The position numbers and the translations under genes are program-made. A stretch of 64,000 nt of DNA from a virus (lineage: Duplodnaviria > Caudoviricetes): positions 1 to 64,000 of IMG/VR virus record IMGVR_UViG_3300050514_000135. One strand, written 5' to 3'. This document shows, one piece after another, positions 1 through 64,000 of the stretch (position 1 is its first letter; each line of letters begins with the position of its first letter). The notes below the pieces were generated by a model. That model had not been told where the DNA came from. It saw only the letters and a program-made list of their open reading frames with translations, and ran no database searches.

Positions 1-19
1 AGCTCGATTCGGATGCGTT

Positions 20-226
20 TCATGACTGGGCCTCCTTGATCTCGCGCTCGAGTTGATCAGCCCAAGCATGGAGGTCGTCGCTCTCGCGTGATAACTCCCG
101 CAACCGATCGACGAGCTTCAATCGGTCCAGCGTGACGACGTCCGCGGCAGCGTCCAACCTGAACTCGAGAGGGACCTGCACCTCGAGTGGCAGCATCCGC
201 GCCACGTCCTTCGCCTTCTTGATCAC
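20..226 (-). CDS. hypothetical protein
   Basis: Start overlaps the thyX stop, in operon order. Confidence 0.6.
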   Translation of the reverse strand: MIKKAKDVARMLPLEVQVPLEFRLDAAADVVTLDRLKLVDRLRELSRESDDLHAWADQLEREIKEAQS

Positions 227-1185
227 GACCGCGCCCCCAGGATGTCCTCCTCATGCGGGATCAGCTTCCGGTACTGGACCCAGCCGTTCAGGTTACCGAG
301 GAAGTGCGTGCGATCTCCGGGCAGCACGACCGAGTCACCGTTCTCGTGGTACTCCGCGCCGATCCATCGCCATCGATTGCCGACCCAACGCCACTTGGGT
401 TGGCTAAACATCGCGAGTTCTAGATTGGTCATCGGGCGCGCCACGTGCTCGAACGGCGCCATGTGCCCGCTCGCGAGCATCATGTCGGTTCGAGCGATCG
501 ACTTCTCAGGGTGCTCGCCCTCGTTCTGCTTGTCGTACGACACGCGGGCGCAGCGACCGATCGAGATTTTGCACACCGCGTCCGGGAATTCCGACTCGTT
601 CGTGACCACGATGTCGAACGCCTCGCTGGGCGACACGAGCGGTGTGTGCCAATCGCCGTAGTCCAGCGCCCTCGGGTTCCCGTTCGCGTAGAGCTCCCGC
701 ATCGCGTGCGCGAGGTCGCGGAAGTCCGGGTGCGCGTCCTTGTTGTCGCGCAGGTTGAAGAAGTTCGACCACTCGGTGCCGGTGACGAGCGCTGTGTGAA
801 ACATGAACGGCTCGAGGAGCCGGTTCGTGATCTGCTTGTGGATGCCGTGCTTCAAAAGCCGCGCAGCCTGCTCTACTGCGGCGTCTCGTGCGGCTTCCCA
901 CTCAATCGCGGCGAACTTTCCTGCATCAGGCGAAACATCCTGCTCGGCCTGCATCCCCTTTTGGTTCTTGCCCCAGTGCGTCGGCACGTACGGGTCCTCG
1001 AGCACGCGCGCGATCATCTTCTCGACGGGGATCGCCCGCGAGCTCGCGCTGCTCTTGCTTAACATCTTGTGCGTGTTCACCTCGGCCAGGATGATGCGCG
1101 GGTGCACGCACTCGAACGTGGTCAGGCGGTGGCCGGCTGGGGATACGGAGTCGCAGATGATCTTGGAGGATGTTGTCGTGGTCAT
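223..1185 (-). CDS. thyX: FAD-dependent thymidylate synthase ThyX (phage type)
   Basis: RLTTF...PRIILAEVNTHKMLSKSSASSRAIP, HKQITNRLLEPF, CARVSY and H-x-x-PFEH are phage ThyX motifs. Confidence 0.85.
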   Translation of the reverse strand: MTTTTSSKIICDSVSPAGHRLTTFECVHPRIILAEVNTHKMLSKSSASSRAIPVEKMIARVLEDPYVPTHWGKNQKGMQAEQDVSPDAGKFAAIEWEAARDAAVEQAARLLKHGIHKQITNRLLEPFMFHTALVTGTEWSNFFNLRDNKDAHPDFRDLAHAMRELYANGNPRALDYGDWHTPLVSPSEAFDIVVTNESEFPDAVCKISIGRCARVSYDKQNEGEHPEKSIARTDMMLASGHMAPFEHVARPMTNLELAMFSQPKWRWVGNRWRWIGAEYHENGDSVVLPGDRTHFLGNLNGWVQYRKLIPHEEDILGARS

Positions 1186-1439
1186 TTTCCTGGTCCTGGC
1201 ATCGGTCGTATGGGTCTGTCGACCTGAATATTATTCAGAGTCTCGAGGCGCTCGATCTCGTGGTTCAGGTACCATCTCGCTTTACGAAGATCCTCGAGCT
1301 CGCTGCCCTTGTGCGCGGCGCGCGCGATGTACTTCACGGTGTTGCCGAGAGCGAAGCCGAGCTTCCAGTCGTCGATCACGTCGATGACCTCGAACCTGCC
1401 TGCGTTGTAGTGCTTCGGGTGGTTGACGGAGTCGCTCAC
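1182..1439 (-). CDS. DUF3310 family phage protein
   Basis: DSVNHPKHY...EVIDVI...GNTVKYIARA..K...EDLRKARWYL signature. Confidence 0.85.
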   Translation of the reverse strand: MSDSVNHPKHYNAGRFEVIDVIDDWKLGFALGNTVKYIARAAHKGSELEDLRKARWYLNHEIERLETLNNIQVDRPIRPMPGPGK

Positions 1440-1627
1440 GGCCCGTCCTCCAGCTTCACGGTCACGCGCACGCGCTTGCCTACCCAGTTCTCCGGGATGA
1501 TCTTGCCCGCGCCGACCGCGACGTTTGCGACGCCTTGGTCATTCTCGGCGAGCACGCACATCTGCCCCTGCGCGACGATCACCTCACCCTTCCACTCAAT
1601 CTCTTTTTTGGTGCCTGCGTAGTGCAT
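1436..1627 (-). CDS. small hypothetical protein (MHYAGTKKEIEW...)
   Basis: ATG at 1627 overlaps the upstream stop; the ORF-track N-terminal extension is a shadow frame. Confidence 0.6.
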   Translation of the reverse strand: MHYAGTKKEIEWKGEVIVAQGQMCVLAENDQGVANVAVGAGKIIPENWVGKRVRVTVKLEDGP

Positions 1628-2430
1628 CACGCCCTCCTCGCGCTCACGACTGACTCCTTGAACAAGCGGACGCCCGGGATCGCCCGGTTGCCCTTCGCGA
1701 GCTCGTCCTGGATCTTCTTCGTGTCCGGCGAGCAGAGGTAGCGGGGGACCTGCTCGGGGTTCACGACCTCGAACTTCTCCACCTCGCGCACGGAGACGCC
1801 CTGCGGCGCGACCACGGGCTCGTACGCCCCCATTGACTGCGTCGCCGCCATCGCGGTCGGCGCCGCGGAGGCGGCCTGCAGCGCCGCGACGTTCGCGTCC
1901 TGCTTCGCAGCCATGTAGCCGGCGATCTTGCCCTTGAGCGTCTCCTCCGCCTCCTCGAGCGCGGTCAGGACCGGCTTGAAGAGCGCGTTCGTCGCCTTCG
2001 CGGCGTCGTTCAACGGCTTCGTGATCTTCTTCCGCTCGCCCTCGACCAGCGCGTACTCGGACTTCACCTCGCGCAGGAGCTGCGCCGCGAACTCCTGCTG
2101 CGCGTCGGTCGCGATCTCGAACGCCCGCAGGCGCGGCAGCGCATCCGGGTTCGTCCACTGGACTCTCGCGATGACCTCGCGCGCCATGTTCGCCGTCGCC
2201 TCGGATGCTTTTTGAATCTCACTGCTCACGGTCGCCTCCTGCACGCTGCAATTCTCGCCGGTCACCGGCACACCGCACGCCCCGCACGGCGCCGAGAAGT
2301 TCGCCGCCGCGTCGTACACGGTCACGCGGTAGCCTGAGCCGGGGAAGTGCTCGGGGACCCTGTTGGACTCGATGCAAGAGCGGCACGCCGCGTCGCCGCT
2401 CTTCCACGCCCAGCCTAGCCAGTTGAGCAC
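1627..2430 (-). CDS. coiled-coil phage protein (Gp157/Gam-like C-terminus) with N-terminal CxxC...CxxC segment
   Basis: Helical ERKKITKPLND...ALFKP and C-terminal IPGV motif; alternative GTG start at 2229 with AGGAGG RBS. Confidence 0.55.
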   Translation of the reverse strand: MLNWLGWAWKSGDAACRSCIESNRVPEHFPGSGYRVTVYDAAANFSAPCGACGVPVTGENCSVQEATVSSEIQKASEATANMAREVIARVQWTNPDALPRLRAFEIATDAQQEFAAQLLREVKSEYALVEGERKKITKPLNDAAKATNALFKPVLTALEEAEETLKGKIAGYMAAKQDANVAALQAASAAPTAMAATQSMGAYEPVVAPQGVSVREVEKFEVVNPEQVPRYLCSPDTKKIQDELAKGNRAIPGVRLFKESVVSARRA

Positions 2431-4542
2431 TCACGCCGCCTTCCTCTCCGGCGCCCACGGCACCAGTCTCCCGTTCGAGTCCTTGACGACCTTCGCCGAC
2501 TTGCTCCACTTGCGCGCGAGCAGCGTCTCGACCGTCGGCGGGATGTCCGGCAGAAACGGTGACGCACCCGCGATCATCAACCGCTCGAGTTCCATCGCTC
2601 GGTCGTGCGCGCGGTAGTCGTCGTCGGTCTCGACCACGAATTCGTCGTGAATGAAGTTCACCGGGCGCGAGCCGTACAGCGGCGAGCCCGGTTGCGCGTA
2701 GCACGCCTCCGCGATCAGGAAACCTGCCGCCTTCGCGGCGTCGGCGGCGAGCGCCTGGAACCAGCCGTTCGCGTACTCGGTGAAGTTCAGGTCGCCGCGG
2801 AACCGGTTCGACATGAAGTACCGGATCTGCGTCTGCCCGCTGTTCATAAACTTCTTCGCGTCAGCGAGGTAGAGCGGTGCCTCGGGCCACGCGCCGAGCC
2901 AGAAGTCCTTGAGCGCGAACGCCTCGCTCGGCTCGATGATGACGTTGTAGTTTTTTCGGCCGTAGTCGATCAACTTCAGCGGCCCGAGCCCTCCGGGCAG
3001 TCCGAAGTCGGCGACCTTGCCGGTCTGGCGCGCGAGGTAGACGCGACCCTTGCGGTCGATCTCGAACTCCGCGTGCGCCTCGTCGTAGCTGATGTGCAGG
3101 ATCTTCGACGCCATCTCGAGGTGCGGGTCGAGGCCCTTGTTCAGCATCTCGCCCATGCGCGTCTGGCCGAACTTCCACAGGCAGACCTGCGACCACGTGC
3201 GCAGCTCGAAGCCGGAGAAGTCGGCGACGATAAAGATCTTCCCCGGGCGCGGCTCCGCGCACTCGCGCATGCCGTTCGACGTCGACCAGTTCTGGGTCTG
3301 CCCCTTGCCGAAGTTGTTCCCGCCCTTGGTGCGCCCGCTGTTCGCCAGATCGAACTTCGGCTGGATCGGGTACTCGGTGCCCATCTGCAGGAGCGGCACG
3401 TCGCTCTTCAGCATGTGCTCGAAGTGCGAGAGTTCGGCGTACTTCCTCAGCAGCGGGTGCTGCGCGCGCGAGCACACGTCCTTGTCGGTCACGACCGACT
3501 CGCGCTGCTTCGCGATCTTCCTCTCGATGGAGGCGCGGCGCGCCGGCACCGACTCGTGCTCCAGCGCGGCCTCGAGAAACTCGAGCTTCTTCATCGCGGT
3601 CTTCGTGAGAGGCACGACGTGACCGGCGGCCTGCTTCTCGGCGACGACCATCGCCTGCACGGGCGCCTTCTTCTTCGTGTACTTCTTGATCTCCCCGGTC
3701 TTCTTGTTCTTCGTGACGTGCACGATGCCCGAGTCGATCAGCTCGTCGCGCAGGCGCTCGTAGTTCAGCTGTGCCTTGCGCGCGAACTCGCGGACCTCCG
3801 CCGGGTTCGTATGGAACCCCCAGCAGCCCATGAGCTGCAGCCAGAAGTACGCGCGCGACTGGCGGTACTCGTCCTCGAAGTAATCGACGCCGCGATCCTG
3901 GTTCTCGCGCTCCTGGTCGAGCCACACGGCGTCGGTCGCGACCGCGTCCATGACCGCGTACTGCTGCGCCTCGGCGGGCCAGAACGACATCGGCACGTCG
4001 CGCAGCTCGCCGAAGCGGAGCTGCCAGCCGCCCTTGTCGAGCTTGATGCGGCAGCGCCGGTACGCGACCTCGGCGAGGTTGTAGTTCAGGCGCGTGCGGT
4101 CCTCGCCGTCGTCGGTCGTCGCCCACTGGTAGCTGCCCTCGGCGATGTCGCGGAGCTTCTCGCGCAGCATGGCATCGGACACGCGGTCGGCGCGGTACAC
4201 GTCGAAGACCTTCGGGATGACGTCCGGCCACTCGGCGCAGCACACGGTCATGTCGTACGCGATGTTGAACCCGACGATCAGCTCGTCGCTGTCGAGCAGC
4301 CGCACGAAGTGCTCCTTGGCCTCGCTGTGGTGCACGATCGCGCGCTCGCGCTCGTTCGCCCACGTGACGCACGCGAGCGGCGGCGCGAGCCGCCCGCGCT
4401 GGATGAGTGCGGTCTCGGTGTCGAGCGAGCGCCGCGGGCGAGCCGGCGCGGACTGGCACTGCGGCGAGCAGTACGACGCCCCCTGGTAGAGGATCGCCTT
4501 CCCGCACCGCCGACACGCACCGTGTGAGACGCGCTGGGTCAC
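2431..4542 (-). CDS. polA: family A DNA polymerase with 3'-5' exonuclease and N-terminal Zn-finger-like segment
   Basis: ExoI SLDTET, ExoII GFNIAYD, ExoIII YAVMDA; motif A ADFSGFELR, motif B RQTGKVADFGLPGG, motif C FIHDEF; GTG start at 4542 overlaps the upstream TGA. Confidence 0.92.
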   Translation of the reverse strand: MTQRVSHGACRRCGKAILYQGASYCSPQCQSAPARPRRSLDTETALIQRGRLAPPLACVTWANERERAIVHHSEAKEHFVRLLDSDELIVGFNIAYDMTVCCAEWPDVIPKVFDVYRADRVSDAMLREKLRDIAEGSYQWATTDDGEDRTRLNYNLAEVAYRRCRIKLDKGGWQLRFGELRDVPMSFWPAEAQQYAVMDAVATDAVWLDQERENQDRGVDYFEDEYRQSRAYFWLQLMGCWGFHTNPAEVREFARKAQLNYERLRDELIDSGIVHVTKNKKTGEIKKYTKKKAPVQAMVVAEKQAAGHVVPLTKTAMKKLEFLEAALEHESVPARRASIERKIAKQRESVVTDKDVCSRAQHPLLRKYAELSHFEHMLKSDVPLLQMGTEYPIQPKFDLANSGRTKGGNNFGKGQTQNWSTSNGMRECAEPRPGKIFIVADFSGFELRTWSQVCLWKFGQTRMGEMLNKGLDPHLEMASKILHISYDEAHAEFEIDRKGRVYLARQTGKVADFGLPGGLGPLKLIDYGRKNYNVIIEPSEAFALKDFWLGAWPEAPLYLADAKKFMNSGQTQIRYFMSNRFRGDLNFTEYANGWFQALAADAAKAAGFLIAEACYAQPGSPLYGSRPVNFIHDEFVVETDDDYRAHDRAMELERLMIAGASPFLPDIPPTVETLLARKWSKSAKVVKDSNGRLVPWAPERKAA

Positions 4543-4817
4543 TTCGCCTGCAGCTCCAGGTACTTCTGCCAGGCTCCCTCGATGCCCATGACGCGCTCGT
4601 GCTTGCCCTTGTCGAGCGCGTACTTCAGGCAGGCGTCGGCGCACTCGCGCGCCTCCTCGACCTTCTCCGCGTCCTTGCCCTCTGCCTCCCTGAGCATCGC
4701 CCAGATCCCGATGACCAGCGCCGCGCTCGGGTCGCGGCCCATGAGCACGAAGTGCGGCTCGTCCGGTTCGAGCTTGCTGTAGCAGTCGAACTTCCCTGGT
4801 TGGTTCTTCGTGCCCAT
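4539..4817 (-). CDS. conserved phage hypothetical protein (GKFDCY...PDEPHFVLMGRD)
   Basis: ATG at 4817 after GAGGAGG, coupled to neighbouring genes. Confidence 0.7.
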   Translation of the reverse strand: MGTKNQPGKFDCYSKLEPDEPHFVLMGRDPSAALVIGIWAMLREAEGKDAEKVEEARECADACLKYALDKGKHERVMGIEGAWQKYLELQAK

Positions 4818-5011
4818 CAGTCCTCCTCGTCGTCCAGGTCGCCCGCGTCGTCGCCCTCGAGCACGCACATGCCGCGGTGCTCGCGCACGCGCCCGAGCAC
4901 GCCCGTCACCTCATCGCCGTCCTCGTTCTCGAGCTCCAGCACGACCTCGAGCTCGTCGTCGAGGTCCTCCAGGACCGCCTTGAGTCGGCCCACCGTCCAC
5001 GGCTCAGGCAT
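4817..5011 (-). CDS. small acidic hypothetical protein
   Basis: Coupled ORF with high-GC3 codon usage. Confidence 0.6.
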   Translation of the reverse strand: MPEPWTVGRLKAVLEDLDDELEVVLELENEDGDEVTGVLGRVREHRGMCVLEGDDAGDLDDEED

Positions 5012-5675
5012 TGGTCGACTCCGGTGCGATCATCGCCTCTCCGTTAGCTTGTTTGCAGTCGTGACAGCGGAGCGAGAACGCCCGCAGGTCGTCCATCGTG
5101 ATCGGTCGTTGCTCGCCCTCGTTGATCGTCACGACCATCACCTCTCGCTGGTGCTCGCAGTACTGCAAGAACTCTTCGGTCGAGACGTCGACGAGCGTGA
5201 CCCCTGGTGCTTCCCCGCTCTCGCCGTTCGCCGGCGCCGCCGCGGCCGGCGCCTTCTTGGCTCGCCCGCGCTTCTTCTTCGGCTGCCCCGGCAAGCGCGT
5301 GGCCGTCGCGTTGTCGGGTTTCGCCTCCGGCTTCGCGACGGTCGGGGCCGCGGCAGCGACCTTCTTCGCGCGCGCCTTCTTCGCCGGGGGCGGCTTGGGC
5401 TTCACCCAGAGCTGGTAGTGCGCCGGGTTCACGAGTCTCGTGACCAGCTTCTTCCGCTCTTTCTTCTTCCCGCTCTCGTCCTCGTGGTGCTCGACCACGG
5501 TCTCCTGCTCCGTGTCGTGCTCGACCCAGAGGTCCACCAGCAACCAGCCCGGACTGTCGTCGGGCGGGTCGATCGGCACGCCGTCCACGTAGCCCGCGTC
5601 GGGCGAACTCGTGGTGGTCGAGCAGATCACTCGGATGTCGAACTTGTTCCCGTCGATCTCTTTTCGCATTGGCAT
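5004..5675 (-). CDS. hypothetical protein with K/A/P-rich linker and C-terminal Cys
   Basis: Operon position and codon usage. Confidence 0.65.
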   Translation of the reverse strand: MPMRKEIDGNKFDIRVICSTTTSSPDAGYVDGVPIDPPDDSPGWLLVDLWVEHDTEQETVVEHHEDESGKKKERKKLVTRLVNPAHYQLWVKPKPPPAKKARAKKVAAAAPTVAKPEAKPDNATATRLPGQPKKKRGRAKKAPAAAAPANGESGEAPGVTLVDVSTEEFLQYCEHQREVMVVTINEGEQRPITMDDLRAFSLRCHDCKQANGEAMIAPESTNA

Positions 5676-5693
5676 TGCTCTTTCTCTTCGGTC

Positions 5694-6158
5694 TCAGCCG
5701 CCGTTGGGCACGTACGGGTAGAAGTCGCACGCGGTGAAGTCGCGGTTGCTCTGCGTCTTCACGCCGCGCGCGCGGACCACGACGTACTTCTTCGTGAAGT
5801 TGTTGTTGTCCTGGTAGACGATCGCCCAGTCGAGGAGCGGCTTCATCTGCGCCCGCAGCGCGTTCACCGTGGCCTCGTCCTCGCGGTGCACGCCGAGCAC
5901 GCCCGCCGCCCACTGGAAGATCGCGTTGTCGGCGACGTCCTTCTTCGTGAGGTCCTGCTTCCAGACGACGAGTTGCCCGACCGGGTTCTCCGGGTGGTTC
6001 GAGCTCATCACCGTCATCTCGCAGAAGAACTTCGCGCCGAAGCGCGTGTCGTTGACGTACGTCTTCTCGATCTGGCAGACGCCCTCGAAGCCGTCCGCGA
6101 GCGTCGGCTGCCGGGGCGGCCCGATCTCCGCGCGTTGAAAATTACTGAACTGGTACAT
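5694..6158 (-). CDS. putative single-stranded DNA-binding-type protein
   Basis: Beta-rich 154-aa protein between helicase and polymerase; function inferred from position only. Confidence 0.35.
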   Translation of the reverse strand: MYQFSNFQRAEIGPPRQPTLADGFEGVCQIEKTYVNDTRFGAKFFCEMTVMSSNHPENPVGQLVVWKQDLTKKDVADNAIFQWAAGVLGVHREDEATVNALRAQMKPLLDWAIVYQDNNNFTKKYVVVRARGVKTQSNRDFTACDFYPYVPNGG

Positions 6159-6161
6159 GCT

Positions 6162-7976
6162 TCACACTCCTCTGCTTGACTTGTTTGCTGCCCACCGCGG
6201 GCCGAAGCCGCGGAGACTCCTGTCGTCGACGTCGACCGTGGCCAGTAGCAGCTTCTGCGGCGCCCCGGTCGCGTGCTCGATGTAGCGCGCGTCGCGCATC
6301 GCCTGGTCGAGCGCCTCCAACTGCTCTCGGCACGAGACCAGGAACTCGAACGTGACCTCGTCCGCGAACTGGCCGGGTCGGTGCGTGCGACCGATCAGTT
6401 GCTGATTGCGCGCCCCGTTCGGCAGGAGCGACATGATCAGGTTCTTGTTCCAGCCCTGCAGGTTGCGTCCCTCGCTGTTCGCCGCCCGCGACGCCACCAG
6501 CGTGGTGCGCGTGTCGTGGTTGTCGATGAACCGCTTGTGAACGTCGAAGCCCTTCGCGCCGTAATAGGTGAGCCCGAACTCGTCGCGCAGGCGCTGCCCG
6601 ACGCACTTGTGCTCGGTCCAGATTATCCCGACGTTCTTGCGCGCCCACTCGGCGGCGAACTCGCAGGCGGTCGAGTCGATCCACACGGGCACCGTGTTCG
6701 GCGTGAACGTGTCGCGCACGGCCAGCCACTCTCGGCACTCCTTGGAGTCGGCGTGCGCGATGCGGACCTGCTTCTCGCTGTCCCACTTGCGCGAGTGCTT
6801 GAGCACGTCGCGCACGAACGCGTGCCAGACCTTGCGCGGCATCTCCCACTCGGGCGGCGGCCGCGGGGACCAGACGTAGAAGAAGCCCAGGGCGAGCTCG
6901 CGCGCGTGCCGCGCGAACGTCATCGGGTCCGGGATGGTCCAGCCGTCGGGCGTCTCCCAGTTCTCGCGCAGGTGGTTGAACGCAGCGTCCACGTTCGGCC
7001 CAGGCTCGTAACCGAGCGCGCGCACGACGATCGTCGCGTCGACGCCGGTCTCGTGCGTGGCGACCACGCCCGGCGTCTCCACGAGTCTCCGCCGGAACGT
7101 CTGCCGCGCCGCGGCCTTGCGGTCCCCTAACCAGAGCTTCCGGTCCTCGGCGTCCGCGCAGAGGATCTCGAGCGCGCCCGGGTCGACGCGCGCGAAGTCG
7201 CCCTTCTTCTCGTCGAGCGCGTCGGACCAGAGCTTCAGGTCGTTCCAGTGCGTCGGCACCGGCACGAGCTCCGCCGGCAGGCACCACGTCAGGATGTGCG
7301 CGAAGTCGAGGATCGACCGCTTCGTCGCGGTGCCCGACACGGCGCCGCAGTGCACCGGCTTCGGCGGCTGCTGGTAGTGGCCGACCACGACGACCTTGCG
7401 CTTCTTCTTGTGCTTGTCGCGGAAGAAGCGGTTGATGCGCCGCGCGACGGCCGCGTCCTTGTTGTTCTTCGCGCGGTGGCACTCGTCGAGGAACACCAAG
7501 TCCGGGTCCCACTCGTCCAGTGCGCCGGGCACGTCGTTCTCCGGGTCGCCGCCGGCCTTCAGTCGACCGAGCCACTCGTAGCTCATGATCCGGATGAAGA
7601 GCGGCAGGTACCAGTGCTGCTCGAGGACCTCCTTGTCGCGCTTCGTCTTCTCGACGAGCCCGGCCGGCACGATCAGCAGCGGCCGGTGCGACTTCATGAT
7701 CACCGGCGCGAGCAGCGAGATGAGCGTCTTGCCCGCGCCGACGGTGATGCTACCGAAGAGCCCGCCGACGGTGCCGAGCTCGTAGAGCGCCCACGCCTGC
7801 ACGGGCTTCAGGCGCATCGTCCCGCGCGGCTTCTTCAGCCGCGCCGTCAGCTCGTCGGCGAGCCACTCCATGTCCTCCGGCGCCATCACGCGACGCCGGA
7901 GGTTGGAGATCCGGAACAGCTCCGCGCTGGGCGGCACGAAGTCCGGAGGGGGTGCTCTGCCGATCAAGGCGCTCAT
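6162..7976 (-). CDS. SF2 (SNF2-like) DEAD/DEAH-box helicase
   Basis: TVGAGKT Walker A, LDECH, SGTAT, SEGRNLQ, QLIGRTHRPGQ; start MSALIG at 7976. Confidence 0.88.
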   Translation of the reverse strand: MSALIGRAPPPDFVPPSAELFRISNLRRRVMAPEDMEWLADELTARLKKPRGTMRLKPVQAWALYELGTVGGLFGSITVGAGKTLISLLAPVIMKSHRPLLIVPAGLVEKTKRDKEVLEQHWYLPLFIRIMSYEWLGRLKAGGDPENDVPGALDEWDPDLVFLDECHRAKNNKDAAVARRINRFFRDKHKKKRKVVVVGHYQQPPKPVHCGAVSGTATKRSILDFAHILTWCLPAELVPVPTHWNDLKLWSDALDEKKGDFARVDPGALEILCADAEDRKLWLGDRKAAARQTFRRRLVETPGVVATHETGVDATIVVRALGYEPGPNVDAAFNHLRENWETPDGWTIPDPMTFARHARELALGFFYVWSPRPPPEWEMPRKVWHAFVRDVLKHSRKWDSEKQVRIAHADSKECREWLAVRDTFTPNTVPVWIDSTACEFAAEWARKNVGIIWTEHKCVGQRLRDEFGLTYYGAKGFDVHKRFIDNHDTRTTLVASRAANSEGRNLQGWNKNLIMSLLPNGARNQQLIGRTHRPGQFADEVTFEFLVSCREQLEALDQAMRDARYIEHATGAPQKLLLATVDVDDRSLRGFGPRWAANKSSRGV

Positions 7977-7984
7977 CGTTCCGC

Positions 7985-9376
7985 TTACTGGCGGGCCCGG
8001 AGCTCCGCGACGAGTGCGTCGGCGATCTGAGCCGCCTGGCTCGTGTTGCCGTTGGTGAGCTGCACGGCGCTCGCGGCGAAGATGACCCAAGAGCCGTCCA
8101 GCGCGTGCTCCTTGCTCTTGGTCGGCCTGCCGACGGGCTTGGCGGCCTCCTGGGGCTGCTGGGCACCCGGGGGCGTGAACTGCTGCGCCGGGGGCGGTTG
8201 CGGGGCTGGAAAGGCCGCCTGGGGCATCGGCAGCTGCTGCTGCTGGGGTTGGAACGACGGTTGGGGAGCCTGCGGCTGAAACTGCGGCGGGCCCTGCTGC
8301 GTGAATTGCGGCTGCGGCGCCCCTTGCGGCGCGAACGTCGACGGCGCCGACGGCGGCATCTGCGGCGCCGAGAACTGCGGCATGGGCGCGCTGAACTGCT
8401 GCCCGCCCGGCACCTGGAACTGCGGCGGCCCCTGCGGCTGCAGCGGTTGCTGGGGTTGGAACTGCGGCTGGCCCTGCGGTTGGAACTGTGGTTGTCCCTG
8501 CGGCTGGAACTGCGGCGGGTTGATCGGCGCGCCGTTCGGCGGCGTCACTCCGCCCAGGAACTGCTGGGTGGCGGGGTTGTTCTGGAAGTTGCTCATGATG
8601 GTTTGGATCCTCTCTTTTGCTTTGATCGCGCAGTGCTCTTCGCCCTGGTACGGGCACCCCCCGTACTGGTCACACGCTGTGAGGTCTTGGACGACGTCGA
8701 GCGCGCGCTTCGTGCTCTGGATGTGCCGCTTGATGGCGCGCCCCGTCTCGATGTTCTTCTGCATGCGCGGCGTGATCATCGCGTCGGTCACCGTCGCGTA
8801 GACGGGCTTCACCTTGATCGCGCCCTCGCTCTTGACGTAGTTCCACTGGAGGTCAATCTCCGTCTTGCCGGTCAAGATGATCGTCCACGCCGCGTAGAGC
8901 GCGGCCTGCGCGTCGTTCTGTATCTCCTCCGCGCGCGGCGCCCACCGGTCCGGGTCCTTCGACGTCTTGTGGTCGTACGTGCGCGGGCGCACCACGCCGT
9001 CCCAGCTGAGCTGCATCGGGACGAACAAGTCGATCTTGACGTTGAAGAGCACGTCCACGACCACGATCAGCTCGTCGCGCTCGACGTTCGTCCGCTCGCA
9101 CGCCTGCGGCGGCGGCAGGTACGGGATCATCGCCTGCGCGAGCAGGACCTCCTTGCTGCTGCCCGTCGGCACGACGCCGTACTTCAGCCACTTCTCGAGC
9201 CGCCCGTGCGTGTTGATGCCGAGCTCCGCGAACTTCTTCGGCGGCGCGTACTGCCGCTCCAGCCACCGCCAGGCCCACTTGCGGTTGCAGAGTTCGTAGT
9301 TCGAGATCTGTGTGGCGGAGATCCAAGGTTCTTTCTCGGGGTCGATGGGTGGGTAGATGGGGAGGAGAGCGCTCAT
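7985..9376 (-). CDS. PD-(D/E)XK nuclease (Cas4/RecB-like, Fe-S Cys) with Q/P-rich C-terminal tail
   Basis: ISATQI...C.RKW, KIDL, DHKT, Q...Y, CDQYGGCPY..C. Confidence 0.8.
   Translation of the reverse strand: MSALLPIYPPIDPEKEPWISATQISNYELCNRKWAWRWLERQYAPPKKFAELGINTHGRLEKWLKYGVVPTGSSKEVLLAQAMIPYLPPPQACERTNVERDELIVVVDVLFNVKIDLFVPMQLSWDGVVRPRTYDHKTSKDPDRWAPRAEEIQNDAQAALYAAWTIILTGKTEIDLQWNYVKSEGAIKVKPVYATVTDAMITPRMQKNIETGRAIKRHIQSTKRALDVVQDLTACDQYGGCPYQGEEHCAIKAKERIQTIMSNFQNNPATQQFLGGVTPPNGAPINPPQFQPQGQPQFQPQGQPQFQPQQPLQPQGPPQFQVPGGQQFSAPMPQFSAPQMPPSAPSTFAPQGAPQPQFTQQGPPQFQPQAPQPSFQPQQQQLPMPQAAFPAPQPPPAQQFTPPGAQQPQEAAKPVGRPTKSKEHALDGSWVIFAASAVQLTNGNTSQAAQIADALVAELRARQ
8440..8516 (-). repeat. tandem 24-nt coding repeat (QFQPQGQP) inside the nuclease tail
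   Basis: PQFQPQGQPQFQPQGQPQFQPQ in the translation. Confidence 0.75.
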
Positions 9377-9588
9377 CCGCGCTTGTTCCCGTTCTTTTTT
9401 TCTTCGAGGACTTCAGTCAGCAGCGCCTGAACTGCGCTGGTCCGGCTCACGACCATCCCGGTCTTAGCTCGCAAGTACTTCGCGTGAGCATCTATCTGTT
9501 TCACGAGTTTCGGTGACAATCTCACCATCGGATCCAGCTTTTTTGCCATCGAACGAACTGTATACACTTTGTCGAGCGAATGCGTCAA
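9373..9588 (-). CDS. ribbon-helix-helix DNA-binding protein
   Basis: MVRLSPKLVKQID...SRTSAVQALL RHH pattern; true start may be the ATG at 9549. Confidence 0.6.
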   Translation of the reverse strand: MTHSLDKVYTVRSMAKKLDPMVRLSPKLVKQIDAHAKYLRAKTGMVVSRTSAVQALLTEVLEEKKNGNKRG

Positions 9589-12344
9589 GCCGTTTTCGTG
9601 AGACCAATGTTGGTTTCGATCGAATCAGTGGAGAGCTGCTTCGCGATCTCCTCTTCCGTGATCAGGTCGCTGTTCTTTGCCCAGGCGTAGATGTTGTCGG
9701 GAACGATCACGCGGTAGTTCATCGGGATTCTTTTCCCGTTCAGGAGCTGGATGCGCTGCTTCGGGTACGCGAGTTCGCCGATGGTCTGCGCGAGCTTCCC
9801 CGAGGGCGGGCACTTCTCGTTGCCGATGTACTTGTCCCAGAATTCGAGGAGCCCAGAGATGTTGACGAGCAGTTGGCCCTTATAAACGCGCACGTACATC
9901 TTGGTGTTCGGGTCGCCCTCGAACTTGCGGCGGTCCGAGAGGTAGCTGCAGAGCCACCGCAGCACCGCACTGCGCGCCCCGCTCGAGGTCGCGAGCCAGC
10001 GCGTGTTCTCGACGTCGGGGCGGTTGATGTAGAAGCGGCCCTGCGACTCGTGCCGGTGGTTGTAGTACAGCCACATCACGAACTCTGCGATCTTGTCGCC
10101 CTCGACCCAGCCGCGCTCGAACGTCGTCGGGCGGAGCCACGCCAGGTAGTCCCCCGCCGCGTCGCGCACCGCGATGTGGAAGTAGCGCTCCATGATGCCC
10201 TCGATCTCGTTATTCGAGAGGTCCTCGGGCGTGCGCAGGATCGACGGGTCGTGCGCGGCTACGATCGTCGGCGTGACGCCGATGAGCTTGCCGTTCGGCA
10301 GGAACTTCCGCTTGTACATGCGCTCGGTCGCCTGGATGTGGTGGCGGAGCTGCGGGTTCATCGTGTAGCCGCGGAAGTCCTTCGGTAGTTGCTCGTCAGC
10401 GAAGCAGAGCGGGCAGCTCGCGACGATGTCGTTGAACGGGCCGAACGCGGCGTCGAGCGAGGTCGGCCCGCGCGTCGTCCAGAGCCGCGCGCAGCCGAGC
10501 GCGAGCAGGCTCTTGCCGAGGCTCTTCTTGCCGGTCAGGAAGAGCGCGACGCGCACGATGTCGAGCCGCGGCAGGATCGCGAGCCACGTCTTCAGGTCGT
10601 ACCAGTACTCCGGCCCCGCGAGGTGGTAGAGCCACTCGTCGATGTCGGCGTGGTAGACCGGCGCGATCGGGCGGAGCGGGCACGGCGCCTCGATGATCGT
10701 CCGCACGCTCGGGTCGTACGTCGTGGTCTGCGCGCGCATGTCGAGGATGAGCTCGTCGGCGACGGTGCCGTACTCGGCGACGAGCTGGCGCAGGCTCTTG
10801 AACTCGGCGCCGTCCTTCGTGACCTTGTAGAGCTCGACGCCCGCGCTCGATGCCGGCGCCAGCTCGCGCAGCGCGGCGTTGTGCGCCTCCGCCTCCGTGT
10901 ACGGGCCGCGGTGCTTGCCGTAGTGGTAGAAGTAGAACGCGCGGTCCTTCTGCAGGATCCACTGGTGCCCCGTGCTGATGACCGGAGCGAACCGCTGCAG
11001 CTCCTCGACCGTGTACGGGTGCGAGCGGCCGTTGTTAAACGACTCGCGGATGCGGCTCGCCTTGTCGTGCTCGACCTCCTGCTCGCGCCGCTGTTCTTTC
11101 TTCCGCCGCTCGTCGCGCTCCTGCCGGACCTCGTCCTGCTTCAGCTTGATGCGCGCCTCGACCTGCTCGACGGTCACGTCCTCACCATCGGCGACCATGA
11201 CGCGCAGGCTCTCGTCGAAGAGCGCCGCGATGGACTTAGCGTTGTAATCGACGTACCGCGTGCCGAGCTCCGCCGCGAGCTTCAGCGCGAGCGGCTCGGG
11301 GAAAGGGCGCCGCTCGCAGACCTTCGCGAGCGCGTCGCCCAGCTCGCGCTTGTTGTCGAACTTGCTCTTCTTCAGTTCCTTGGAGTAGCGCGTGAGCTGC
11401 TCGAGTGAGATGTCCGGGGCGCGCTCGACGAGGGCGCGGACCTTCTCGACGACGTCGTAGCCGACGATGCCCGCGAGCGTGGTCCAGCCCGTGATCTTCT
11501 CGTTCGCGTCGAGCTGGTCGCGCGTGTGCTGCACGGCGCTCTCGCGCTTGTCGCGCTCCTCTTCGCTGCCGTCGTGCTGGCGCGCGACCGCGCACAGGAA
11601 CTCGACCGCGCGCTCGTCGGTTACGCCGCTTGAGAGCAGTCCGCCCGCTAGCGCGAGGTGCGCCTCGTGCCGGCGCTGGCTCGGCCACACGGCGGCGAGC
11701 ATGGCGACGGCCTCGCTGTCCTTGGTCTTCCGCTCCTCGCCGTCGGTCGCCCGCGTGTCGCGCACGCCCTCGGGCAGGGGCAGGGCGAACACGGACTCGG
11801 TCGCGAGCGCGTTGCCGGGGAGCGCGTAGTAGAAGTTCACCGCCTCGGTGCCGGCGGGGGCGAAGGGGCCGAAGTAGAGCCGGCTCTCGTTCTTGCACTT
11901 GAGGTCGCCGACGCCCCCGAAGAGGCCGTGATTCGCCTTAGCCCAGAACTCGCGCCAGCGCGCCGCGTCCACCGGCTGGTCGAGCGGGATGACGACCCGG
12001 AACTTGTACAGGCCGGTCTTGGCGAGCGACTCCGCGTGCGACCACGTGGAGTACACGACGGCCGCCAGCCCGAGCTGGCGCACGAAGGCGACGAGCGCGA
12101 GGTACGTCTGCTCGCTCACCTCGTCGACGTCGAGGACGAACATCCAGAGCCGGACGACGAAGGCGTCGTCGCGAACGACGTTCGGGGCGCTGAGGTCGAA
12201 CTCGGCCGGGCTGAAGCAGGGGACGAATTTCTTGACCTGGTAGCGATAATCGTGGGGTCCGAGCTCGGCCGCGAAGTATTCCCAAGTGATATCGCCCTGT
12301 TTCGGGTCGTTATCCTTCGCGTGGTCGAAGTTGGAGACCTTCAC
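9585..12344 (-). CDS. primase-helicase (N-terminal AEP-type primase, C-terminal DUF5906/D5-like P-loop)
   Basis: VLDVD, YSTWSH, KFRVVIPL primase motifs; TGKKSLGKS Walker A and FADE Walker B. Confidence 0.82.
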   Translation of the reverse strand: MKVSNFDHAKDNDPKQGDITWEYFAAELGPHDYRYQVKKFVPCFSPAEFDLSAPNVVRDDAFVVRLWMFVLDVDEVSEQTYLALVAFVRQLGLAAVVYSTWSHAESLAKTGLYKFRVVIPLDQPVDAARWREFWAKANHGLFGGVGDLKCKNESRLYFGPFAPAGTEAVNFYYALPGNALATESVFALPLPEGVRDTRATDGEERKTKDSEAVAMLAAVWPSQRRHEAHLALAGGLLSSGVTDERAVEFLCAVARQHDGSEEERDKRESAVQHTRDQLDANEKITGWTTLAGIVGYDVVEKVRALVERAPDISLEQLTRYSKELKKSKFDNKRELGDALAKVCERRPFPEPLALKLAAELGTRYVDYNAKSIAALFDESLRVMVADGEDVTVEQVEARIKLKQDEVRQERDERRKKEQRREQEVEHDKASRIRESFNNGRSHPYTVEELQRFAPVISTGHQWILQKDRAFYFYHYGKHRGPYTEAEAHNAALRELAPASSAGVELYKVTKDGAEFKSLRQLVAEYGTVADELILDMRAQTTTYDPSVRTIIEAPCPLRPIAPVYHADIDEWLYHLAGPEYWYDLKTWLAILPRLDIVRVALFLTGKKSLGKSLLALGCARLWTTRGPTSLDAAFGPFNDIVASCPLCFADEQLPKDFRGYTMNPQLRHHIQATERMYKRKFLPNGKLIGVTPTIVAAHDPSILRTPEDLSNNEIEGIMERYFHIAVRDAAGDYLAWLRPTTFERGWVEGDKIAEFVMWLYYNHRHESQGRFYINRPDVENTRWLATSSGARSAVLRWLCSYLSDRRKFEGDPNTKMYVRVYKGQLLVNISGLLEFWDKYIGNEKCPPSGKLAQTIGELAYPKQRIQLLNGKRIPMNYRVIVPDNIYAWAKNSDLITEEEIAKQLSTDSIETNIGLTKTA

Positions 12345-12446
12345 CGCCCACCTTGCGAATGGGCTTTTTGTTGTTGATCTCGCTCACGATTTTGGCTAAC
12401 TTCCGACTCGTCGGATTGGTCTCGCACTGGCATTGCGCGACTTTCC

Positions 12447-12480
12447 AAGCCCCTGGGTCTCCCGGCCCAGGGGCTTTTTT
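12447..12480 (+). terminator. Rho-independent terminator-like hairpin
   Basis: AAGCCCCTGGG-N8-CCCAGGGGCTT followed by a T run. Confidence 0.6.
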
Positions 12481-12744
12481 CTTGGGGATCGGGACTACGG
12501 GTTCACGGCGACGGACCTTCGCTTTTGCCAGAAGTCCGGTGTCGGCGTCAAGACCACATTCGTCGCAGTCGCGACCGTGACAGTGCGGGGTGCCACGGTC
12601 GCCTCGCGTACGCGCGTGTACGCGCGCGGGTACATGCGCGCAGGCGCGCGCGATCTGTCAGCCTCGTCTTCAAAAATCTTCCACCGAAGCCATATACCAA
12701 TGGTCATTCCGTTACACTTCTACCCCTCTATTTACTTAGATCAC

Positions 12745-12955
12745 GTGTTGGGGTGTTGGTCATGTAAGGGACATCAACGATTACGACTACTTAGAATTTT
12801 TTTTTGCCAAACACCTCCGGGTGTTGGTGGGTGTTGGTCTGTTGGGATAATTATTTTTTGAAAAATAACTCCGGAAGGTTTTCGGAATTATTTTTAGAAA
12901 AATAACCCCTCCGTTGCCCAACACCCAACACCCCCCAACAGGTGCCAGGTGTTGG
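12745..12955. other. putative replication origin (iteron-like TGTTGG repeats around an AT-rich palindromic core)
   Basis: 9 TGTTGG/CCAACA copies; two TTATTTTTNGAAAAATAAC palindromes (12851-12869, 12888-12906); upstream of primase-helicase. Confidence 0.6.
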
Positions 12956-12963
12956 GCAGATCG

Positions 12964-13326
12964 TTAATTCTTTCCTCGCCCGAGCGCGGCCCGGTACAGG
13001 TCCCGGCGCTGGTAGTGGGTCGAGGTCGTGAGGAGTCTGGCGCCCCCACCACGTGGCTCCCGGCCGCAGAGCACGCCGACGTCGGCCCCGCAGCGCGGGC
13101 AGTGGCAAGCGTCCACGCAGGCGTGCGTGACGAGGTAGGTGCCGTGGGAGACCTTGACCATCGTCTCGCTCGGCTTGAGGCTCCGCCACAGCGCGCGCTG
13201 GTCCGGCGCCAGGACGCGCGCCAGCAGGCACGGGCGGTAGCAGTACGACCGACCGTCGAGGGCGACCGAGAGCTCGTACGCCTTGAGGTCCAGCGTCACG
13301 ACGAATTGGTAGGTCGGGAGCCTCAC
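12964..13326 (-). CDS. hypothetical zinc-finger protein
   Basis: CPRCGA...C...H..R motif. Confidence 0.55.
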   Translation of the reverse strand: MRLPTYQFVVTLDLKAYELSVALDGRSYCYRPCLLARVLAPDQRALWRSLKPSETMVKVSHGTYLVTHACVDACHCPRCGADVGVLCGREPRGGGARLLTTSTHYQRRDLYRAALGRGKN

Positions 13327-13646
13327 TTCTTCAGCTCGACTTCGAGGAGCTCAGCAACTTCCAGCACGCTCGCGGGGCGACCGCTGTTGACGATCGCCGC
13401 GGAGATCTCTCGGATGCGCGAGGGCACGCTCGCTAGCTGGAGCTTTAAGAGCTCGTTCTCGGCCGTGACCGTCTGGAGCAGGTTCGCGCGCTCGTGCGCG
13501 AGGACCCAGCCGGCCTGCTTCGCGGCGATGACGCCGTTCTCCGGGTCAAGTACGGCGTCGAGGGCCTCGAGCATCTTCGGTGCTTTATGCAACGAGATGT
13601 AGATGCGCAGGTCTCCGAGGTGTTGTCGCAGCTCTTCGTCTTTCAT
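13323..13646 (-). CDS. hypothetical protein
   Basis: Coupled ORF. Confidence 0.6.
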   Translation of the reverse strand: MKDEELRQHLGDLRIYISLHKAPKMLEALDAVLDPENGVIAAKQAGWVLAHERANLLQTVTAENELLKLQLASVPSRIREISAAIVNSGRPASVLEVAELLEVELKK

Positions 13647-13784
13647 CTCTCACTTCACTTTCAGGTGCTCGACCAGCTTTTTCCGGCGGGTAGTTCGTGA
13701 CGTGCTCGTGCACGAGCCCCAGTCGCTCGACCACGCTGACGATGTTCTTCAAGACGGCCAGGACGGCGAGCTGCTCGATGCGGT

Positions 13785-13985
13785 TCATGGTTTTTTCGCC
13801 AGCGGGTTCATCTCGGTCGCCGCCTCCTGCTTCAGTTGGGCGTGCAATGCCCGGTACCGCTTCGGGTCCTCGGCGAGCGCCCGGTAGAAGAGCTTCTCCG
13901 CGGCGTCTTGGTCGATGAGCGTCCCGCGGATAGAGCGCCGCATGCGGTTCTCGACCTTGCCCCAGTCGACGGTCTTGTCGGTCAC
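13785..13985 (-). CDS. hypothetical protein
   Basis: Coupled ORF. Confidence 0.6.
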   Translation of the reverse strand: MTDKTVDWGKVENRMRRSIRGTLIDQDAAEKLFYRALAEDPKRYRALHAQLKQEAATEMNPLAKKP

Positions 13986-14094
13986 CTGCGCCTCCTCTTG
14001 AACTTCTCCCCGAGCTTCGGGTCGTGCTCGAACGGCGCGAATTCGAGCTCGTCGAGGCGGACGCCGGTCACGCGCACTTGCTTCGATCGTGTTG

Positions 14095-14526
14095 TCAATA
14101 GAACTGCTCCCAGATCATGAGTCTCGCTTCGGGCCACCACGCGCGCACCTGCTTCAAGAGTGCCTGGCACTCGAGCGGGTCGAACACGAAGGGCTCGGGG
14201 CGCCCGCGCGGGATGTGCGCGTCGAGGATCGCGCCCCGGTAGCGGTCAGTCAGAGGAAAGCCGACGATCGCGTTCGGACAGTCTTCATCGGGTGCGACCG
14301 GAAACGTCGAGCCGCCCTCGTCCTCGTGCATCGGGTGAACATCGATCTTGAAAAGCTTGTTCTTGTACTTCACGTGCGTCTCGAGGCCGGGCTGCTCGTA
14401 GAGCAGGTCCTCGTCGGACATCTTCGGTATCTTCACCTTGAGTTGCTTGAGCACCTCGCGGATCTCGGCGTAGTTGCGCACGGGTACGCCGATATAGAGC
14501 TGCGCTTGCCAAGGCATCACCACCAA
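14095..14526 (-). CDS. hypothetical protein
   Basis: Coupled ORF with phage-like codon usage. Confidence 0.6.
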   Translation of the reverse strand: MVVMPWQAQLYIGVPVRNYAEIREVLKQLKVKIPKMSDEDLLYEQPGLETHVKYKNKLFKIDVHPMHEDEGGSTFPVAPDEDCPNAIVGFPLTDRYRGAILDAHIPRGRPEPFVFDPLECQALLKQVRAWWPEARLMIWEQFY

Positions 14527-14741
14527 CCCTTGCGGTCGTAGTTGATCTCTTTCACTCGAGCTTCGACGTCGCGCAGGAACTTCTGAAAAGCGGGACCCCC
14601 GTCGGGGACGCGCCTCGCGGCTCGTGCGGCGGGTCCGGTGCCGAATTCAAGGGACGAGAGCGCGTCGAGCGTGTCTCGGCGCACGTTCTTGGACTTCTGG
14701 ATCTGCCACGCCACCCAGTCGACGAGTTCTTGTCGGTTCAT
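14517..14741 (-). CDS. hypothetical protein
   Basis: ATG at 14741 overlaps the upstream stop. Confidence 0.55.
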   Translation of the reverse strand: MNRQELVDWVAWQIQKSKNVRRDTLDALSSLEFGTGPAARAARRVPDGGPAFQKFLRDVEARVKEINYDRKGWW

Positions 14742-14944
14742 GAAGCGGTCTCCTTGCCTTCGATCTCGCGTATCGCTGTTTGAAGTCGACGCACGACCCA
14801 CGTGTCGAGGTAGATCTTCATCGCGTGCTGGTGCTCGTCTTCGACACCGCAGTCACGCAGTTCGGCGGCACGGAGCGCGGCTTTGATCTTCGCGAGCGTG
14901 CGGTAGCCGATGCGGAGTCGTGGGCGCTTGCCTTTTCTTTTCAC
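14738..14944 (-). CDS. hypothetical protein
   Basis: GTG at 14944 overlaps the upstream TGA. Confidence 0.55.
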   Translation of the reverse strand: MKRKGKRPRLRIGYRTLAKIKAALRAAELRDCGVEDEHQHAMKIYLDTWVVRRLQTAIREIEGKETAS

Positions 14945-15372
14945 AACACCCCCGCTTCCTTCAGCACCGCCCGCGCCCGCTCGTGCGCGCCCGGCTCGTT
15001 CCACGCGCGCGAGAGCCCGGACGGGTGGGGGAGGATGACGTAGCGGTCGTACCGGTGGCTGGGCCGCGTGAACGGCCTGTACTCGAAGTCGAACGCTTTG
15101 CAGACCTTCGCGCCGAACAGGATGATCCGCTCCGGCAGGTCAGCGACTCGGTACGCCGACGCTCGCTCTCGTGCGGCCTTCATCGCCCACTTCCCGTCGC
15201 ACAGGTTCACGCGGTCGAAACGTCGCAGGTACTCGCCCTCGTCGAGCTGCATGATCGTGTGGCAGAGATTCCAGCCGGCGCAGCGCGGCGGGTTCGGGTA
15301 GAGCGCGTAGCGCTGCGCGAGGCGCGGGTCGGACTGGTACGGGTTCGCCTCGCCGACGAGCAGGGGTCTCAC
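14941..15372 (-). CDS. minimal uracil-DNA glycosylase-fold protein
   Basis: LLVGEANP (motif 1-like) and ILPHPSGLSRAWN (HPS motif 2). Confidence 0.7.
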   Translation of the reverse strand: MRPLLVGEANPYQSDPRLAQRYALYPNPPRCAGWNLCHTIMQLDEGEYLRRFDRVNLCDGKWAMKAARERASAYRVADLPERIILFGAKVCKAFDFEYRPFTRPSHRYDRYVILPHPSGLSRAWNEPGAHERARAVLKEAGVL

Positions 15373-15572
15373 TTCGAACTCCTCGGCACCAGCCCGTGCT
15401 CGTGCGTGAGCTGCGCGATGATGAGCCCGGCTCGCATCCGGACGCTGTCACCGAGGCGATGGTCGCGCAGTAGCTGCTCCACGACGCCGACCAGGCGCTC
15501 GAACTCGGCCGAGCTGTTGAACCGCCCGTCCTCACCGACGGTCCAGTCCTTCTCTAGTGCTTCGTCGTTCAT
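15369..15572 (-). CDS. hypothetical protein
   Basis: Coupled ORF. Confidence 0.55.
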   Translation of the reverse strand: MNDEALEKDWTVGEDGRFNSSAEFERLVGVVEQLLRDHRLGDSVRMRAGLIIAQLTHEHGLVPRSSK

Positions 15573-15748
15573 CGATACGGATCCTTCTTCGTCGCCTCGC
15601 GCAGCGCGTGCACGGCTCGGTCGGCCATCTCGACCGAGTCTTCCAACTGAGCTTCTTCCCTCTCGTATTGGTACGTCATGAACGCGGCTCCGTAGGCCGC
15701 GCTCCAGACCGCGCGCTCGCGCTCGTCCATGTCGTTCCAGGGGATCAT
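15569..15748 (-). CDS. hypothetical protein
   Basis: ATG at 15748 overlaps the upstream stop. Confidence 0.55.
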   Translation of the reverse strand: MIPWNDMDERERAVWSAAYGAAFMTYQYEREEAQLEDSVEMADRAVHALREATKKDPYR

Positions 15749-16302
15749 CGGATCCCCAGCAGGGACTCGAGGCGAGTCAGTCCGGCGTCGTCGTTCAGCA
15801 GCTCTTCCGGTTTCTGCCCGTCGAGTTGCTCGTTCGGCTCGTGCAGCCACTGCATGGTGTGGATCTCGAACACCTTCGCGAGCACGTTGTGGTTGCGGCG
15901 CCACAGAGTCAGGGCCTCGACCGCAGGCTTGAACATTCGCAGCGAGAGGACGAGGTCGCTCAGCGAGCAGCGGATGTGCTCATTGATGACGAGGCTCTTT
16001 TTGATCGGGTCCAGACTGTCTCGCGTCAGCCCGACGATCTTCGCCAGGCTCTGGACCTGGTTTAGAGCTCCACGCGCGAACCAGATGTCTCGATCACCGT
16101 CGTTCAGGTACCGCTTGAGCTCGCGGACCTCGTCGTCGGAGGCGAATCGCAGGTCACCAGGACTGATGAAGAATCTTCCTTGAAAGTCGTTGAGCTCGTC
16201 TCGAGCCAGGCGCATCTGCACGTAGCGGTTCGCCTCGACCTCGAAGTGCTCGTAGACGTCCTCGACGTCCTGCTCGGTCTGGATTCTTTCGGGCAATGCC
16301 AT
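15745..16302 (-). CDS. protein with C-terminal Xre/MbcA/ParS antitoxin-type (DUF2384-like) domain
   Basis: C-terminal QWLHEPNEQLDGQKPEELL matches the WL..PN..L.G..P..LL pattern; start MALPERIQ at 16302. Confidence 0.55.
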   Translation of the reverse strand: MALPERIQTEQDVEDVYEHFEVEANRYVQMRLARDELNDFQGRFFISPGDLRFASDDEVRELKRYLNDGDRDIWFARGALNQVQSLAKIVGLTRDSLDPIKKSLVINEHIRCSLSDLVLSLRMFKPAVEALTLWRRNHNVLAKVFEIHTMQWLHEPNEQLDGQKPEELLNDDAGLTRLESLLGIR

Positions 16303-16304
16303 TG

Positions 16305-16694
16305 TCAGTTCCCCTCGCTGTGGCGCTTCGCGGCCCGGTCCGTGGCCACGCGCTCGACGTGCTCGAACACCGAGTTGAGGATCCGGTTGAGCGGGTTCAT
16401 CTCGCGGAGCTGGAAGTTGTGGGCCGCCACGGCGTGGTCGGTGAAGTGACCGATCACGTCCCCGATCGTTTCGCCGTTCTCGGCGAGCATCGCCACGGTG
16501 ACGCGCGACGCCAGGTCGAGGACCCTGCACTCGAGCGCGTTCAGGAGCCTGCGCTTGAACTCCGCCTGCTCGTCCTCGGGCAGCGCCTCGATGTGCGCGT
16601 ACGACACGACGATCAGTTGCTCGATCGTGTCGGCTAGGTGGATGGCGCAGGCGGCCACCCACTCCTTGATCATGTCCTCGTCGGTCTCTTCCAT
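16305..16694 (-). CDS. acidic helical hypothetical protein immediately downstream of the array
   Basis: ATG at 16694 with an AAGGAG RBS at the array edge. Confidence 0.65.
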   Translation of the reverse strand: MEETDEDMIKEWVAACAIHLADTIEQLIVVSYAHIEALPEDEQAEFKRRLLNALECRVLDLASRVTVAMLAENGETIGDVIGHFTDHAVAAHNFQLREMNPLNRILNSVFEHVERVATDRAAKRHSEGN

Positions 16695-16707
16695 CGGTCG
16701 TCTCCTT

Positions 16708-17100
16708 GGTTGGTCGCGTTGGCTCGGCTCGGCCGGTACCGGCTTGTCGCTGAGAATAGTTGTGGCAAGGTACGTCGCGAAGTTTGGGTGCGGATCGTCG
16801 CGATGGGGCGTTCGGGATCTTGGCATGGCGGGGTCTGTCGCGATGGGGCGGCATGGTAAGGTCAGTCGCGGCGCGCAGCAGTGGCCAGTGTCGTCGCTGC
16901 GGTCACGGGTTGGAGCTGAAAGGCACGTCGCACGAGTTGGCTGGGATTGTCGTGTCGACGAGGACGTGGTTCGGAATGTCTGGGATTGTCGCGTCGGCTA
17001 GGGCGTGGCTTGGGCGGGCATGTGGGGGCATGTCGCGTGGTTGGGTGCGGAACGACATGGCACGTCGCACGGATTGGCTGGGATTGTCCTGGTTCGTCGC
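16708..17100 (-). repeat. pentamer-periodic non-coding array 1 (putative guide-RNA array)
   Basis: 13 GTCGY anchors (16713, 16746, 16774, 16797, 16837, 16865, 16893, 16927, 16949, 16988, 17032, 17064, 17096) separated by runs of GG-NNN pentamers; starts at the RAMP gene stop codon. Confidence 0.85.
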
Positions 17101-17813
17101 TACGCCTTCTCCTTCTTCGCCGCGGGCTCGGTCGCGATGCCCTTGCCCGTGCTGATCTTCTCGAACTCGACCACGTCGAACTTGCCCTCGCCCTGCGAGC
17201 GGGACGCGCCGCAACCGTTCTCCTGCGCGTGCGTGAGGATCTCGACGAGCTCCGCCTCGCCGACGTGCCGCTTCTCCAGCGCGGCCGTGCCGAGGACCCA
17301 GATCTCGAACGTGAGCGTCGGCTTCGTCACGTAGTCCATGCGCCGGAGCGCGGTGCGCGGGCCCTGCGCGGTCATGACGTGGATCGCGCTCTCGTCCGTC
17401 CCGTCGATCGTCTTCTTGCCGAGGTAGATCCGGTCGTGGCCGTTGACCGCCTTCACCTCCATGCCCTCGGCGAGGATCTGCTTGCTGCCGAGCTTCTTCT
17501 TGGTGACGCCGAGGAGGGACGCCGACTGCTTGAGCATGGCCTTGACGTTGCGCGCGGGGATGAACAGGCCCTGCTTGTCCTCGGGGAAGTCTATCCACGA
17601 CTTCTCGGCGACCTCGTTCACGACGAGCTCGGCGTTCTCCTGCGTGAGCTTCTCGCTCTTCTCGTCGGCGTAGCCGGTCGTCGACTCGACCCACGTCTTG
17701 ATGAGCTCCTTGTTCTTGGGCATGCCGCCGCACACGCGGTCGCGTACGGCGATCGTGACGCGGTAGATGTCGTACAGGCGTCGCGGGTCGAATCTCTCGT
17801 CTAGTTTGCTCAT
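17100..17813 (-). CDS. stand-alone Cas7/RAMP-superfamily RNA-binding protein (237 aa)
   Basis: N-terminal strand YRVTIAVRDRVCGG, FIPARNVKAMLK (IPGSSLKG-like), C-terminal Gly-rich loop GCGASRSQGEGKFDV; ATG at 17813 with purine-rich RBS. Confidence 0.8.
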   Translation of the reverse strand: MSKLDERFDPRRLYDIYRVTIAVRDRVCGGMPKNKELIKTWVESTTGYADEKSEKLTQENAELVVNEVAEKSWIDFPEDKQGLFIPARNVKAMLKQSASLLGVTKKKLGSKQILAEGMEVKAVNGHDRIYLGKKTIDGTDESAIHVMTAQGPRTALRRMDYVTKPTLTFEIWVLGTAALEKRHVGEAELVEILTHAQENGCGASRSQGEGKFDVVEFEKISTGKGIATEPAAKKEKA

Positions 17814-17834
17814 GCTCTGCTCTTTTCTTTTTGG

Positions 17835-18272
17835 GGTTAGAAGCGTTTTGGATGGGTTAGTCGCGCAGACTTGCGGTGTGAGCTGGGCCAGTACGTCGCA
17901 GAGGAGGGGCTCGATGGGGCATGGGTTGTCGCGTTGGCCAAGTCCGGTACGGTACGTCGCGTTGGCGAAGTCAGTCAGGGCTTGTCGCGTCGGAAAGATC
18001 CGGCGTGAGGTGGGCCGGAGTGTCGCGCGGGTCTGGTACTGGCAGGTAGGTCGCGAAGCGATGGCTGGGTTCGGAATGTCGCGCCGGTGCGCGGATCGTC
18101 GCAAAGGATTGGCGTGATCCGGATTGTCGCCCAGGCTCGTTTCGGGTGCGGTCCGTCGCTTAGGACGGTTGGGATTCAGATAGGTACGTCGTGTTGATCC
18201 GGAACGACCAGGTACGTCGCCGGGGAAGGGTCGGTGTCAGGATTGTCGTTGAGCACTGGATAGGTTCGTCGC
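17835..18272 (-). repeat. pentamer-periodic non-coding array 2 (putative guide-RNA array)
   Basis: 15 GTCGY anchors from 17860 to 18268, spacings 35,33,28,28,38,28,28,20,28,29,33,28,29,23; by hand parse 53/58 pentamers start with G and 38/58 with GG. Confidence 0.87.
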
Positions 18273-18548
18273 TCAGAACACGCGCGCGAACGGGTCGTCG
18301 GACTTCGGGGGCGGGTACTCGCGCTCGACGAGCGGCACGCACCTCGCGCCGCACTCGCCCGCGTCCTCGTCCTCGACGGGGGCCGGCTCGGGCGCGGCCG
18401 CGTCCGGCTGGTCGCAGAGGATGATCATGCGCCGCGGCGGCTCGTACGGCGCGACCTCGTCGATCGAGTAGCACTTGGGGCACGCCTCAGGCGGCTGGCT
18501 CGAGGCGCAGGCGGAGAGGGCCACGGCTGCTAGCAGGCGGTAGTTCAT
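18273..18548 (-). CDS. small lipoprotein
   Basis: LLAAVALSAC lipobox. Confidence 0.6.
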   Translation of the reverse strand: MNYRLLAAVALSACASSQPPEACPKCYSIDEVAPYEPPRRMIILCDQPDAAAPEPAPVEDEDAGECGARCVPLVEREYPPPKSDDPFARVF

Positions 18549-18919
18549 GGATCCCCCTTCGGCGCGTTAGCCGGCTCGGTTGCGTAGCCCATGTACTCGC
18601 GCACGGCGCGGGAGAGGTCCCGTTCGGCTGCCACAAGTAGTCCATGGAGGGGGTCGTAGTCGCGACTCGCGTGAATCTCGCTGAGCTCCGCTCGCGCCGT
18701 TTCAGCGCGGCATGCGAAGTCGAGGATCACGCGCTCCTGTCGGTAGCGCTTCTCGGCCGCGTCGAGCTTGGCGAAGACTTCGTCCGGCAAGAGCTCCACG
18801 CGCGCGTCGCCACCCTCGAAGTAGACGTCCGACGTCTCCCTGCCCGGGACGGCGACGACCGCGACGACCTTGGCGAACCGCACCTCGGCGTCGCCCAGCT
18901 TCACGAATTGGTCTCTCAT
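18545..18919 (-). CDS. hypothetical protein
   Basis: ATG at 18919 overlaps the upstream stop. Confidence 0.6.
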   Translation of the reverse strand: MRDQFVKLGDAEVRFAKVVAVVAVPGRETSDVYFEGGDARVELLPDEVFAKLDAAEKRYRQERVILDFACRAETARAELSEIHASRDYDPLHGLLVAAERDLSRAVREYMGYATEPANAPKGDP

Positions 18920-19155
18920 GTTGTGCTCACTTTCTCCACCGGCACGAACATCTCTGCTCGGACCGCGCCGCCCGTGGCGCGCTCGATCTTGAACGCGAGC
19001 TCCACCGACACGCGCGCGGCGTCCTTCTTCAGGAGCTTGCCGAACTCGCTCGGGTCCTGGCCGATGTCGAGCGCGAAGCGGTGCTTGCTGATCTTCTTGT
19101 CGTCGAGCCAGCACCTGAGCGCGGCGATGCCGGGGACGACTTCCTCGCTGGCCAT
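18916..19155 (-). CDS. Cro/YdaS-like helix-turn-helix regulator
   Basis: ISKHRFALDIGQDPSEFGKLL...AFKIERATGGAV. Confidence 0.75.
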   Translation of the reverse strand: MASEEVVPGIAALRCWLDDKKISKHRFALDIGQDPSEFGKLLKKDAARVSVELAFKIERATGGAVRAEMFVPVEKVSTT

Positions 19156-20045
19156 CAGTAGCACCCGCACTCGAGCTTGGTCGTCGCCGCGTCGGGCGGC
19201 GTGTACGCGCTCTTGCTCCCGCGCGTCTCGCCCAGCCCGTCGACGCACAGGTACGTCACCGTGAGGTCCTTGGGGCAGCCGGGCTTGGGGTCGAAGCCGG
19301 GGTCGACCGCGAACGCGAAGTCGTACGTGCAGTCGGTCTCGCCGTCGCAGGCACCGGCCACGCCGTTGAGCGGTGTCGGCGTCCCGCAGTTGTTCGCGTA
19401 GACGGAGCCCACGACCTGGATCACGGTGCAGGCCGGGCCAGCGTCCACCCCAGCCCCTCCGCCGCCCGCAGGAGCTCCTGCAGCGCCTGCACCAGCCACT
19501 CCGCCGGTGCCAGCACCAGCCGCACCAGCAGCGCCTCCAGAGCCTCCCACAGATGCTTCGCCATACGTTCCTCCTGTCCCAAACAGTTCGTCGTTCTTAC
19601 TCGAGCTGGAGCAGCCCGCGAGGGCGAGCGCGGCCAGCACCTGCAGGATCACGCGCACGCGCTGGCCGAGGCGCAGCGTCGCCTTGGCTCTCTCGTCGTG
19701 CGTGCCGACGGAATGCTCGAAGTTGGTGATGCTCTTGACTCGTCCGTACATCTTGACGCCGTCGCTCTGGCCCAGGCTCGAGACCTCGACCTCGAAGGTC
19801 GTCAGCTCTTTCCACTCGGGCTCGGGCTCGTCGGCTGGTGTGCGGTAGGCGTTCTTGTCTTTGTTCATGGGCAGTCTCCTGAATTCTGCGGCTCGGTCGC
19901 GGATGCGTAGGTGCCTTTCGGCGACAGAATCCTCGTGGTCGGCGCAGGACCAAAATTTCTCGTTCTCGGGTTCGCTGTCGCACCGCCGGCACGTGCAGAC
20001 CATGCACGGTCGGTTCAGGCAACCGCTGTGGTCGCAGTAGCTCAT
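19155..20045 (-). CDS. composite ORF ending in a lipoprotein segment with G/A linker and SUEL/galactose-lectin-like domain
   Basis: LAALALAGCSSS lipobox, GTGG/AGA linker, CDGETDC...DPKPGCPKDLTVTYLC. Confidence 0.6.
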   Translation of the reverse strand: MSYCDHSGCLNRPCMVCTCRRCDSEPENEKFWSCADHEDSVAERHLRIRDRAAEFRRLPMNKDKNAYRTPADEPEPEWKELTTFEVEVSSLGQSDGVKMYGRVKSITNFEHSVGTHDERAKATLRLGQRVRVILQVLAALALAGCSSSSKNDELFGTGGTYGEASVGGSGGAAGAAGAGTGGVAGAGAAGAPAGGGGAGVDAGPACTVIQVVGSVYANNCGTPTPLNGVAGACDGETDCTYDFAFAVDPGFDPKPGCPKDLTVTYLCVDGLGETRGSKSAYTPPDAATTKLECGCY

Positions 20046-20503
20046 TTTTTCCTCCCGAACCTCAGCGCCTCGAACCGGGCGCGCTCGACCGTCGCATCTA
20101 CTTGCACGCCACCCACCGCACCTGGCGGGTTCGGGTAGTCGCGCGCCGAGACGGCGCCCTTGAAGTACCGGCGCATGAACGTCTTCACGTTCGTCATGTA
20201 CAGGCGACGAGCTATCGGCTTGCCGCCGCGCACGACCAGCATGGAACCTCGCGCGGTCGTGAGGCTCAGCTCGAGGTCCTCGTCGGAGAAGTCGCCGTCG
20301 AGCTCGACCACGAGGTCACCGCGGAGGACCAACCCGCGCGTGCGCCGGTTCAGCTCAGCGAGCGTGCGCAGCGGGTCCTCGCGCGTGCCGCGCGCGTCGT
20401 CGACGCCGCGGTTCCAGTCGACGTAGAGACTCTGGCGTCGCAGGCGCGCGAGCGGCCTGTACCAGAGCCAGAAGCGGAGCCAACGAAGGATGGCGAAGAT
20501 CAT
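20042..20503 (-). CDS. hypothetical protein with DUF1565-like motif
   Basis: YVDWNRGVDDARGTREDPLRTLAELNRR, shared with the fibre-like proteins at 46-51.7 kb. Confidence 0.6.
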   Translation of the reverse strand: MIFAILRWLRFWLWYRPLARLRRQSLYVDWNRGVDDARGTREDPLRTLAELNRRTRGLVLRGDLVVELDGDFSDEDLELSLTTARGSMLVVRGGKPIARRLYMTNVKTFMRRYFKGAVSARDYPNPPGAVGGVQVDATVERARFEALRFGRKK

Positions 20504-21174
20504 CAGTACCCCCTCGGCACGTGCACGTAGCCGATCTGCGAGAACACTTCTTGGAAGAGCCTAGCTTCAGGTCCGTGAATGTGGTCCGACGGGTTACGAC
20601 ACACCAGCACGATCACGTTCCCGTGCGTGGGCTGCTCGCCGGGCACGCGCACGCCGTTCTCGTCCTCGGTCTCGAACCGGATGCGCTGCTTCGGGATCGA
20701 CCCGGGGAAGTCGAGCGGCTGCTTGCCAGCGAACGTCTGCGCGCTCTGCAGGATCTCGAGGGAGAAGCCGAGGAACACCGCGCACGCGGTGCGGCCGGCC
20801 TCGAACTCGTGCATGAGCTTGTGCCACCAGAAGACGGCGCTCGACTCGACGCCGCGGTGCTTGTGCCCCGGCGGCAGCCCGCACGCGCCGGTCTCCTTGC
20901 ACCCGCGACGGGTCTTGGTCTTGAAGATAACCTCGCGGCCGGTCTCGTCGACGTACCCGCCGGGCGGGTTCAGGAAGACGTTGCCGTGCCACTCCTGGAA
21001 GAGACCGTTGTCCGCCTTCGTGAAGATCCTCTTCGCGCGGACGGTCCGGTTCGCTTGAATCGACGACGCCGGGTCGAGGTCGATTCCGCCCATCACGTGG
21101 TGGCTCCAGTCCGTGAGCCACTGCGGCGTCATGAACTCGGAGTTCTCCGAGCTGTGGCGGATGTTAGCGGCCAT
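20503..21174 (-). CDS. phage Dam-like DNA N6-adenine methyltransferase
   Basis: EFMTPQWL, IDLDPASS, DNGL..EW.GNVFLNPPGG (NPPY variant), RIRF. Confidence 0.75.
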   Translation of the reverse strand: MAANIRHSSENSEFMTPQWLTDWSHHVMGGIDLDPASSIQANRTVRAKRIFTKADNGLFQEWHGNVFLNPPGGYVDETGREVIFKTKTRRGCKETGACGLPPGHKHRGVESSAVFWWHKLMHEFEAGRTACAVFLGFSLEILQSAQTFAGKQPLDFPGSIPKQRIRFETEDENGVRVPGEQPTHGNVIVLVCRNPSDHIHGPEARLFQEVFSQIGYVHVPRGY

Positions 21175-21412
21175 CTTCCAGTCCTTGCACGCACGCGACG
21201 CAGAGCCGGTGCATGCGGTTGTAGCCGTTGGTGACCGGCATGTACGCGAGTGTTCCCGGCTTGAGCGGGAACTTGCAGAGAGCGCACGACTTCGCTTTGC
21301 GCAGCTTCCCGCGCGTGAAGAGTTGTTGTCCGTGTGAACTAGTGAGGCCCACGAGTCCGGGGTTCATGCGCTTGATGAAGCGGTAGTCGGTCGCGTACGA
21401 GCTAGCGGCCAA
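21164..21412 (-). CDS. small zinc-finger protein
   Basis: CALC...CVAC. Confidence 0.55.
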   Translation of the reverse strand: MAASSYATDYRFIKRMNPGLVGLTSSHGQQLFTRGKLRKAKSCALCKFPLKPGTLAYMPVTNGYNRMHRLCVACVQGLEDGR

Positions 21413-21743
21413 GGTCCTTGCTCTTTCTCCACTGCTCGCCCAGCTCAGACGGCTCGAAGTCCAGCCAATGCACGCTGGCTCGTTCCTTGTCCTTCAACCA
21501 GATCTCCAGCACGGGGTCGTCGGCGATGTACGGGATCCCGAGCAGGCGCTCGCACTGGTTCAGGTCGCGCTTGATGCGCTCGACCTCGTGCTCGTGCGGT
21601 CTGAAGCCGGCTTGTCTGCCCGTGAGCTTGTGGAGCAGCGCCTCGCGGATCGCTGCCACCCAGCGGCGAAGCGCCACGAACTGGGCTCGCTGCTTCTGCT
21701 CCGATGTCGCGAGGTCCTCTAACGCTTTGCTGAGACCGGTCAC
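21402..21743 (-). CDS. hypothetical protein
   Basis: Coupled ORF. Confidence 0.55.
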   Translation of the reverse strand: MTGLSKALEDLATSEQKQRAQFVALRRWVAAIREALLHKLTGRQAGFRPHEHEVERIKRDLNQCERLLGIPYIADDPVLEIWLKDKERASVHWLDFEPSELGEQWRKSKDLGR

Positions 21744-22240
21744 GGCCCCACCCCGGACGTCTGCTGCGTGATCCCGTTCTTCTGCATCTCGAGGATCACC
21801 TCGTCCTGGCCGAGCTCGGTGGCGATCACCTCCGCCAGCGCGAGCATCTGCGCCGCGAACTTCTTCGGCGACGTCTTCATGCCCGGCGTGTTGATGATGA
21901 GCACCTGCGCACCGGGCTCGTCGATCACCTGCTTCTTCGTGCGCTGGTAGATGCCGCGCTGCGAGAGGAAAGTCGCGCCCTGGTCGCCGACCTGTTCCTT
22001 GCGTACGCGCCGAACGATCCTGACGAGCTGGTTCAGCGTCGCTGGCCTCTTCCCCTTCCGCTCGAAGCCCACGATGATGCGCGCGGCGTAGGTGTCGCGC
22101 GTGGTCCAGTGCTCGGGGTTCGACTGGAGCGCGGCGCGGTCGCCGTGCAGCTGCAGCGGCCCGTCGGGGTAGAACGACCCCGAGTTCTTCCTCGAGTTCC
22201 AGTGCAGGGTCCGGTGGTCGCAGTCGTATCGAGTCGTCAT
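21740..22240 (-). CDS. hypothetical protein containing the LQSNP motif
   Basis: ATG at 22240 overlaps the upstream stop. Confidence 0.6.
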   Translation of the reverse strand: MTTRYDCDHRTLHWNSRKNSGSFYPDGPLQLHGDRAALQSNPEHWTTRDTYAARIIVGFERKGKRPATLNQLVRIVRRVRKEQVGDQGATFLSQRGIYQRTKKQVIDEPGAQVLIINTPGMKTSPKKFAAQMLALAEVIATELGQDEVILEMQKNGITQQTSGVGP

Positions 22241-22806
22241 TGTACTTTCCTCTCGAGCGCCTTCAGTCTGCGGCGCCACTTCTTCTCGAAGGTCGCCGCT
22301 CGCTTGAGCCGCGTCAACGCGCGCTTGTGCATCTCGCCCACGTGCGCGAGGCGGTCCTCGAACGCCGCCTGGCGGGCCTCCTCGGGCGCGGGCTCGGGCT
22401 TCGGCGGTCTCACCTCCGCTTTCGTGCGGAGCACGAGCGCGTCGGCCCACGGCACGGCCTGGGTGCAGTAGCGCTGCTCCTCGGTCATGTCCGCGTGCCG
22501 GGCCCCGACGGCGTGCAGCGCCTCGTGGTGCGCGACCTGGCAGGCGACGCGCAGGAGCTCGCCCGGGTCGTACCCGGTCGCGCGCTCGGGCGTCGGGAGG
22601 AACAGGACCCAGTTCTGGGGGTCGATGTGCTTGCCGATCCACGCCCGGCCGTGGACGCGCCCGCCCCTACGTCGGCTGTCGTTCACGTACACGGTGACCT
22701 CGCGGAACTTGAACGGCCGCGCGCCGGCCGCGACCATCGCGGCGTGTGCGATTCTCTTCAGGTCCGCGGTGTGCCAGTCGGTCTTGTTGACGATCTTGAT
22801 CTTCAT
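22237..22806 (-). CDS. HExxH zinc metallopeptidase-like protein
   Basis: VAHHEALHAVG. Confidence 0.55.
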   Translation of the reverse strand: MKIKIVNKTDWHTADLKRIAHAAMVAAGARPFKFREVTVYVNDSRRRGGRVHGRAWIGKHIDPQNWVLFLPTPERATGYDPGELLRVACQVAHHEALHAVGARHADMTEEQRYCTQAVPWADALVLRTKAEVRPPKPEPAPEEARQAAFEDRLAHVGEMHKRALTRLKRAATFEKKWRRRLKALERKVQ

Positions 22807-23193
22807 CTAGAACTCCCTGCTCCACTGGTGCTCACGCCCGTGGCCGAGCACCCACGTGCCGCGGTTGAAATAGCGCCCGTCCTTGCGCCGCGTGAACTTG
22901 CGGAGCTTGCGCCGCGCCTCGTAGCCGTCGGGGTCGGCGAAGAGTCGCGCGACCTCCTTCGCACTCAGCGGAACGAACAGGTTCGGGGCCTTGGTCACGT
23001 CGTGCGTCACCCAGACCTGGTGACCGGTCCTGCTCACTCGCCGGACCGTGACCGGGTAGCTGTCGCCGTTGAAGTAGTAGTGGGCCCCGTCCCCGGGGCG
23101 GAATGGACGCCGGAGACGGCCGGCTTTCGGTGACTGCCTCTTGAGCTCGTCGAGCTCGACGGGCCATCCGGGGGTGTTGCAGATGTTCGGCAT
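22807..23193 (-). CDS. hypothetical protein
   Basis: GAGGA RBS and codon usage. Confidence 0.6.
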   Translation of the reverse strand: MPNICNTPGWPVELDELKRQSPKAGRLRRPFRPGDGAHYYFNGDSYPVTVRRVSRTGHQVWVTHDVTKAPNLFVPLSAKEVARLFADPDGYEARRKLRKFTRRKDGRYFNRGTWVLGHGREHQWSREF

Positions 23194-23288
23194 TGCTTCC
23201 TCACGAGGTGCGGGAATTCTAACTCGAGGTCGTAGACCAGCTCGCGGTTACTTGGCCTCGCGCAGGAGGCCGAGGAGCTTGTGCTCGT

Positions 23289-24101
23289 TCACGGGCTCGC
23301 CTCGTCCTGCACGATCGGTAGGCTCACCTGCTCGCCCTTCGGGATCACCTTGACGATGCGCGCGCCGTCGCCGACCTGCTCGGCCAGCTTCGTCGCGCGC
23401 TCGGGCACGGCCTCCGCGTCGGCGATCACCAGGTCCACGCCCGTGGGCTTGAACGTGGCGAAGATGCCGGGGAGGAACGACGGTTCGTCTAAAGTTTTTG
23501 AGACTTGCGACATGATGCACGGTCCGTCTTCGTTGTCAGGTGCTGGTGTCGACGCGAGATCCAGAACTGGCCGGACCTTGATCGCCTTCCGGTGCGCGAG
23601 GTACACGACCGTCTTCCCGAGCTCGAAGCCCTTCGGTAGCGCGCCGATCTTTCTGGACAGGCCCATGCGCCGCGCCTCGGCGAGGAAGTCCTCGGGCGTC
23701 GGGTAGTGACCCTCGCCGATCCAGATGAGACCGTGCTTGCCCTCGGGGATAGCGCCGCCGAGCGGGCAGCTCTGGCACGTCGGGCTCACAGCTACGCTGA
23801 CCGTGTTCGGTGCCACTGGCAATCGGTGAGTGAAGGATGCGTTGAGCTTGCACTCCTGGAGCGCGTACGAGAGCGGGTGCTCCGCCTCGGGCCCGAACAG
23901 CTTGCTCGGCGTGATCCAGTTCCATCCGCGCGATGGCTTGATGCCTTCGTTGCAGGTCGGGCAGCGCTCCAGCCTGAAGGGCATGCGCCCGCACGGCGCG
24001 TCGAACGCGGGCCCGACCAGGTAGATGCCGACGCCGGACTTCGACGGCTTGCGGTAGCCGCAGCCTCTCTTCTCTTCGTGGGTCGTGATCACTTCGGGCA
24101 T
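23289..24101 (-). CDS. Cys-rich conserved phage hypothetical protein
   Basis: KRGCGYRK..GIYLV, CPTC, IWIGEGHY.TPEDF..EA..MG.SRKI. Confidence 0.65.
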   Translation of the reverse strand: MPEVITTHEEKRGCGYRKPSKSGVGIYLVGPAFDAPCGRMPFRLERCPTCNEGIKPSRGWNWITPSKLFGPEAEHPLSYALQECKLNASFTHRLPVAPNTVSVAVSPTCQSCPLGGAIPEGKHGLIWIGEGHYPTPEDFLAEARRMGLSRKIGALPKGFELGKTVVYLAHRKAIKVRPVLDLASTPAPDNEDGPCIMSQVSKTLDEPSFLPGIFATFKPTGVDLVIADAEAVPERATKLAEQVGDGARIVKVIPKGEQVSLPIVQDEASP

Positions 24102-24454
24102 GGTTGCTCCTCGGTCTCTTTCTTCTTGGGCTTGCAGGCAGCGGCGGCGATCTCGAACAGTTGCGTCTTGATTCGCAGGTCCGCTTCAGACGCTTCCAGT
24201 TGCCGACGTTTTTCGGCTACGTGTTCGTGGGCCGCCTTCATCACTTTGCGAGCCTTCTCGCGCTCGGCGCGGAGGAAGCAAGCGTCGCAGATGTCGTTGC
24301 CGCTCGACCAGTGGTTCGTGCGGCGCGTCGCCTGGCGCTTGTCGCAGGACGCGCACATGCAACAGTTGATCGCCTGGACTTCCTTGCCGTGCGTCTTCTT
24401 GCAGTTCGCGCAGCGCCAGCGCTCGGCCGTGTACTCTTCCTTCGTCGGGGTCAT
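24089..24454 (-). CDS. zinc-finger coiled-coil protein
   Basis: Several CxxC motifs; ATG at 24454. Confidence 0.6.
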   Translation of the reverse strand: MTPTKEEYTAERWRCANCKKTHGKEVQAINCCMCASCDKRQATRRTNHWSSGNDICDACFLRAEREKARKVMKAAHEHVAEKRRQLEASEADLRIKTQLFEIAAAACKPKKKETEEQPCPK

Positions 24455-25917
24455 GACCGCCTCCACTTGTTGAACCCATTCACGAGGTACAGCTCGCGCT
24501 TGCTCCTTGTAATCGCGACGTACTTGAGGTTGATCTCCTCGACGCCGTCGCGCTTCATGTACGTGTCCTCGAGCATCCACACGCGGTCGGCCTCGAGTCC
24601 CTTCGCCTTGTGCGTGCTCGTCAGGATGATCTTCGGCTCGCCCTTGCGGTCCGAGAAGAGCTTGTCGATCTTGCCGAGCAGGTCGCGGATCGTTCTCACG
24701 CCCTCGCTCAGCGCGAGCAGGCACTCGGCCTGGTCGTCGACGTTGTCCGTCGGGCGCGGAGGTTTCTTGCTCGTGAGCCGGCGGCACTCGTGCGCGTGCC
24801 ACTTGTCCACGTACGCGCGGAACTCCTCGACGGTCTTGCAGTCGCTCTTCTCTACGAAGCTCGCGAGCTTCGTGCCGATGTCCCGGCCCTGGATGTGGGC
24901 GGGCCGGCCCGCGGAGAGCAGGCGCCAGCACAGGCTCACGAGCGGCGCGTTCACGCGGCTGATCACGAAGTCGCCCGAGCGGAGCTCGTCCCACATCTCC
25001 TCGGGCTCGCGGTCCTCGACGACGCCGTCCTGTGCACCCGGCGCGGCTTCGATCTGGGGGACGAGCGTCTTCGCGAGCTCGACCACGAGCCGCGGGCAGC
25101 GGTAGCTGATCGAAAGCGGCAGGACCTTCGCGTTGAACCTCTCGATGATGTTGTCGATCGCCCGCGCGTCCGCGCCGCGGAAGGCGTAGATGCTCTGCCG
25201 GCGATCACCGATGGCCGTGATGCGCCCGCCCGGCTTGATCGCGCGCTCCATGACCGCGAGCTGGCAGGGGTTCAGGTCCTGAGTCTCGTCGACCACGACG
25301 CGGTCGAAGCGCGGCAGCGGCAGGTCGAGCGCGACCGGCAACCAGATCATGTCGTCGAAGTCGACCTCGCCCTTCACCTCCTTGGCGAGCTGGAGAAGTT
25401 TCGCCGCCTGCTCGCAGAAGTGCTGGCGCTCGAGTTGTTTCGTGTCCTCCTCCTTGGTCTTGTACGGCACCGCGATGCCGTAGGTGTCGAGCAGGAGGTC
25501 GACGTCCGTCTCGGTCCACGCGAGCGTGCCCTTGGCCAGGCTCACGGCCTTGCAGAGCGCGCCCGCCCACTCGCCCGAGACCTCGAGCCCGCGCGATTCG
25601 AAGTAGGCGTCGAGCACGTGGTACATGCGGTCGCGGTCGACCTTCACGCGCCCGAGCGCGCGCGTCGTCGCGCCGAACGCGAAGCTGTGGAACGTGCTGG
25701 TGCGGGTGCCGGGGGGCACGCGGCCGAGCAGGGCGTCGGCGATCTCCTTGTTGAACGCGCCCATCCACACGGACAGCCCGCTCGGGATGTGGCGCAGCAT
25801 CTCGGTGCCCGTGGTCGTCTTCCCGCTCCCGGGTACGGCCTCGACCACGGTGTGGCCCTCGCCGCTCCGGGCGTCGTCGAAGACGGCCTGCTGGTAGGCG
25901 CTCCAGACTCGGGTCAC
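24451..25917 (-). CDS. UvrD/Rep-type SF1 helicase
   Basis: AVPGSGKT, VVVDETQD, GDRRQSIYAFRGA, SYRC, THKAKGLEAD, YVAITRSK. Confidence 0.92.
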   Translation of the reverse strand: MTRVWSAYQQAVFDDARSGEGHTVVEAVPGSGKTTTGTEMLRHIPSGLSVWMGAFNKEIADALLGRVPPGTRTSTFHSFAFGATTRALGRVKVDRDRMYHVLDAYFESRGLEVSGEWAGALCKAVSLAKGTLAWTETDVDLLLDTYGIAVPYKTKEEDTKQLERQHFCEQAAKLLQLAKEVKGEVDFDDMIWLPVALDLPLPRFDRVVVDETQDLNPCQLAVMERAIKPGGRITAIGDRRQSIYAFRGADARAIDNIIERFNAKVLPLSISYRCPRLVVELAKTLVPQIEAAPGAQDGVVEDREPEEMWDELRSGDFVISRVNAPLVSLCWRLLSAGRPAHIQGRDIGTKLASFVEKSDCKTVEEFRAYVDKWHAHECRRLTSKKPPRPTDNVDDQAECLLALSEGVRTIRDLLGKIDKLFSDRKGEPKIILTSTHKAKGLEADRVWMLEDTYMKRDGVEEINLKYVAITRSKRELYLVNGFNKWRRS

Positions 25918-26372
25918 TTGTTCTCTCCGTAGCTCTTGGCGAACGCGACGAGGTCCCGGTCGAAGGACAGCAGCGTGTCGTTGAAGACTTCGCCGTAATC
26001 GTGATGGGCAGCCTCGGCGTTGTTTGCAGCCCAGGCGCGCCGCGCTGCTTGGAGGTGCAGGTTGTCGGTAAGTGGCAGAGGTTCGAGCCGACCGAGCACG
26101 ACCTCGTGCACGGCCGTGCCGAGCGCTGTGCGGTTGAACTCGCCGACCTCGTCGACCACTTTCAGGAACTTCTGCGTGCACGCCTGCCAGTGCGTGAGGG
26201 CGTTCCGGAGCTCGACCATCTCCTCGGGGTTGACGGCGAAGGCGTCGCAGAGTCGCTTGTTGTCGGCGCAGTCGCTCACCTCTTGGGCGCAGCGCGCGAC
26301 GACCATGACGGCTTCCGCCAGGTCACGATCGGCCTTCTTCAGTCTCGCTTCCAGTTCTTGTCTCTTGTTCAT
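25914..26372 (-). CDS. hypothetical coiled-coil protein
   Basis: Coupled ORF with an AGGAG RBS. Confidence 0.6.
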   Translation of the reverse strand: MNKRQELEARLKKADRDLAEAVMVVARCAQEVSDCADNKRLCDAFAVNPEEMVELRNALTHWQACTQKFLKVVDEVGEFNRTALGTAVHEVVLGRLEPLPLTDNLHLQAARRAWAANNAEAAHHDYGEVFNDTLLSFDRDLVAFAKSYGENK

Positions 26373-26408
26373 CCCCGTTCTCCTGTGTTTGGGGTTCTTG
26401 TCTGATTG

Positions 26409-29400
26409 TCAGTGCTCCGCTCCGGCGAACAGGTCGAAGTCCTCGCCGAGGAAGGCGTGTAGCTTCGCGTTCGTCTCGACGCACGCGAGATAGATCTTCT
26501 CGGCCTTGCGACTGTCCGTGTCGTAGCCGAGGTCCGAGCACCAGTCCTCGAACGTGACGCGGTCGGCACTGGTCGCGTCCGAGCACAGGCACGAGAGCAC
26601 GTCAGCCGCGTCGGGCGGCTTGGGTTTTCCGGGTCCGCAGAGTCTCGTACCGTTCTCGCGTCCCATGAAGACGTGGTCGCTCGTGCAGTCGGGCTTGTGA
26701 CCGCCGCGCGGGCTCTTTGGCGGGTACACGTGGGCGACGCCGCACTTGAAGTCAGTCTTCAACGAGCGGCCCTTGTAGAGCAGGGTCACGCGCCAGAGGA
26801 AGTGTTGGAATCCCCACTCGCCCGGCGGTTGCAGGCCCTCGCACACGGTCACGATGCCCACGTCGCGCTCCTTGCAGAGGTCGACCATCTGCACGACGGG
26901 CGGGGGTTCGGTGTCGGCTTCGGCGATGTTGTTGGTCATGTGATCCCCATCTGCTTGCGCTCATGCGCGCGTTCTTCTTCGTCACTCATCCCGTCGTCGT
27001 GCTCTTCCTCGCACGTGTCGTCGGCGTAGCACTGGAGGTCCAGTTGGACTTCCCCGCACCCCTCGCAGCCGAACAGGTCGGCGTCGGCGAGCTCCGGGAA
27101 CGACTCGTGATCGTCGAACCACGACACGCCCGCGCCCATCGCCTTGTAAGCGAGGCACCAGCCGAACCGGTTGGCGAGCTCGCCGCGGTACTCCACGCCT
27201 TCCGGGTCGAGGCCGTCCGCCTTCCACGCCAGCGCGAACAGGGACGCGAGCCCGTGCTTGGCGCGGACCTCGATGCGCCCCGCGACGCGGTGGGCGAGTC
27301 GGTAGGCCAGCTCGGGGACCTCGGGCATGCACTCCGTGATCTCGCAGCCGCTCAGGTTCGTGCAGCCTTTCTCCTCGCAGTGGTCCGCCCAGGCGCTGGC
27401 CCAGAAACACTCGGCCATGCCGTTGACGAATTCGCAGGAGTCTTTTTCGGCCATGTCAGCACCACCCTTGGCAGAGTTTCGGGTCGACTTCGGCGAGCGC
27501 CTTCAGCGCGGCCTCTCTCATGTCCGTATCGTAGCCGGAGTCTTCGAAGTCCTCTCCGACGAACCCGCCGCAAGCGTCGGCCACGGTCCAGCCGTCGACC
27601 GGGTCGAGGTACTCCGTCGCGTACATCCAGTGGCCGTCGCGCTCGATGCGCGCGGCGATGTCCGCCTTGGCTCGCGCCTTGCGCGCGTCCGAGACGTCCC
27701 ACGTGTCGACGTACGAGTCGTCGTAGTAGTCAATCTCGGGCTCGCAGACGGCGCGCACCAAGCCCTCGGCCTCGGCGTCGTCCCATGCGTCCTTGACGCG
27801 CGCCGCGCGGAGAGCCTCGTGCGCGGGCCAGTCCTTGGCGCGGAGTCGCCGGTACTCAGCCTTGACCCACGAGTTCACAGCGCCACCCACGAGCAGAAGT
27901 GCAGCGACGCGAGGCCGCCGATCAGGAACCACGAGACGGCGAAGAACGGGGTCACGAGCGCGCTCGCTCTCCGCTTGAGACGCGCACGCGCGCGGTCGCG
28001 CGGCGTGTGGTAGCTGATGAGAGTCGGGTTGATCAGGGTCGGGGTCACGGGCTCTCCTTGTACGGTTCGATCTTGTAGCCTTGGCGCGTCGTCGCTTCCT
28101 CGAAAGAGAAGGGCGTGTTGCGCAGCACCCATTCGAAGCACTCGTTGTGCCCAGCGTCGCCGCCGCGCTCCGAGAGGAACACGCGCACGCGGCCCCCGGC
28201 CCCGCCGTTCCACGTGTTGACGATCTGCCAGCGGTGGTAATCGGTCATGCTCGGTACTCCCACCAAGCCTTGGGCTTGGGAGGCGCCAGGGCGGCGTCAA
28301 TGTGCTCGTCGATCATGGCGCGGTTCTCGCGCACGAACGCGCGCACGGACTGGCGCGAGCCACGCTGCATGTTGTAGAGGCCCTCGTCGTTCAGGACCCA
28401 CAGGCGCCGTTCGTCGTCGTTGCGTCTTTGGTTTTTCATGCTCGTTTCCTTGCTTTGCGCGCGTGCTCCCACGCGAGAAACATCGCCCACACGCGCGGGC
28501 GCTTGAAGCTCTCGATGATATTGAGCGGGCGCTTTTCGTAGCGCGCGGCGGACTTGTACCAGTCCACGAGCAGGTCGACCGCGTCAGCCGAGTCGAACCC
28601 CTCGCCGACCGGCTTGCGGTCGGTCAGCTCGTCAAAGACCGAGTCGAAGGTGTCCTGCTTCACGTCGGAGGAACCCACGCGCTCGCAGAACTTCAGGAAA
28701 GATTCGTAGTGTCTCACGTGCCAGTCTCCTTCACGGGGTAAGGCGTCACTTCCACGCTCGCGACCTTTTCCGGCTCGAGGCACTCCAGGTGCCAGAGCGG
28801 CTCGCCGGTGCGCGCGTCCTCGATGTAGAGCGTCGCGTCGTTCTCACCGTCGATCGCCAGGCTCGTCACGTGCGTGCCCTTGCGAAGCAGGTCGGCCTGC
28901 TTGAGCGCGCGCACCATGTACTTGTCTTCGGGCTCGTACTGGTAGAATTCCCCGGGCCGGCCCTCGTTGTAACGCTTGAGCACGGCCGTGCACTCGACCT
29001 CGTCACGGGTCCGATAGATCGCGTTGATCTCGAACCCGTCCTTGGCGTTGCCCCACACGTCGAGCGAGAGGACCTGGTAGCGGACGCGGATGTACTTTTT
29101 CATCGTTCACTCCCCGGGAGGCAAGCCGTGCAGCTTGCGAATGATCTGCTTGCCCGTGTCGAACGGGCCGCGGTGCAGTGCCGAGTCGATGTCGCCGCGC
29201 CCGTACTCACGCGCGGTCGAGCCGATCTTGTTGACCGGTCGATCGAGCTGGCGCTCGAGTAGCGCGTCGTCGCGCATGCACTCCTCAGCGTAGCGCCGCG
29301 CTCGCGCGCGGATCCGTTTCGGGTACTTGTCACCCGAGAACGACTGGAGCGGAGCGCCGAGACCGTACTGGACGCAGGCTTCCACGAGAACGAGAGCCGT

Positions 29401-30655
29401 GCGTTCTTCAGTGTCGGCGACGATGTCGCCGCTCTCGGTCATGATCTCGCCGTTGTGGCCGTCCGGAACCCACGCGAGACCGACGCAGCGCATCGCGCTC
29501 GTGATCTCGGCTTCGGGCAGATTAAACAGCTCGACGCGCTTGACGTCGCACTCGAATTGAGGGAGCCCGGAATCCTCGCCGGCCGCGTCCCAGAGGTTCG
29601 TCCACTGGAGAACGTACCACGAGCCGTCGGGCGCCTTGCGTGCCCACATGCCGCCGTAGTCTTCCCAATTGACGTCCGAGCACAGCTCGATCCACTTTTT
29701 CATCGGTTCATCCTCCTAGAGAGCGCAAGCCGGTTTGCAGCGCGTCGACGCACTCCGAAAACTGCGTGACGTCGTCGATCGGCGGATCGTCGTCGTTGCC
29801 CAAGATCGCGAAGCGATGGAATTCGCCCGCGAGTCGCGAGCCGCAAGCGTCGCACCCGCACGCGGAAAACTCGCGGTGACCGTCGTCGCCGTCGGAAGTG
29901 TGGAAGACGGTCTCGCCCTCGTCGTTCTCCTCGCCCTCGGTATCGAAGTCCGGGACTAGGTGCGGGCCGAGCTTTTCCAAGCCGGCCCAGATCTCGGCCA
30001 CGCGCTTGTCGCGCGCGTCGTCCGAGAGGTAGTAGTCGATGCCCGACACGTCGCCGTTGACGGCCGCGAGCAAGCAGTCGACGCAGAGCCATATCCCGTC
30101 GCGAATGATCTTCATTCTGCAATCTCCGCAAAGAAGGCCCACGCGCGTTCGGCGTTGTCGGCCGACTCGCGCGCGAAAAACGCGGCGACGTCGAGCGGGG
30201 TGCTCGCGGTCGCCAGCCAGTAGCGCCGGCCAGACTTGGTCGAGCCGCGCGACTCATGCGGGGCGCTGTGGATCGCCCGAAACATCTCGCAGAAACACTT
30301 CAGCGCGTAGAGCGCGTCATCTTTCGCGAGACGGTACGCGCGCGTGCGCTTGTCAAACTTTCTTTTCATGGCAGCCCACCGGGCGCGAGCGCGCTCGTGC
30401 CCAGGGAGCCGGATGAAACTAGAGCGCCTCGCAAGCGAGCTGATACGGGTCGAACGACCATTCACTGATCGGTTCGCCCTGGAAGAAGTTTCTTTCGACG
30501 GGCATGCGGGCTAGGTGCGCCTCGCAGATCGGAAAAGACTTTCCCTCTTGCGTCCCGGTCGCGTGAAAGAACGTGCACGTTGCGACGCCTACGGCTTGGT
30601 TTTCGTCGGGCGTAGGCGTGCCGAACTTGTCGATCCACTGAATCTTACACTTCAT
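26409..30655 (-). other. cluster of small acidic early-type hypothetical genes (26409-26939, 26936-27454, 27456-27878, 28045-28248, 28245-28439, 28436-28717, 28714-29103, 29107-29703, 29708-30115, 30112-30369, 30419-30655)
   Basis: Co-oriented, mostly stop/start-overlapping ORFs next to the divergent intergenic region, as in phage host-takeover regions. Confidence 0.65.
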
Positions 30656-31691
30656 TCGATTGCTCCCTTCACTCGCGCCGCGAACCGCGTGGCTCACGGC
30701 GCGAAAGCTGGAAGTAACCAGCGCACAAGAATGACGCGCTCGAAAGAACGCGCCGAATGCGGCCCGTCGCCGCGTGGACAGAATAGGTTTTGCAGACGTG
30801 GACTTTTCTCCAGGCAAGTCCGTGCCATAAAAACGGTGTTACCGGCGCTCGCTTCGCGCCCACGCGCGAGTAGTGGCTCGCGCGGCTCTTCGAAGTCCGC
30901 GCCGGTGCAATGTGAAAAAAGCTCAGTCAATCGTTTTGCGAACGATTGGAGAGGAAGTAGGGGGTTTAGGTTTTCGTCGCTTGGCAAGGGTAGCGCGGCG
31001 CCCGGTCGCCGTGTCGTCCGCTGCTAGGCCGTCCGATCGATTCGTTGGCGCTACCGAGGTTCCTGGCGCGACTCGCCACTACGCGCTCGCGTTACCTACC
31101 TCAGTCCGTTACCCGTTCGACTTTCCGCCGCGTCATCAACGCGACGGTCGGCCCGAGACGATCGCGCCTGTCACGCGCGATAGCCCCGGTCTGGCCTATC
31201 CTTGCTCGCATTCGGTCGACGCACCCGCGTTCGGCGTGTCCCTGGACACTTACCCTTTCGGCTCCTACGCGTGGGCGCGGCAATGCCACCCCTTCCGGGG
31301 GCGTTGATCTCCGCGCGCGGTCGACTTGCGACGTCGCGGCCCAGTGTGGGCCGCTCGGGTTTCCCGTGTACGGTTTCCCGAACCGTGTTCTCGATCGGCG
31401 CGCGTTCACCGGGCGCGCATCCAATCGGGCTTTCCAGCGCCCGCGAGAGAACCCGCGGGGGGTGGGAGCCGTGTTTTCAGAGATCTGGACTGCTCGGACT
31501 GGCCGTCCGGGCTCGCCAAGGGTTATTGCATGTTTGGGGCCAACCCCCGGGGAAACCCCCCGGTCGTTTTGACCTGGCAAAAAGCCCGCTTTTTTGGGGG
31601 GTCTAGGTCAAAAAGACCGTGAATCCGGTCGTTTAGACCCTACTGACCTGTGTGTAGGCTTCGCACCGGGCGCGAAAAGCCCTACCCAGCA

Positions 31692-31747
31692 TTACAGTCA
31701 GGCTGTAAGGGTTACCCGGGGGGTTACCCTTTACAGGGACACTGTAA
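31692..31747. promoter_or_regulatory. nested palindromic operator-like site
   Basis: Two TTACAG-N5-CTGTAA palindromes (31692-31708, 31731-31747) flank two GGGTTACCC palindromes, at the strand switch. Confidence 0.6.
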
Positions 31748-31793
31748 TGGCTGCTAGCTGTCAGATCTCGCCCCCGGTCGGCGTCATCCGGCC

Positions 31794-32435
31794 ATGGGAG
31801 CATGCACCGAGTCAGTTTCTCACCGGTTCTACCTGGCTTCGGAGCCGAACAGGCTGGAAGCCAAGCGGATCAAGCGCGCGGCCGAGCGCGAACACGAGCG
31901 CGCCGGCTGGCGCGACCCATGGATCGCATGCGTGCGCGTGCGGCGCGGCGTTGTCGACTGGGCCGGCTACTTCCAATCGAAGCAGCCATGGTTCTACGGT
32001 TGGACGCCGTTACCGGACTTCGGCGAGCTAGACGGCTACTTGCTCTTGACGATCGAGCAATCGAGCGCCGGCGCGCCACCCGACCGCGCTGAGCAGGCCG
32101 AGCAACGCGCGGAGAACGTGCGCGACTACCTGACCGTGCGCCAGCGCGTCGTCGCGCAGCGAGCTCGCATCGTCTCGAGTCAAGAGGAGACCGAGGCGAT
32201 GCTCGACTTGGTCGGCTGGGCAAACCGACGGCTCGCGTGGCTGTTCCGAAACACGCACGCGATCGTGTACGGCGGCCGACCAGCGTGCGCGGTCCTGCTC
32301 GACCCGGACGGAAAAACACTCTTGACCGTCGAGGGTTCTCCGACGTTCGCGATCTTCGAGCTCGTGCGCCGGATCGAGACTCGGATCGGACGGAGACACA
32401 AGAAAACGGCTCTCGCGATTGATTGTGTCGATTGA
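31794..32435 (+). CDS. hypothetical protein
   Basis: First long + strand ORF after the divergent region. Confidence 0.55.
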   Translation: MGACTESVSHRFYLASEPNRLEAKRIKRAAEREHERAGWRDPWIACVRVRRGVVDWAGYFQSKQPWFYGWTPLPDFGELDGYLLLTIEQSSAGAPPDRAEQAEQRAENVRDYLTVRQRVVAQRARIVSSQEETEAMLDLVGWANRRLAWLFRNTHAIVYGGRPACAVLLDPDGKTLLTVEGSPTFAIFELVRRIETRIGRRHKKTALAIDCVD

Positions 32436-32600
32436 TCGTTGCGATTGTTTTCTCTCTCGAAAAGCTCGATTGAGCTTTTCGACTGTTTTCTCTCTGAAAA
32501 AGCTCGATTGATTCACTCGAATGTTCTCCGGGTTAGAGATCTGAGATTGATTACCTCGTTTGTTTATTCGTAAGTCCTCGATATCTCTACGGCGATCAAT
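32417..32600. repeat. AT-rich element with GATTGA repeats, a 28-bp direct repeat and an 11-bp hairpin
   Basis: TGTTTTCTCTCT..AAAAGCTCGATTGA twice; stem TCGAAAAGCTC-GATT-GAGCTTTTCGA at 32457-32482. Confidence 0.6.
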
Positions 32601-32717
32601 CCATCCAGGGCCAAAAAGTGGCCGTAACGCGGCACGCTGCGCGCTCGCAGTGCACCCCGTTCACGGGCGAGAACGACCCGCTTGTGGACCCGCGCGTGAC
32701 CGTGCTAGACACTTGAC

Positions 32718-32918
32718 ATGGACGACGACTTGAGCGTGCGCGACATCGAGCTGCCGGACACGTACGAGATGTGCTGCGGCAAGCAGAAATGCCCGGCGAT
32801 TCGCCTGCGCGAGGACGGCAGCGTGCTCGTGTTCGACACGGGTCACGACGCCGAGATCGCCTTCGACGCCGAGCAGGCGAGCGAGCTGAAGAAGTGGCTC
32901 GAACAGAAGGGTTTCTAG
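32718..32918 (+). CDS. small hypothetical protein
   Basis: Codon usage; CCG..CP motif. Confidence 0.55.
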   Translation: MDDDLSVRDIELPDTYEMCCGKQKCPAIRLREDGSVLVFDTGHDAEIAFDAEQASELKKWLEQKGF

Positions 32919-32987
32919 GGCGCCTAACGCGGCTTTTCCGCCGGCGCGTTGACGAGCCCCGAGCCGCGGATATCCTGGACGGCGAGC

Positions 32988-33500
32988 ATGCCGACGTACC
33001 AAGTAGTCCTGTTTTCCGCCGCGATCACGGTGGTCTTCACGCAGGGGACGATCTTCAAGTTCCTCCGGCGCGGTCCCTGGCTCTGGCGCGAGCTCGCGAG
33101 CTGCGCGCTCTGCACGGGCGTCTGGGTGGGCATGGGGATGTCGCTGCTTTTCTCAGGTTTTCCACACGTTGGGGGTGACCTGTTGACGGACCTCTCGAGC
33201 CTGGTTCGCCTGCTCGGCGTCGGTTCGGTGAGCGGGTGCGCGGCCCTGCTCTTCGTCGCGGTCTGGGAGAAGCTCGACACGCGCGGCGCGCTTTTATCGA
33301 TTGAGAACGCGACGATGACGGTCCCCAACGCGCAGATCCACGCCCCGCGCGTGAAGTTCACGGGGGAGGCGTTCCAGCCGGAAGAGGCGCCGACCGACCC
33401 CGTCTCCAGCGACAGCCGGCTGACCAAAAAAGTCCCGACGGATCGGCTTCGCATCGAGGCTAGCCGCCGCTCGCACCCGGAAAAAGACGGGGACAAGTGA
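32988..33500 (+). CDS. DUF1360-like membrane protein
   Basis: RELASCALCTGVWVG with flanking transmembrane segments. Confidence 0.6.
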   Translation: MPTYQVVLFSAAITVVFTQGTIFKFLRRGPWLWRELASCALCTGVWVGMGMSLLFSGFPHVGGDLLTDLSSLVRLLGVGSVSGCAALLFVAVWEKLDTRGALLSIENATMTVPNAQIHAPRVKFTGEAFQPEEAPTDPVSSDSRLTKKVPTDRLRIEASRRSHPEKDGDK

Positions 33501-33823
33501 CGAGAGCGACAGAATTCGTCGCGTTCGGCACATAGGAGCCTAAAACCCGTGCAGCGAAAGAGCGCCTGAGGTCCCCGAGGCTGCGGTCCGCAGCCGCTGC
33601 GCTGGTACCGCGTGGACGACGCCCAGGGGCGCTTCCACCGCAGCCGGCCCGTGTTCGCGTTCGCAGTCCAGGCGGGTCGCGTGGTCGAGGCAGCGCCGAT
33701 CGCGCGCCGCAGGCTGCTCAGGGAGCGCGCGTTTGACGTTTTCGTGAGCCTCGGGGACCTCGGGCTGGTCTGCGAGCTCATTCCGGGTTGACCTTATAGA
33801 CGGAAACTAGCATTATTGCCCAT

Positions 33824-35401
33824 GTGAAGAAGTCGCGCCGGCCGTCGATTACGCGCCTATTGGAAAGGCGTCACCAGGCCAAGGAGGCCAACGGCGCGAA
33901 AACGCCCGACGCTGCCGCGAGGATCGATTCTGCCGCGCCCGAGCCGGCACCGACGAAGAACGGGTCGTCCGAGCCGCCGGCAGCGTTCGCGGCTCAGGAG
34001 GCGCCGACCAAGCCGAGCGTCCCCTCTCCCCTGAACCTGCGCAGCCCGGCGGACCTGGAGCGGCTGCGGGCGAACGAGTTCGACGCGGCCTGCAGGGCGG
34101 CGTGGGACGATGACTCGATCGAGCTGACTGAAGCCGACCTCGCGCGCATCGACGTCGCGCGTGCTCGGGCTCTGGCGTTCGCGAAGGACCAGGCATTGCT
34201 CGACTGGCTCGACGAGCCAGAACTAGAACTCGCGACTGATTCGCAAGGTCACGGAGCAACGCGGCTCTTCGGGGTTGCGCCAACACCGGCCGGCGGGGGA
34301 GCGACGGACGTTGCGTGGCTTCGGCCAGCTCTGCAGAGCAGCCCAACGTCCGCCCCGCCGGGCGAGATCTCGAGAGGAGGTGATGTCGATGCCAAAGATC
34401 GGGACCCCCGAAACGGACTTCATGAACCAGCGCCCCTCGTCCGCGTGACGGGGGGCGCGCTCGACGCCGACGCGCCGAAGCAGAGCTACGGGCCCGAGGA
34501 GGTGTTCAAGCGCTTCCTCATGAACCGCTCGGACGACACGCTGAAGGCGTACAAGGCCGACGTCGACGCCTTCGCGGCGTGGCTCGGCGTGAGCTCCGAC
34601 GACGCAGTCGGGCGCCTGCTCGGCCACGGCCTCGGCCCCGCGAACGCTCTCGTCATCGAGTGGCTCGACAGCATGCGCGAGCTCGCGCCGGCGACGCGCA
34701 AGCGCCGGCTCTCCGCGCTCCGCTCGGTCGTGCGCATGGCGCGTCGCCTGGGCGCCGTCGAGTGGTCGCTCGACGTCGACTCGCCGAAGGCGGAGGCGTA
34801 CCGCGACACGGCCGGCCCGACGGAGCACGAGTTCCACAAGCTCCTGCTCGCGTGCGGCGACGGGCTCGAGGGCCTGCGCAATCGCGCGCTCGTCCTGCTC
34901 GCCGTGCTCATGGCGTTCCGCCGGCGCGAGCTCGCCGCGTTCCGTCTCCAGGACTTCGACCGCGACCGGCGCCGCGTGTTCGTGCGCGGCAAGGGCGGGA
35001 AGAACTCGTGGGTCGGCGCGCCTGAAGAAGTGTACGACGCGCTGGTCGCGTGGCTCAACGCGCCCAAGACGATCGTCGGCGAGGACAACGACTCGGTCTT
35101 CCTGTCGCTCTCGCCGCGGACGTTCGGCGAGGCGCTCACGCGCAAGGGCGTCTACAACATCGTGACGAAGATCGGCGAGCGCGCCGGCGTGCGAGTCTGG
35201 CCGCACGCTTTGCGCCACGCGGGGATCACCGCGTCGCTCGACGCGAGCGACGGCGACGTGCGGATGGCCCAGCAGTTCGCGCGCCACGGCGACCCGAAGA
35301 CGACGATGGTCTACGACGACAACCGCACGGACATGGGTGGCCGAGCCGCGCGGCTCGTCGCCGGGAAGCTGATGCCGAAGAAGGGAGACGGGCATGGGTG
35401 A
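33824..35401 (+). CDS. tyrosine recombinase (XerC/D-like) with long low-complexity N-terminal extension
   Basis: RNRA...RRRE, GKGGK, PHALRH, ARHGDPKTTMVY catalytic residues; start uncertain. Confidence 0.88.
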   Translation: MKKSRRPSITRLLERRHQAKEANGAKTPDAAARIDSAAPEPAPTKNGSSEPPAAFAAQEAPTKPSVPSPLNLRSPADLERLRANEFDAACRAAWDDDSIELTEADLARIDVARARALAFAKDQALLDWLDEPELELATDSQGHGATRLFGVAPTPAGGGATDVAWLRPALQSSPTSAPPGEISRGGDVDAKDRDPRNGLHEPAPLVRVTGGALDADAPKQSYGPEEVFKRFLMNRSDDTLKAYKADVDAFAAWLGVSSDDAVGRLLGHGLGPANALVIEWLDSMRELAPATRKRRLSALRSVVRMARRLGAVEWSLDVDSPKAEAYRDTAGPTEHEFHKLLLACGDGLEGLRNRALVLLAVLMAFRRRELAAFRLQDFDRDRRRVFVRGKGGKNSWVGAPEEVYDALVAWLNAPKTIVGEDNDSVFLSLSPRTFGEALTRKGVYNIVTKIGERAGVRVWPHALRHAGITASLDASDGDVRMAQQFARHGDPKTTMVYDDNRTDMGGRAARLVAGKLMPKKGDGHG

Positions 35402-35822
35402 GCTAGCGTTCGCGAGCGTCGCGTACGAGACCGTCGCGTGCGGTCAGTGCGACATCGTGTTTGCCGTTCCGAGACAAGTCGTCGAGCGTTGGCGAAAGAC
35501 CCACGAAGAGTGGTACTGCCCGAACGGGCACTGCCGATACTTCGCAGGAAAGAGCGACATCGAGGCGCTGAAGGAACAGCTCGCCGAGAAGGACCGCTTC
35601 ATCGAGAACGGGAAGAAGCGCGTGGAGTGGGCCGAGAAGCGCGCAGCCCACGAACGCGAGAACACGAAGCGCGCGCAGCGCAGCGCAGCCTCGTACAAGG
35701 GCAAGCTGAACCACGTGAAGACCCGGGTGGGCAACGGCGTCTGCCCGTGCTGCAATCGGTCCTTCACTAATCTCATGAGGCACATGCAGACGAAGCACCC
35801 GACCTACAAGGGCGAGGATTAA
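35394..35822 (+). CDS. zinc-finger/coiled-coil phage protein
   Basis: CGQC...YCPNGH and CPCCNRSF..L.RHM...H. Confidence 0.7.
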   Translation: MGELAFASVAYETVACGQCDIVFAVPRQVVERWRKTHEEWYCPNGHCRYFAGKSDIEALKEQLAEKDRFIENGKKRVEWAEKRAAHERENTKRAQRSAASYKGKLNHVKTRVGNGVCPCCNRSFTNLMRHMQTKHPTYKGED

Positions 35823-37175
35823 TGCACGCCGAAGCCTTCATCGCGGCGCTCGCCGACTCGCGCGGGCACGAGCTCACGTCGCGGCGGCCGTGCAACTTCA
35901 ACCACGGCAACCCGGTCGCCGACTTCAACGCCTTCGACTTCCGCGAGCCCGGCATCGCCGAGGTCATGCTCGTGTTCTGCGCCGACTGCGGGGAGCTCGT
36001 CACGCACCGGCGCATGAACATCTTCTACTCGTACGAGCACACCGAGGACTTCATTCAGATCTGCGGGTACCCGACGAGTGCCGTGCCGTTCGACCAGAGA
36101 CTCCGACCGCGAGGTGAGTCGTGAGTTGGAAACTCGAAGTCCGAACGCACGAGATGCAGGACGGCAAGTGGGTGCTCGTTCTCGACCACGCTTTCTACGG
36201 GACCACGCGCGAGGACGCGCTCCACTACTCGGACTCGCACGAGCGCACCGACTCGTTCTACCGCGACACGGGCGGCGCGCTCGCGGCGCGCGAGAGCTAC
36301 CGACTGAAGTCGTTCATCATCGTCAAGGGGCACTTCCGAGACGTCCCGACGCAGACCGAGGCCGAGTTCAAGAAGAGGAAGCGATGACAACGAAGACGTT
36401 CTACAAGCTCGGCGAGTACTACAAGAACGGGTTTTCGGGACCGACGCGCTACAAGTGCGAAGAGATGCACGGGACGGTCGTGGCGGAAGGCGTCGTGAGG
36501 ATCAGCAAGTACGGTGAACGCGAAGAGGTCGTGCTCGAGGCGACGCTCGCGGACACGCCGAAGCGAGCGTTCGATAAACTCGTGGCCGAGAAACAGCTCA
36601 ACGTCGAGGAAGCGAGGCTCGCGCTCGAGAAGGCGGAGAAGGCTCTGAAGAAAGCCAGCACCGCGCACGACGACTGGTTGGAGTACGAGGCTCGAGAAGA
36701 GGCTGAGAGAGCGCGGCGAGTCGAACTCGAGCGCGCCCGCTTGAACGAGCAGCGCGAGAGCCAGTACCGGGACAAGCCGTGACCCACGGCGAGAAGATGG
36801 CGCGCGCGGCGCTCGCCCAGTGGATCAAGCTGTACGAGCGCCAGCAGAAGTGCGAGCAATGCCAGATCTCGGCCGCGCAGTGCGGGCGACACCGCACGAA
36901 GACCGAATTCGACAAGCTCCTCGAGCAGAGTCGGCGCCTGCTTGCCGGCGGGCCGAACTAGCGACTAGAATTGCTCGATGCGACGGTACGAGAAGCCGAC
37001 CGTGACCGACCTCCCCGGCAGGGGGGACTGGGTCCGGAAGTTCCGACTGTTCTTCGCCGACCGGTACGAGGTCGTGGGCTTCAAGGGTGAGTCGGTGCTC
37101 GTGCGCGCGCTGCGCGACGGGGTCATCTACCGCGCGGAGGGCCGGGCCGAGGACCCGCGCTTCTCGGAGCTCTGA
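35822..37175 (+). other. five small coupled hypothetical genes (35822-36124, 36121-36387, 36384-36782, 36779-36961, 36978-37175)
   Basis: Mostly overlapping start/stop codons. Confidence 0.6.
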
Positions 37176-37615
37176 TGGCGCGCCACGTCCACTTCGACCG
37201 GTGCTTCGACGACGCCAAGGTGCGCCAGCTCTCGGTGCACCTGCCGGCGACGTTCGAGGCGCTGAACCGGATGGCGCCCTGGCGCAAGGGGCGGTGGCCG
37301 ACGCGCGTGAAGTGCATGACGCACACGCAGATCATCGAGGGACGGCGGCGCGGCGCCGGCCACGGCTTCACGTTCATCCGCGGCAACACGATCTGGATGA
37401 ACGCGCACATGACCGCGATGGGCTACTGGCTCGTGTACGTGCACGAGAACCTGCACCACGCCTTCCCCGATGCGACGGAAGAGGAGTTGAACTGCCGCGA
37501 GCTCCCGCAGGTCTACCGCGAGGTGTTCGGGCGCACGCTCACGCCCGCGTTCGCGCGAAAGCACGGCGTCGGTTCGCCAGTGCCGGGCGTCGGCGACCGG
37601 AGCTACTGCCGGTGA
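37175..37615 (+). CDS. HExxH metallopeptidase-like protein
   Basis: VYVHENLHHAFP...EE. Confidence 0.55.
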   Translation: MARHVHFDRCFDDAKVRQLSVHLPATFEALNRMAPWRKGRWPTRVKCMTHTQIIEGRRRGAGHGFTFIRGNTIWMNAHMTAMGYWLVYVHENLHHAFPDATEEELNCRELPQVYREVFGRTLTPAFARKHGVGSPVPGVGDRSYCR

Positions 37616-37878
37616 TGGACGAGGGCGCGCAGAAGTCCGCGTTCCCGGCGCTGTCCGAGTTCCCGGGCCAGGGCCTCTACCAGCACCACAAGGGCGGGTA
37701 CTACATGGCGCTGTTCGTGACGACGCACCACGAGACGAACGAGCCCTTCGTCGCGTACGTGCCTTACGGGCACCCGGAGAGTGGCGTGCGCGTGCGCGAG
37801 CTCTCGTCGTGGATAGAGAAGGTCAAGTGGGAGACGCACGGCCTGCTCGACTTCAGGTTCAAGCGGGTAGAACCGTGA
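37615..37878 (+). CDS. DUF1653 family protein
   Basis: GLYQHHKGGYY...HHETNE..VAY...VR. Confidence 0.7.
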   Translation: MDEGAQKSAFPALSEFPGQGLYQHHKGGYYMALFVTTHHETNEPFVAYVPYGHPESGVRVRELSSWIEKVKWETHGLLDFRFKRVEP

Positions 37879-38424
37879 TCGAGCAGCTCATCAAGCTCGC
37901 GCGCGAGCGCCTGTTCTACGGCGAGCGACTCGAGCACGTCGCGCACTCGCTCGGGCTCAAGGCCGGCGACTACGCGCTCGGGCACCTCGCGGCGCGCGCC
38001 GCCGAGCTCGACCTCCGAAAGCGCCGAAAACCTGACCTGCAGGGTGTCCAGCTGCCGCTGCGACGCAAGGAGCGGCGCGCGGGGCGCGTGTGGTGGGTGC
38101 GGCGGTGACCGAGTACGTCTTCTTGATACTCGGCCTAGGCTTCGTCAGCTCTGTCATCGGGTCGCTCGTGCTGTTCGACCGACGAGAAGCTCGGCGAGAG
38201 GACCAGTGGCGCGTTCAGCAGCGCGTGCAGATGGACGAGACGGTCGAGTGGATGCAAGCCCAGCAGAAACGTCGCAGAGCCACGCACGCCGAGGTTCGAG
38301 CACTGAGGTGGCCCGCAGTCCGAGCGCTGTGCGAGCGCGAGACCGGGCACTCGCCGTGCGAGTGCGCGACGCGCTTCGCCGCGGGAGAGAACGTCTTCTG
38401 GGCTCGCGAGCGACGGAGGGACTC

Positions 38425-39336
38425 TTGACCTCGTTCTGGGACCAGTTCGTGCCCCGGTTCGAGGGCAAGCCGCGCATCGAGCTCCGCGACAACCCGCGCG
38501 TGAAGAAGTGGGTGCAGGTCCTGCTCGACCACCGCGAGAACCTGGAGAACGCCGCCGGCGGGAAGCTCGGCGCCGTGCTCGGCTGCGGGCACTGGGGCTG
38601 CGTCGTGGACATGGCCGACCCGTGGGTGCTGAAGCTCACGATCGACCCGACCGAGGCGCACATCTGGGCGAGGATCACGGAGCTCCAGGCCGACGAGGTC
38701 TACGGGCAGGACGGCTTCACGCGACTCAAGCGCATCTTCGAGTTGAAGCCCGGCATCCGCTACGGCGGGCGCATGAAGCGCGTCTACGGCATCGTGCGCG
38801 AGAAGATCGCGCCGGCGCTGAGGTGGGACCGGCGCCAGAGCGCGGCGCCGACCGTGCACACGCTGCGCAGACTCGGCATCGAGGTGCCCGACAACTATGT
38901 CGCGAACTTCAACTACAAGGAGCTGAAGCAGCTAGACACCTCTTCGGCGGCTAAACCGCTCTGGGTGAAGTCGAACATCGACGAGTTCGCGAACGCGATG
39001 GAGGGCCTCGTCGAGTACAAGGGCATCGGCAGGCAGTGGTACGAGCGGCTGCACATGAGTCGTCGCGACGAGATACGCGATCGTCTGCAGAACGTCCTGA
39101 ATCGAAAGTTCGGCGGCCCCATCGGCGGGCCGCTCGGTGAGTCGCTGGGCATGCTGCTCGACAACGACCTCGTGCTGCGCGATACGCACCTCGGGAACGT
39201 GGGCTGGCGCGTGTTCGAGGAGGTCGACGGCGACGAGGCGCCTGACTCGCTCGTGATATTCGATCCAGGCCACACGCCGACCGAGAAGCGCGAGCTCCCG
39301 GTCGAGGAGTGGCAGCACTTCGCGGCGCTGGGTTAG
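38425..39336 (+). CDS. protein kinase-like (ePK/APH fold) protein
   Basis: LGCGHWGCV Gly loop, VLKLT, E, DTHLGNVG catalytic loop, IFDPG; TTG start after GGAGGG. Confidence 0.7.
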   Translation: MTSFWDQFVPRFEGKPRIELRDNPRVKKWVQVLLDHRENLENAAGGKLGAVLGCGHWGCVVDMADPWVLKLTIDPTEAHIWARITELQADEVYGQDGFTRLKRIFELKPGIRYGGRMKRVYGIVREKIAPALRWDRRQSAAPTVHTLRRLGIEVPDNYVANFNYKELKQLDTSSAAKPLWVKSNIDEFANAMEGLVEYKGIGRQWYERLHMSRRDEIRDRLQNVLNRKFGGPIGGPLGESLGMLLDNDLVLRDTHLGNVGWRVFEEVDGDEAPDSLVIFDPGHTPTEKRELPVEEWQHFAALG

Positions 39337-39338
39337 CC

Positions 39339-39695
39339 ATGACGGCCCGCGCCGCCGGCGTACTGCTCCGGGCCCGCTCGACGGGCCGCTACCTGTTCCT
39401 GCGCGAGGCGGACGGCACCTGGAACGTGCCCGGGGGCGGGATCGAGCCCGGGGAGGACGCCGAGGACGCGGCGCTGCGCGAGCTCGTGGAGGAGACCGGG
39501 TTCTACGGCACGCTCCGGATGAGCCGCGCCGCCTCGCATATCGGCGCGTACCGCCTCTACGTCGGCGAGGTCGAGAAGGAGTTCAAGCCCGAGCTCAGCG
39601 ACGAGCACGAGGCGTACGCCTGGACCAGACTCTGCGACGTGCCGCGGCCGCACCACCGCGGGCTCGATCGCTTCATCTGGCAGGCGTGCAATTAG
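39339..39695 (+). CDS. Nudix hydrolase
   Basis: GGGIEPGEDAEDAALRELVEETG Nudix box. Confidence 0.92.
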   Translation: MTARAAGVLLRARSTGRYLFLREADGTWNVPGGGIEPGEDAEDAALRELVEETGFYGTLRMSRAASHIGAYRLYVGEVEKEFKPELSDEHEAYAWTRLCDVPRPHHRGLDRFIWQACN

Positions 39696-40255
39696 CCCGG
39701 GATCTCGATGATAGACACTTGCACGCTGCCGGACGAGATCACGCACGAGCCCGTGACGTCGGTGACGCGAACGTGGACGACATCCCCGCCTGGCGGGACC
39801 GTGTAGATGCAGTCCACGAAGCCGTCGTTGCTCGAAGCGTCTGTGCTCGTAGCGGGACGCATCACACCCTTGATGGAGTCGGCCTGGGGGATCGGGGTGA
39901 GGTTGTTGTCCACCCACCTGAAGTCGATCGAGTCGCCGACACCACCGAACCCGTCCGCGTGGCCGTGGAAGATCAGGTGGTAGGTCTTGCCGACCGTCAA
40001 CTGGAACGACTCGTTGTCGGGCTGAGTGATCCCGCGCGCGGCGGTTGCCGTGTCGAAGTGGAAGTTAGTCACACCGCCGATGTTTTGAGGGACGGTGTTC
40101 TTCGCCTCGTAATATTGCGGAGAGTCAGCGCCGCTCGACGTGAGTCCGTCGATCACGGCGGCGAGGTTGAGCACGAACTGCCCGATCGGGCTGCTGAGGC
40201 CGAACTGCGAGGCGACCGCCATCGCTCGGCTGTGAAGTTTGCTGGCCATCGTCAT
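39692..40255 (-). CDS. putative virion beta-sandwich protein (paralog of 43962-44516)
   Basis: Shared N-terminus SKLH..AM.VASQFGL.SPIGQ. Confidence 0.55.
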   Translation of the reverse strand: MTMASKLHSRAMAVASQFGLSSPIGQFVLNLAAVIDGLTSSGADSPQYYEAKNTVPQNIGGVTNFHFDTATAARGITQPDNESFQLTVGKTYHLIFHGHADGFGGVGDSIDFRWVDNNLTPIPQADSIKGVMRPATSTDASSNDGFVDCIYTVPPGGDVVHVRVTDVTGSCVISSGSVQVSIIEIPG

Positions 40256-40259
40256 CTCC

Positions 40260-40886
40260 TCAGATCATGAACAGGTTGATCGGGTGCCCCTGCAGCGTCG
40301 CCGAGCCGTACTTCTGGCAATAGTCGGCGTGCAGGTCGTCGCGCCGGACGGGCGCGCTCGCGTCGTTCGCGTAGTACCAGAAGCTGCCGTCCTGCAGCAC
40401 GACGACGACGGCCTGGCCCGACGACAGCGCGTCGAGCTGCGCTTGCATCGCGGGCGGGAGCATCGCCTTCAGCTGGTTCGGCATGGGTGGGGTGCCGCCC
40501 GGAAACGCGGTCGGGACCTGGACAGCGACCACACCCGCGGTGAAGCCCCACTGCGTGAGCTTGACCTGGTCCACGGTGCACACGGCGGCAGGTGGGAGAG
40601 GCGGGGGCGTGGCGGTCGTCGTCGTGGACGCGGTCTTGTCCTTGTTCAGGTACCAGATCGCGGCTGCGCCGAGAGCGAGCGCTCCGAGCACCCAAGGCGC
40701 GGCGCTCGGGTTCGCCTGGAGCTTGCCCTCACGCGCGAGCGCGGCTCGCTTCGCGGAGGGCGACATCTTGTGGTACCAGAGCGCGCCGCAGACCGCGCCC
40801 GGGTTCTGCGCCGACTGTGACGCGCCGCGCACGCAGTCGCGCATCCACTTCTTCGGCGGTCTTCGCGGGTTGGTTTGCATCTTCAT
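40260..40886 (-). CDS. NP-motif membrane-anchored protein with C-terminal HPINLFMI
   Basis: QANPSAAPW followed by a TM helix; C-terminal motif shared with neighbours. Confidence 0.65.
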   Translation of the reverse strand: MKMQTNPRRPPKKWMRDCVRGASQSAQNPGAVCGALWYHKMSPSAKRAALAREGKLQANPSAAPWVLGALALGAAAIWYLNKDKTASTTTTATPPPLPPAAVCTVDQVKLTQWGFTAGVVAVQVPTAFPGGTPPMPNQLKAMLPPAMQAQLDALSSGQAVVVVLQDGSFWYYANDASAPVRRDDLHADYCQKYGSATLQGHPINLFMI

Positions 40887-41584
40887 GGTCCGGGTCCAGA
40901 GTAAAAGTTTGGCTGTCGATGGAGCGTCGCGATCGTGTTCGCCTGGTAGTGACAGTCGGCCGTGAGCAGGTAGACCGTGTCCCCGTTGTCCGGATTGACG
41001 GGGTTGTTGGTGCGCTGCAGCGAGAGGAGCAGGATGCCGTCGGGCTCGAAGTTCGTCGGGTCGAGGGGGACGGGGATCTCGCTCGTCATGTGCCGGAAAG
41101 CTGAGCCAGGCGGCGCCTCGGTGGTGAAGACGGTCGTGCCCGTGAGGTCGTAGTTCTGCTGGTTGAAACCCTTCGCGTACGTCCAGGTGTAGCTCCAGGT
41201 GACCTCGTTCGTTTCCGTGCCGTCCGTGAGCCAGTGCGCGTGCAGGAAGACCGGCGAGTTGAGCGCGTAGTCGTGCTGGAAGTGGTAGACGATGTCGACG
41301 CTCCGGCCGAGCGCGAAAGCGTACGCGCGAAACGCGCTGCCGCCGATGCTCTGTCGCGTCGGGTCACTGATGTCCGTGCCGGGCGTGTAGATCTGCCCGA
41401 CCATGTCCCTCCACCCGCCGTTCTGCGACGTGTAGAAGTTGATGTTGCCGAGCACGTTCAGGAGGCTGAGCGTCGTCGCCGCCGTTTCTTTTAGTCCCCT
41501 GCGCCAATTGCCCATCGCAGAGTGAAGCGACTTCTCGCCGCCGGAAGCTGAAAGCAAACCTAGAAGTCGACGTGTTGCTGACAT
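40883..41584 (-). CDS. putative virion protein
   Basis: N-terminus RLLGLL.AS..EKSLH..MG.WR shared with 50261-51697. Confidence 0.55.
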   Translation of the reverse strand: MSATRRLLGLLSASGGEKSLHSAMGNWRRGLKETAATTLSLLNVLGNINFYTSQNGGWRDMVGQIYTPGTDISDPTRQSIGGSAFRAYAFALGRSVDIVYHFQHDYALNSPVFLHAHWLTDGTETNEVTWSYTWTYAKGFNQQNYDLTGTTVFTTEAPPGSAFRHMTSEIPVPLDPTNFEPDGILLLSLQRTNNPVNPDNGDTVYLLTADCHYQANTIATLHRQPNFYSGPGP

Positions 41585-41587
41585 GGA

Positions 41588-42175
41588 TCACACCATGAAG
41601 AAGTCGGCGGGGTGTCCGTTGAGAGCTGGCGTGCCCTTGGTCACGCTCGCGCCGACGAACTTCGCCAGCGCGGCGTTCTCGGCGTCGTCCGAGACCCACT
41701 TCGTGCCGTTCCACTTGTAGAAGCCGCAATCGACGGTCGAGAACGTGTGCGCGTTCTTGTTCGAGACGTAGTCGGCCTTCGGAGCGGGCCACTGCGCAAC
41801 CGGTTGGGTCTTGTCCGGCGGCACGTACAGCTTGTACGTCGTGGGCTTCGACTTGACGTACGTCGTGAGCATCGCGTCCGTGATCGGGCACGGGAGAGCG
41901 CTCGGCGTCTCGGCCTTCGCCTCGGTGTCGCGCGACATCCACCACCAGATCCCGGCCGCGAGGAGACCTCCGCCAATGATCCACGGCAGCGCGCTCGGGT
42001 TCTCCTGGAGAGACTTGTTGCCAGCGATCTCGTCCGCGTACCTCTCGGCGTCCGCGTATCGATTGAAGACGCGCAGCACTTGGTTGTGCCACATGACGAA
42101 GTACGCCTGGTTCACGTTCGAGTAACGGATCGTGATCCCGTTCCCGACCTGCACGACACTTTGACGCCTCGCCAT
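41588..42175 (-). CDS. NP-motif membrane-anchored protein ending HPADFFMV
   Basis: QENPSALPW followed by a TM helix; start MARRQSV at 42175. Confidence 0.65.
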   Translation of the reverse strand: MARRQSVVQVGNGITIRYSNVNQAYFVMWHNQVLRVFNRYADAERYADEIAGNKSLQENPSALPWIIGGGLLAAGIWWWMSRDTEAKAETPSALPCPITDAMLTTYVKSKPTTYKLYVPPDKTQPVAQWPAPKADYVSNKNAHTFSTVDCGFYKWNGTKWVSDDAENAALAKFVGASVTKGTPALNGHPADFFMV

Positions 42176-42177
42176 CG

Positions 42178-42603
42178 TTACACCATGAAGAAGTCGGCTG
42201 GGTGACGCGCACCGGCGAGCGACTTCACGTAAGCGCAGTACTGGTTCATCAGGTTCGGACTCTTGACCGGCGCGCTGTTCTTGTCCTTGTAGTACCAGAA
42301 CTCGCCGTTTCCGAGCACCAGCACGTACGGCCTGCCGAACGGGAGGTCGGCCGGCGCGAGCTTGGTGGTGACGAGGAACTCGTAGGTCGAGGGGAACGGC
42401 AGCGTGATGTTCGTGGTGTTGCCGGCGAGCTGCTTCTCGACGAGCCACGCCTCGAACTTCGTCTTGTCGATGGGTAGGCAGCTGCCAGGCAGGGGTTGGA
42501 TCGGCTCAGCGCTGGAGCTCGCGCCCTTGCTCGTTCCTGACAGCAGCCACCACGCGCCCAGTACGCCAGCGCCGACCGCCCACGGGACCCAGTTGGTCGC
42601 CAT
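42178..42603 (-). CDS. membrane-anchored paralog ending HPADFFMV
   Basis: MATNWVPWAVGAGVLGAWW TM; G.FWYY shared with 40260-40886. Confidence 0.65.
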   Translation of the reverse strand: MATNWVPWAVGAGVLGAWWLLSGTSKGASSSAEPIQPLPGSCLPIDKTKFEAWLVEKQLAGNTTNITLPFPSTYEFLVTTKLAPADLPFGRPYVLVLGNGEFWYYKDKNSAPVKSPNLMNQYCAYVKSLAGARHPADFFMV

Positions 42604-43958
42604 TACGGTTGGTTCACTCCCCAGCGCTCCTTGTTCGGAGAGCTGTAGGCCCAGATCCCGGTCTGTCGAAAAACTTTTTCGGCCTTGTCCACGGTGTGCT
42701 CCAGTGCCGTTCCCCGAGCATACCCCAGTTGGCCGTACTGCACCGTGCCCTCGCTGACCCTGTACCCATCTGGGTTGATTAGTTCCCAAGTGGCGTGCTT
42801 GTGGACACGAAGCGTGAACACGCGCCCCGGGTCGTCTGCAGAGCCGTACTTGATGAGCGCGGTCTTGTTCCCGTTCGTGAAGGTGACCGTGTACGCGAGC
42901 GGGTTCTGCTGCAGGGAGAGGCCGGACGCTGCCTTGGGCGCGCCGACGACGATGCCCCCGACCACGACCGCGGCGACGCCCGCGAGCGCGACAGCGCCCC
43001 ACGGGAAGCCTGAGCTCTCGGTCGATCCCAAGCCAGGACTTGGTGTCGCTGTCGAGATCCCCGAGCTCGGCAGCGGCGCCGCCTCGTTCGTGCTCATGTA
43101 GTCCGCCGGCAGGACCACGCCTTTGGCGCACGACGCGCCGAGCGTGAAGAAGTCAGCCGGGTGGGGGGCGCCCGCTATGAAACAGGACGCCCCCGGCGCT
43201 TTTGGGTCCATCGCGTTCCACCTCTCCGCGAGGACCGCCGCGAGCAGCACGGGCAGCATGCGCGAGCCCTGGTAGATGTGGTCAGCGTAGCCCTGCGGGT
43301 CGAGGTCGGTGCAGCCGACCATGATGAGTCCGCCGCGCCGGCGCTTCGCCTTCCACGGCGGGGCCGGGTAGTCGATCGAGTAAGGCGTCGTCGCCGGCGG
43401 CACGCCCACGTGCACCGACGTCGCCGGCACGTTGATCTCGGGCACCGGTGTGTCGGCTGCATAGGCTTCGGTGTTGCTCGTGAGCTTCTCCCAGAGCCAG
43501 TTCGCGGTCTCGGTCGTGCTCGCGTAGGGCGGGACCACGCTCGAGTACGAGTCGAGGAACAGGCGCTCGTTGTTTGCGGCGAGCGCCGCGAAGTCGAGCC
43601 ACGGCTTCATCCCGGCCGGGTTCAAGACGTGCTTGACCTTGTCGAGGTAGCCGACGTGGATCCCGTCGACGGCGACGACCGCGTCGACGCGCCCGCCGTC
43701 GCTCGACGAGAGCACCTGCGCGACGCCCTGGCAGCTCGCGCTGAACCCGAGCAGCCCGACTCGCAGCGGCGTCACGCCCGGCGCGTACTTCGCGATCATC
43801 GCTCGCACGCCGCCCCCGTACGGCGCGAGCGACTGCGCCCACGAGTCGGGGTTCGGCAGGTTGACGAACTTCGTCGGGCGCTTGAAGGCGGACTTCACCT
43901 GGTTCACGGGTATGCCGCCGTGATTCCAGGCGATCAGGACGTCCGCCTCCTCGGCCAC
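42603..43958 (-). CDS. alpha/beta-hydrolase-like domain fused to HPADFF motif, TM helix and QQNP segment
   Basis: GLLGFSASC nucleophile elbow, VAVDGIH, ADH. Confidence 0.55.
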   Translation of the reverse strand: MAEEADVLIAWNHGGIPVNQVKSAFKRPTKFVNLPNPDSWAQSLAPYGGGVRAMIAKYAPGVTPLRVGLLGFSASCQGVAQVLSSSDGGRVDAVVAVDGIHVGYLDKVKHVLNPAGMKPWLDFAALAANNERLFLDSYSSVVPPYASTTETANWLWEKLTSNTEAYAADTPVPEINVPATSVHVGVPPATTPYSIDYPAPPWKAKRRRGGLIMVGCTDLDPQGYADHIYQGSRMLPVLLAAVLAERWNAMDPKAPGASCFIAGAPHPADFFTLGASCAKGVVLPADYMSTNEAAPLPSSGISTATPSPGLGSTESSGFPWGAVALAGVAAVVVGGIVVGAPKAASGLSLQQNPLAYTVTFTNGNKTALIKYGSADDPGRVFTLRVHKHATWELINPDGYRVSEGTVQYGQLGYARGTALEHTVDKAEKVFRQTGIWAYSSPNKERWGVNQP

Positions 43959-43961
43959 GGC

Positions 43962-44516
43962 TCACACTTCCTGCACGAGCGCGTACGAGAGCCCGCCGAG
44001 CGCGTCGGCCGTGCCGGTGGCGCCGGTCACGCGGAGCTTCACCGTCTGGTTGACGCTGGGCGTGTGGAAGGTCTCGGCAGTCGGCTGGAAGTTCTCGTTG
44101 TTCGTGTTGGTGACCGGCGTGAGGAACGCGCCGTGATCGGCGTGCAGCACGGCGTTCGTGTTCGCGTCCACCCACTCGATCCCGATATTGGTCGTCTCGC
44201 CCGTGTAGTTCGCGAGCGTGAAGTGCGCGGTGAGCCGGTAGTTCTTGTTCCCCGTGAGAGTGAACACGCCGTTCAGCGGGTTGTACGGGATGTCGCCGTA
44301 ACCGGGCGTGTCCATCACGATGTCGGTGTTGGCGGCGAGCGACTGCCCACCACCGGCCGAGTATGAGGTCTGCACGTAGTCCTTGGCGACCGCCTGCGAC
44401 GGGTGCGAGGACTGCTGCGAGACGCCGAGGATCCACTGCCCGATCGGGCTGCCGAGACCAAACTGCGAGGCGACCTGCATCGCCAGACCATGGAGTTTAG
44501 AACGAGCCATGCTCAC
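43962..44516 (-). CDS. putative virion protein (C1q/beta-sandwich-like, paralog of 39692-40255)
   Basis: Shared N-terminal peptide; GVFTL...YRLT. Confidence 0.55.
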   Translation of the reverse strand: MSMARSKLHGLAMQVASQFGLGSPIGQWILGVSQQSSHPSQAVAKDYVQTSYSAGGGQSLAANTDIVMDTPGYGDIPYNPLNGVFTLTGNKNYRLTAHFTLANYTGETTNIGIEWVDANTNAVLHADHGAFLTPVTNTNNENFQPTAETFHTPSVNQTVKLRVTGATGTADALGGLSYALVQEV

Positions 44517-44887
44517 GCCTTCGCTTCGATGTTGGCTGCAGCAGCTGCTGCCGCCGCCTCTTTCTCGATCCGCACGTCCTCGTCGAGCTTCTTGTCGATG
44601 GCGCGCGCGGCGAGCTGGGTCCTGACGGCTACGACGACCGATACAGCGAACCAGATCAGGAGCATCGCCAGGAACGCTGCCTTGGGCGCGTGAGCGCCGG
44701 GCACGAAGCCGGAGAGGGCGAAGCCCGCGGCGAAGACGAGCAGGCGCTCGGCGGTCTTCCGAGCGTTCGTGTGCCGGTCCATGAGCTTGAACTGCTTCTT
44801 CCAGTCAGGCTCGTAGTCGTCGGGCGGGAGCATGTCTCGGAACTGCTCCTTCTCTTTGCCTTGCAATCCTTTTTGTTCGATGGCCAT
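44513..44887 (-). CDS. two-TM membrane protein
   Basis: Two hydrophobic helices. Confidence 0.6.
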   Translation of the reverse strand: MAIEQKGLQGKEKEQFRDMLPPDDYEPDWKKQFKLMDRHTNARKTAERLLVFAAGFALSGFVPGAHAPKAAFLAMLLIWFAVSVVVAVRTQLAARAIDKKLDEDVRIEKEAAAAAAAANIEAKA

Positions 44888-44896
44888 CTCGTTCCT

Positions 44897-45187
44897 TTAC
44901 TTCACAGGCACCGCGACGACCAGCGCGAGCTCCCCGTCCGGGTCGTCGTAGGTGAACTTCGGTCTTTCGTCGGGGTCCTCGGTCTCGCGCGGGAGTTCGC
45001 GCCGAGCCGCGGTCCAACCTTCGTCGGTGTACCCGCGGCACTCGCCGGTTGTGTCGATCAGGTGCACGTGGAGACTGCCCATGTACCCGACGTCGCGCGC
45101 GGCTTCGTGCAGGATGTCGCTCGGATCCGTGCCCTCGACCAACTTTGGCTTCGTCTTCTTGCCCACGACGGTGATCTCGTATCCCAT
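44897..45187 (-). CDS. hypothetical protein
   Basis: Codon usage; start MGYEIT. Confidence 0.5.
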   Translation of the reverse strand: MGYEITVVGKKTKPKLVEGTDPSDILHEAARDVGYMGSLHVHLIDTTGECRGYTDEGWTAARRELPRETEDPDERPKFTYDDPDGELALVVAVPVK

Positions 45188-45192
45188 GCCGC

Positions 45193-46029
45193 TCACCAGT
45201 ATCCGTAAAAGAATATGTAGTCGACTTGGCAATTGGCGTTCGACTTCGGGCCGAGCACAGCCGTCGGGCGCAGGTTCGTTGTGTTCAGTGGCAGCGTCAG
45301 CGTGATGTCGCCATCGAAGAGCGTGGTTCCGTTGCTGATGTCGAGAACCTGGACGTGAACCTTGGTGTCGTTGGGCAGCGCATACATGCGAACCTCCATC
45401 ACGCGAGGCCCGCCAGTGGTCGGGTCACCGATGATCGCGTTCGCCTTACTGATCACTGCCGCGCTCTTGGTCGCCGTCGCCGCATTGTCTGTTGAGATGA
45501 TCGTTAGGTCGGTATCGCCCGTGCTCGCTCCGAGAACGATTCGATTGCCGGTGGCAGCAGGATCGGCGCCGCCGCCGATAACCGCGTTGTTGGTTCCGAT
45601 CGAAACGACCGCGTCTGCCGTCAGTGCGACGATCGCCAAACGATGGCAGAAGAAAAACCCTCCGACTCCTGCCACCGCTCCGCGGCACATTCCTGGGTCG
45701 GTGAAGTTGTGCCCGACAAGCACGTTGGCCGTGCTGGTCGTCGTGTTCACGCGCGATGAAGCGGTGCGGAGATCCGCGTTCGTCAACGCTGGGGTATTCG
45801 AACCGGAAAGAGTGTTGCTGACGATCGCGAGATTGCTGATAGTGCCGCCCGCCGCGCTCGTCGGCGCGATATAACGAAAAGTTCTACCCTTCAGCGCCGT
45901 CGCGACGGCTGCCGGCAGCGCGGCAAAGTCGGGAACGTTCGCGCCGATGGTCGCCCCGGTGATGGTGACAGCGTTGCCCGCTACTAGTGAGCGCTCGCCG
46001 ACAGCGTCGTCGTGTACGGTGATGGGCAT
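45193..46029 (-). CDS. putative fibre/spike protein
   Basis: T/A/G/N-rich, beta-prone, in the fibre cluster. Confidence 0.5.
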   Translation of the reverse strand: MPITVHDDAVGERSLVAGNAVTITGATIGANVPDFAALPAAVATALKGRTFRYIAPTSAAGGTISNLAIVSNTLSGSNTPALTNADLRTASSRVNTTTSTANVLVGHNFTDPGMCRGAVAGVGGFFFCHRLAIVALTADAVVSIGTNNAVIGGGADPAATGNRIVLGASTGDTDLTIISTDNAATATKSAAVISKANAIIGDPTTGGPRVMEVRMYALPNDTKVHVQVLDISNGTTLFDGDITLTLPLNTTNLRPTAVLGPKSNANCQVDYIFFYGYW

Positions 46030-47324
46030 TAGGAGAACAATCCGATCGAGGCGCCGTTGTTGGCGTTCAGGATAGAGCTCTGCGGGGCGGCGACGATGGT
46101 CGCCCAGGTCACGGCTGCGGTCCCGCCGATGATCGCGTCAGACGCGCCCGTGATGGTCGGTGTGGCGTTGAACGTGAGCTTTCCTCCCGACCGCGTGCGG
46201 ACTCCGGTTCCACCGCTTCCCGTGCCCCAGAGTAGATCGTTGCCACTCAAGAAAGCATCGCACCTCACCTCGCCGTCCTCGACGAGTACGGCATCGCTCG
46301 TGGCGTCGAACACTGCCGCAGTACCGACGCGGGCGACGCCACCGTAGCGACAGCGCCAGCCGTTGTTGCCAGACTGCGAAAACAGCGTGTCGTAATCGAG
46401 GAAGGCGACCGTGCCGTTTTGAAAGGTCGGGCGAGACCGACATAGGCAGCCGAAGTAGGCCACGGTGCTGCCCGGGGCGGCGTGGATGACGCCCGTGTCG
46501 ATGAAGCACTCACACATGACCGCGCTCACGGGACAGTGGACGCGGCAGCCGTAGAAGAGCGGCGAGTTGGTGACCGTCGCGAGCGGCAGGACCGAGACGC
46601 ACACGTCGGCTTGCGTAAGGTACAAGTCCGACACGACGATCTGAGTACCGTTCGTGGTGAGCGCTCCGCCGAACTGAGCGGACAGGTTGTTGATCGCGAG
46701 GTACCCGATCTGAGTGAGGCTCTCGATCACGAACGTGTTACCCGCGGCGGCCGCGGCGGCGGTCGGGTTTCCAGGGATGGGGCTCGCGGCGAGGTTCACG
46801 CTGCCCCACGGGCTCGTGCGGTACACTCCGCCCCCGCCGTCCTTGTCGAGCCAGGCGAGCGCCCCCACGGTGCCACTCGTCAGTCGAACGCGTTGACCGG
46901 TGCGACCGGCTCCCATGCCGGCCTCGGTGACCGAGCTCGGCGTGTTCGTCGCGCGGTTCAAGGCCGTGACGGCGGAGAACCCGCCGCCGGGAGACGTATA
47001 GGTCGTCGTGGCGACGCCCTTGATTCGGAGGCAACCGGCGGAGCCGAGCGTGAACGTGAAGATGCACGGGTCGGTCGATGGCACGTCGGTCAAGTACGTG
47101 ACGGTCGTGTCCCCGACGATGTTCCAGACCACGCCCACGCGGCGCTGGCGCTCGGCGTCGGTCTTCAGCGCGGTGCCGGAGGTGAGGCCGGTGTTCGTGT
47201 CGAGTCCTGCGACCGGGTCGATGAACCACGCGGTCTGCGTCGAGGACGCGCCCGTGAGCGGTGCCACGCCCACCGAGACATTGAGATTCGCGTTCGGGGA
47301 GAGGATGACTTGCGGAGTCGTCAT
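46029..47324 (-). CDS. fibre/adhesin-like protein, paralog 1
   Basis: WFIDPVAGLDTNTG...ALKT..E..RR; RVRLTSG; C-terminal beta-helix-like region. Confidence 0.6.
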   Translation of the reverse strand: MTTPQVILSPNANLNVSVGVAPLTGASSTQTAWFIDPVAGLDTNTGLTSGTALKTDAERQRRVGVVWNIVGDTTVTYLTDVPSTDPCIFTFTLGSAGCLRIKGVATTTYTSPGGGFSAVTALNRATNTPSSVTEAGMGAGRTGQRVRLTSGTVGALAWLDKDGGGGVYRTSPWGSVNLAASPIPGNPTAAAAAAGNTFVIESLTQIGYLAINNLSAQFGGALTTNGTQIVVSDLYLTQADVCVSVLPLATVTNSPLFYGCRVHCPVSAVMCECFIDTGVIHAAPGSTVAYFGCLCRSRPTFQNGTVAFLDYDTLFSQSGNNGWRCRYGGVARVGTAAVFDATSDAVLVEDGEVRCDAFLSGNDLLWGTGSGGTGVRTRSGGKLTFNATPTITGASDAIIGGTAAVTWATIVAAPQSSILNANNGASIGLFS

Positions 47325-48586
47325 GAGCGCAACCCCGCCATCGCTCCGTTATTGAGATTCCACATCGAGCTCTGAGCGGCGGCCGCGACCGTTGCCCACG
47401 TCACCGCCGCGGCTCCACCGAGCACGACGTCGCCGCCGGTCGATGTGATCGTCGGTTGGTTACCAGCGCTGTTCCAGGAGATGCCTCCCCTCGATCGCAC
47501 CTGCACCGCGCCGCCGGTGTTCGTGTTGTTTAGACCCCAAAGAATCGCGGTATTGTCCATCTGCGCGAGGACGTCGATCACGACGTTGAACGAACCAACA
47601 CCGGTCCGGTCGAAACTACCGACGGCAGCTTGGACAGAAACGAACGCACCCAAGTTCGCCTGTATCTGCGCGTTCTGTAGGAACGACGGGGCTACTGCAA
47701 AGATGATGCGTCCCTGGTTAGCCAAGACTGTCGCGAAAGCCGCATGGCCGGAGATAATGAGAGTGGCTAGACCGCTCGACAGTGTGGCCACGTTAGAACA
47801 GCCGTTCAGACGTGGGTTACTGCCAATAACGAAACCCAGTTGCTGAGTCTGCATGCGACAGCCGGTCACCAAGAACTGGCTCGCTGATCCTGGGCACTGC
47901 GCGAAGGACAAGCGTCCGCCGGGGGCGTCCGCCTCAATCGCTAAGTTTTCTACCGATCCCACCCCGTTGAACAGCAGGCAATCGATCCCCGCTATGCGGG
48001 TGCCAAGGGTCTCGATAGCGAACGTGTCATTGACGGCCGGAGAGACGGCGGCCAGCGTCGTCGGGCTGATGAATTGAGACACACGCGCGGTGTTCGCCCC
48101 GAGATCAGCCAGAACCCACGCGAAGGCGCCGGAGTTGGCCCCGCTCGTGAGTCGCACGCGCCGCTGAACGTGAGCAGCCCAGACAATAGGAGTAGTCGTG
48201 TCCGCCAGTCGCGCGTCTTGACTGGTCGCCGCGTTCGTCGCCGTGAACGCAGTGACGACGCCGGTCGCTTGCAGTGTCGGAGTACCGGTCCAATTGATTC
48301 GCTGGTTCGAGACGTCGACGAGAGCGTCGATGAACTGAGTTGGAAAGTCCCCGGTCAACGCGACGCTGATCGTGCCGATTCCTGGCGCGAAGGATCGACC
48401 GTTCCACCGCCGAGCAAGTTCGGCCAAGGTCAATAGAGGGGAAGCGGCCGTACCGACGTTGTTGTCGTTGCCAGTCGTACTGCTCACTCCCCAATCGATC
48501 TGCGTGAGGTAACCCTCGTCCGTTCCCACGCCTGTCACCACGGCGAGGTTGGTGTTCGGAGAGAGAAGAACTTGTCCCGTCGTCAT
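47321..48586 (-). CDS. fibre/adhesin-like protein, paralog 2
   Basis: TGNDNNVG...PLLTLAELARR; N- and C-termini similar to paralog 1. Confidence 0.6.
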   Translation of the reverse strand: MTTGQVLLSPNTNLAVVTGVGTDEGYLTQIDWGVSSTTGNDNNVGTAASPLLTLAELARRWNGRSFAPGIGTISVALTGDFPTQFIDALVDVSNQRINWTGTPTLQATGVVTAFTATNAATSQDARLADTTTPIVWAAHVQRRVRLTSGANSGAFAWVLADLGANTARVSQFISPTTLAAVSPAVNDTFAIETLGTRIAGIDCLLFNGVGSVENLAIEADAPGGRLSFAQCPGSASQFLVTGCRMQTQQLGFVIGSNPRLNGCSNVATLSSGLATLIISGHAAFATVLANQGRIIFAVAPSFLQNAQIQANLGAFVSVQAAVGSFDRTGVGSFNVVIDVLAQMDNTAILWGLNNTNTGGAVQVRSRGGISWNSAGNQPTITSTGGDVVLGGAAAVTWATVAAAAQSSMWNLNNGAMAGLRS

Positions 48587-48587
48587 C

Positions 48588-50264
48588 TCACTGCCTCACG
48601 TTGATGAAGGCATTGTTGGGAGGCGCGGCCACTGCCGGTGCAGTCGCCCAGTCAATGGCGGCGGCGCCGGCGAGTACGACGTCGAGTCCTGGTGTAGCGC
48701 CGGTCGCCGTGGGCTTGGTCACGTACATGACACCGCAGCCGTTGCGCACGCGGAGCGCGTTCGTCACCGTATTCCCTGCCGCGCCGTAGAAGATCGCTCC
48801 GCTAGTCGACATGACCCACATTGCGAAGTCTTCCACTCGCATCAGTTCGGTGAGGAAGCCGTTGACCACACCGAAGCACGCCCGCGGGTTGATGTCCTCG
48901 AGCGAGGAGCCGTTGCCCAGCAAGAAGGCCGCGTTGTTGACCCCGTTACCGTCCTGCAACCATCGATTGCTGATGATGTCCGCACCCTCGAGCGTCTGCA
49001 TCTCGGTGCACTGGCAGACGCCCTGGCAGAAGAAGTTACCCTTCCCGAAGGAGAAGGAGCTGCCGCCGATGACCTGGACGCCGTTCAGGTTGAACGTGCC
49101 CTCGACGATGTGCGTGCCGCCCGCGACTTGGATGAACTGAGCGCCGAAGACCTGGGCGACCGAAGCACGACCGCCGAGCATGTAGGAGTGCGGGATGATC
49201 GTGTTCGCGGCGGAGCCGATCGAGACGTCGCGCAGTCGGTAGATACAGTTCCCGAGAATTTGAACGTTGAAAGCTTGGAGCTGCGTGTCGAAAGTCTCTA
49301 TTACGTAGCTGTCTCCGATGGCCGGGTTGACGTTAGATACCGAGCCGGCAAAGACGACCGGTGCGATGAGTTGGAAGGTCCCGACGTTCGCGGTGGTCGC
49401 CCCGGGACTCGAGGTGATGAAGGTCACAGCGCCAGCGTTCGTGCCGCTGGTCATGCGGATGCGGCGATTGACGTGTGGGCCGAAGTTCTGCGCGGCGTCG
49501 ACGAGTTGCGTTCGAGTACCGGTCGCGGCGTTCTCGGCGGTGTAACCGGTGATTGTACCGGCGCCCACCTGGGTCATCGTGCCCTGGATATTCATCTGGC
49601 CGCCGCCGGTGAACGCAGTTCCCGCGCACGACCAGTTCGCGAAGAGCACGAGGTCCTGAGTCGGGAAAGTCCCGGCGAGCGTGACCGTGATCGACGTGAG
49701 AGCGGGCGAGAAAGTCCTGCCCATGAACCGGCGATTCAATTCGCCGATCGTCAAGAGTGGCGTGAGCGCCGTCGAGCCGTCGTTCGCGTCGTTGCCCGTC
49801 GCCGAGTTCACGAACCACGCGGCCTGCGTTAGGAACGGTAGCGTGAAGTCACGCACCCACGCCGCGCCGGTCCAGACCAGGATGTCGCCCGCGAAGAGGC
49901 CGGGCGGGAGCCCGCCACCAGGCGCGCCTTGAACAGTCGGCACCCACGTCGCGCCGTTCCAGACGAGCGTGTCGCCGACCGCTGGTGGCAGCGCGTTCGG
50001 CACCCACGCACTCACGCCATCCCAGACCAGGATGTCGCCGAGCTCGACACCAGGAGGTAAGACGCCACCGGGCAGCGCGATCGGGATCCACTTCGTGCCG
50101 TTCCAGACAAGAGTGTTGCCAGGCGCTGGCGGGACCGCGTTCGCGACCCACGCCGAGCCGTCCCAGAACAAGATGTCGCCGATGTCGATCCCGAGCGGGA
50201 GGACGCCACCGGGGCCTCCGCCGCCGCCGGGCGAGTACGGGGTCTTGTCCCAGAAGTTCCTCAT
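48588..50264 (-). CDS. fibre/adhesin-like protein, paralog 3, with N-terminal GDIL.WDG..W repeats
   Basis: Repeated GDILVWDG/TLVWNG units, then WFVNSATGNDANDG...LLTIGELNRR. Confidence 0.62.
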   Translation of the reverse strand: MRNFWDKTPYSPGGGGGPGGVLPLGIDIGDILFWDGSAWVANAVPPAPGNTLVWNGTKWIPIALPGGVLPPGVELGDILVWDGVSAWVPNALPPAVGDTLVWNGATWVPTVQGAPGGGLPPGLFAGDILVWTGAAWVRDFTLPFLTQAAWFVNSATGNDANDGSTALTPLLTIGELNRRFMGRTFSPALTSITVTLAGTFPTQDLVLFANWSCAGTAFTGGGQMNIQGTMTQVGAGTITGYTAENAATGTRTQLVDAAQNFGPHVNRRIRMTSGTNAGAVTFITSSPGATTANVGTFQLIAPVVFAGSVSNVNPAIGDSYVIETFDTQLQAFNVQILGNCIYRLRDVSIGSAANTIIPHSYMLGGRASVAQVFGAQFIQVAGGTHIVEGTFNLNGVQVIGGSSFSFGKGNFFCQGVCQCTEMQTLEGADIISNRWLQDGNGVNNAAFLLGNGSSLEDINPRACFGVVNGFLTELMRVEDFAMWVMSTSGAIFYGAAGNTVTNALRVRNGCGVMYVTKPTATGATPGLDVVLAGAAAIDWATAPAVAAPPNNAFINVRQ

Positions 50265-51697
50265 GTCGTGCTCGCCACGATCCGCGAGAGGTTCAGAGCA
50301 TCCGTGTACGGGATCGCGGCGTAGAGCTTGTCAGTGCCTCCCACGTGCGTGTCCGAGACGGCACCCGTGAGCTCGGGCTTGTTCGCGCCGTAGTACACGC
50401 CGCCGCCGTTGTGCACGTCGATGCCGTAGGACACGGGCGCGATGAACGCCGCGGTCTGCCACATGCGCCCGGTGAAGCGGTAGAAGGCCATATCGCCGAT
50501 GTCCACGCCGCCCGAGCCGCCGACCGTGATGAAACCGTGGTTCGTGACCGTCGCCTGCGCGCCGCCGGTCATCTGGAAGCCGCCCGCGCGGTTGACGACG
50601 CGGTCCATGGTCGCCCAGCAGCCGGCCTGTAGGATCGGCGTGCACGACTGGAACGCGGGCCCTCCCATTCGGTAGACGCCCGTCGAGAACGTCGGCACGC
50701 CGGACACCCACATGCAGCCGAGGAAGTCCGCGTTCGAGTCCTGGAAAGACGCCTGACCCACGTTGAACGGGAATTGGACACCGAAGAAGGTCAGGCGACC
50801 GAGCGACGAGGCGTTGGTCGCCACTCCGCCCTTGGCGGTCATCGGCTTGTCGACCTGCGGAACGATCGCCAGGTCGCGGATCACGACGTCGCCCGAGCCC
50901 ACGTTCTCGACGTCGATCCAGCCGAGCTGCGTCGCGGTCACGTCCTCGATGAACTCGGTGTCGCCGGGGTTCAGCACCGTGTCGGTGTTGAAGATGTCCG
51001 TGAAGTAGCTCGTGGTCGCGGTCGTCGCCGAGGGGAAGGCGAGCAGCCAGCCTACGGCGCCGGTCGCGCTGTCGCGCACGCGCTGGTTCGGGAACGTGTT
51101 CAGGACGCCGGGCGTGGTGTCGAGCACCGCGGCCGTGTGCGCGGTCTCGTCGTACGGCGTGAAAGCGGAGACCGTGCGCGTTGCGGAAGCGCTGGGCGTG
51201 CCCACGATCGTGGTCGTCGTGTTCGGCGCGGGCGCGAGGCGCACGTGCAGGTCCTGGAGCGAGAAGTCACCCTCGAGCGTGATGGTCGTGTCCTGCAGGA
51301 TCGACCTGTCGTTCAGACGGCACGCGAGCTCGGTCACGGTCAGGAGCGCCGTGGCGGGTGTGAAGCCGTCGTTGATGTCGCTGCCGGTCACGGCGTTGAC
51401 GAACCACGTGGCCTGCAGCACGTAAGCGTTGACGCCGCACAGGCTCGCGGAGCCTCCCCCGGGGATCGTGACGTCGACCCGCCCCGGTCCCACGGCGGCC
51501 GAGACCCCGGCGCCGACGAAGTTCACGGTCGTGAACGACCCGATCGGCGCGCCCTGGTTCAGGAAGGCGAGCGTGTTGCCCGCGGAAGCGACGAAGTCGT
51601 CGACCTTCTGCGAGATAGCGAGGCGCCACGCGCCCAGTTTGCCGTGGAGCGATCTCTCGCTCGCGGCTGCTTTCAGGAGTGAGAGGATCCTGCCCAT
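50261..51697 (-). CDS. fibre/adhesin-like protein, paralog 4
   Basis: WFVNAVTGSDINDG...LLTVTELACR. Confidence 0.6.
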   Translation of the reverse strand: MGRILSLLKAAASERSLHGKLGAWRLAISQKVDDFVASAGNTLAFLNQGAPIGSFTTVNFVGAGVSAAVGPGRVDVTIPGGGSASLCGVNAYVLQATWFVNAVTGSDINDGFTPATALLTVTELACRLNDRSILQDTTITLEGDFSLQDLHVRLAPAPNTTTTIVGTPSASATRTVSAFTPYDETAHTAAVLDTTPGVLNTFPNQRVRDSATGAVGWLLAFPSATTATTSYFTDIFNTDTVLNPGDTEFIEDVTATQLGWIDVENVGSGDVVIRDLAIVPQVDKPMTAKGGVATNASSLGRLTFFGVQFPFNVGQASFQDSNADFLGCMWVSGVPTFSTGVYRMGGPAFQSCTPILQAGCWATMDRVVNRAGGFQMTGGAQATVTNHGFITVGGSGGVDIGDMAFYRFTGRMWQTAAFIAPVSYGIDVHNGGGVYYGANKPELTGAVSDTHVGGTDKLYAAIPYTDALNLSRIVASTT

Positions 51698-51727
51698 CGT
51701 GGTCCGATTTCGGTTTATCCTAACCCG

Positions 51728-52702
51728 ATGCCGCAGTTACGAGCACTCATCACGGGCGTCACCGGCCAGGACGGCTCGTACCTTTCCGAGCTACTACTCG
51801 AAAAGGGCTACGAAGTCCACGGCTTCGCTCGCCGCGGCTCGCGGGCCCCGGATCCCCGCGTGGCGATGCACTACGGGGACTTGTGCGACTCCGCGGCGCT
51901 CCGGGCGGCCCTGTCCGAGGTCGAGCCGAGCGAGGTGTACAACCTCGGAGCCCAGAGCCACGTCGCCGTGAGCTTCGACGAGCCCGCCTACACCTTCGCC
52001 GTCACGGCCACGCCCGTCTTCACGATGCTGGAGCACATTCGGGCGCGTGCCCCGCACACTCGACTGTACCAGGCGTCGTCTAGCGAGATGTTCGGCACCG
52101 AGCTCCCGCCACAGAGCGAGCACACGCCGTTCGCCCCGCAGTCGCCGTACGCCATCGCGAAGGTCGCCGCGCACCACGCGATCCAGCTCTACCGCAAGTA
52201 CGGGCTCTACGTCGTCAGCGGCATCCTGTTCAACCACGAATCACCGCGTCGCCCGGCGAACTTCGTCACTCGCAAGATCAGTCGATCGGTCGCGCGCATC
52301 GCGCTCGGCCTGCAGGACGAACTCGTGCTCGGCAACCTCGACGCCAGCCGTGACTGGGGCTTCGCCGGCGATTACGTAGAAGCCATGTGGCGCATGCTGC
52401 AGCAGAACGTGCCCAAGGACTACGTGATCGCGACAGGTGAGACGTTCACGGTGCGCGACTTCGTGATCCTCGCGTTCCGTTGCGCGGAGGACGTCACCGG
52501 CAAGCGCATGGACTGGGACAAGTACGTGCGCATCGACCAGAAGTTCAAGCGGCCGGCGGAGGTGCCGTACCTGTGCGGGGACGCTACGCGCGCGTTGGCT
52601 GAGCTCGGCTGGCAGCCTACCGTCCGCTTCCACGAGCTCGTGCGCCGGATGGTCGTGCACGACCTAGGCGAATGCGCGGTCCAAACAGCGCCGCGCGAAT
52701 AG
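51728..52702 (+). CDS. gmd: GDP-mannose 4,6-dehydratase
   Basis: ALITGVTGQDGSYL, AQSHVAVSF, YQASSSEMFG, SPYAIAK, GILFNHESPRR, LGNLDASRDWG. Confidence 0.95.
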   Translation: MPQLRALITGVTGQDGSYLSELLLEKGYEVHGFARRGSRAPDPRVAMHYGDLCDSAALRAALSEVEPSEVYNLGAQSHVAVSFDEPAYTFAVTATPVFTMLEHIRARAPHTRLYQASSSEMFGTELPPQSEHTPFAPQSPYAIAKVAAHHAIQLYRKYGLYVVSGILFNHESPRRPANFVTRKISRSVARIALGLQDELVLGNLDASRDWGFAGDYVEAMWRMLQQNVPKDYVIATGETFTVRDFVILAFRCAEDVTGKRMDWDKYVRIDQKFKRPAEVPYLCGDATRALAELGWQPTVRFHELVRRMVVHDLGECAVQTAPRE

Positions 52703-52807
52703 CGCGCTCGTGCTGGGTGCAGTAGCAGTACTGGAGGCCGACGCATTGCCGCCCCACGCGCCGGCAGCGCTTGCCCGCGGTGAGCGCGTTCCACGCGCAG
52801 CGCTCGG

Positions 52808-53326
52808 TCACAGCGTCCTCATGACTTCCTCGAGCGTCGGCGCGTCGCGGTCGAGCGTCGAGAGGATCGGGTCCTTGACTAACTTGCCCCAGCCGATGCC
52901 GGCCGAGTCCCACTTGACGCGCCACTCGTGCGCGGGCAGGCGGGGGCCGTCGAAGCCATAGTGCACGGTCGCGAAGTCGTCCGAGAGAACGTAGTAGCCG
53001 TGCGCGCACCAGGGCGGGATGACCAGCGCGCACCCCTCCTCGGCCTCGAGCACGGTCAAGAAGTCCGCCTCGCCGGTCCGCATGTCGACGACTGCTTCCA
53101 GGATGCGCCCGCGCACGCAGCGCACGACCTTCGTGAGCGGCGCCTCGAAGGGGTCCTGGAAGTGAAGGCCGCGGAGGACGTTCGCGTACGACCTCACGCT
53201 GAGCTCGCGGACGATCGGCAAACAACCGGCGTGATCGAGCGCGTACTCCGCGCAGTAGCCACGTTCGTCGTGTGCCCAGTGCGGGCGCAGGAGCTTGGCG
53301 CCGCACTTCATCTCGCGGACGATCAC
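52808..53326 (-). CDS. rmlC: dTDP-4-dehydrorhamnose 3,5-epimerase
   Basis: DERG, NVLRGLHFQ, KVVRCVRG, VVDMR, AHGY. Confidence 0.85.
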   Translation of the reverse strand: MIVREMKCGAKLLRPHWAHDERGYCAEYALDHAGCLPIVRELSVRSYANVLRGLHFQDPFEAPLTKVVRCVRGRILEAVVDMRTGEADFLTVLEAEEGCALVIPPWCAHGYYVLSDDFATVHYGFDGPRLPAHEWRVKWDSAGIGWGKLVKDPILSTLDRDAPTLEEVMRTL

Positions 53327-53498
53327 TCTCCACCGTCCCGGTTGTTCCACGTCGGGAGCCCGGCGTCGTTGCACGGGTTCACGGCGCCACCGCACCAGAA
53401 CCCGCTCTCGCACTCGATCACTCGATCACACGTGAGCCAGGCTCCGACCATGGCGCCAATGACGAACATTCCCACGCCGAAGAAGAACCCCTCGCCGT

Positions 53499-54506
53499 TC
53501 ATCCCTCCAACCACTCCGGGTTGTCGAGGAACCATCGGACGGTGCGCTCGACGCCCTGCTCGAAGGTGTACGGCATGTCGAAGCCGGCGGCCTTGAGCTT
53601 CGCCCCGCTCATGGCGTAGCGGAAGTCGTAGCCGGGGCGCTCCTTAGCGAACGAGACGAGCTCGTAGCTCAGCGGCCTGCCCACGATGTCGGCGACGCGC
53701 TGGCAGAGCTCGAGGTTCGTGACCTCGCGCTCGCCCACGATGTTCCACTTGTCGAAGCGCGGATGCTCGCTGCGGTGCTCGAGTATCCAGCGCAGCGCGT
53801 GCGCGATGTTCGCGGCGTAGGTGTAGAAGCGGCTCGAGGGCTTCGTGCCGGTGTCGTCGGCGTGGATGGTCACGAGCTCGCCGCGCAGCACCTTGCGGAT
53901 GGTCATCGGCAGGAACTTCTCCGGGTGCTGGCGCTCGGCGATCACGTTCATGACGTGGACAGCGCTCGAGTGCAGGCCGTAGGTGTTCGAGTACGCGCAG
54001 GCGAGCTCCTCGCCGGCGGCCTTCGACGCGCTGTAGGGGTTCGTCGAGCGGTAGCGGTCGAACTCGGTGAAGAGTTCGCCGGCATTGGCCGGGCCGAAGA
54101 CCTCATCCGTCGAGAAGTAGAGGAAGTACGGGGAGGGGATGCGATGCACCGCTTGCGTGCGCCACCACTCGAGCAGGTGCGCGGTCCCGATCACGTTGTC
54201 GTGGATAAACATCAGGGGCTCGGTGATGCTCCGGGTCACGTGCGTGCTGGCGGCGAGGTGGAGGACGGCGTCCACGTGGCCCAGTTGCCGGTCGACCGTA
54301 GCGTTGATCGGCGCGCGCAGGTCGTGCCACACGAACGTGACGCGCTTGCCGCACTCGGGCCAGCACTCGAGGTGCCGCAGGCGGTGGAGCGTGCTCGTCG
54401 CGTCGATGCGGTCGAGTCCGACCAGATCCCAGTCCGTGCGCCCGAGCAGGTGCTCGGCCACGTGGTGCCCGATGAAGCCGCAGAGGCCGGTGATCAGCAC
54501 GCGCAT
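53499..54506 (-). CDS. rmlB: dTDP-glucose 4,6-dehydratase
   Basis: ITGLCGFIG, HLAASTHVTRSI, STDEVFG, NPYSASKA, QHPEKF, RPGYDFRY. Confidence 0.88.
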   Translation of the reverse strand: MRVLITGLCGFIGHHVAEHLLGRTDWDLVGLDRIDATSTLHRLRHLECWPECGKRVTFVWHDLRAPINATVDRQLGHVDAVLHLAASTHVTRSITEPLMFIHDNVIGTAHLLEWWRTQAVHRIPSPYFLYFSTDEVFGPANAGELFTEFDRYRSTNPYSASKAAGEELACAYSNTYGLHSSAVHVMNVIAERQHPEKFLPMTIRKVLRGELVTIHADDTGTKPSSRFYTYAANIAHALRWILEHRSEHPRFDKWNIVGEREVTNLELCQRVADIVGRPLSYELVSFAKERPGYDFRYAMSGAKLKAAGFDMPYTFEQGVERTVRWFLDNPEWLEG

Positions 54507-55741
54507 CAGCCTATCACCCTCGGTCTCGGCAGCGGGACGATCCACTTACCGCCCTGCTCCGTGAACCACTGCTCGCGCTCCATGATCTCGTCCGCGTAGT
54601 TCCAGGCCGTGATGAGGCAGTAGTCGGGCGGCGAGTCGTGCATCCACCCTTCCGATACGATCCAGACGCCCGTGCCGGGCAGGAACTTGCCGATCTTCAG
54701 CGGCGCCCGGTCGTAGCAGCGCCGCACACTCACGCGCCGGGCCTCGAGCACGACCGCGTTCATGAGCGTGGTGCTCTTGGCCGTCGCGCCGTAGAGGTCC
54801 ACGGTCTTGCCCTGCTCCGCGAGCTCGGTGAGCATGCTCGCGAGGCCGTGGATGGTCTCCCACGCCTGCTTCACGAACTTCGCCTCGAGCCCCTGGAACA
54901 AGTCGATGCGCTCGCCGGACACGCACCGGTACACGTCGTCGTCGTCGTAGACCGCGGAGTCGAGGCACGCGACGAGCATGAGCGACCCGCCGTGGATCTC
55001 CGCGTAGTCGACATCGATCAAACGCATGCCGTGGCGCTTCAGGAACTTCCGCACCGGGTCGATGCTGAGGTAGCTCACGTGCTCGTGGTAGATCTGGTCG
55101 AACTGGCCGCCGACCATCGTGTCCACGACGTAGGCGTTCTCGATGTAGAAGACGCCCGTGTCCGGGTCGAGCAGCGTCTTGACGCCCTCCAGGACTGCGT
55201 CCAGGTCGTCGATGTGCGCGAAGCAGTGCCGGGCGATGACCTGATCGAACTTCCCGAAGTCTTCGACCAGCTTCCGCGCGATGGCGGCGTCGAAGAACGC
55301 CGGGATGCTCAGGCCGATGTCGCAGTCCCCCACGTCGCTGTGGATGTTCTGGGCGGGATCGACGTTCACCTTCACGTGGTGCAGCCCCCTGAAGGTCCGC
55401 AGGAACGCGCCGTTGTTCCCGCCGATCTCGAGGATCTTCGCGTACGGGTATTCGCTGAGGAACCGGTGCACGCGTTCGTAGTGCTGACTCAGCGACGGCA
55501 TGTCCGGCGTCGCGTAAGCGTACTCGCTGAAGAGCTTCGCCCCGTCGACCGCGATCGTGAGCTGGTGCAGGCCGCACGCCCCGCACTTGACCATGCACAG
55601 TGGGTAGCGCTCAGCGTGCACGGCGGAGGAGTGGTCGGCGTGGAGGTCGTTCGCGAGCGGGATCGCGCCGAGGTCGAGGACCACGTCCGCGCCCTGCTCG
55701 GCGGCGAGCTCGACCTTGCAGAAACGGCAGCGTCTTGTCAT
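54506..55741 (-). CDS. NDP-sugar C-methyltransferase (Zn-binding, SAM and C-methyltransferase C-terminal domains)
   Basis: CRFC...LDLG..PLAN, YPL....C..C, EIGGNNG, FDQIYHEH, IHGGSL, YGATAK, K.GKFLPGT, AWNYADEI. Confidence 0.88.
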   Translation of the reverse strand: MTRRCRFCKVELAAEQGADVVLDLGAIPLANDLHADHSSAVHAERYPLCMVKCGACGLHQLTIAVDGAKLFSEYAYATPDMPSLSQHYERVHRFLSEYPYAKILEIGGNNGAFLRTFRGLHHVKVNVDPAQNIHSDVGDCDIGLSIPAFFDAAIARKLVEDFGKFDQVIARHCFAHIDDLDAVLEGVKTLLDPDTGVFYIENAYVVDTMVGGQFDQIYHEHVSYLSIDPVRKFLKRHGMRLIDVDYAEIHGGSLMLVACLDSAVYDDDDVYRCVSGERIDLFQGLEAKFVKQAWETIHGLASMLTELAEQGKTVDLYGATAKSTTLMNAVVLEARRVSVRRCYDRAPLKIGKFLPGTGVWIVSEGWMHDSPPDYCLITAWNYADEIMEREQWFTEQGGKWIVPLPRPRVIG

Positions 55742-56571
55742 GGCAGCCTCAGTGGGAGCACGTCCCGGAAGTTGTCGTACACGAAGCGGTGGGCTCGGGC
55801 GAAGACCTCGTTGTCGCCGCCGAACGAGTTCGCGAGTTGGGCGTAGATCTCCGAGTCGCGCGTGACGGCGCCGATGCCGCCGTTCGCGTTGGTCTTGTGC
55901 TCGCACGCGATCGGGATGAGGAGGCCGTTCCAGCCGTGCCGACGCGCCATGCACGCGAGACCGTAGTCGTAGCCGTGGTGCACGATCGTGAACGGCCACC
56001 AGCTCCAGCCGTTGACCTGGTCGAGCAGGGCGCGTCGCACGAGCATTGACTGCCCGTCCGTGTACACGATCGGGCGCTCCGTCGTCGTGCGCTGGCCGTG
56101 CGTCTCGGCGTCCCGCATGTTCGACCAGAAGTCGGTGCGGCAGACCTGCTGCCAGGCGTACGGCGCCTTGTAGAGCCCCGGTCGGCCGAGCCCGGTCGAG
56201 CCGCCGAACCCTGCTAAGCCGAGCCGCTCGTCGTGCTGGAACGCGGCTAGCACGCGCGTGTCCCACCCCTTCTCCTGGATGAGGAAGTCGTCGTGGATGT
56301 AGACCAGGACGTCGCTGTCGCTCGCGTCGGGTCGAGCGCAAGCGGCCTCGTAGAGCTCGTGCAGCGCCCACGGGATGCCGCGGTTGTTCTGCTCGCCGGT
56401 GACGATCGAGCGGTCGGCGAGCTTCTCCTTGGGCAGCCCGTGCGTGCTCGCGAAGCAACCGTTGCCGACGCCGATGAGCTGGACCGGGTTGTCGGCGTTC
56501 TCGAGCGCGAGGCCGACTGACTCCCGGAACAGGTCGGGCATGCACGTGACGACGCAGAGGCGGAGTCTCAC
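55738..56571 (-). CDS. GT-A (GT2-like) glycosyltransferase
   Basis: LVYIHDD, DGQSML, HHGYD. Confidence 0.75.
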   Translation of the reverse strand: MRLRLCVVTCMPDLFRESVGLALENADNPVQLIGVGNGCFASTHGLPKEKLADRSIVTGEQNNRGIPWALHELYEAACARPDASDSDVLVYIHDDFLIQEKGWDTRVLAAFQHDERLGLAGFGGSTGLGRPGLYKAPYAWQQVCRTDFWSNMRDAETHGQRTTTERPIVYTDGQSMLVRRALLDQVNGWSWWPFTIVHHGYDYGLACMARRHGWNGLLIPIACEHKTNANGGIGAVTRDSEIYAQLANSFGGDNEVFARAHRFVYDNFRDVLPLRLP

Positions 56572-57209
56572 AGCACGAGCCCCACGCCGATGCCGAGAGG
56601 CTTCTCGACGCCGATGTAGTCGGCGATCGGTATCCAGAGACCCTCGTCGCGTCCCCTCCGCCAGGCTTTCGCGACTCCAGGACAAGCGAGCGTGTCGTGC
56701 AGGATCACGAGCGAGCCGGGCCGCCAGTGCTCGCGCACGAGCTCGATGTCCTGCCACACGCCGACCTCGCTGTGGTCGCCGTCGATGAACGCCACGTCCA
56801 CCTCGAGCCCGTCCAGGAACTCGCGCGCCTCGGGGCCGTGGCTGTCGCAGCGCAGGTGCTCGATCAGGATGTCATCGAAGTTAGCGACGAGCTCGGGGTA
56901 GCGGGGGTGCTGGCCGTCGTCGATCGAGTGCATCTCCCAGTATCCGCACCAGCGGGAGATCATCACCGCGGCGCCGCCACTCGCCGACCCGATCTCGAGG
57001 TAGGTCTCGTCGCCGTGCGAGAGCCGGTTCAGGAGCACGAGCAGCGCGCCGAACTCGTCCGGGTTCTGCTGCAGCGACAGGCCGCCCTCTTTCGCGTACC
57101 CGTTGCCGAAGTGCGCGAGGCTGTCCGTGCCCGCGTCCCGGATCTCCTGCACCGCGACCGAGAACTGCTCGGGCGCCCTAGCTCGCAACTTGTCGATCGT
57201 ATCCATCAC
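56568..57209 (-). CDS. class I SAM-dependent (Methyltransf_24-like) O-methyltransferase
   Basis: YLEIGSASGG, FIDGDHS, ILHD. Confidence 0.82.
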   Translation of the reverse strand: MMDTIDKLRARAPEQFSVAVQEIRDAGTDSLAHFGNGYAKEGGLSLQQNPDEFGALLVLLNRLSHGDETYLEIGSASGGAAVMISRWCGYWEMHSIDDGQHPRYPELVANFDDILIEHLRCDSHGPEAREFLDGLEVDVAFIDGDHSEVGVWQDIELVREHWRPGSLVILHDTLACPGVAKAWRRGRDEGLWIPIADYIGVEKPLGIGVGLVL

Positions 57210-57886
57210 GGCAGCTCCAGCGGGGTTTTTCTAGTCTCGCTCCCCGGCGCGCCGCCCCACTTGCGGACGTACCGGCGGTAGTTCGCCTGCATGTACCCGT
57301 GGAAGATCTTGTTCTCCTCGGGCGTCATCGCCTTCAGGTAACCGTTCAAGACGTGGTCGTAGCACGTCGTGTCGATCTCGCGCATCTTCACGCCCGCGTG
57401 GCGCATGCGGTGCCAGTAGTCGACGTCCTCGTAGTACGCCGGCCAGAACCCCTCGTCGAACGGCCCGACCCTCCTCCACGCCGCGTGCTTCAGGAGGAAC
57501 ACGCAGAACGTCGTGTGCGTCACGGTCTTCGGGAAGATGAACTCGGCGTCGGTGGTGACCGCCTCGTGCACCATCTCGGCGATCGTGTTCTCGTGCAGGC
57601 GCACGTCGTCGTTCGAGATGATGATCAGGGTGTCGCCGTCGTCGTAGAAGTTGAACAGCAGGTTCCACGACGCGCTGACGCCCAGGTTGGTCCGCTTCTC
57701 GTAGTTGAACACGCTGAAAGGGATCGAGGCGTGCGCCTCCACGTTGAACACCTTCCGGACGTCAGCCCCGTTGTCCACGATCGTAAACAAGTCCGGCGGG
57801 CGCGAGCCGAGCGCGGCGGAGCGGTAGAGCTCCTGCAGGAGGTCGAGCCGCCGCACGCACGGCACGCCGAGGACGACGCGCGTCAC
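57206..57886 (-). CDS. glycosyltransferase family 2
   Basis: IVDNG, NLGVSASWN, SNDD, VGPFDEGF.PAYYEDVDY. Confidence 0.85.
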   Translation of the reverse strand: MTRVVLGVPCVRRLDLLQELYRSAALGSRPPDLFTIVDNGADVRKVFNVEAHASIPFSVFNYEKRTNLGVSASWNLLFNFYDDGDTLIIISNDDVRLHENTIAEMVHEAVTTDAEFIFPKTVTHTTFCVFLLKHAAWRRVGPFDEGFWPAYYEDVDYWHRMRHAGVKMREIDTTCYDHVLNGYLKAMTPEENKIFHGYMQANYRRYVRKWGGAPGSETRKTPLELP

Positions 57887-58101
57887 TTCTTCGCCGCCTC
57901 TCGGGCTCGTTCGACGAGCGCGCGCAGTGCGAGCAGCTCGCGCATCGCGTCCAGCACGACGACGTAGTGGATCGTGAGCGGCTGCCCCGACCGAGACATT
58001 CCCATCGGGTTGTAGATGACCTCCGACTTCAGGCACTCGATCGCCGCGCGGATGTCTTCCTCCGGTCTTGGCTGGCCGGTGACGTCTTCGAACTCAACCA
58101 C
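57883..58101 (-). CDS. hypothetical protein
   Basis: Coupled ORF. Confidence 0.55.
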   Translation of the reverse strand: MVEFEDVTGQPRPEEDIRAAIECLKSEVIYNPMGMSRSGQPLTIHYVVVLDAMRELLALRALVERAREAAKK

Positions 58102-59323
58102 GCGCCCTCATCTCCGCGAACCAGTCACGCAGCAACCTGCCCACGTTGCTCGAGTGGAACGTCTCGCGCGGCCAGTCGACTCGGGACTTGACCGGCTCGC
58201 GGTGCACGCGCTGCATGGCCTCGACGAGCGCGTCGAGCGAGTAGTCGGCCTGCGTCGCAGTCGGCTCCCAGTGGTAGGTCGGCGGCACCGCCTGCTCTCC
58301 CATGCGCGGGATCAGGATGTCGTCCTCGCCGAGGAAGTCGCGGGGCCCGCCCGAGTCGGTCGTGATCACGCGGCGTCGCGCGAGCTTCGCTTCCAGGAGC
58401 GGCATGTCGACGCCCTCGCCGCGACTCGCCGACACGTACACGTCGCCGTTGCCGTGGATGTCCTCGATCATCTGCTTCCGCGTGAGGACGCGCCGGTCGA
58501 CGACGATCGCGGAGTTTCGGGACGTCCAGCCGTTGCTCGCCGCCTCGTGACTGAACGTCGCCTCGTGGATGAAGTACTCCGGTGCGGGGTAGCCGACCTG
58601 CGCCGTCGCGGTCTTCAGCCACAGCCGCGCCTGGCCCGGCTTGAAGGCGCGCATGAACGCGCGGATGAGGTTCTCGGGAGCCTTCCGCTGCTCCCACGCG
58701 CCGATCCAGTAGAAGGTCCGGACGCTCCTCGGCGGGGGCAGCTGCAGGAGCGCGTCGTCGTCGAAGAACGGGACAGGCACCCACCGAACATTCGTCGAGC
58801 CGGCGTCGCGCAGCGCCCTCTCGTTCGCCGTGCACGGCACCCACACGCCCTCGAGCGTGTTGAGGTAGCGCGCGATGGCCGGCGTCGCGCGGAGCCGCTC
58901 GAACATCGTGTAGAACACGCGGGGCCGCGGCTTCCTGTCGAGCACCTGCCGGATGCACGGGATGAGCACGTCGGGGCGGTGGAAGCACGTCGACCAGACG
59001 TAGGCGTCGTGGGTGTCGGCGCTCCGCGACAAGCCGGCGGCCTCGGCAGCGACCTCCGGCAGCAGCCCGGCTTCGGGGACCACCGGGTAGAGCCGCGCGT
59101 CCACCCCCGCCTCGACCATCGCGCGGGCGTAGCGCCGAGCCAGGATGTCCCAGCCGACGTTCAGGCGGTTCCACGGGCAGTCGAGCACGACGAGCGGCCG
59201 GCCGTCTCGGGCGCGGTGCAGCGCGGCGGCCTGCGGCGCGACGGGCCTCTTCTTGGGCCGCGCCGTCTTCGGGCCGTGCTTGTATCTCAGCGCACGGGCG
59301 CGCCGCGTGATCTGCATCGCCAT
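58094..59323 (-). CDS. GT-B (GT4-like) glycosyltransferase
   Basis: YTMFE, RKAP..LIRAF, YVSASRGEG.DMP. Confidence 0.82.
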   Translation of the reverse strand: MAMQITRRARALRYKHGPKTARPKKRPVAPQAAALHRARDGRPLVVLDCPWNRLNVGWDILARRYARAMVEAGVDARLYPVVPEAGLLPEVAAEAAGLSRSADTHDAYVWSTCFHRPDVLIPCIRQVLDRKPRPRVFYTMFERLRATPAIARYLNTLEGVWVPCTANERALRDAGSTNVRWVPVPFFDDDALLQLPPPRSVRTFYWIGAWEQRKAPENLIRAFMRAFKPGQARLWLKTATAQVGYPAPEYFIHEATFSHEAASNGWTSRNSAIVVDRRVLTRKQMIEDIHGNGDVYVSASRGEGVDMPLLEAKLARRRVITTDSGGPRDFLGEDDILIPRMGEQAVPPTYHWEPTATQADYSLDALVEAMQRVHREPVKSRVDWPRETFHSSNVGRLLRDWFAEMRARG

Positions 59324-60483
59324 CACGCGACCTCCGCGCGGGGCAGCTTTGAACGCACCCACCGCGCCACCTCGCGACCGACGGCCGGCGCGTGGTGGTT
59401 CTGCCACGGCCACTCCTTGCTGCCGAAAGTGCGCTGCGGCGGGCGCGGGTTCTTCGCCATGTGCTGCATCGCCGCGGAGAGGTCCTCCACGCGGTAGTCG
59501 ACGCACGTCGAGCCTCGCCCCCAGATCGCGTCGTAGTCGGGCAGGAGCACCGTGCCGTTGCCGACGATGAGCCGGTCGTCGTCGCCGAGGAAGTCGGTGG
59601 GCCCGCCGGACGGCGTCGTGATGACGCGGTTTCCGGAGAGCTTCGCCGCGAACGCCGGCATGTCGATGCCCTCGCCGCGCGACGCCGAGACGTAGACGTC
59701 GTGCGTGTGGTGCAGCACGACCATCTGGTGCTGGGAGAGCAGGTCGCGGATGACGCGGATGTCACGATCGGTCTCCGCGTACGTCCAGCCCCTGTTCTCG
59801 ACGCACTCGTGGGCGATGACCTCCTCCGCCAAAGCGTACGAGCTGTATCGCCACGGTGCCGGACCGATCTTGAGCGTGAGCGTCGCCTCGCCCGGCCTGA
59901 ACGCTCGCATGAACGCCTTGATCAAATTGTGCGGGGCCTTGCGCGGCTCCCAACGACCGATCCAGTAAAAGGCCGGCCGATCGTACTCGGCATCGTGGCA
60001 GCGCTCGGCCAGGTGCGGGTCGTGGTCGAAGAACGGGACGTGGACGAAGTGAGCGTTCTTCACGCCCGCGCGCTGCAGGGCGTGCAGGTTCGCCGAGCAC
60101 GGGACGAGCACGCCGTCGAGCTGGTTCAGGAGCGGCACGAGCTCGGGCTGCACGTTCAGGCGCTCGAACATGGTGTAGAAGAGCGCCGGCTTCTTGTAGA
60201 GCTGGCGGTAGTTGATCACGCGCTGCAGGACCTTCACCTGCCCCGAGTCGGGCCCGCCGAACGCGCCGGACCAGAGGTAGGCGTCGGCGGGGCGCGGGCC
60301 GGGACCGATCATGTGCCCGACCTCGCGCTCAACGACCGGGTGGCGCTCCTCGAGCAGCGGCAGCCACGAGTGCAGGCGCACCTCGAGCCCGCCGAGCTCC
60401 ATCGCGCGGGCGTACGCGCGCGAGGCGATGCACCAGCCGTCGAAGAACCGGTCGAAGAGCGTTTCGAATAGGACGACGGTCAC
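59323..60483 (-). CDS. GT-B (GT4-like) glycosyltransferase, tandem paralog
   Basis: Same motifs as 58094-59323. Confidence 0.82.
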   Translation of the reverse strand: MTVVLFETLFDRFFDGWCIASRAYARAMELGGLEVRLHSWLPLLEERHPVVEREVGHMIGPGPRPADAYLWSGAFGGPDSGQVKVLQRVINYRQLYKKPALFYTMFERLNVQPELVPLLNQLDGVLVPCSANLHALQRAGVKNAHFVHVPFFDHDPHLAERCHDAEYDRPAFYWIGRWEPRKAPHNLIKAFMRAFRPGEATLTLKIGPAPWRYSSYALAEEVIAHECVENRGWTYAETDRDIRVIRDLLSQHQMVVLHHTHDVYVSASRGEGIDMPAFAAKLSGNRVITTPSGGPTDFLGDDDRLIVGNGTVLLPDYDAIWGRGSTCVDYRVEDLSAAMQHMAKNPRPPQRTFGSKEWPWQNHHAPAVGREVARWVRSKLPRAEVA

Positions 60484-60484
60484 C

Positions 60485-60736
60485 CTAGTCCGCCTCGCTC
60501 CAGTCCTCGGCGAGTACGTCCGTCTGCGACGCGAGCCACGGGACGAACTCGTTCTGAGCAGTCTTCATAACGATGAACGGCGCCCTCGCGACATCGAAGT
60601 TCTCCGTCTCTTCGGAACTCCAGCCCGCTGTCACGTACATCAGCCACATACCCTTGCCGTTCCAACCGTTGCGCTCGACGCGCTTGCCCTCGCGCAATCG
60701 CTTGAGCGCCTCGCCGAAGTCAAATTCTTCTTTCAT
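60485..60736 (-). CDS. DUF2829 family protein (Thoeris anti-defence Tad2-like)
   Basis: FDFGEAL..L..GKRV.R.GWNGKGMWL...PWLASQTDVLAEDW. Confidence 0.85.
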   Translation of the reverse strand: MKEEFDFGEALKRLREGKRVERNGWNGKGMWLMYVTAGWSSEETENFDVARAPFIVMKTAQNEFVPWLASQTDVLAEDWSEAD

Positions 60737-60748
60737 CGTCTTCCTCCT

Positions 60749-60937
60749 TCAGAGTTGAACCGAGTCCTGCACGAACCTCTTTGCCACCCCGTACTTGCGA
60801 TTGCCCCGCGTCATGTTCTTAGCGCCGTACAGAGGTTCGAGCCGGAACACTTCGCGGATCAAGTCGATGAACCGGCGCGCGTCGCGGTGCTTCTCCCTGT
60901 CTGCCTTCTCCCACTTCCTGGCTCGCGGCTTCCCCAC
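60749..60937 (-). CDS. small basic hypothetical protein
   Basis: Operon position. Confidence 0.45.
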   Translation of the reverse strand: MGKPRARKWEKADREKHRDARRFIDLIREVFRLEPLYGAKNMTRGNRKYGVAKRFVQDSVQL

Positions 60938-60940
60938 GGC

Positions 60941-61231
60941 TCAGTCCTCGATCACCAGGAGCACGTCTTCCTCGAGCACTGCGAGCAGCTCGCGGCCGTC
61001 GAGCTTGAGCTCGTTGCCCGCCCACTTGCCGAACATGACGCGGTCGCCCGGCTTCACGCACGGCTCGCGGAGCTTCCCGTTGTCGAACGTCTTGCCGCGT
61101 CCGACGGCGACGACCACGCCCTCGATCGGCTTCTCCTTCGCTATGTCCGGGATGATGATCCCGCCAGAAGTCTTGTCCTCGTTCTTCACGCGCTCGATGA
61201 GCACGCGGTCGTGCAGTGGTCTCAGGTTCAT
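60941..61231 (-). CDS. groES: co-chaperonin GroES
   Basis: LRPLHDRV, KTSGGIIIPD.AKEKP, VVAVG.G, GDRV.FGKWAG.E. Confidence 0.96.
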   Translation of the reverse strand: MNLRPLHDRVLIERVKNEDKTSGGIIIPDIAKEKPIEGVVVAVGRGKTFDNGKLREPCVKPGDRVMFGKWAGNELKLDGRELLAVLEEDVLLVIED

Positions 61232-61244
61232 GTCGCTCTTCCTT

Positions 61245-61697
61245 TCAGTGCAGGTGGTTCTCCGACGCGGGGTGCGCCGGGCAGTGGTCGAGGTGGTGCG
61301 CGCACGCGGCCGAGCAGGCCAGCTCGAACTTCGAGCTGATCAGCCACTCGTGCGGGACGCTCGTCCAAGAAGTGGACCTCTTCGGGACGCTCACGCGATC
61401 CTTCAGGCCGCAGACGTTGCAGTACACGTCCACGCGGTCGTACTTCCGGTTGATGAAGTCGGCGAGCCAGTCGCCGACGGTGAACCGGACGACCACGAGC
61501 AGCGGCCACGCGAGCATGCCGAGCGTCATGACCAGGTAGTTCGTGCCCCGCGACGCCCAGCGCAGCGGCCAGCGCATGCCCTTCGTCAGGTGGATCGTCC
61601 GGCGGAGACCGGCCTGGATCTCCACCGTGTTCGAGGCTGCCGCGGTGAAGCCGACCACGCCGCCGAGCCAAGCCCAGAAGAGCGCCTCGCGGATCAC
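61245..61697 (-). CDS. membrane protein with C-terminal Cys cluster
   Basis: Two TM segments, CNVC...CSAAC. Confidence 0.55.
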   Translation of the reverse strand: MIREALFWAWLGGVVGFTAAASNTVEIQAGLRRTIHLTKGMRWPLRWASRGTNYLVMTLGMLAWPLLVVVRFTVGDWLADFINRKYDRVDVYCNVCGLKDRVSVPKRSTSWTSVPHEWLISSKFELACSAACAHHLDHCPAHPASENHLH

Positions 61698-62053
61698 GAC
61701 TTCTGCTCCTTGAGCTTCTTGCGTGCCTGGCGCGCGCTGGCCGCGATCACGGCGTACCCGATCCGGTTCACGCCCTCCGCCGCGAGCCCGCCGGCGATGG
61801 CCTTCGCGCGCTCGGGGTTCTTCTTCACGAAGTCGCCGATCTTGCCGACGCCCTCCAGGAAGCGCTCGACGCTGACGACGGCACGCTCAGGGTCGCGCTC
61901 GACTACCTCGAGCGTCTTGTCGGCGAAGTCGACGGCGCGGCCGATGCCGCGCGCGATCAGGAGTTCCAGCTCGCTCGGCTCGCGCTTTGGTTTCTCCGGC
62001 GTCGGCTTGCGACGCACGCTCTGCCCGTTCTTCTTTCGCTTGGGCTTCTTCAC
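61694..62053 (-). CDS. hypothetical protein
   Basis: Coupled ORF. Confidence 0.55.
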   Translation of the reverse strand: MKKPKRKKNGQSVRRKPTPEKPKREPSELELLIARGIGRAVDFADKTLEVVERDPERAVVSVERFLEGVGKIGDFVKKNPERAKAIAGGLAAEGVNRIGYAVIAASARQARKKLKEQKS

Positions 62054-62217
62054 GCGTGAATCCTCAACTTCAACTGCTGCGCCGCCATCTTGATGCGCTC
62101 GACGACCGACGCTCGCACTTTCTCACCGGCCACGTACTTGCGGACGGTGCGGACGTCGACCAGCGACTCGGCGGCGACGCGCCGGATCTCGATCTCGGTC
62201 CACTTCTCGGTCGACAT
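62050..62217 (-). CDS. 55-aa LacI-type HTH protein (absent from the ORF track)
   Basis: Hand translation MSTEKWTEIEIRRVAAESLVDVRTVRKYVAGEKVRASVVERIKMAAQQLKLRIHA. Confidence 0.7.
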   Translation of the reverse strand: MSTEKWTEIEIRRVAAESLVDVRTVRKYVAGEKVRASVVERIKMAAQQLKLRIHA

Positions 62218-62255
62218 CTGTGCGCAGTATGTGCAATATGCGCACAGATTGTCAA
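62216..62255 (-). promoter_or_regulatory. sigma70-like promoter overlapped by an 11-bp inverted repeat
   Basis: TTGACA-N18-CATACT on the - strand; ATCTGTGCGCA-N12-TGCGCACAGAT at 62216-62249. Confidence 0.6.
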
Positions 62256-62314
62256 CGACGGTGTGGAATCCAGCGACGGTTGCCGCGAAAACTGCTCGGG
62301 GCTACCGTGCCGCG

Positions 62315-63058
62315 ATGAGATACCTGCTCTTCCTCTTCGTCTTCTTGCTCGCGTGGCCCGCGGCCGCGACCCCGCTCAGCCGGGCCCTGTTCGTGGTCGC
62401 CCAGGCGCTCCCCGCGCCGTACGCGCCCCCGGACAAGGCCGAGACGGCCGCCGTGGAGCGCGCCGCGTTCCTGGGCAAGCTCGCCGGCGGGCTCGCCAGC
62501 GCGGCCCAGGAGGCCACCTGCGAGGGGGACTACGCCGCCGACTCCGAGTGCCGGCGCAAGTGGCCGGGGCCGGCCGAGGAGGTCGCCGCGTTCGCCCTGA
62601 CGCTCGGGTGGTTCGAGTCCAAGCTCGACCCGGAGGTGCAGGCCGGCCGGTGCGCCGTGTGGGGTCCGGCGCCGTCGCAGATCGGCTGCGACGGGCAGCT
62701 CTTCCGGTCCGGGTACGCGCCCCCGGCGCTGGTCGGCGTCGAGCGCAGGACCAAGTGGGGCCTCGTCGTGTTCACGTCGAACACGGTCTTCCAGGTGAAG
62801 GTCGCGACCAACGAGCGCGTCCGCGAGATAGTCGGCGACGGCGAGATGCACGTGTTCGAGGCGAGCCGCGAGGCGGTCAAGATCATCAGCTCGAGTCGCG
62901 GCAACTGCCGCGCGGCAGCGAGCTGGCCCGAGTGCGTGGCGACGTCCTACGCGGGGTCGTCGACGTTCAAGCAGGCACCGATCCGCGCCGCGATGTTCCG
63001 CAAGGTCCTGCCGAAGGTGCGGGCGGCGATGAGGGACCCCGATGCCCCCTCCGCGTGA
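62315..63058 (+). CDS. secreted protein, possibly lysozyme/transglycosylase-like
   Basis: Signal peptide; LGWFESKL (E-S), VFQV and SYAG pattern. Confidence 0.45.
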   Translation: MRYLLFLFVFLLAWPAAATPLSRALFVVAQALPAPYAPPDKAETAAVERAAFLGKLAGGLASAAQEATCEGDYAADSECRRKWPGPAEEVAAFALTLGWFESKLDPEVQAGRCAVWGPAPSQIGCDGQLFRSGYAPPALVGVERRTKWGLVVFTSNTVFQVKVATNERVREIVGDGEMHVFEASREAVKIISSSRGNCRAAASWPECVATSYAGSSTFKQAPIRAAMFRKVLPKVRAAMRDPDAPSA

Positions 63059-63173
63059 CGACCGGTTCCGCGACGTGCTGCTCAACGAGGGCTGCACGGT
63101 CGCGGGCATCGTCCTCCTGGCGTTCGCGATCTCGCTCATGCTGTCGCTGACGATACTGTGGTGGCGATCGTGA
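63042..63173 (+). CDS. small single-TM protein
   Basis: Hand translation shows a hydrophobic C-terminal helix; overlaps both neighbours. Confidence 0.4.
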   Translation: MPPPRDDRFRDVLLNEGCTVAGIVLLAFAISLMLSLTILWWRS

Positions 63174-63712
63174 TCGAGATCTCCCGCCGGTCCTTCCTGC
63201 TCGGCACGGCGTCGCTGATCCCTAGTCGGGGAGTCGCCGCGCCGCCGGTCGACGGGACCGTGCTCATCGGCGACAGCCACGCCTACATGATGAACCGCGC
63301 CTTCCATGATGTCGCGCACGCCTACGACAGGCGCGTCGCGGTGGTCGCGCACGGCGGGTCGAGCGTGCGGCAGTGGCTCGTCAAGAAGTGGGTGCAGCGA
63401 GAGGTGCTCGCGAAGTACCCGGACGCGACGCTGCTCCTGGTCTCGCTCGGCACGAACTGCACGCGCTCGGAGCGACCGCGCCTCGCGGACGACATCCGGC
63501 GCCTGGTGTCCGAGAGCGGCGTGAGCGTGTCGTGGCTCCTGCCCCCGCCGATGAAGTTCGACACGACGTACCTGCGCGACGCCGTCAAGCAAGTCACCGG
63601 CGTCTTCCCGATCGACCCAGGACCTCTCCCGATGCTGCGCGACAAGATCCACGCGACGCCGAAGGGCTACTACATGTGGGCGCAGACGATCGCCGACACG
63701 CTCTGGTCGTGA
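63170..63712 (+). CDS. SGNH/GDSL hydrolase with Tat signal
   Basis: SRRSFL twin-arginine, IGDS, SLGTN, DKIH. Confidence 0.8.
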   Translation: MIEISRRSFLLGTASLIPSRGVAAPPVDGTVLIGDSHAYMMNRAFHDVAHAYDRRVAVVAHGGSSVRQWLVKKWVQREVLAKYPDATLLLVSLGTNCTRSERPRLADDIRRLVSESGVSVSWLLPPPMKFDTTYLRDAVKQVTGVFPIDPGPLPMLRDKIHATPKGYYMWAQTIADTLWS

Positions 63713-63713
63713 C

Positions 63714-64000
63714 TCACGTCAAAGGGCGAGCCCAGAACACGCCGGCGTCGTCGACCGCGACCTCGTACTTCTTCTGCTCGTGATTCACGAAGCCCAGCCA
63801 GCGCACCTTCCCTGTCGGGCGCTGGGGTTCATCGGGGCCCGGCTCGTGCGGGCCCTCGTGACTGCCGTTACCGTAGAGCAGCACGATCAGGTCGGCGTGT
63901 AGAACGCGCCGAGCGCCGAGCGGAGACTCTGCTCGCCGTCGACCGTGCGGAACTCGCCCGTGTCGGTCCCGAGCGCGGCGGTGCGTGTGATGAAGCGCCC
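63714..64000 (-). CDS. hypothetical protein, 5' end truncated by the window edge
   Basis: Open frame running from the window end to a TGA at 63714. Confidence 0.4.
   Translation of the reverse strand, partial: ALHHTHRRARDRHGRVPHGRRRAESPLGARRVLHADLIVLLYGNGSHEGPHEPGPDEPQRPTGKVRWLGFVNHEQKKYEVAVDDAGVFWARPLT

Follow-up and report, generated by a model that had tools for sequence, protein, structure and literature searches.

VIPR (Viral Interference Programmable Repeat) systems were described only in 2026. As set out in the accessible text of the preprints, they pair a stand-alone, mostly phage-encoded RAMP protein (Vipr) with vrRNAs, which are tandem GGY/NN pentanucleotide repeats situated in the long intergenic regions flanking vipr (10.64898/2026.04.26.720920), and the variable NN positions are reported to read double-stranded DNA with a one-nucleotide skip. 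Those VIPRs that have been characterised act against competing mobile elements, and VIPR has been proposed as the ancestor of the CRISPR RAMP effectors (2026 VIPR preprints). Cryo-EM shows each repeat bound by one Vipr protomer, and residues D177, W178 and R138 of the canonical protein are reported to read G1 and G2 (10.64898/2026.04.26.720927). Within the SUSP1 family the vrRNAs are about 100 nt long and carry 9–16 GGY/NN repeats on the vipr strand followed by a structured tail of about 40 nt, and a vap gene accompanies them (10.64898/2026.04.26.720920); the SUSP1 locus, which we inspected directly, has GGYNN repeats on the vipr strand in a single register, each run being capped by a hairpin-containing tail. 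The accessible part of the same preprint also mentions seven types, NNNGG, YNNNG and NNNNG motifs, and both 'staggered' and ribozyme-separated arrays, with the units of staggered arrays abutting and non-type II architectures allowed for (10.64898/2026.04.26.720920). Non-canonical VIPR-like arrays of about 10 repeats, with the motifs GAC/NN, CAC/NN, WGT/NN and TGH/NN, have since been recovered by their 5-nt entropy period, according to the accessible text of a further preprint (10.64898/2026.10.21.760802).

The DNA analysed here, which we refer to as the window, is a stretch of 64,000 nucleotides from a 97-kb viral contig (IMG/VR record IMGVR_UViG_3300050514_000135). Genes in the part of the window considered here run on the minus strand throughout, and two intervals, 16696–17100 and 17814–18272, lack a coding signal as judged from third-position GC. 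Each of these holds an array, and between them lies a minus-strand gene (17100–17813; 237 aa) for a stand-alone Cas7/Csm3-like RAMP, a candidate Vipr-like protein. Array 2 (17814–18272, minus strand), upstream of the RAMP gene, consists of approximately 14–15 modules which on the minus strand take the form (G/T)CGAC + (NNNCC)k + 3 nt. Its first anchor, GCGAC(GAACC), is situated immediately 3' of the TGA (18273–18275) of an upstream 91-aa ORF, and the RAMP start codon lies about 35 nt beyond the end of the array. Array 1 (16696–17100, minus strand), downstream of the gene, has approximately 12–15 modules of the same grammar in a more relaxed form; the first of its anchors overlaps with the stop codon of the RAMP gene (TAGCGACGAACC), and the array continues until the following gene (16694) begins with its Shine-Dalgarno sequence and ATG. 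Both arrays open with GCGACGAACC, and their composition is strongly strand-asymmetric, with C making up 40–43% of the sense strand.

We propose, with a probability of about 0.6, that this locus encodes a VIPR-type viral RNA-guided system, in which the two arrays supply the RNA and the RAMP gene between them the protein.

The sequence-only reading of this DNA had described the arrays as modules quantised at 8+5n nt by a GTCGC/GCGAC anchor, and a recount with GTCG[CT] returned the same anchor positions and spacings in both arrays: 35,33,28,28,38,28,28,20,28,29,33,28,29,23 in array 2 and 33,28,23,40,28,(25+3),34,22,39,44,32,32 in array 1. The claimed 10 of 14 array 2 spacings indeed fit the rule, that is, equal 3 mod 5 (binomial P = 4.6e-5, or 2.3e-4 when any of the five residue classes is allowed), and array 1 is more relaxed, as had been said, with 5 of 12 spacings fitting, which is weak when taken alone (P = 0.07). 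Across seven independent related loci 45 of 81 spacings are of 8+5n length (P = 2e-12). The anchor is real and about sixfold over-represented in both arrays: there are 13 copies of GCGAC in array 2 and 11 in array 1, where dinucleotide shuffles give about 2 (maximum 7 in 1000). Its definition needs some revision, the conserved core being (G/T)CGAC, with the three bases that precede it weakly constrained (A 40%, A 49%, not-G 95%). On the plus strand the pentamer before the anchor starts with GG in every module but one, again as described.

A 5-nt sub-period within the modules, also part of the earlier description, is evident as well. CC pairs at lags of 5, 10, 15 and 20 are more frequent in array 1 than in any of 1000 shuffles and in array 2 than in all but 11, and these being dinucleotide shuffles as for the anchor count. 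When the minus strand is cut in fives after each anchor, there appears a run of NNNCC, then three bases, then the next anchor, with CC at offset 3 from the anchor in 54–65% of pentamers and at the other offsets in 2–24%. The 8+5n quantisation arises because the body between anchors is composed of NNNCC pentamers plus 3 nt, in phase with the anchor. The pentamer logo on the strand of the RAMP gene is N N R(63%) C(85%) C(98%) or, taken from the complementary strand, GG Y(63%) N N. Among 349 modules k = 4 is the commonest size (136), followed by k = 5 (87), k = 6 (54), k = 3 (32), k = 7 (20), k = 2 (18) and k = 8 (2). The only repeated element in the arrays is the anchor of 5–8 nt, and a single module offers only about 8–12 variable bases, few for a guide acting by itself.

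Structural and regulatory signals were sought around the arrays. Rfam returned no family on either strand of 15500–19500, array 2 folds no better than shuffles on either strand (z = 0.21 and -0.33), and a scan for consensus promoters and terminators around the arrays gave nothing useful. A custom scan for terminators beside 31 arrays found none in the sense and one in the antisense direction, and does not settle the strand. A second cluster of GTCGC in the window, at 50800–51100, was considered and rejected as an array; it is ordinary coding sequence.

The product of 17100–17813 is predicted to fold as a RAMP of the Cas7/Csm3 type. The ORF has the RAMP motifs of helix 1 (FIPARNVKAMLKQ) and of the C-terminal glycine-rich loop (ENGCGASRSQGEGKF), the latter reading GLGA(D/S)RSQGxGKF across the family, and H145, H183, R205 and S206 are among its invariant residues. 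An AlphaFold model built on 30 homologues has a pLDDT of 83, and its best Foldseek matches are type VII Cas7, Cmr4 and Csm3 (E ~4e-8). VIA-align, which is independent of Foldseek, gives Z 12.0 to Csm3 9g9a_D (rmsd 4.3, 165 residues aligned), followed by Cmr-beta 6s6b_I (Z 11.8) and type IV Csf2 7jhy_e (Z 10.9). PADLOC reports a weak match to Csm4 over the glycine-rich loop (E 2e-5), and in a word-indexed search 3 of 179 close relatives carry the JGI name 'Csm4 RAMP'. Pfam and PHROG contain no family matching the ORF. No cas gene or CRISPR array was detected near the locus by Pfam, PHROG, PADLOC and a repeat scan, and the 97-kb contig contains no second RAMP. What we find, then, is a small stand-alone RAMP (RRM core, glycine-rich loop and thumb) outside a CRISPR-cas context.

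To see the locus in its wider setting we compared 12 IMG/VR loci, 40 metagenome loci, one relative that is 82% identical (L055) and the cultured Microcystis phage Mae-JY09. In a full profile search the RAMP profile is matched by 1444 clusters at 50% identity, and the family is nearly absent from cellular genomes, with one match among 185,579 species genomes; its viral or proviral location is borne out by the relatives, which are IMG/VR contigs and a cultured cyanophage. CC-periodic arrays adjoin the RAMP gene in about 35 loci, upstream, downstream or on both sides, and in all of these CC lies on the sense strand of the RAMP gene. The anchor differs by clade, being GCGAC, (A)TTCGAC or CGAC, and the 8+5k rule is kept throughout. 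A region periodic in GG in one of the compared loci (L031) proved not to be an array and is a coding region rich in glycine. Crude ORF clustering of 13 loci found no conserved neighbour gene other than the RAMP, so that gene and arrays appear to move as one module; among the same 13 loci no vap accessory gene is conserved, though such clustering could miss a vap that has diverged or lies further away. In about 35 viral contexts that are otherwise unrelated, the arrays accompany the gene and keep their orientation relative to it.

Two of these loci deserve separate description. In L011, an IMG/VR contig of 52% GC, positions L011:1385-3900 hold, all in a single direction, a wHTH-like gene of 167 aa, a canonical Vipr and five canonical GGC/NN vrRNAs. 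Directly after these comes a RAMP of the window's family, and a GCGAC + NNNCC array begins at its stop codon. This locus therefore holds both RAMPs, each with its own kind of array, and the two RAMP families are distinct. The canonical Vipr of L011 served as a positive control for profile comparison, aligning with the SUSP1 family at an hhalign probability of 97.7%. Mae-JY09 (PP395641.1) encodes a RAMP of the window's family at 30% identity, and at L014:3711-4130 (approximately 38460–38880, at the right end of the genome) a CGAC-anchored 8+5n array runs from the RAMP stop codon and is followed by a strong hairpin. As a cultured phage with a RAMP-array system, Mae-JY09 makes the proposal experimentally tractable and directly testable. 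In another locus, L003, the RAMP stop codon is separated from the first anchor, on the sense strand, by a hairpin and then a U-tract (L003:3650-3724), and these may terminate transcription leakily, setting how much mRNA is made relative to array RNA.

The arrays turn over rapidly. Between the window and L055 the RAMP gene has 85.5% nucleotide identity and the arrays share no alignable sequence. L001 and L002 have flanks that are 99.9% identical, and L002 lacks a block of seven whole modules (L001:2635-2871), in place of which it has a single module of 27 nt. Whole modules are thus gained or lost at anchor boundaries between nearly identical viruses, and the variable bases change fast while anchor and CC persist, as would be expected of units that bear specificity.

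How closely the window's family resembles described VIPRs depends on the feature considered. Like the type II VIPR of SUSP1 it has a virus-encoded, small, stand-alone RAMP with no cas genes, and long flanking intergenic regions with tandem pentamers in which 2–3 bases are fixed and the rest hypervariable, upstream of the gene, downstream of it or both. At the level of the protein the similarity is seen by profile-profile comparison only: hhalign aligns the family with the SUSP1 Vipr family (SUSP1 / X1U2U4) weakly, at E 4.7e-4 and a probability of 32% over 138 columns, although the aligned region spans the RAMP motifs of helix 1 and the glycine-rich loop. The arrays differ from those of SUSP1 in several ways. 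Their modules contain 2–8 pentamers, mostly 4, and there are about 12–24 modules per array; the (G/T)CGAC anchor shifts the register by 3 nt between modules and takes the place of a structured tail; neither excess structure nor a conserved accessory gene was seen; and GG is antisense to the RAMP gene, the co-transcribed strand reading CC. The type II vrRNA architecture, with 9–16 repeats and a conserved structured 3' tail, is thus not that of the window's family. The non-canonical arrays noted above likewise have a 5-nt period, fixed motifs other than GGY and a position beside Vipr-like folds, but the accessible text of that preprint mentions no 8+5n architecture punctuated by CGAC and no motif of CC (10.64898/2026.10.21.760802).

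There are also parallels with class 1 CRISPR systems. The window's RAMP has, by its model, a Cas7-type fold (Z ~12) such as forms the class 1 backbones of Csm3, Cmr4 and Cas7; the arrays contain many units head to tail; and each unit has a short fixed element and a body whose steps in length would match the footprint of one subunit, as class 1 crRNAs have an 8-nt 5' handle and a spacer. The step, however, is 5 nt and not 6, the 'spacers' are themselves periodic, with CC every 5 nt, and there is no repeat of 23–50 nt, no Cas6 hairpin, and no cas1/cas2, cas5, cas10 or cas11. The combination that marks class 1 CRISPR-Cas, repeats of about 23–50 nt together with cas1/2, cas5, cas10 or cas8, and cas6, is accordingly missing from the locus. 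The commonest 8-mers at the start of units are AAUGCGAC and AACGCGAC, and AUUGCGAC itself occurs 5 times. The Thermus thermophilus repeat ending in ...GGGGATTGCGAC implies a AUUGCGAC handle (PMC12102369), which AAUGCGAC and AACGCGAC resemble, but this is a resemblance only, as the last five bases alone are strongly conserved here. In a literature search AUUGCGAC written as RNA led to no CRISPR paper, and in its DNA form it led to the Thermus repeat.

Taken together, the arrays and the RAMP belong to, or sit next to, the VIPR kind, with tandem pentanucleotide repeats of fixed and hypervariable positions flanking the RAMP gene. Their architecture is distinct, as possibly is the fixed motif, from anything found in the accessible text of the VIPR preprints; it may be that one of the seven types of the first preprint covers this family already, in which case it is simply a new member. 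The pentamer code is here packaged differently, in short, length-quantised units with a fixed anchor between them and dozens of units per array.

A plausible model is as follows. The arrays would be transcribed with the surrounding minus-strand operon, and RAMP protomers would coat the array RNA, one per pentamer, with CC held (GG instead, should the RNA be the opposite strand) and the variable bases left exposed. By breaking the pentamer register by 3 nt, the anchor would mark the boundaries of units carrying 2–8 protomers, most often 4, and at such a boundary the RNA could be cleaved or the filament interrupted. If the units are cut apart, each RNA would be an 8-nt handle + 5k nt, a parallel to class 1 crRNAs. 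Through the exposed bases the system would recognise a specific nucleic-acid target, probably one carried by competing mobile elements, as with the characterised VIPRs. The sequence-only reading had taken the anchor for a processing site or 5' handle that yields roughly 26 short guides, each loading a discrete number of subunits, and this interpretation is partly supported: the lengths of 8+5n fit units that load whole numbers of subunits, because the RAMPs of published VIPRs bind one protomer per pentamer, which would also explain the 5-nt steps in length. With only 8–12 variable bases in a single module, specificity must be low unless several units act together. Several features tell against the proposal: the sequence link to canonical Vipr is weak; GG is antisense to the gene whereas characterised vrRNAs have GGY/NN on the vipr strand, which implies either a different code or antisense transcription of the arrays; the modules are far shorter than 9–16 repeats and lack a structured tail; no vap gene is conserved in the loci compared; one module can specify little; and in L003 the hairpin and U-tract intervene between gene and array.

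The sense, C-rich strand is in our view the likely functional RNA. The arrays occupy gaps between co-directional genes, beginning at or on stop codons, and the junctions TGAGCGAC and TAGCGAC occur in the window, L011, Mae-JY09 and L055. As they run from these stop codons to the next ribosome-binding site, there is no room for separate array promoters. In L011, moreover, the CC array is co-oriented with the five canonical GGC/NN vrRNAs and the canonical Vipr gene. If the sense strand is the RNA, CC is the fixed motif and must be recognised by a code other than the GGY/NN rule with its one-nucleotide skip. More tentatively, and as something possible rather than probable, we suggest that this RAMP family reads CC and not GGY, with 3 free bases per pentamer, on a C-rich RNA made of short units that are headed by a ...GCGAC resembling a crRNA handle. 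Were this so, there would be a second pentamer code, with an architecture between the tandem-repeat guides of VIPR and the repeat-spacer arrays of CRISPR, and a direct bearing on the origin of CRISPR arrays and of the 8-nt handle.

The alternative that a VIPR-type system uses as its functional RNA the plus strand of the window, antisense to the RAMP gene, seems to us unlikely. Read on that strand the pentamer is G(98%) G(85%) Y(63%) N N, like published vrRNAs, and GGY is what published Vipr proteins recognise; the resulting canonical-like NNNGG/GGYNN pentamers ending in GTCGC could correspond to the 'staggered' or the NNNGG architecture of the VIPR preprint, whose accessible text lists NNNGG variants as well as staggered abutting units. 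An antisense RNA would, however, find no room for a promoter, with the arrays abutting minus-strand stop codons and ribosome-binding sites, and its transcription would need to begin within a coding region and oppose the direction of the operon. The shared orientation of the canonical vrRNAs and the CC array in L011 also argues against it, as does the fact that the G1- and G2-reading residues D177, W178 and R138 are not conserved at the aligned positions in the window's family, although that alignment is weak. The promoter and terminator scans favour neither strand.

It is also conceivable, if improbable, that the array RNA is a RAMP-binding scaffold, a decoy or an autoregulatory leader or trailer and provides no guides, for instance by titrating the RAMP or a competitor's Vipr and vrRNAs, or by setting RAMP expression in cis. 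The very fast change of the variable positions with the grammar kept is something a pure scaffold would not need, and the 12–24 modules per array also speak against it; yet the arrays do lie in the RAMP gene's own untranslated regions, touching its stop codon, the variable bases per module are few, local and IMG/VR searches found no targets, and VIPR decoys have been reported for satellites, as far as the accessible text of that preprint goes (10.64898/2026.10.15.759431). A reading of the arrays as double-stranded DNA sites, iterons or centromere-like repeats for a DNA-binding protein with a role in a replication origin or partition, strikes us as very remote. Some plasmid partition loci likewise have an array on either side of a single gene, and in the window the clusters of short oriented repeats are situated in a block of replication genes (primase-helicase, helicases, DNA polymerase). 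But the associated protein has the predicted fold of an RNA-binding RAMP and not of a DNA-binding protein, the strand asymmetry is strong, with 40–43% C on the sense strand, and the 5-bp unit, in which only 2 bases are fixed, and the differing lengths of the modules do not resemble iterons; nor is there an AT-rich unwinding region, and the position of the arrays relative to the gene varies while they move with it into unrelated contexts.

Target sequences were sought in approximately 340 kb of related viral DNA together with the 97-kb contig, and in IMG/VR; these searches were underpowered and gave negative results. On the local DNA 270 unique modules were compared under ten rules of pairing, with NNN or NN read in each pentamer and skips from 0 to 3, and no rule exceeded order-shuffled controls; the best gave 7 matches against 3.3 +/- 2.1 in controls, of which 5 of 60 did at least as well. 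In IMG/VR, 21-mers taken from modules of 7 pentamers and read by the 'NNN, no skip' rule had 0 matches in two scans, and the canonical NN/1-skip rule specifies too few bases per module for an exact scan of this kind.

The 97-kb contig is a temperate virus-like element by its PHROG matches, which include an integrase, a DNA polymerase, a primase-helicase and helicases. A replication block on the minus strand (window 2431–12344 and 24451–26181) comprises DNA polymerase (phrog_17), helicases, primase-helicase and a Dda-like helicase, and the RAMP locus is surrounded by such early or replication genes and not by structural genes. Two genes downstream of the arrays a 185-aa ORF (window 15745–16302, minus strand) carries the C-terminal toxin-binding domain of Xre/MbcA/ParS antitoxins (PF09722, E 2e-6); it is not kept beside the RAMP in other loci. 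The integrase is encoded on the plus strand at 33824–35401. Just upstream of the block that contains it, where gene orientation switches from minus to plus, there is a relatively AT-rich tandem repeat of 38 nt in 2.2 copies (32428–32525), which may be a regulatory or origin region.
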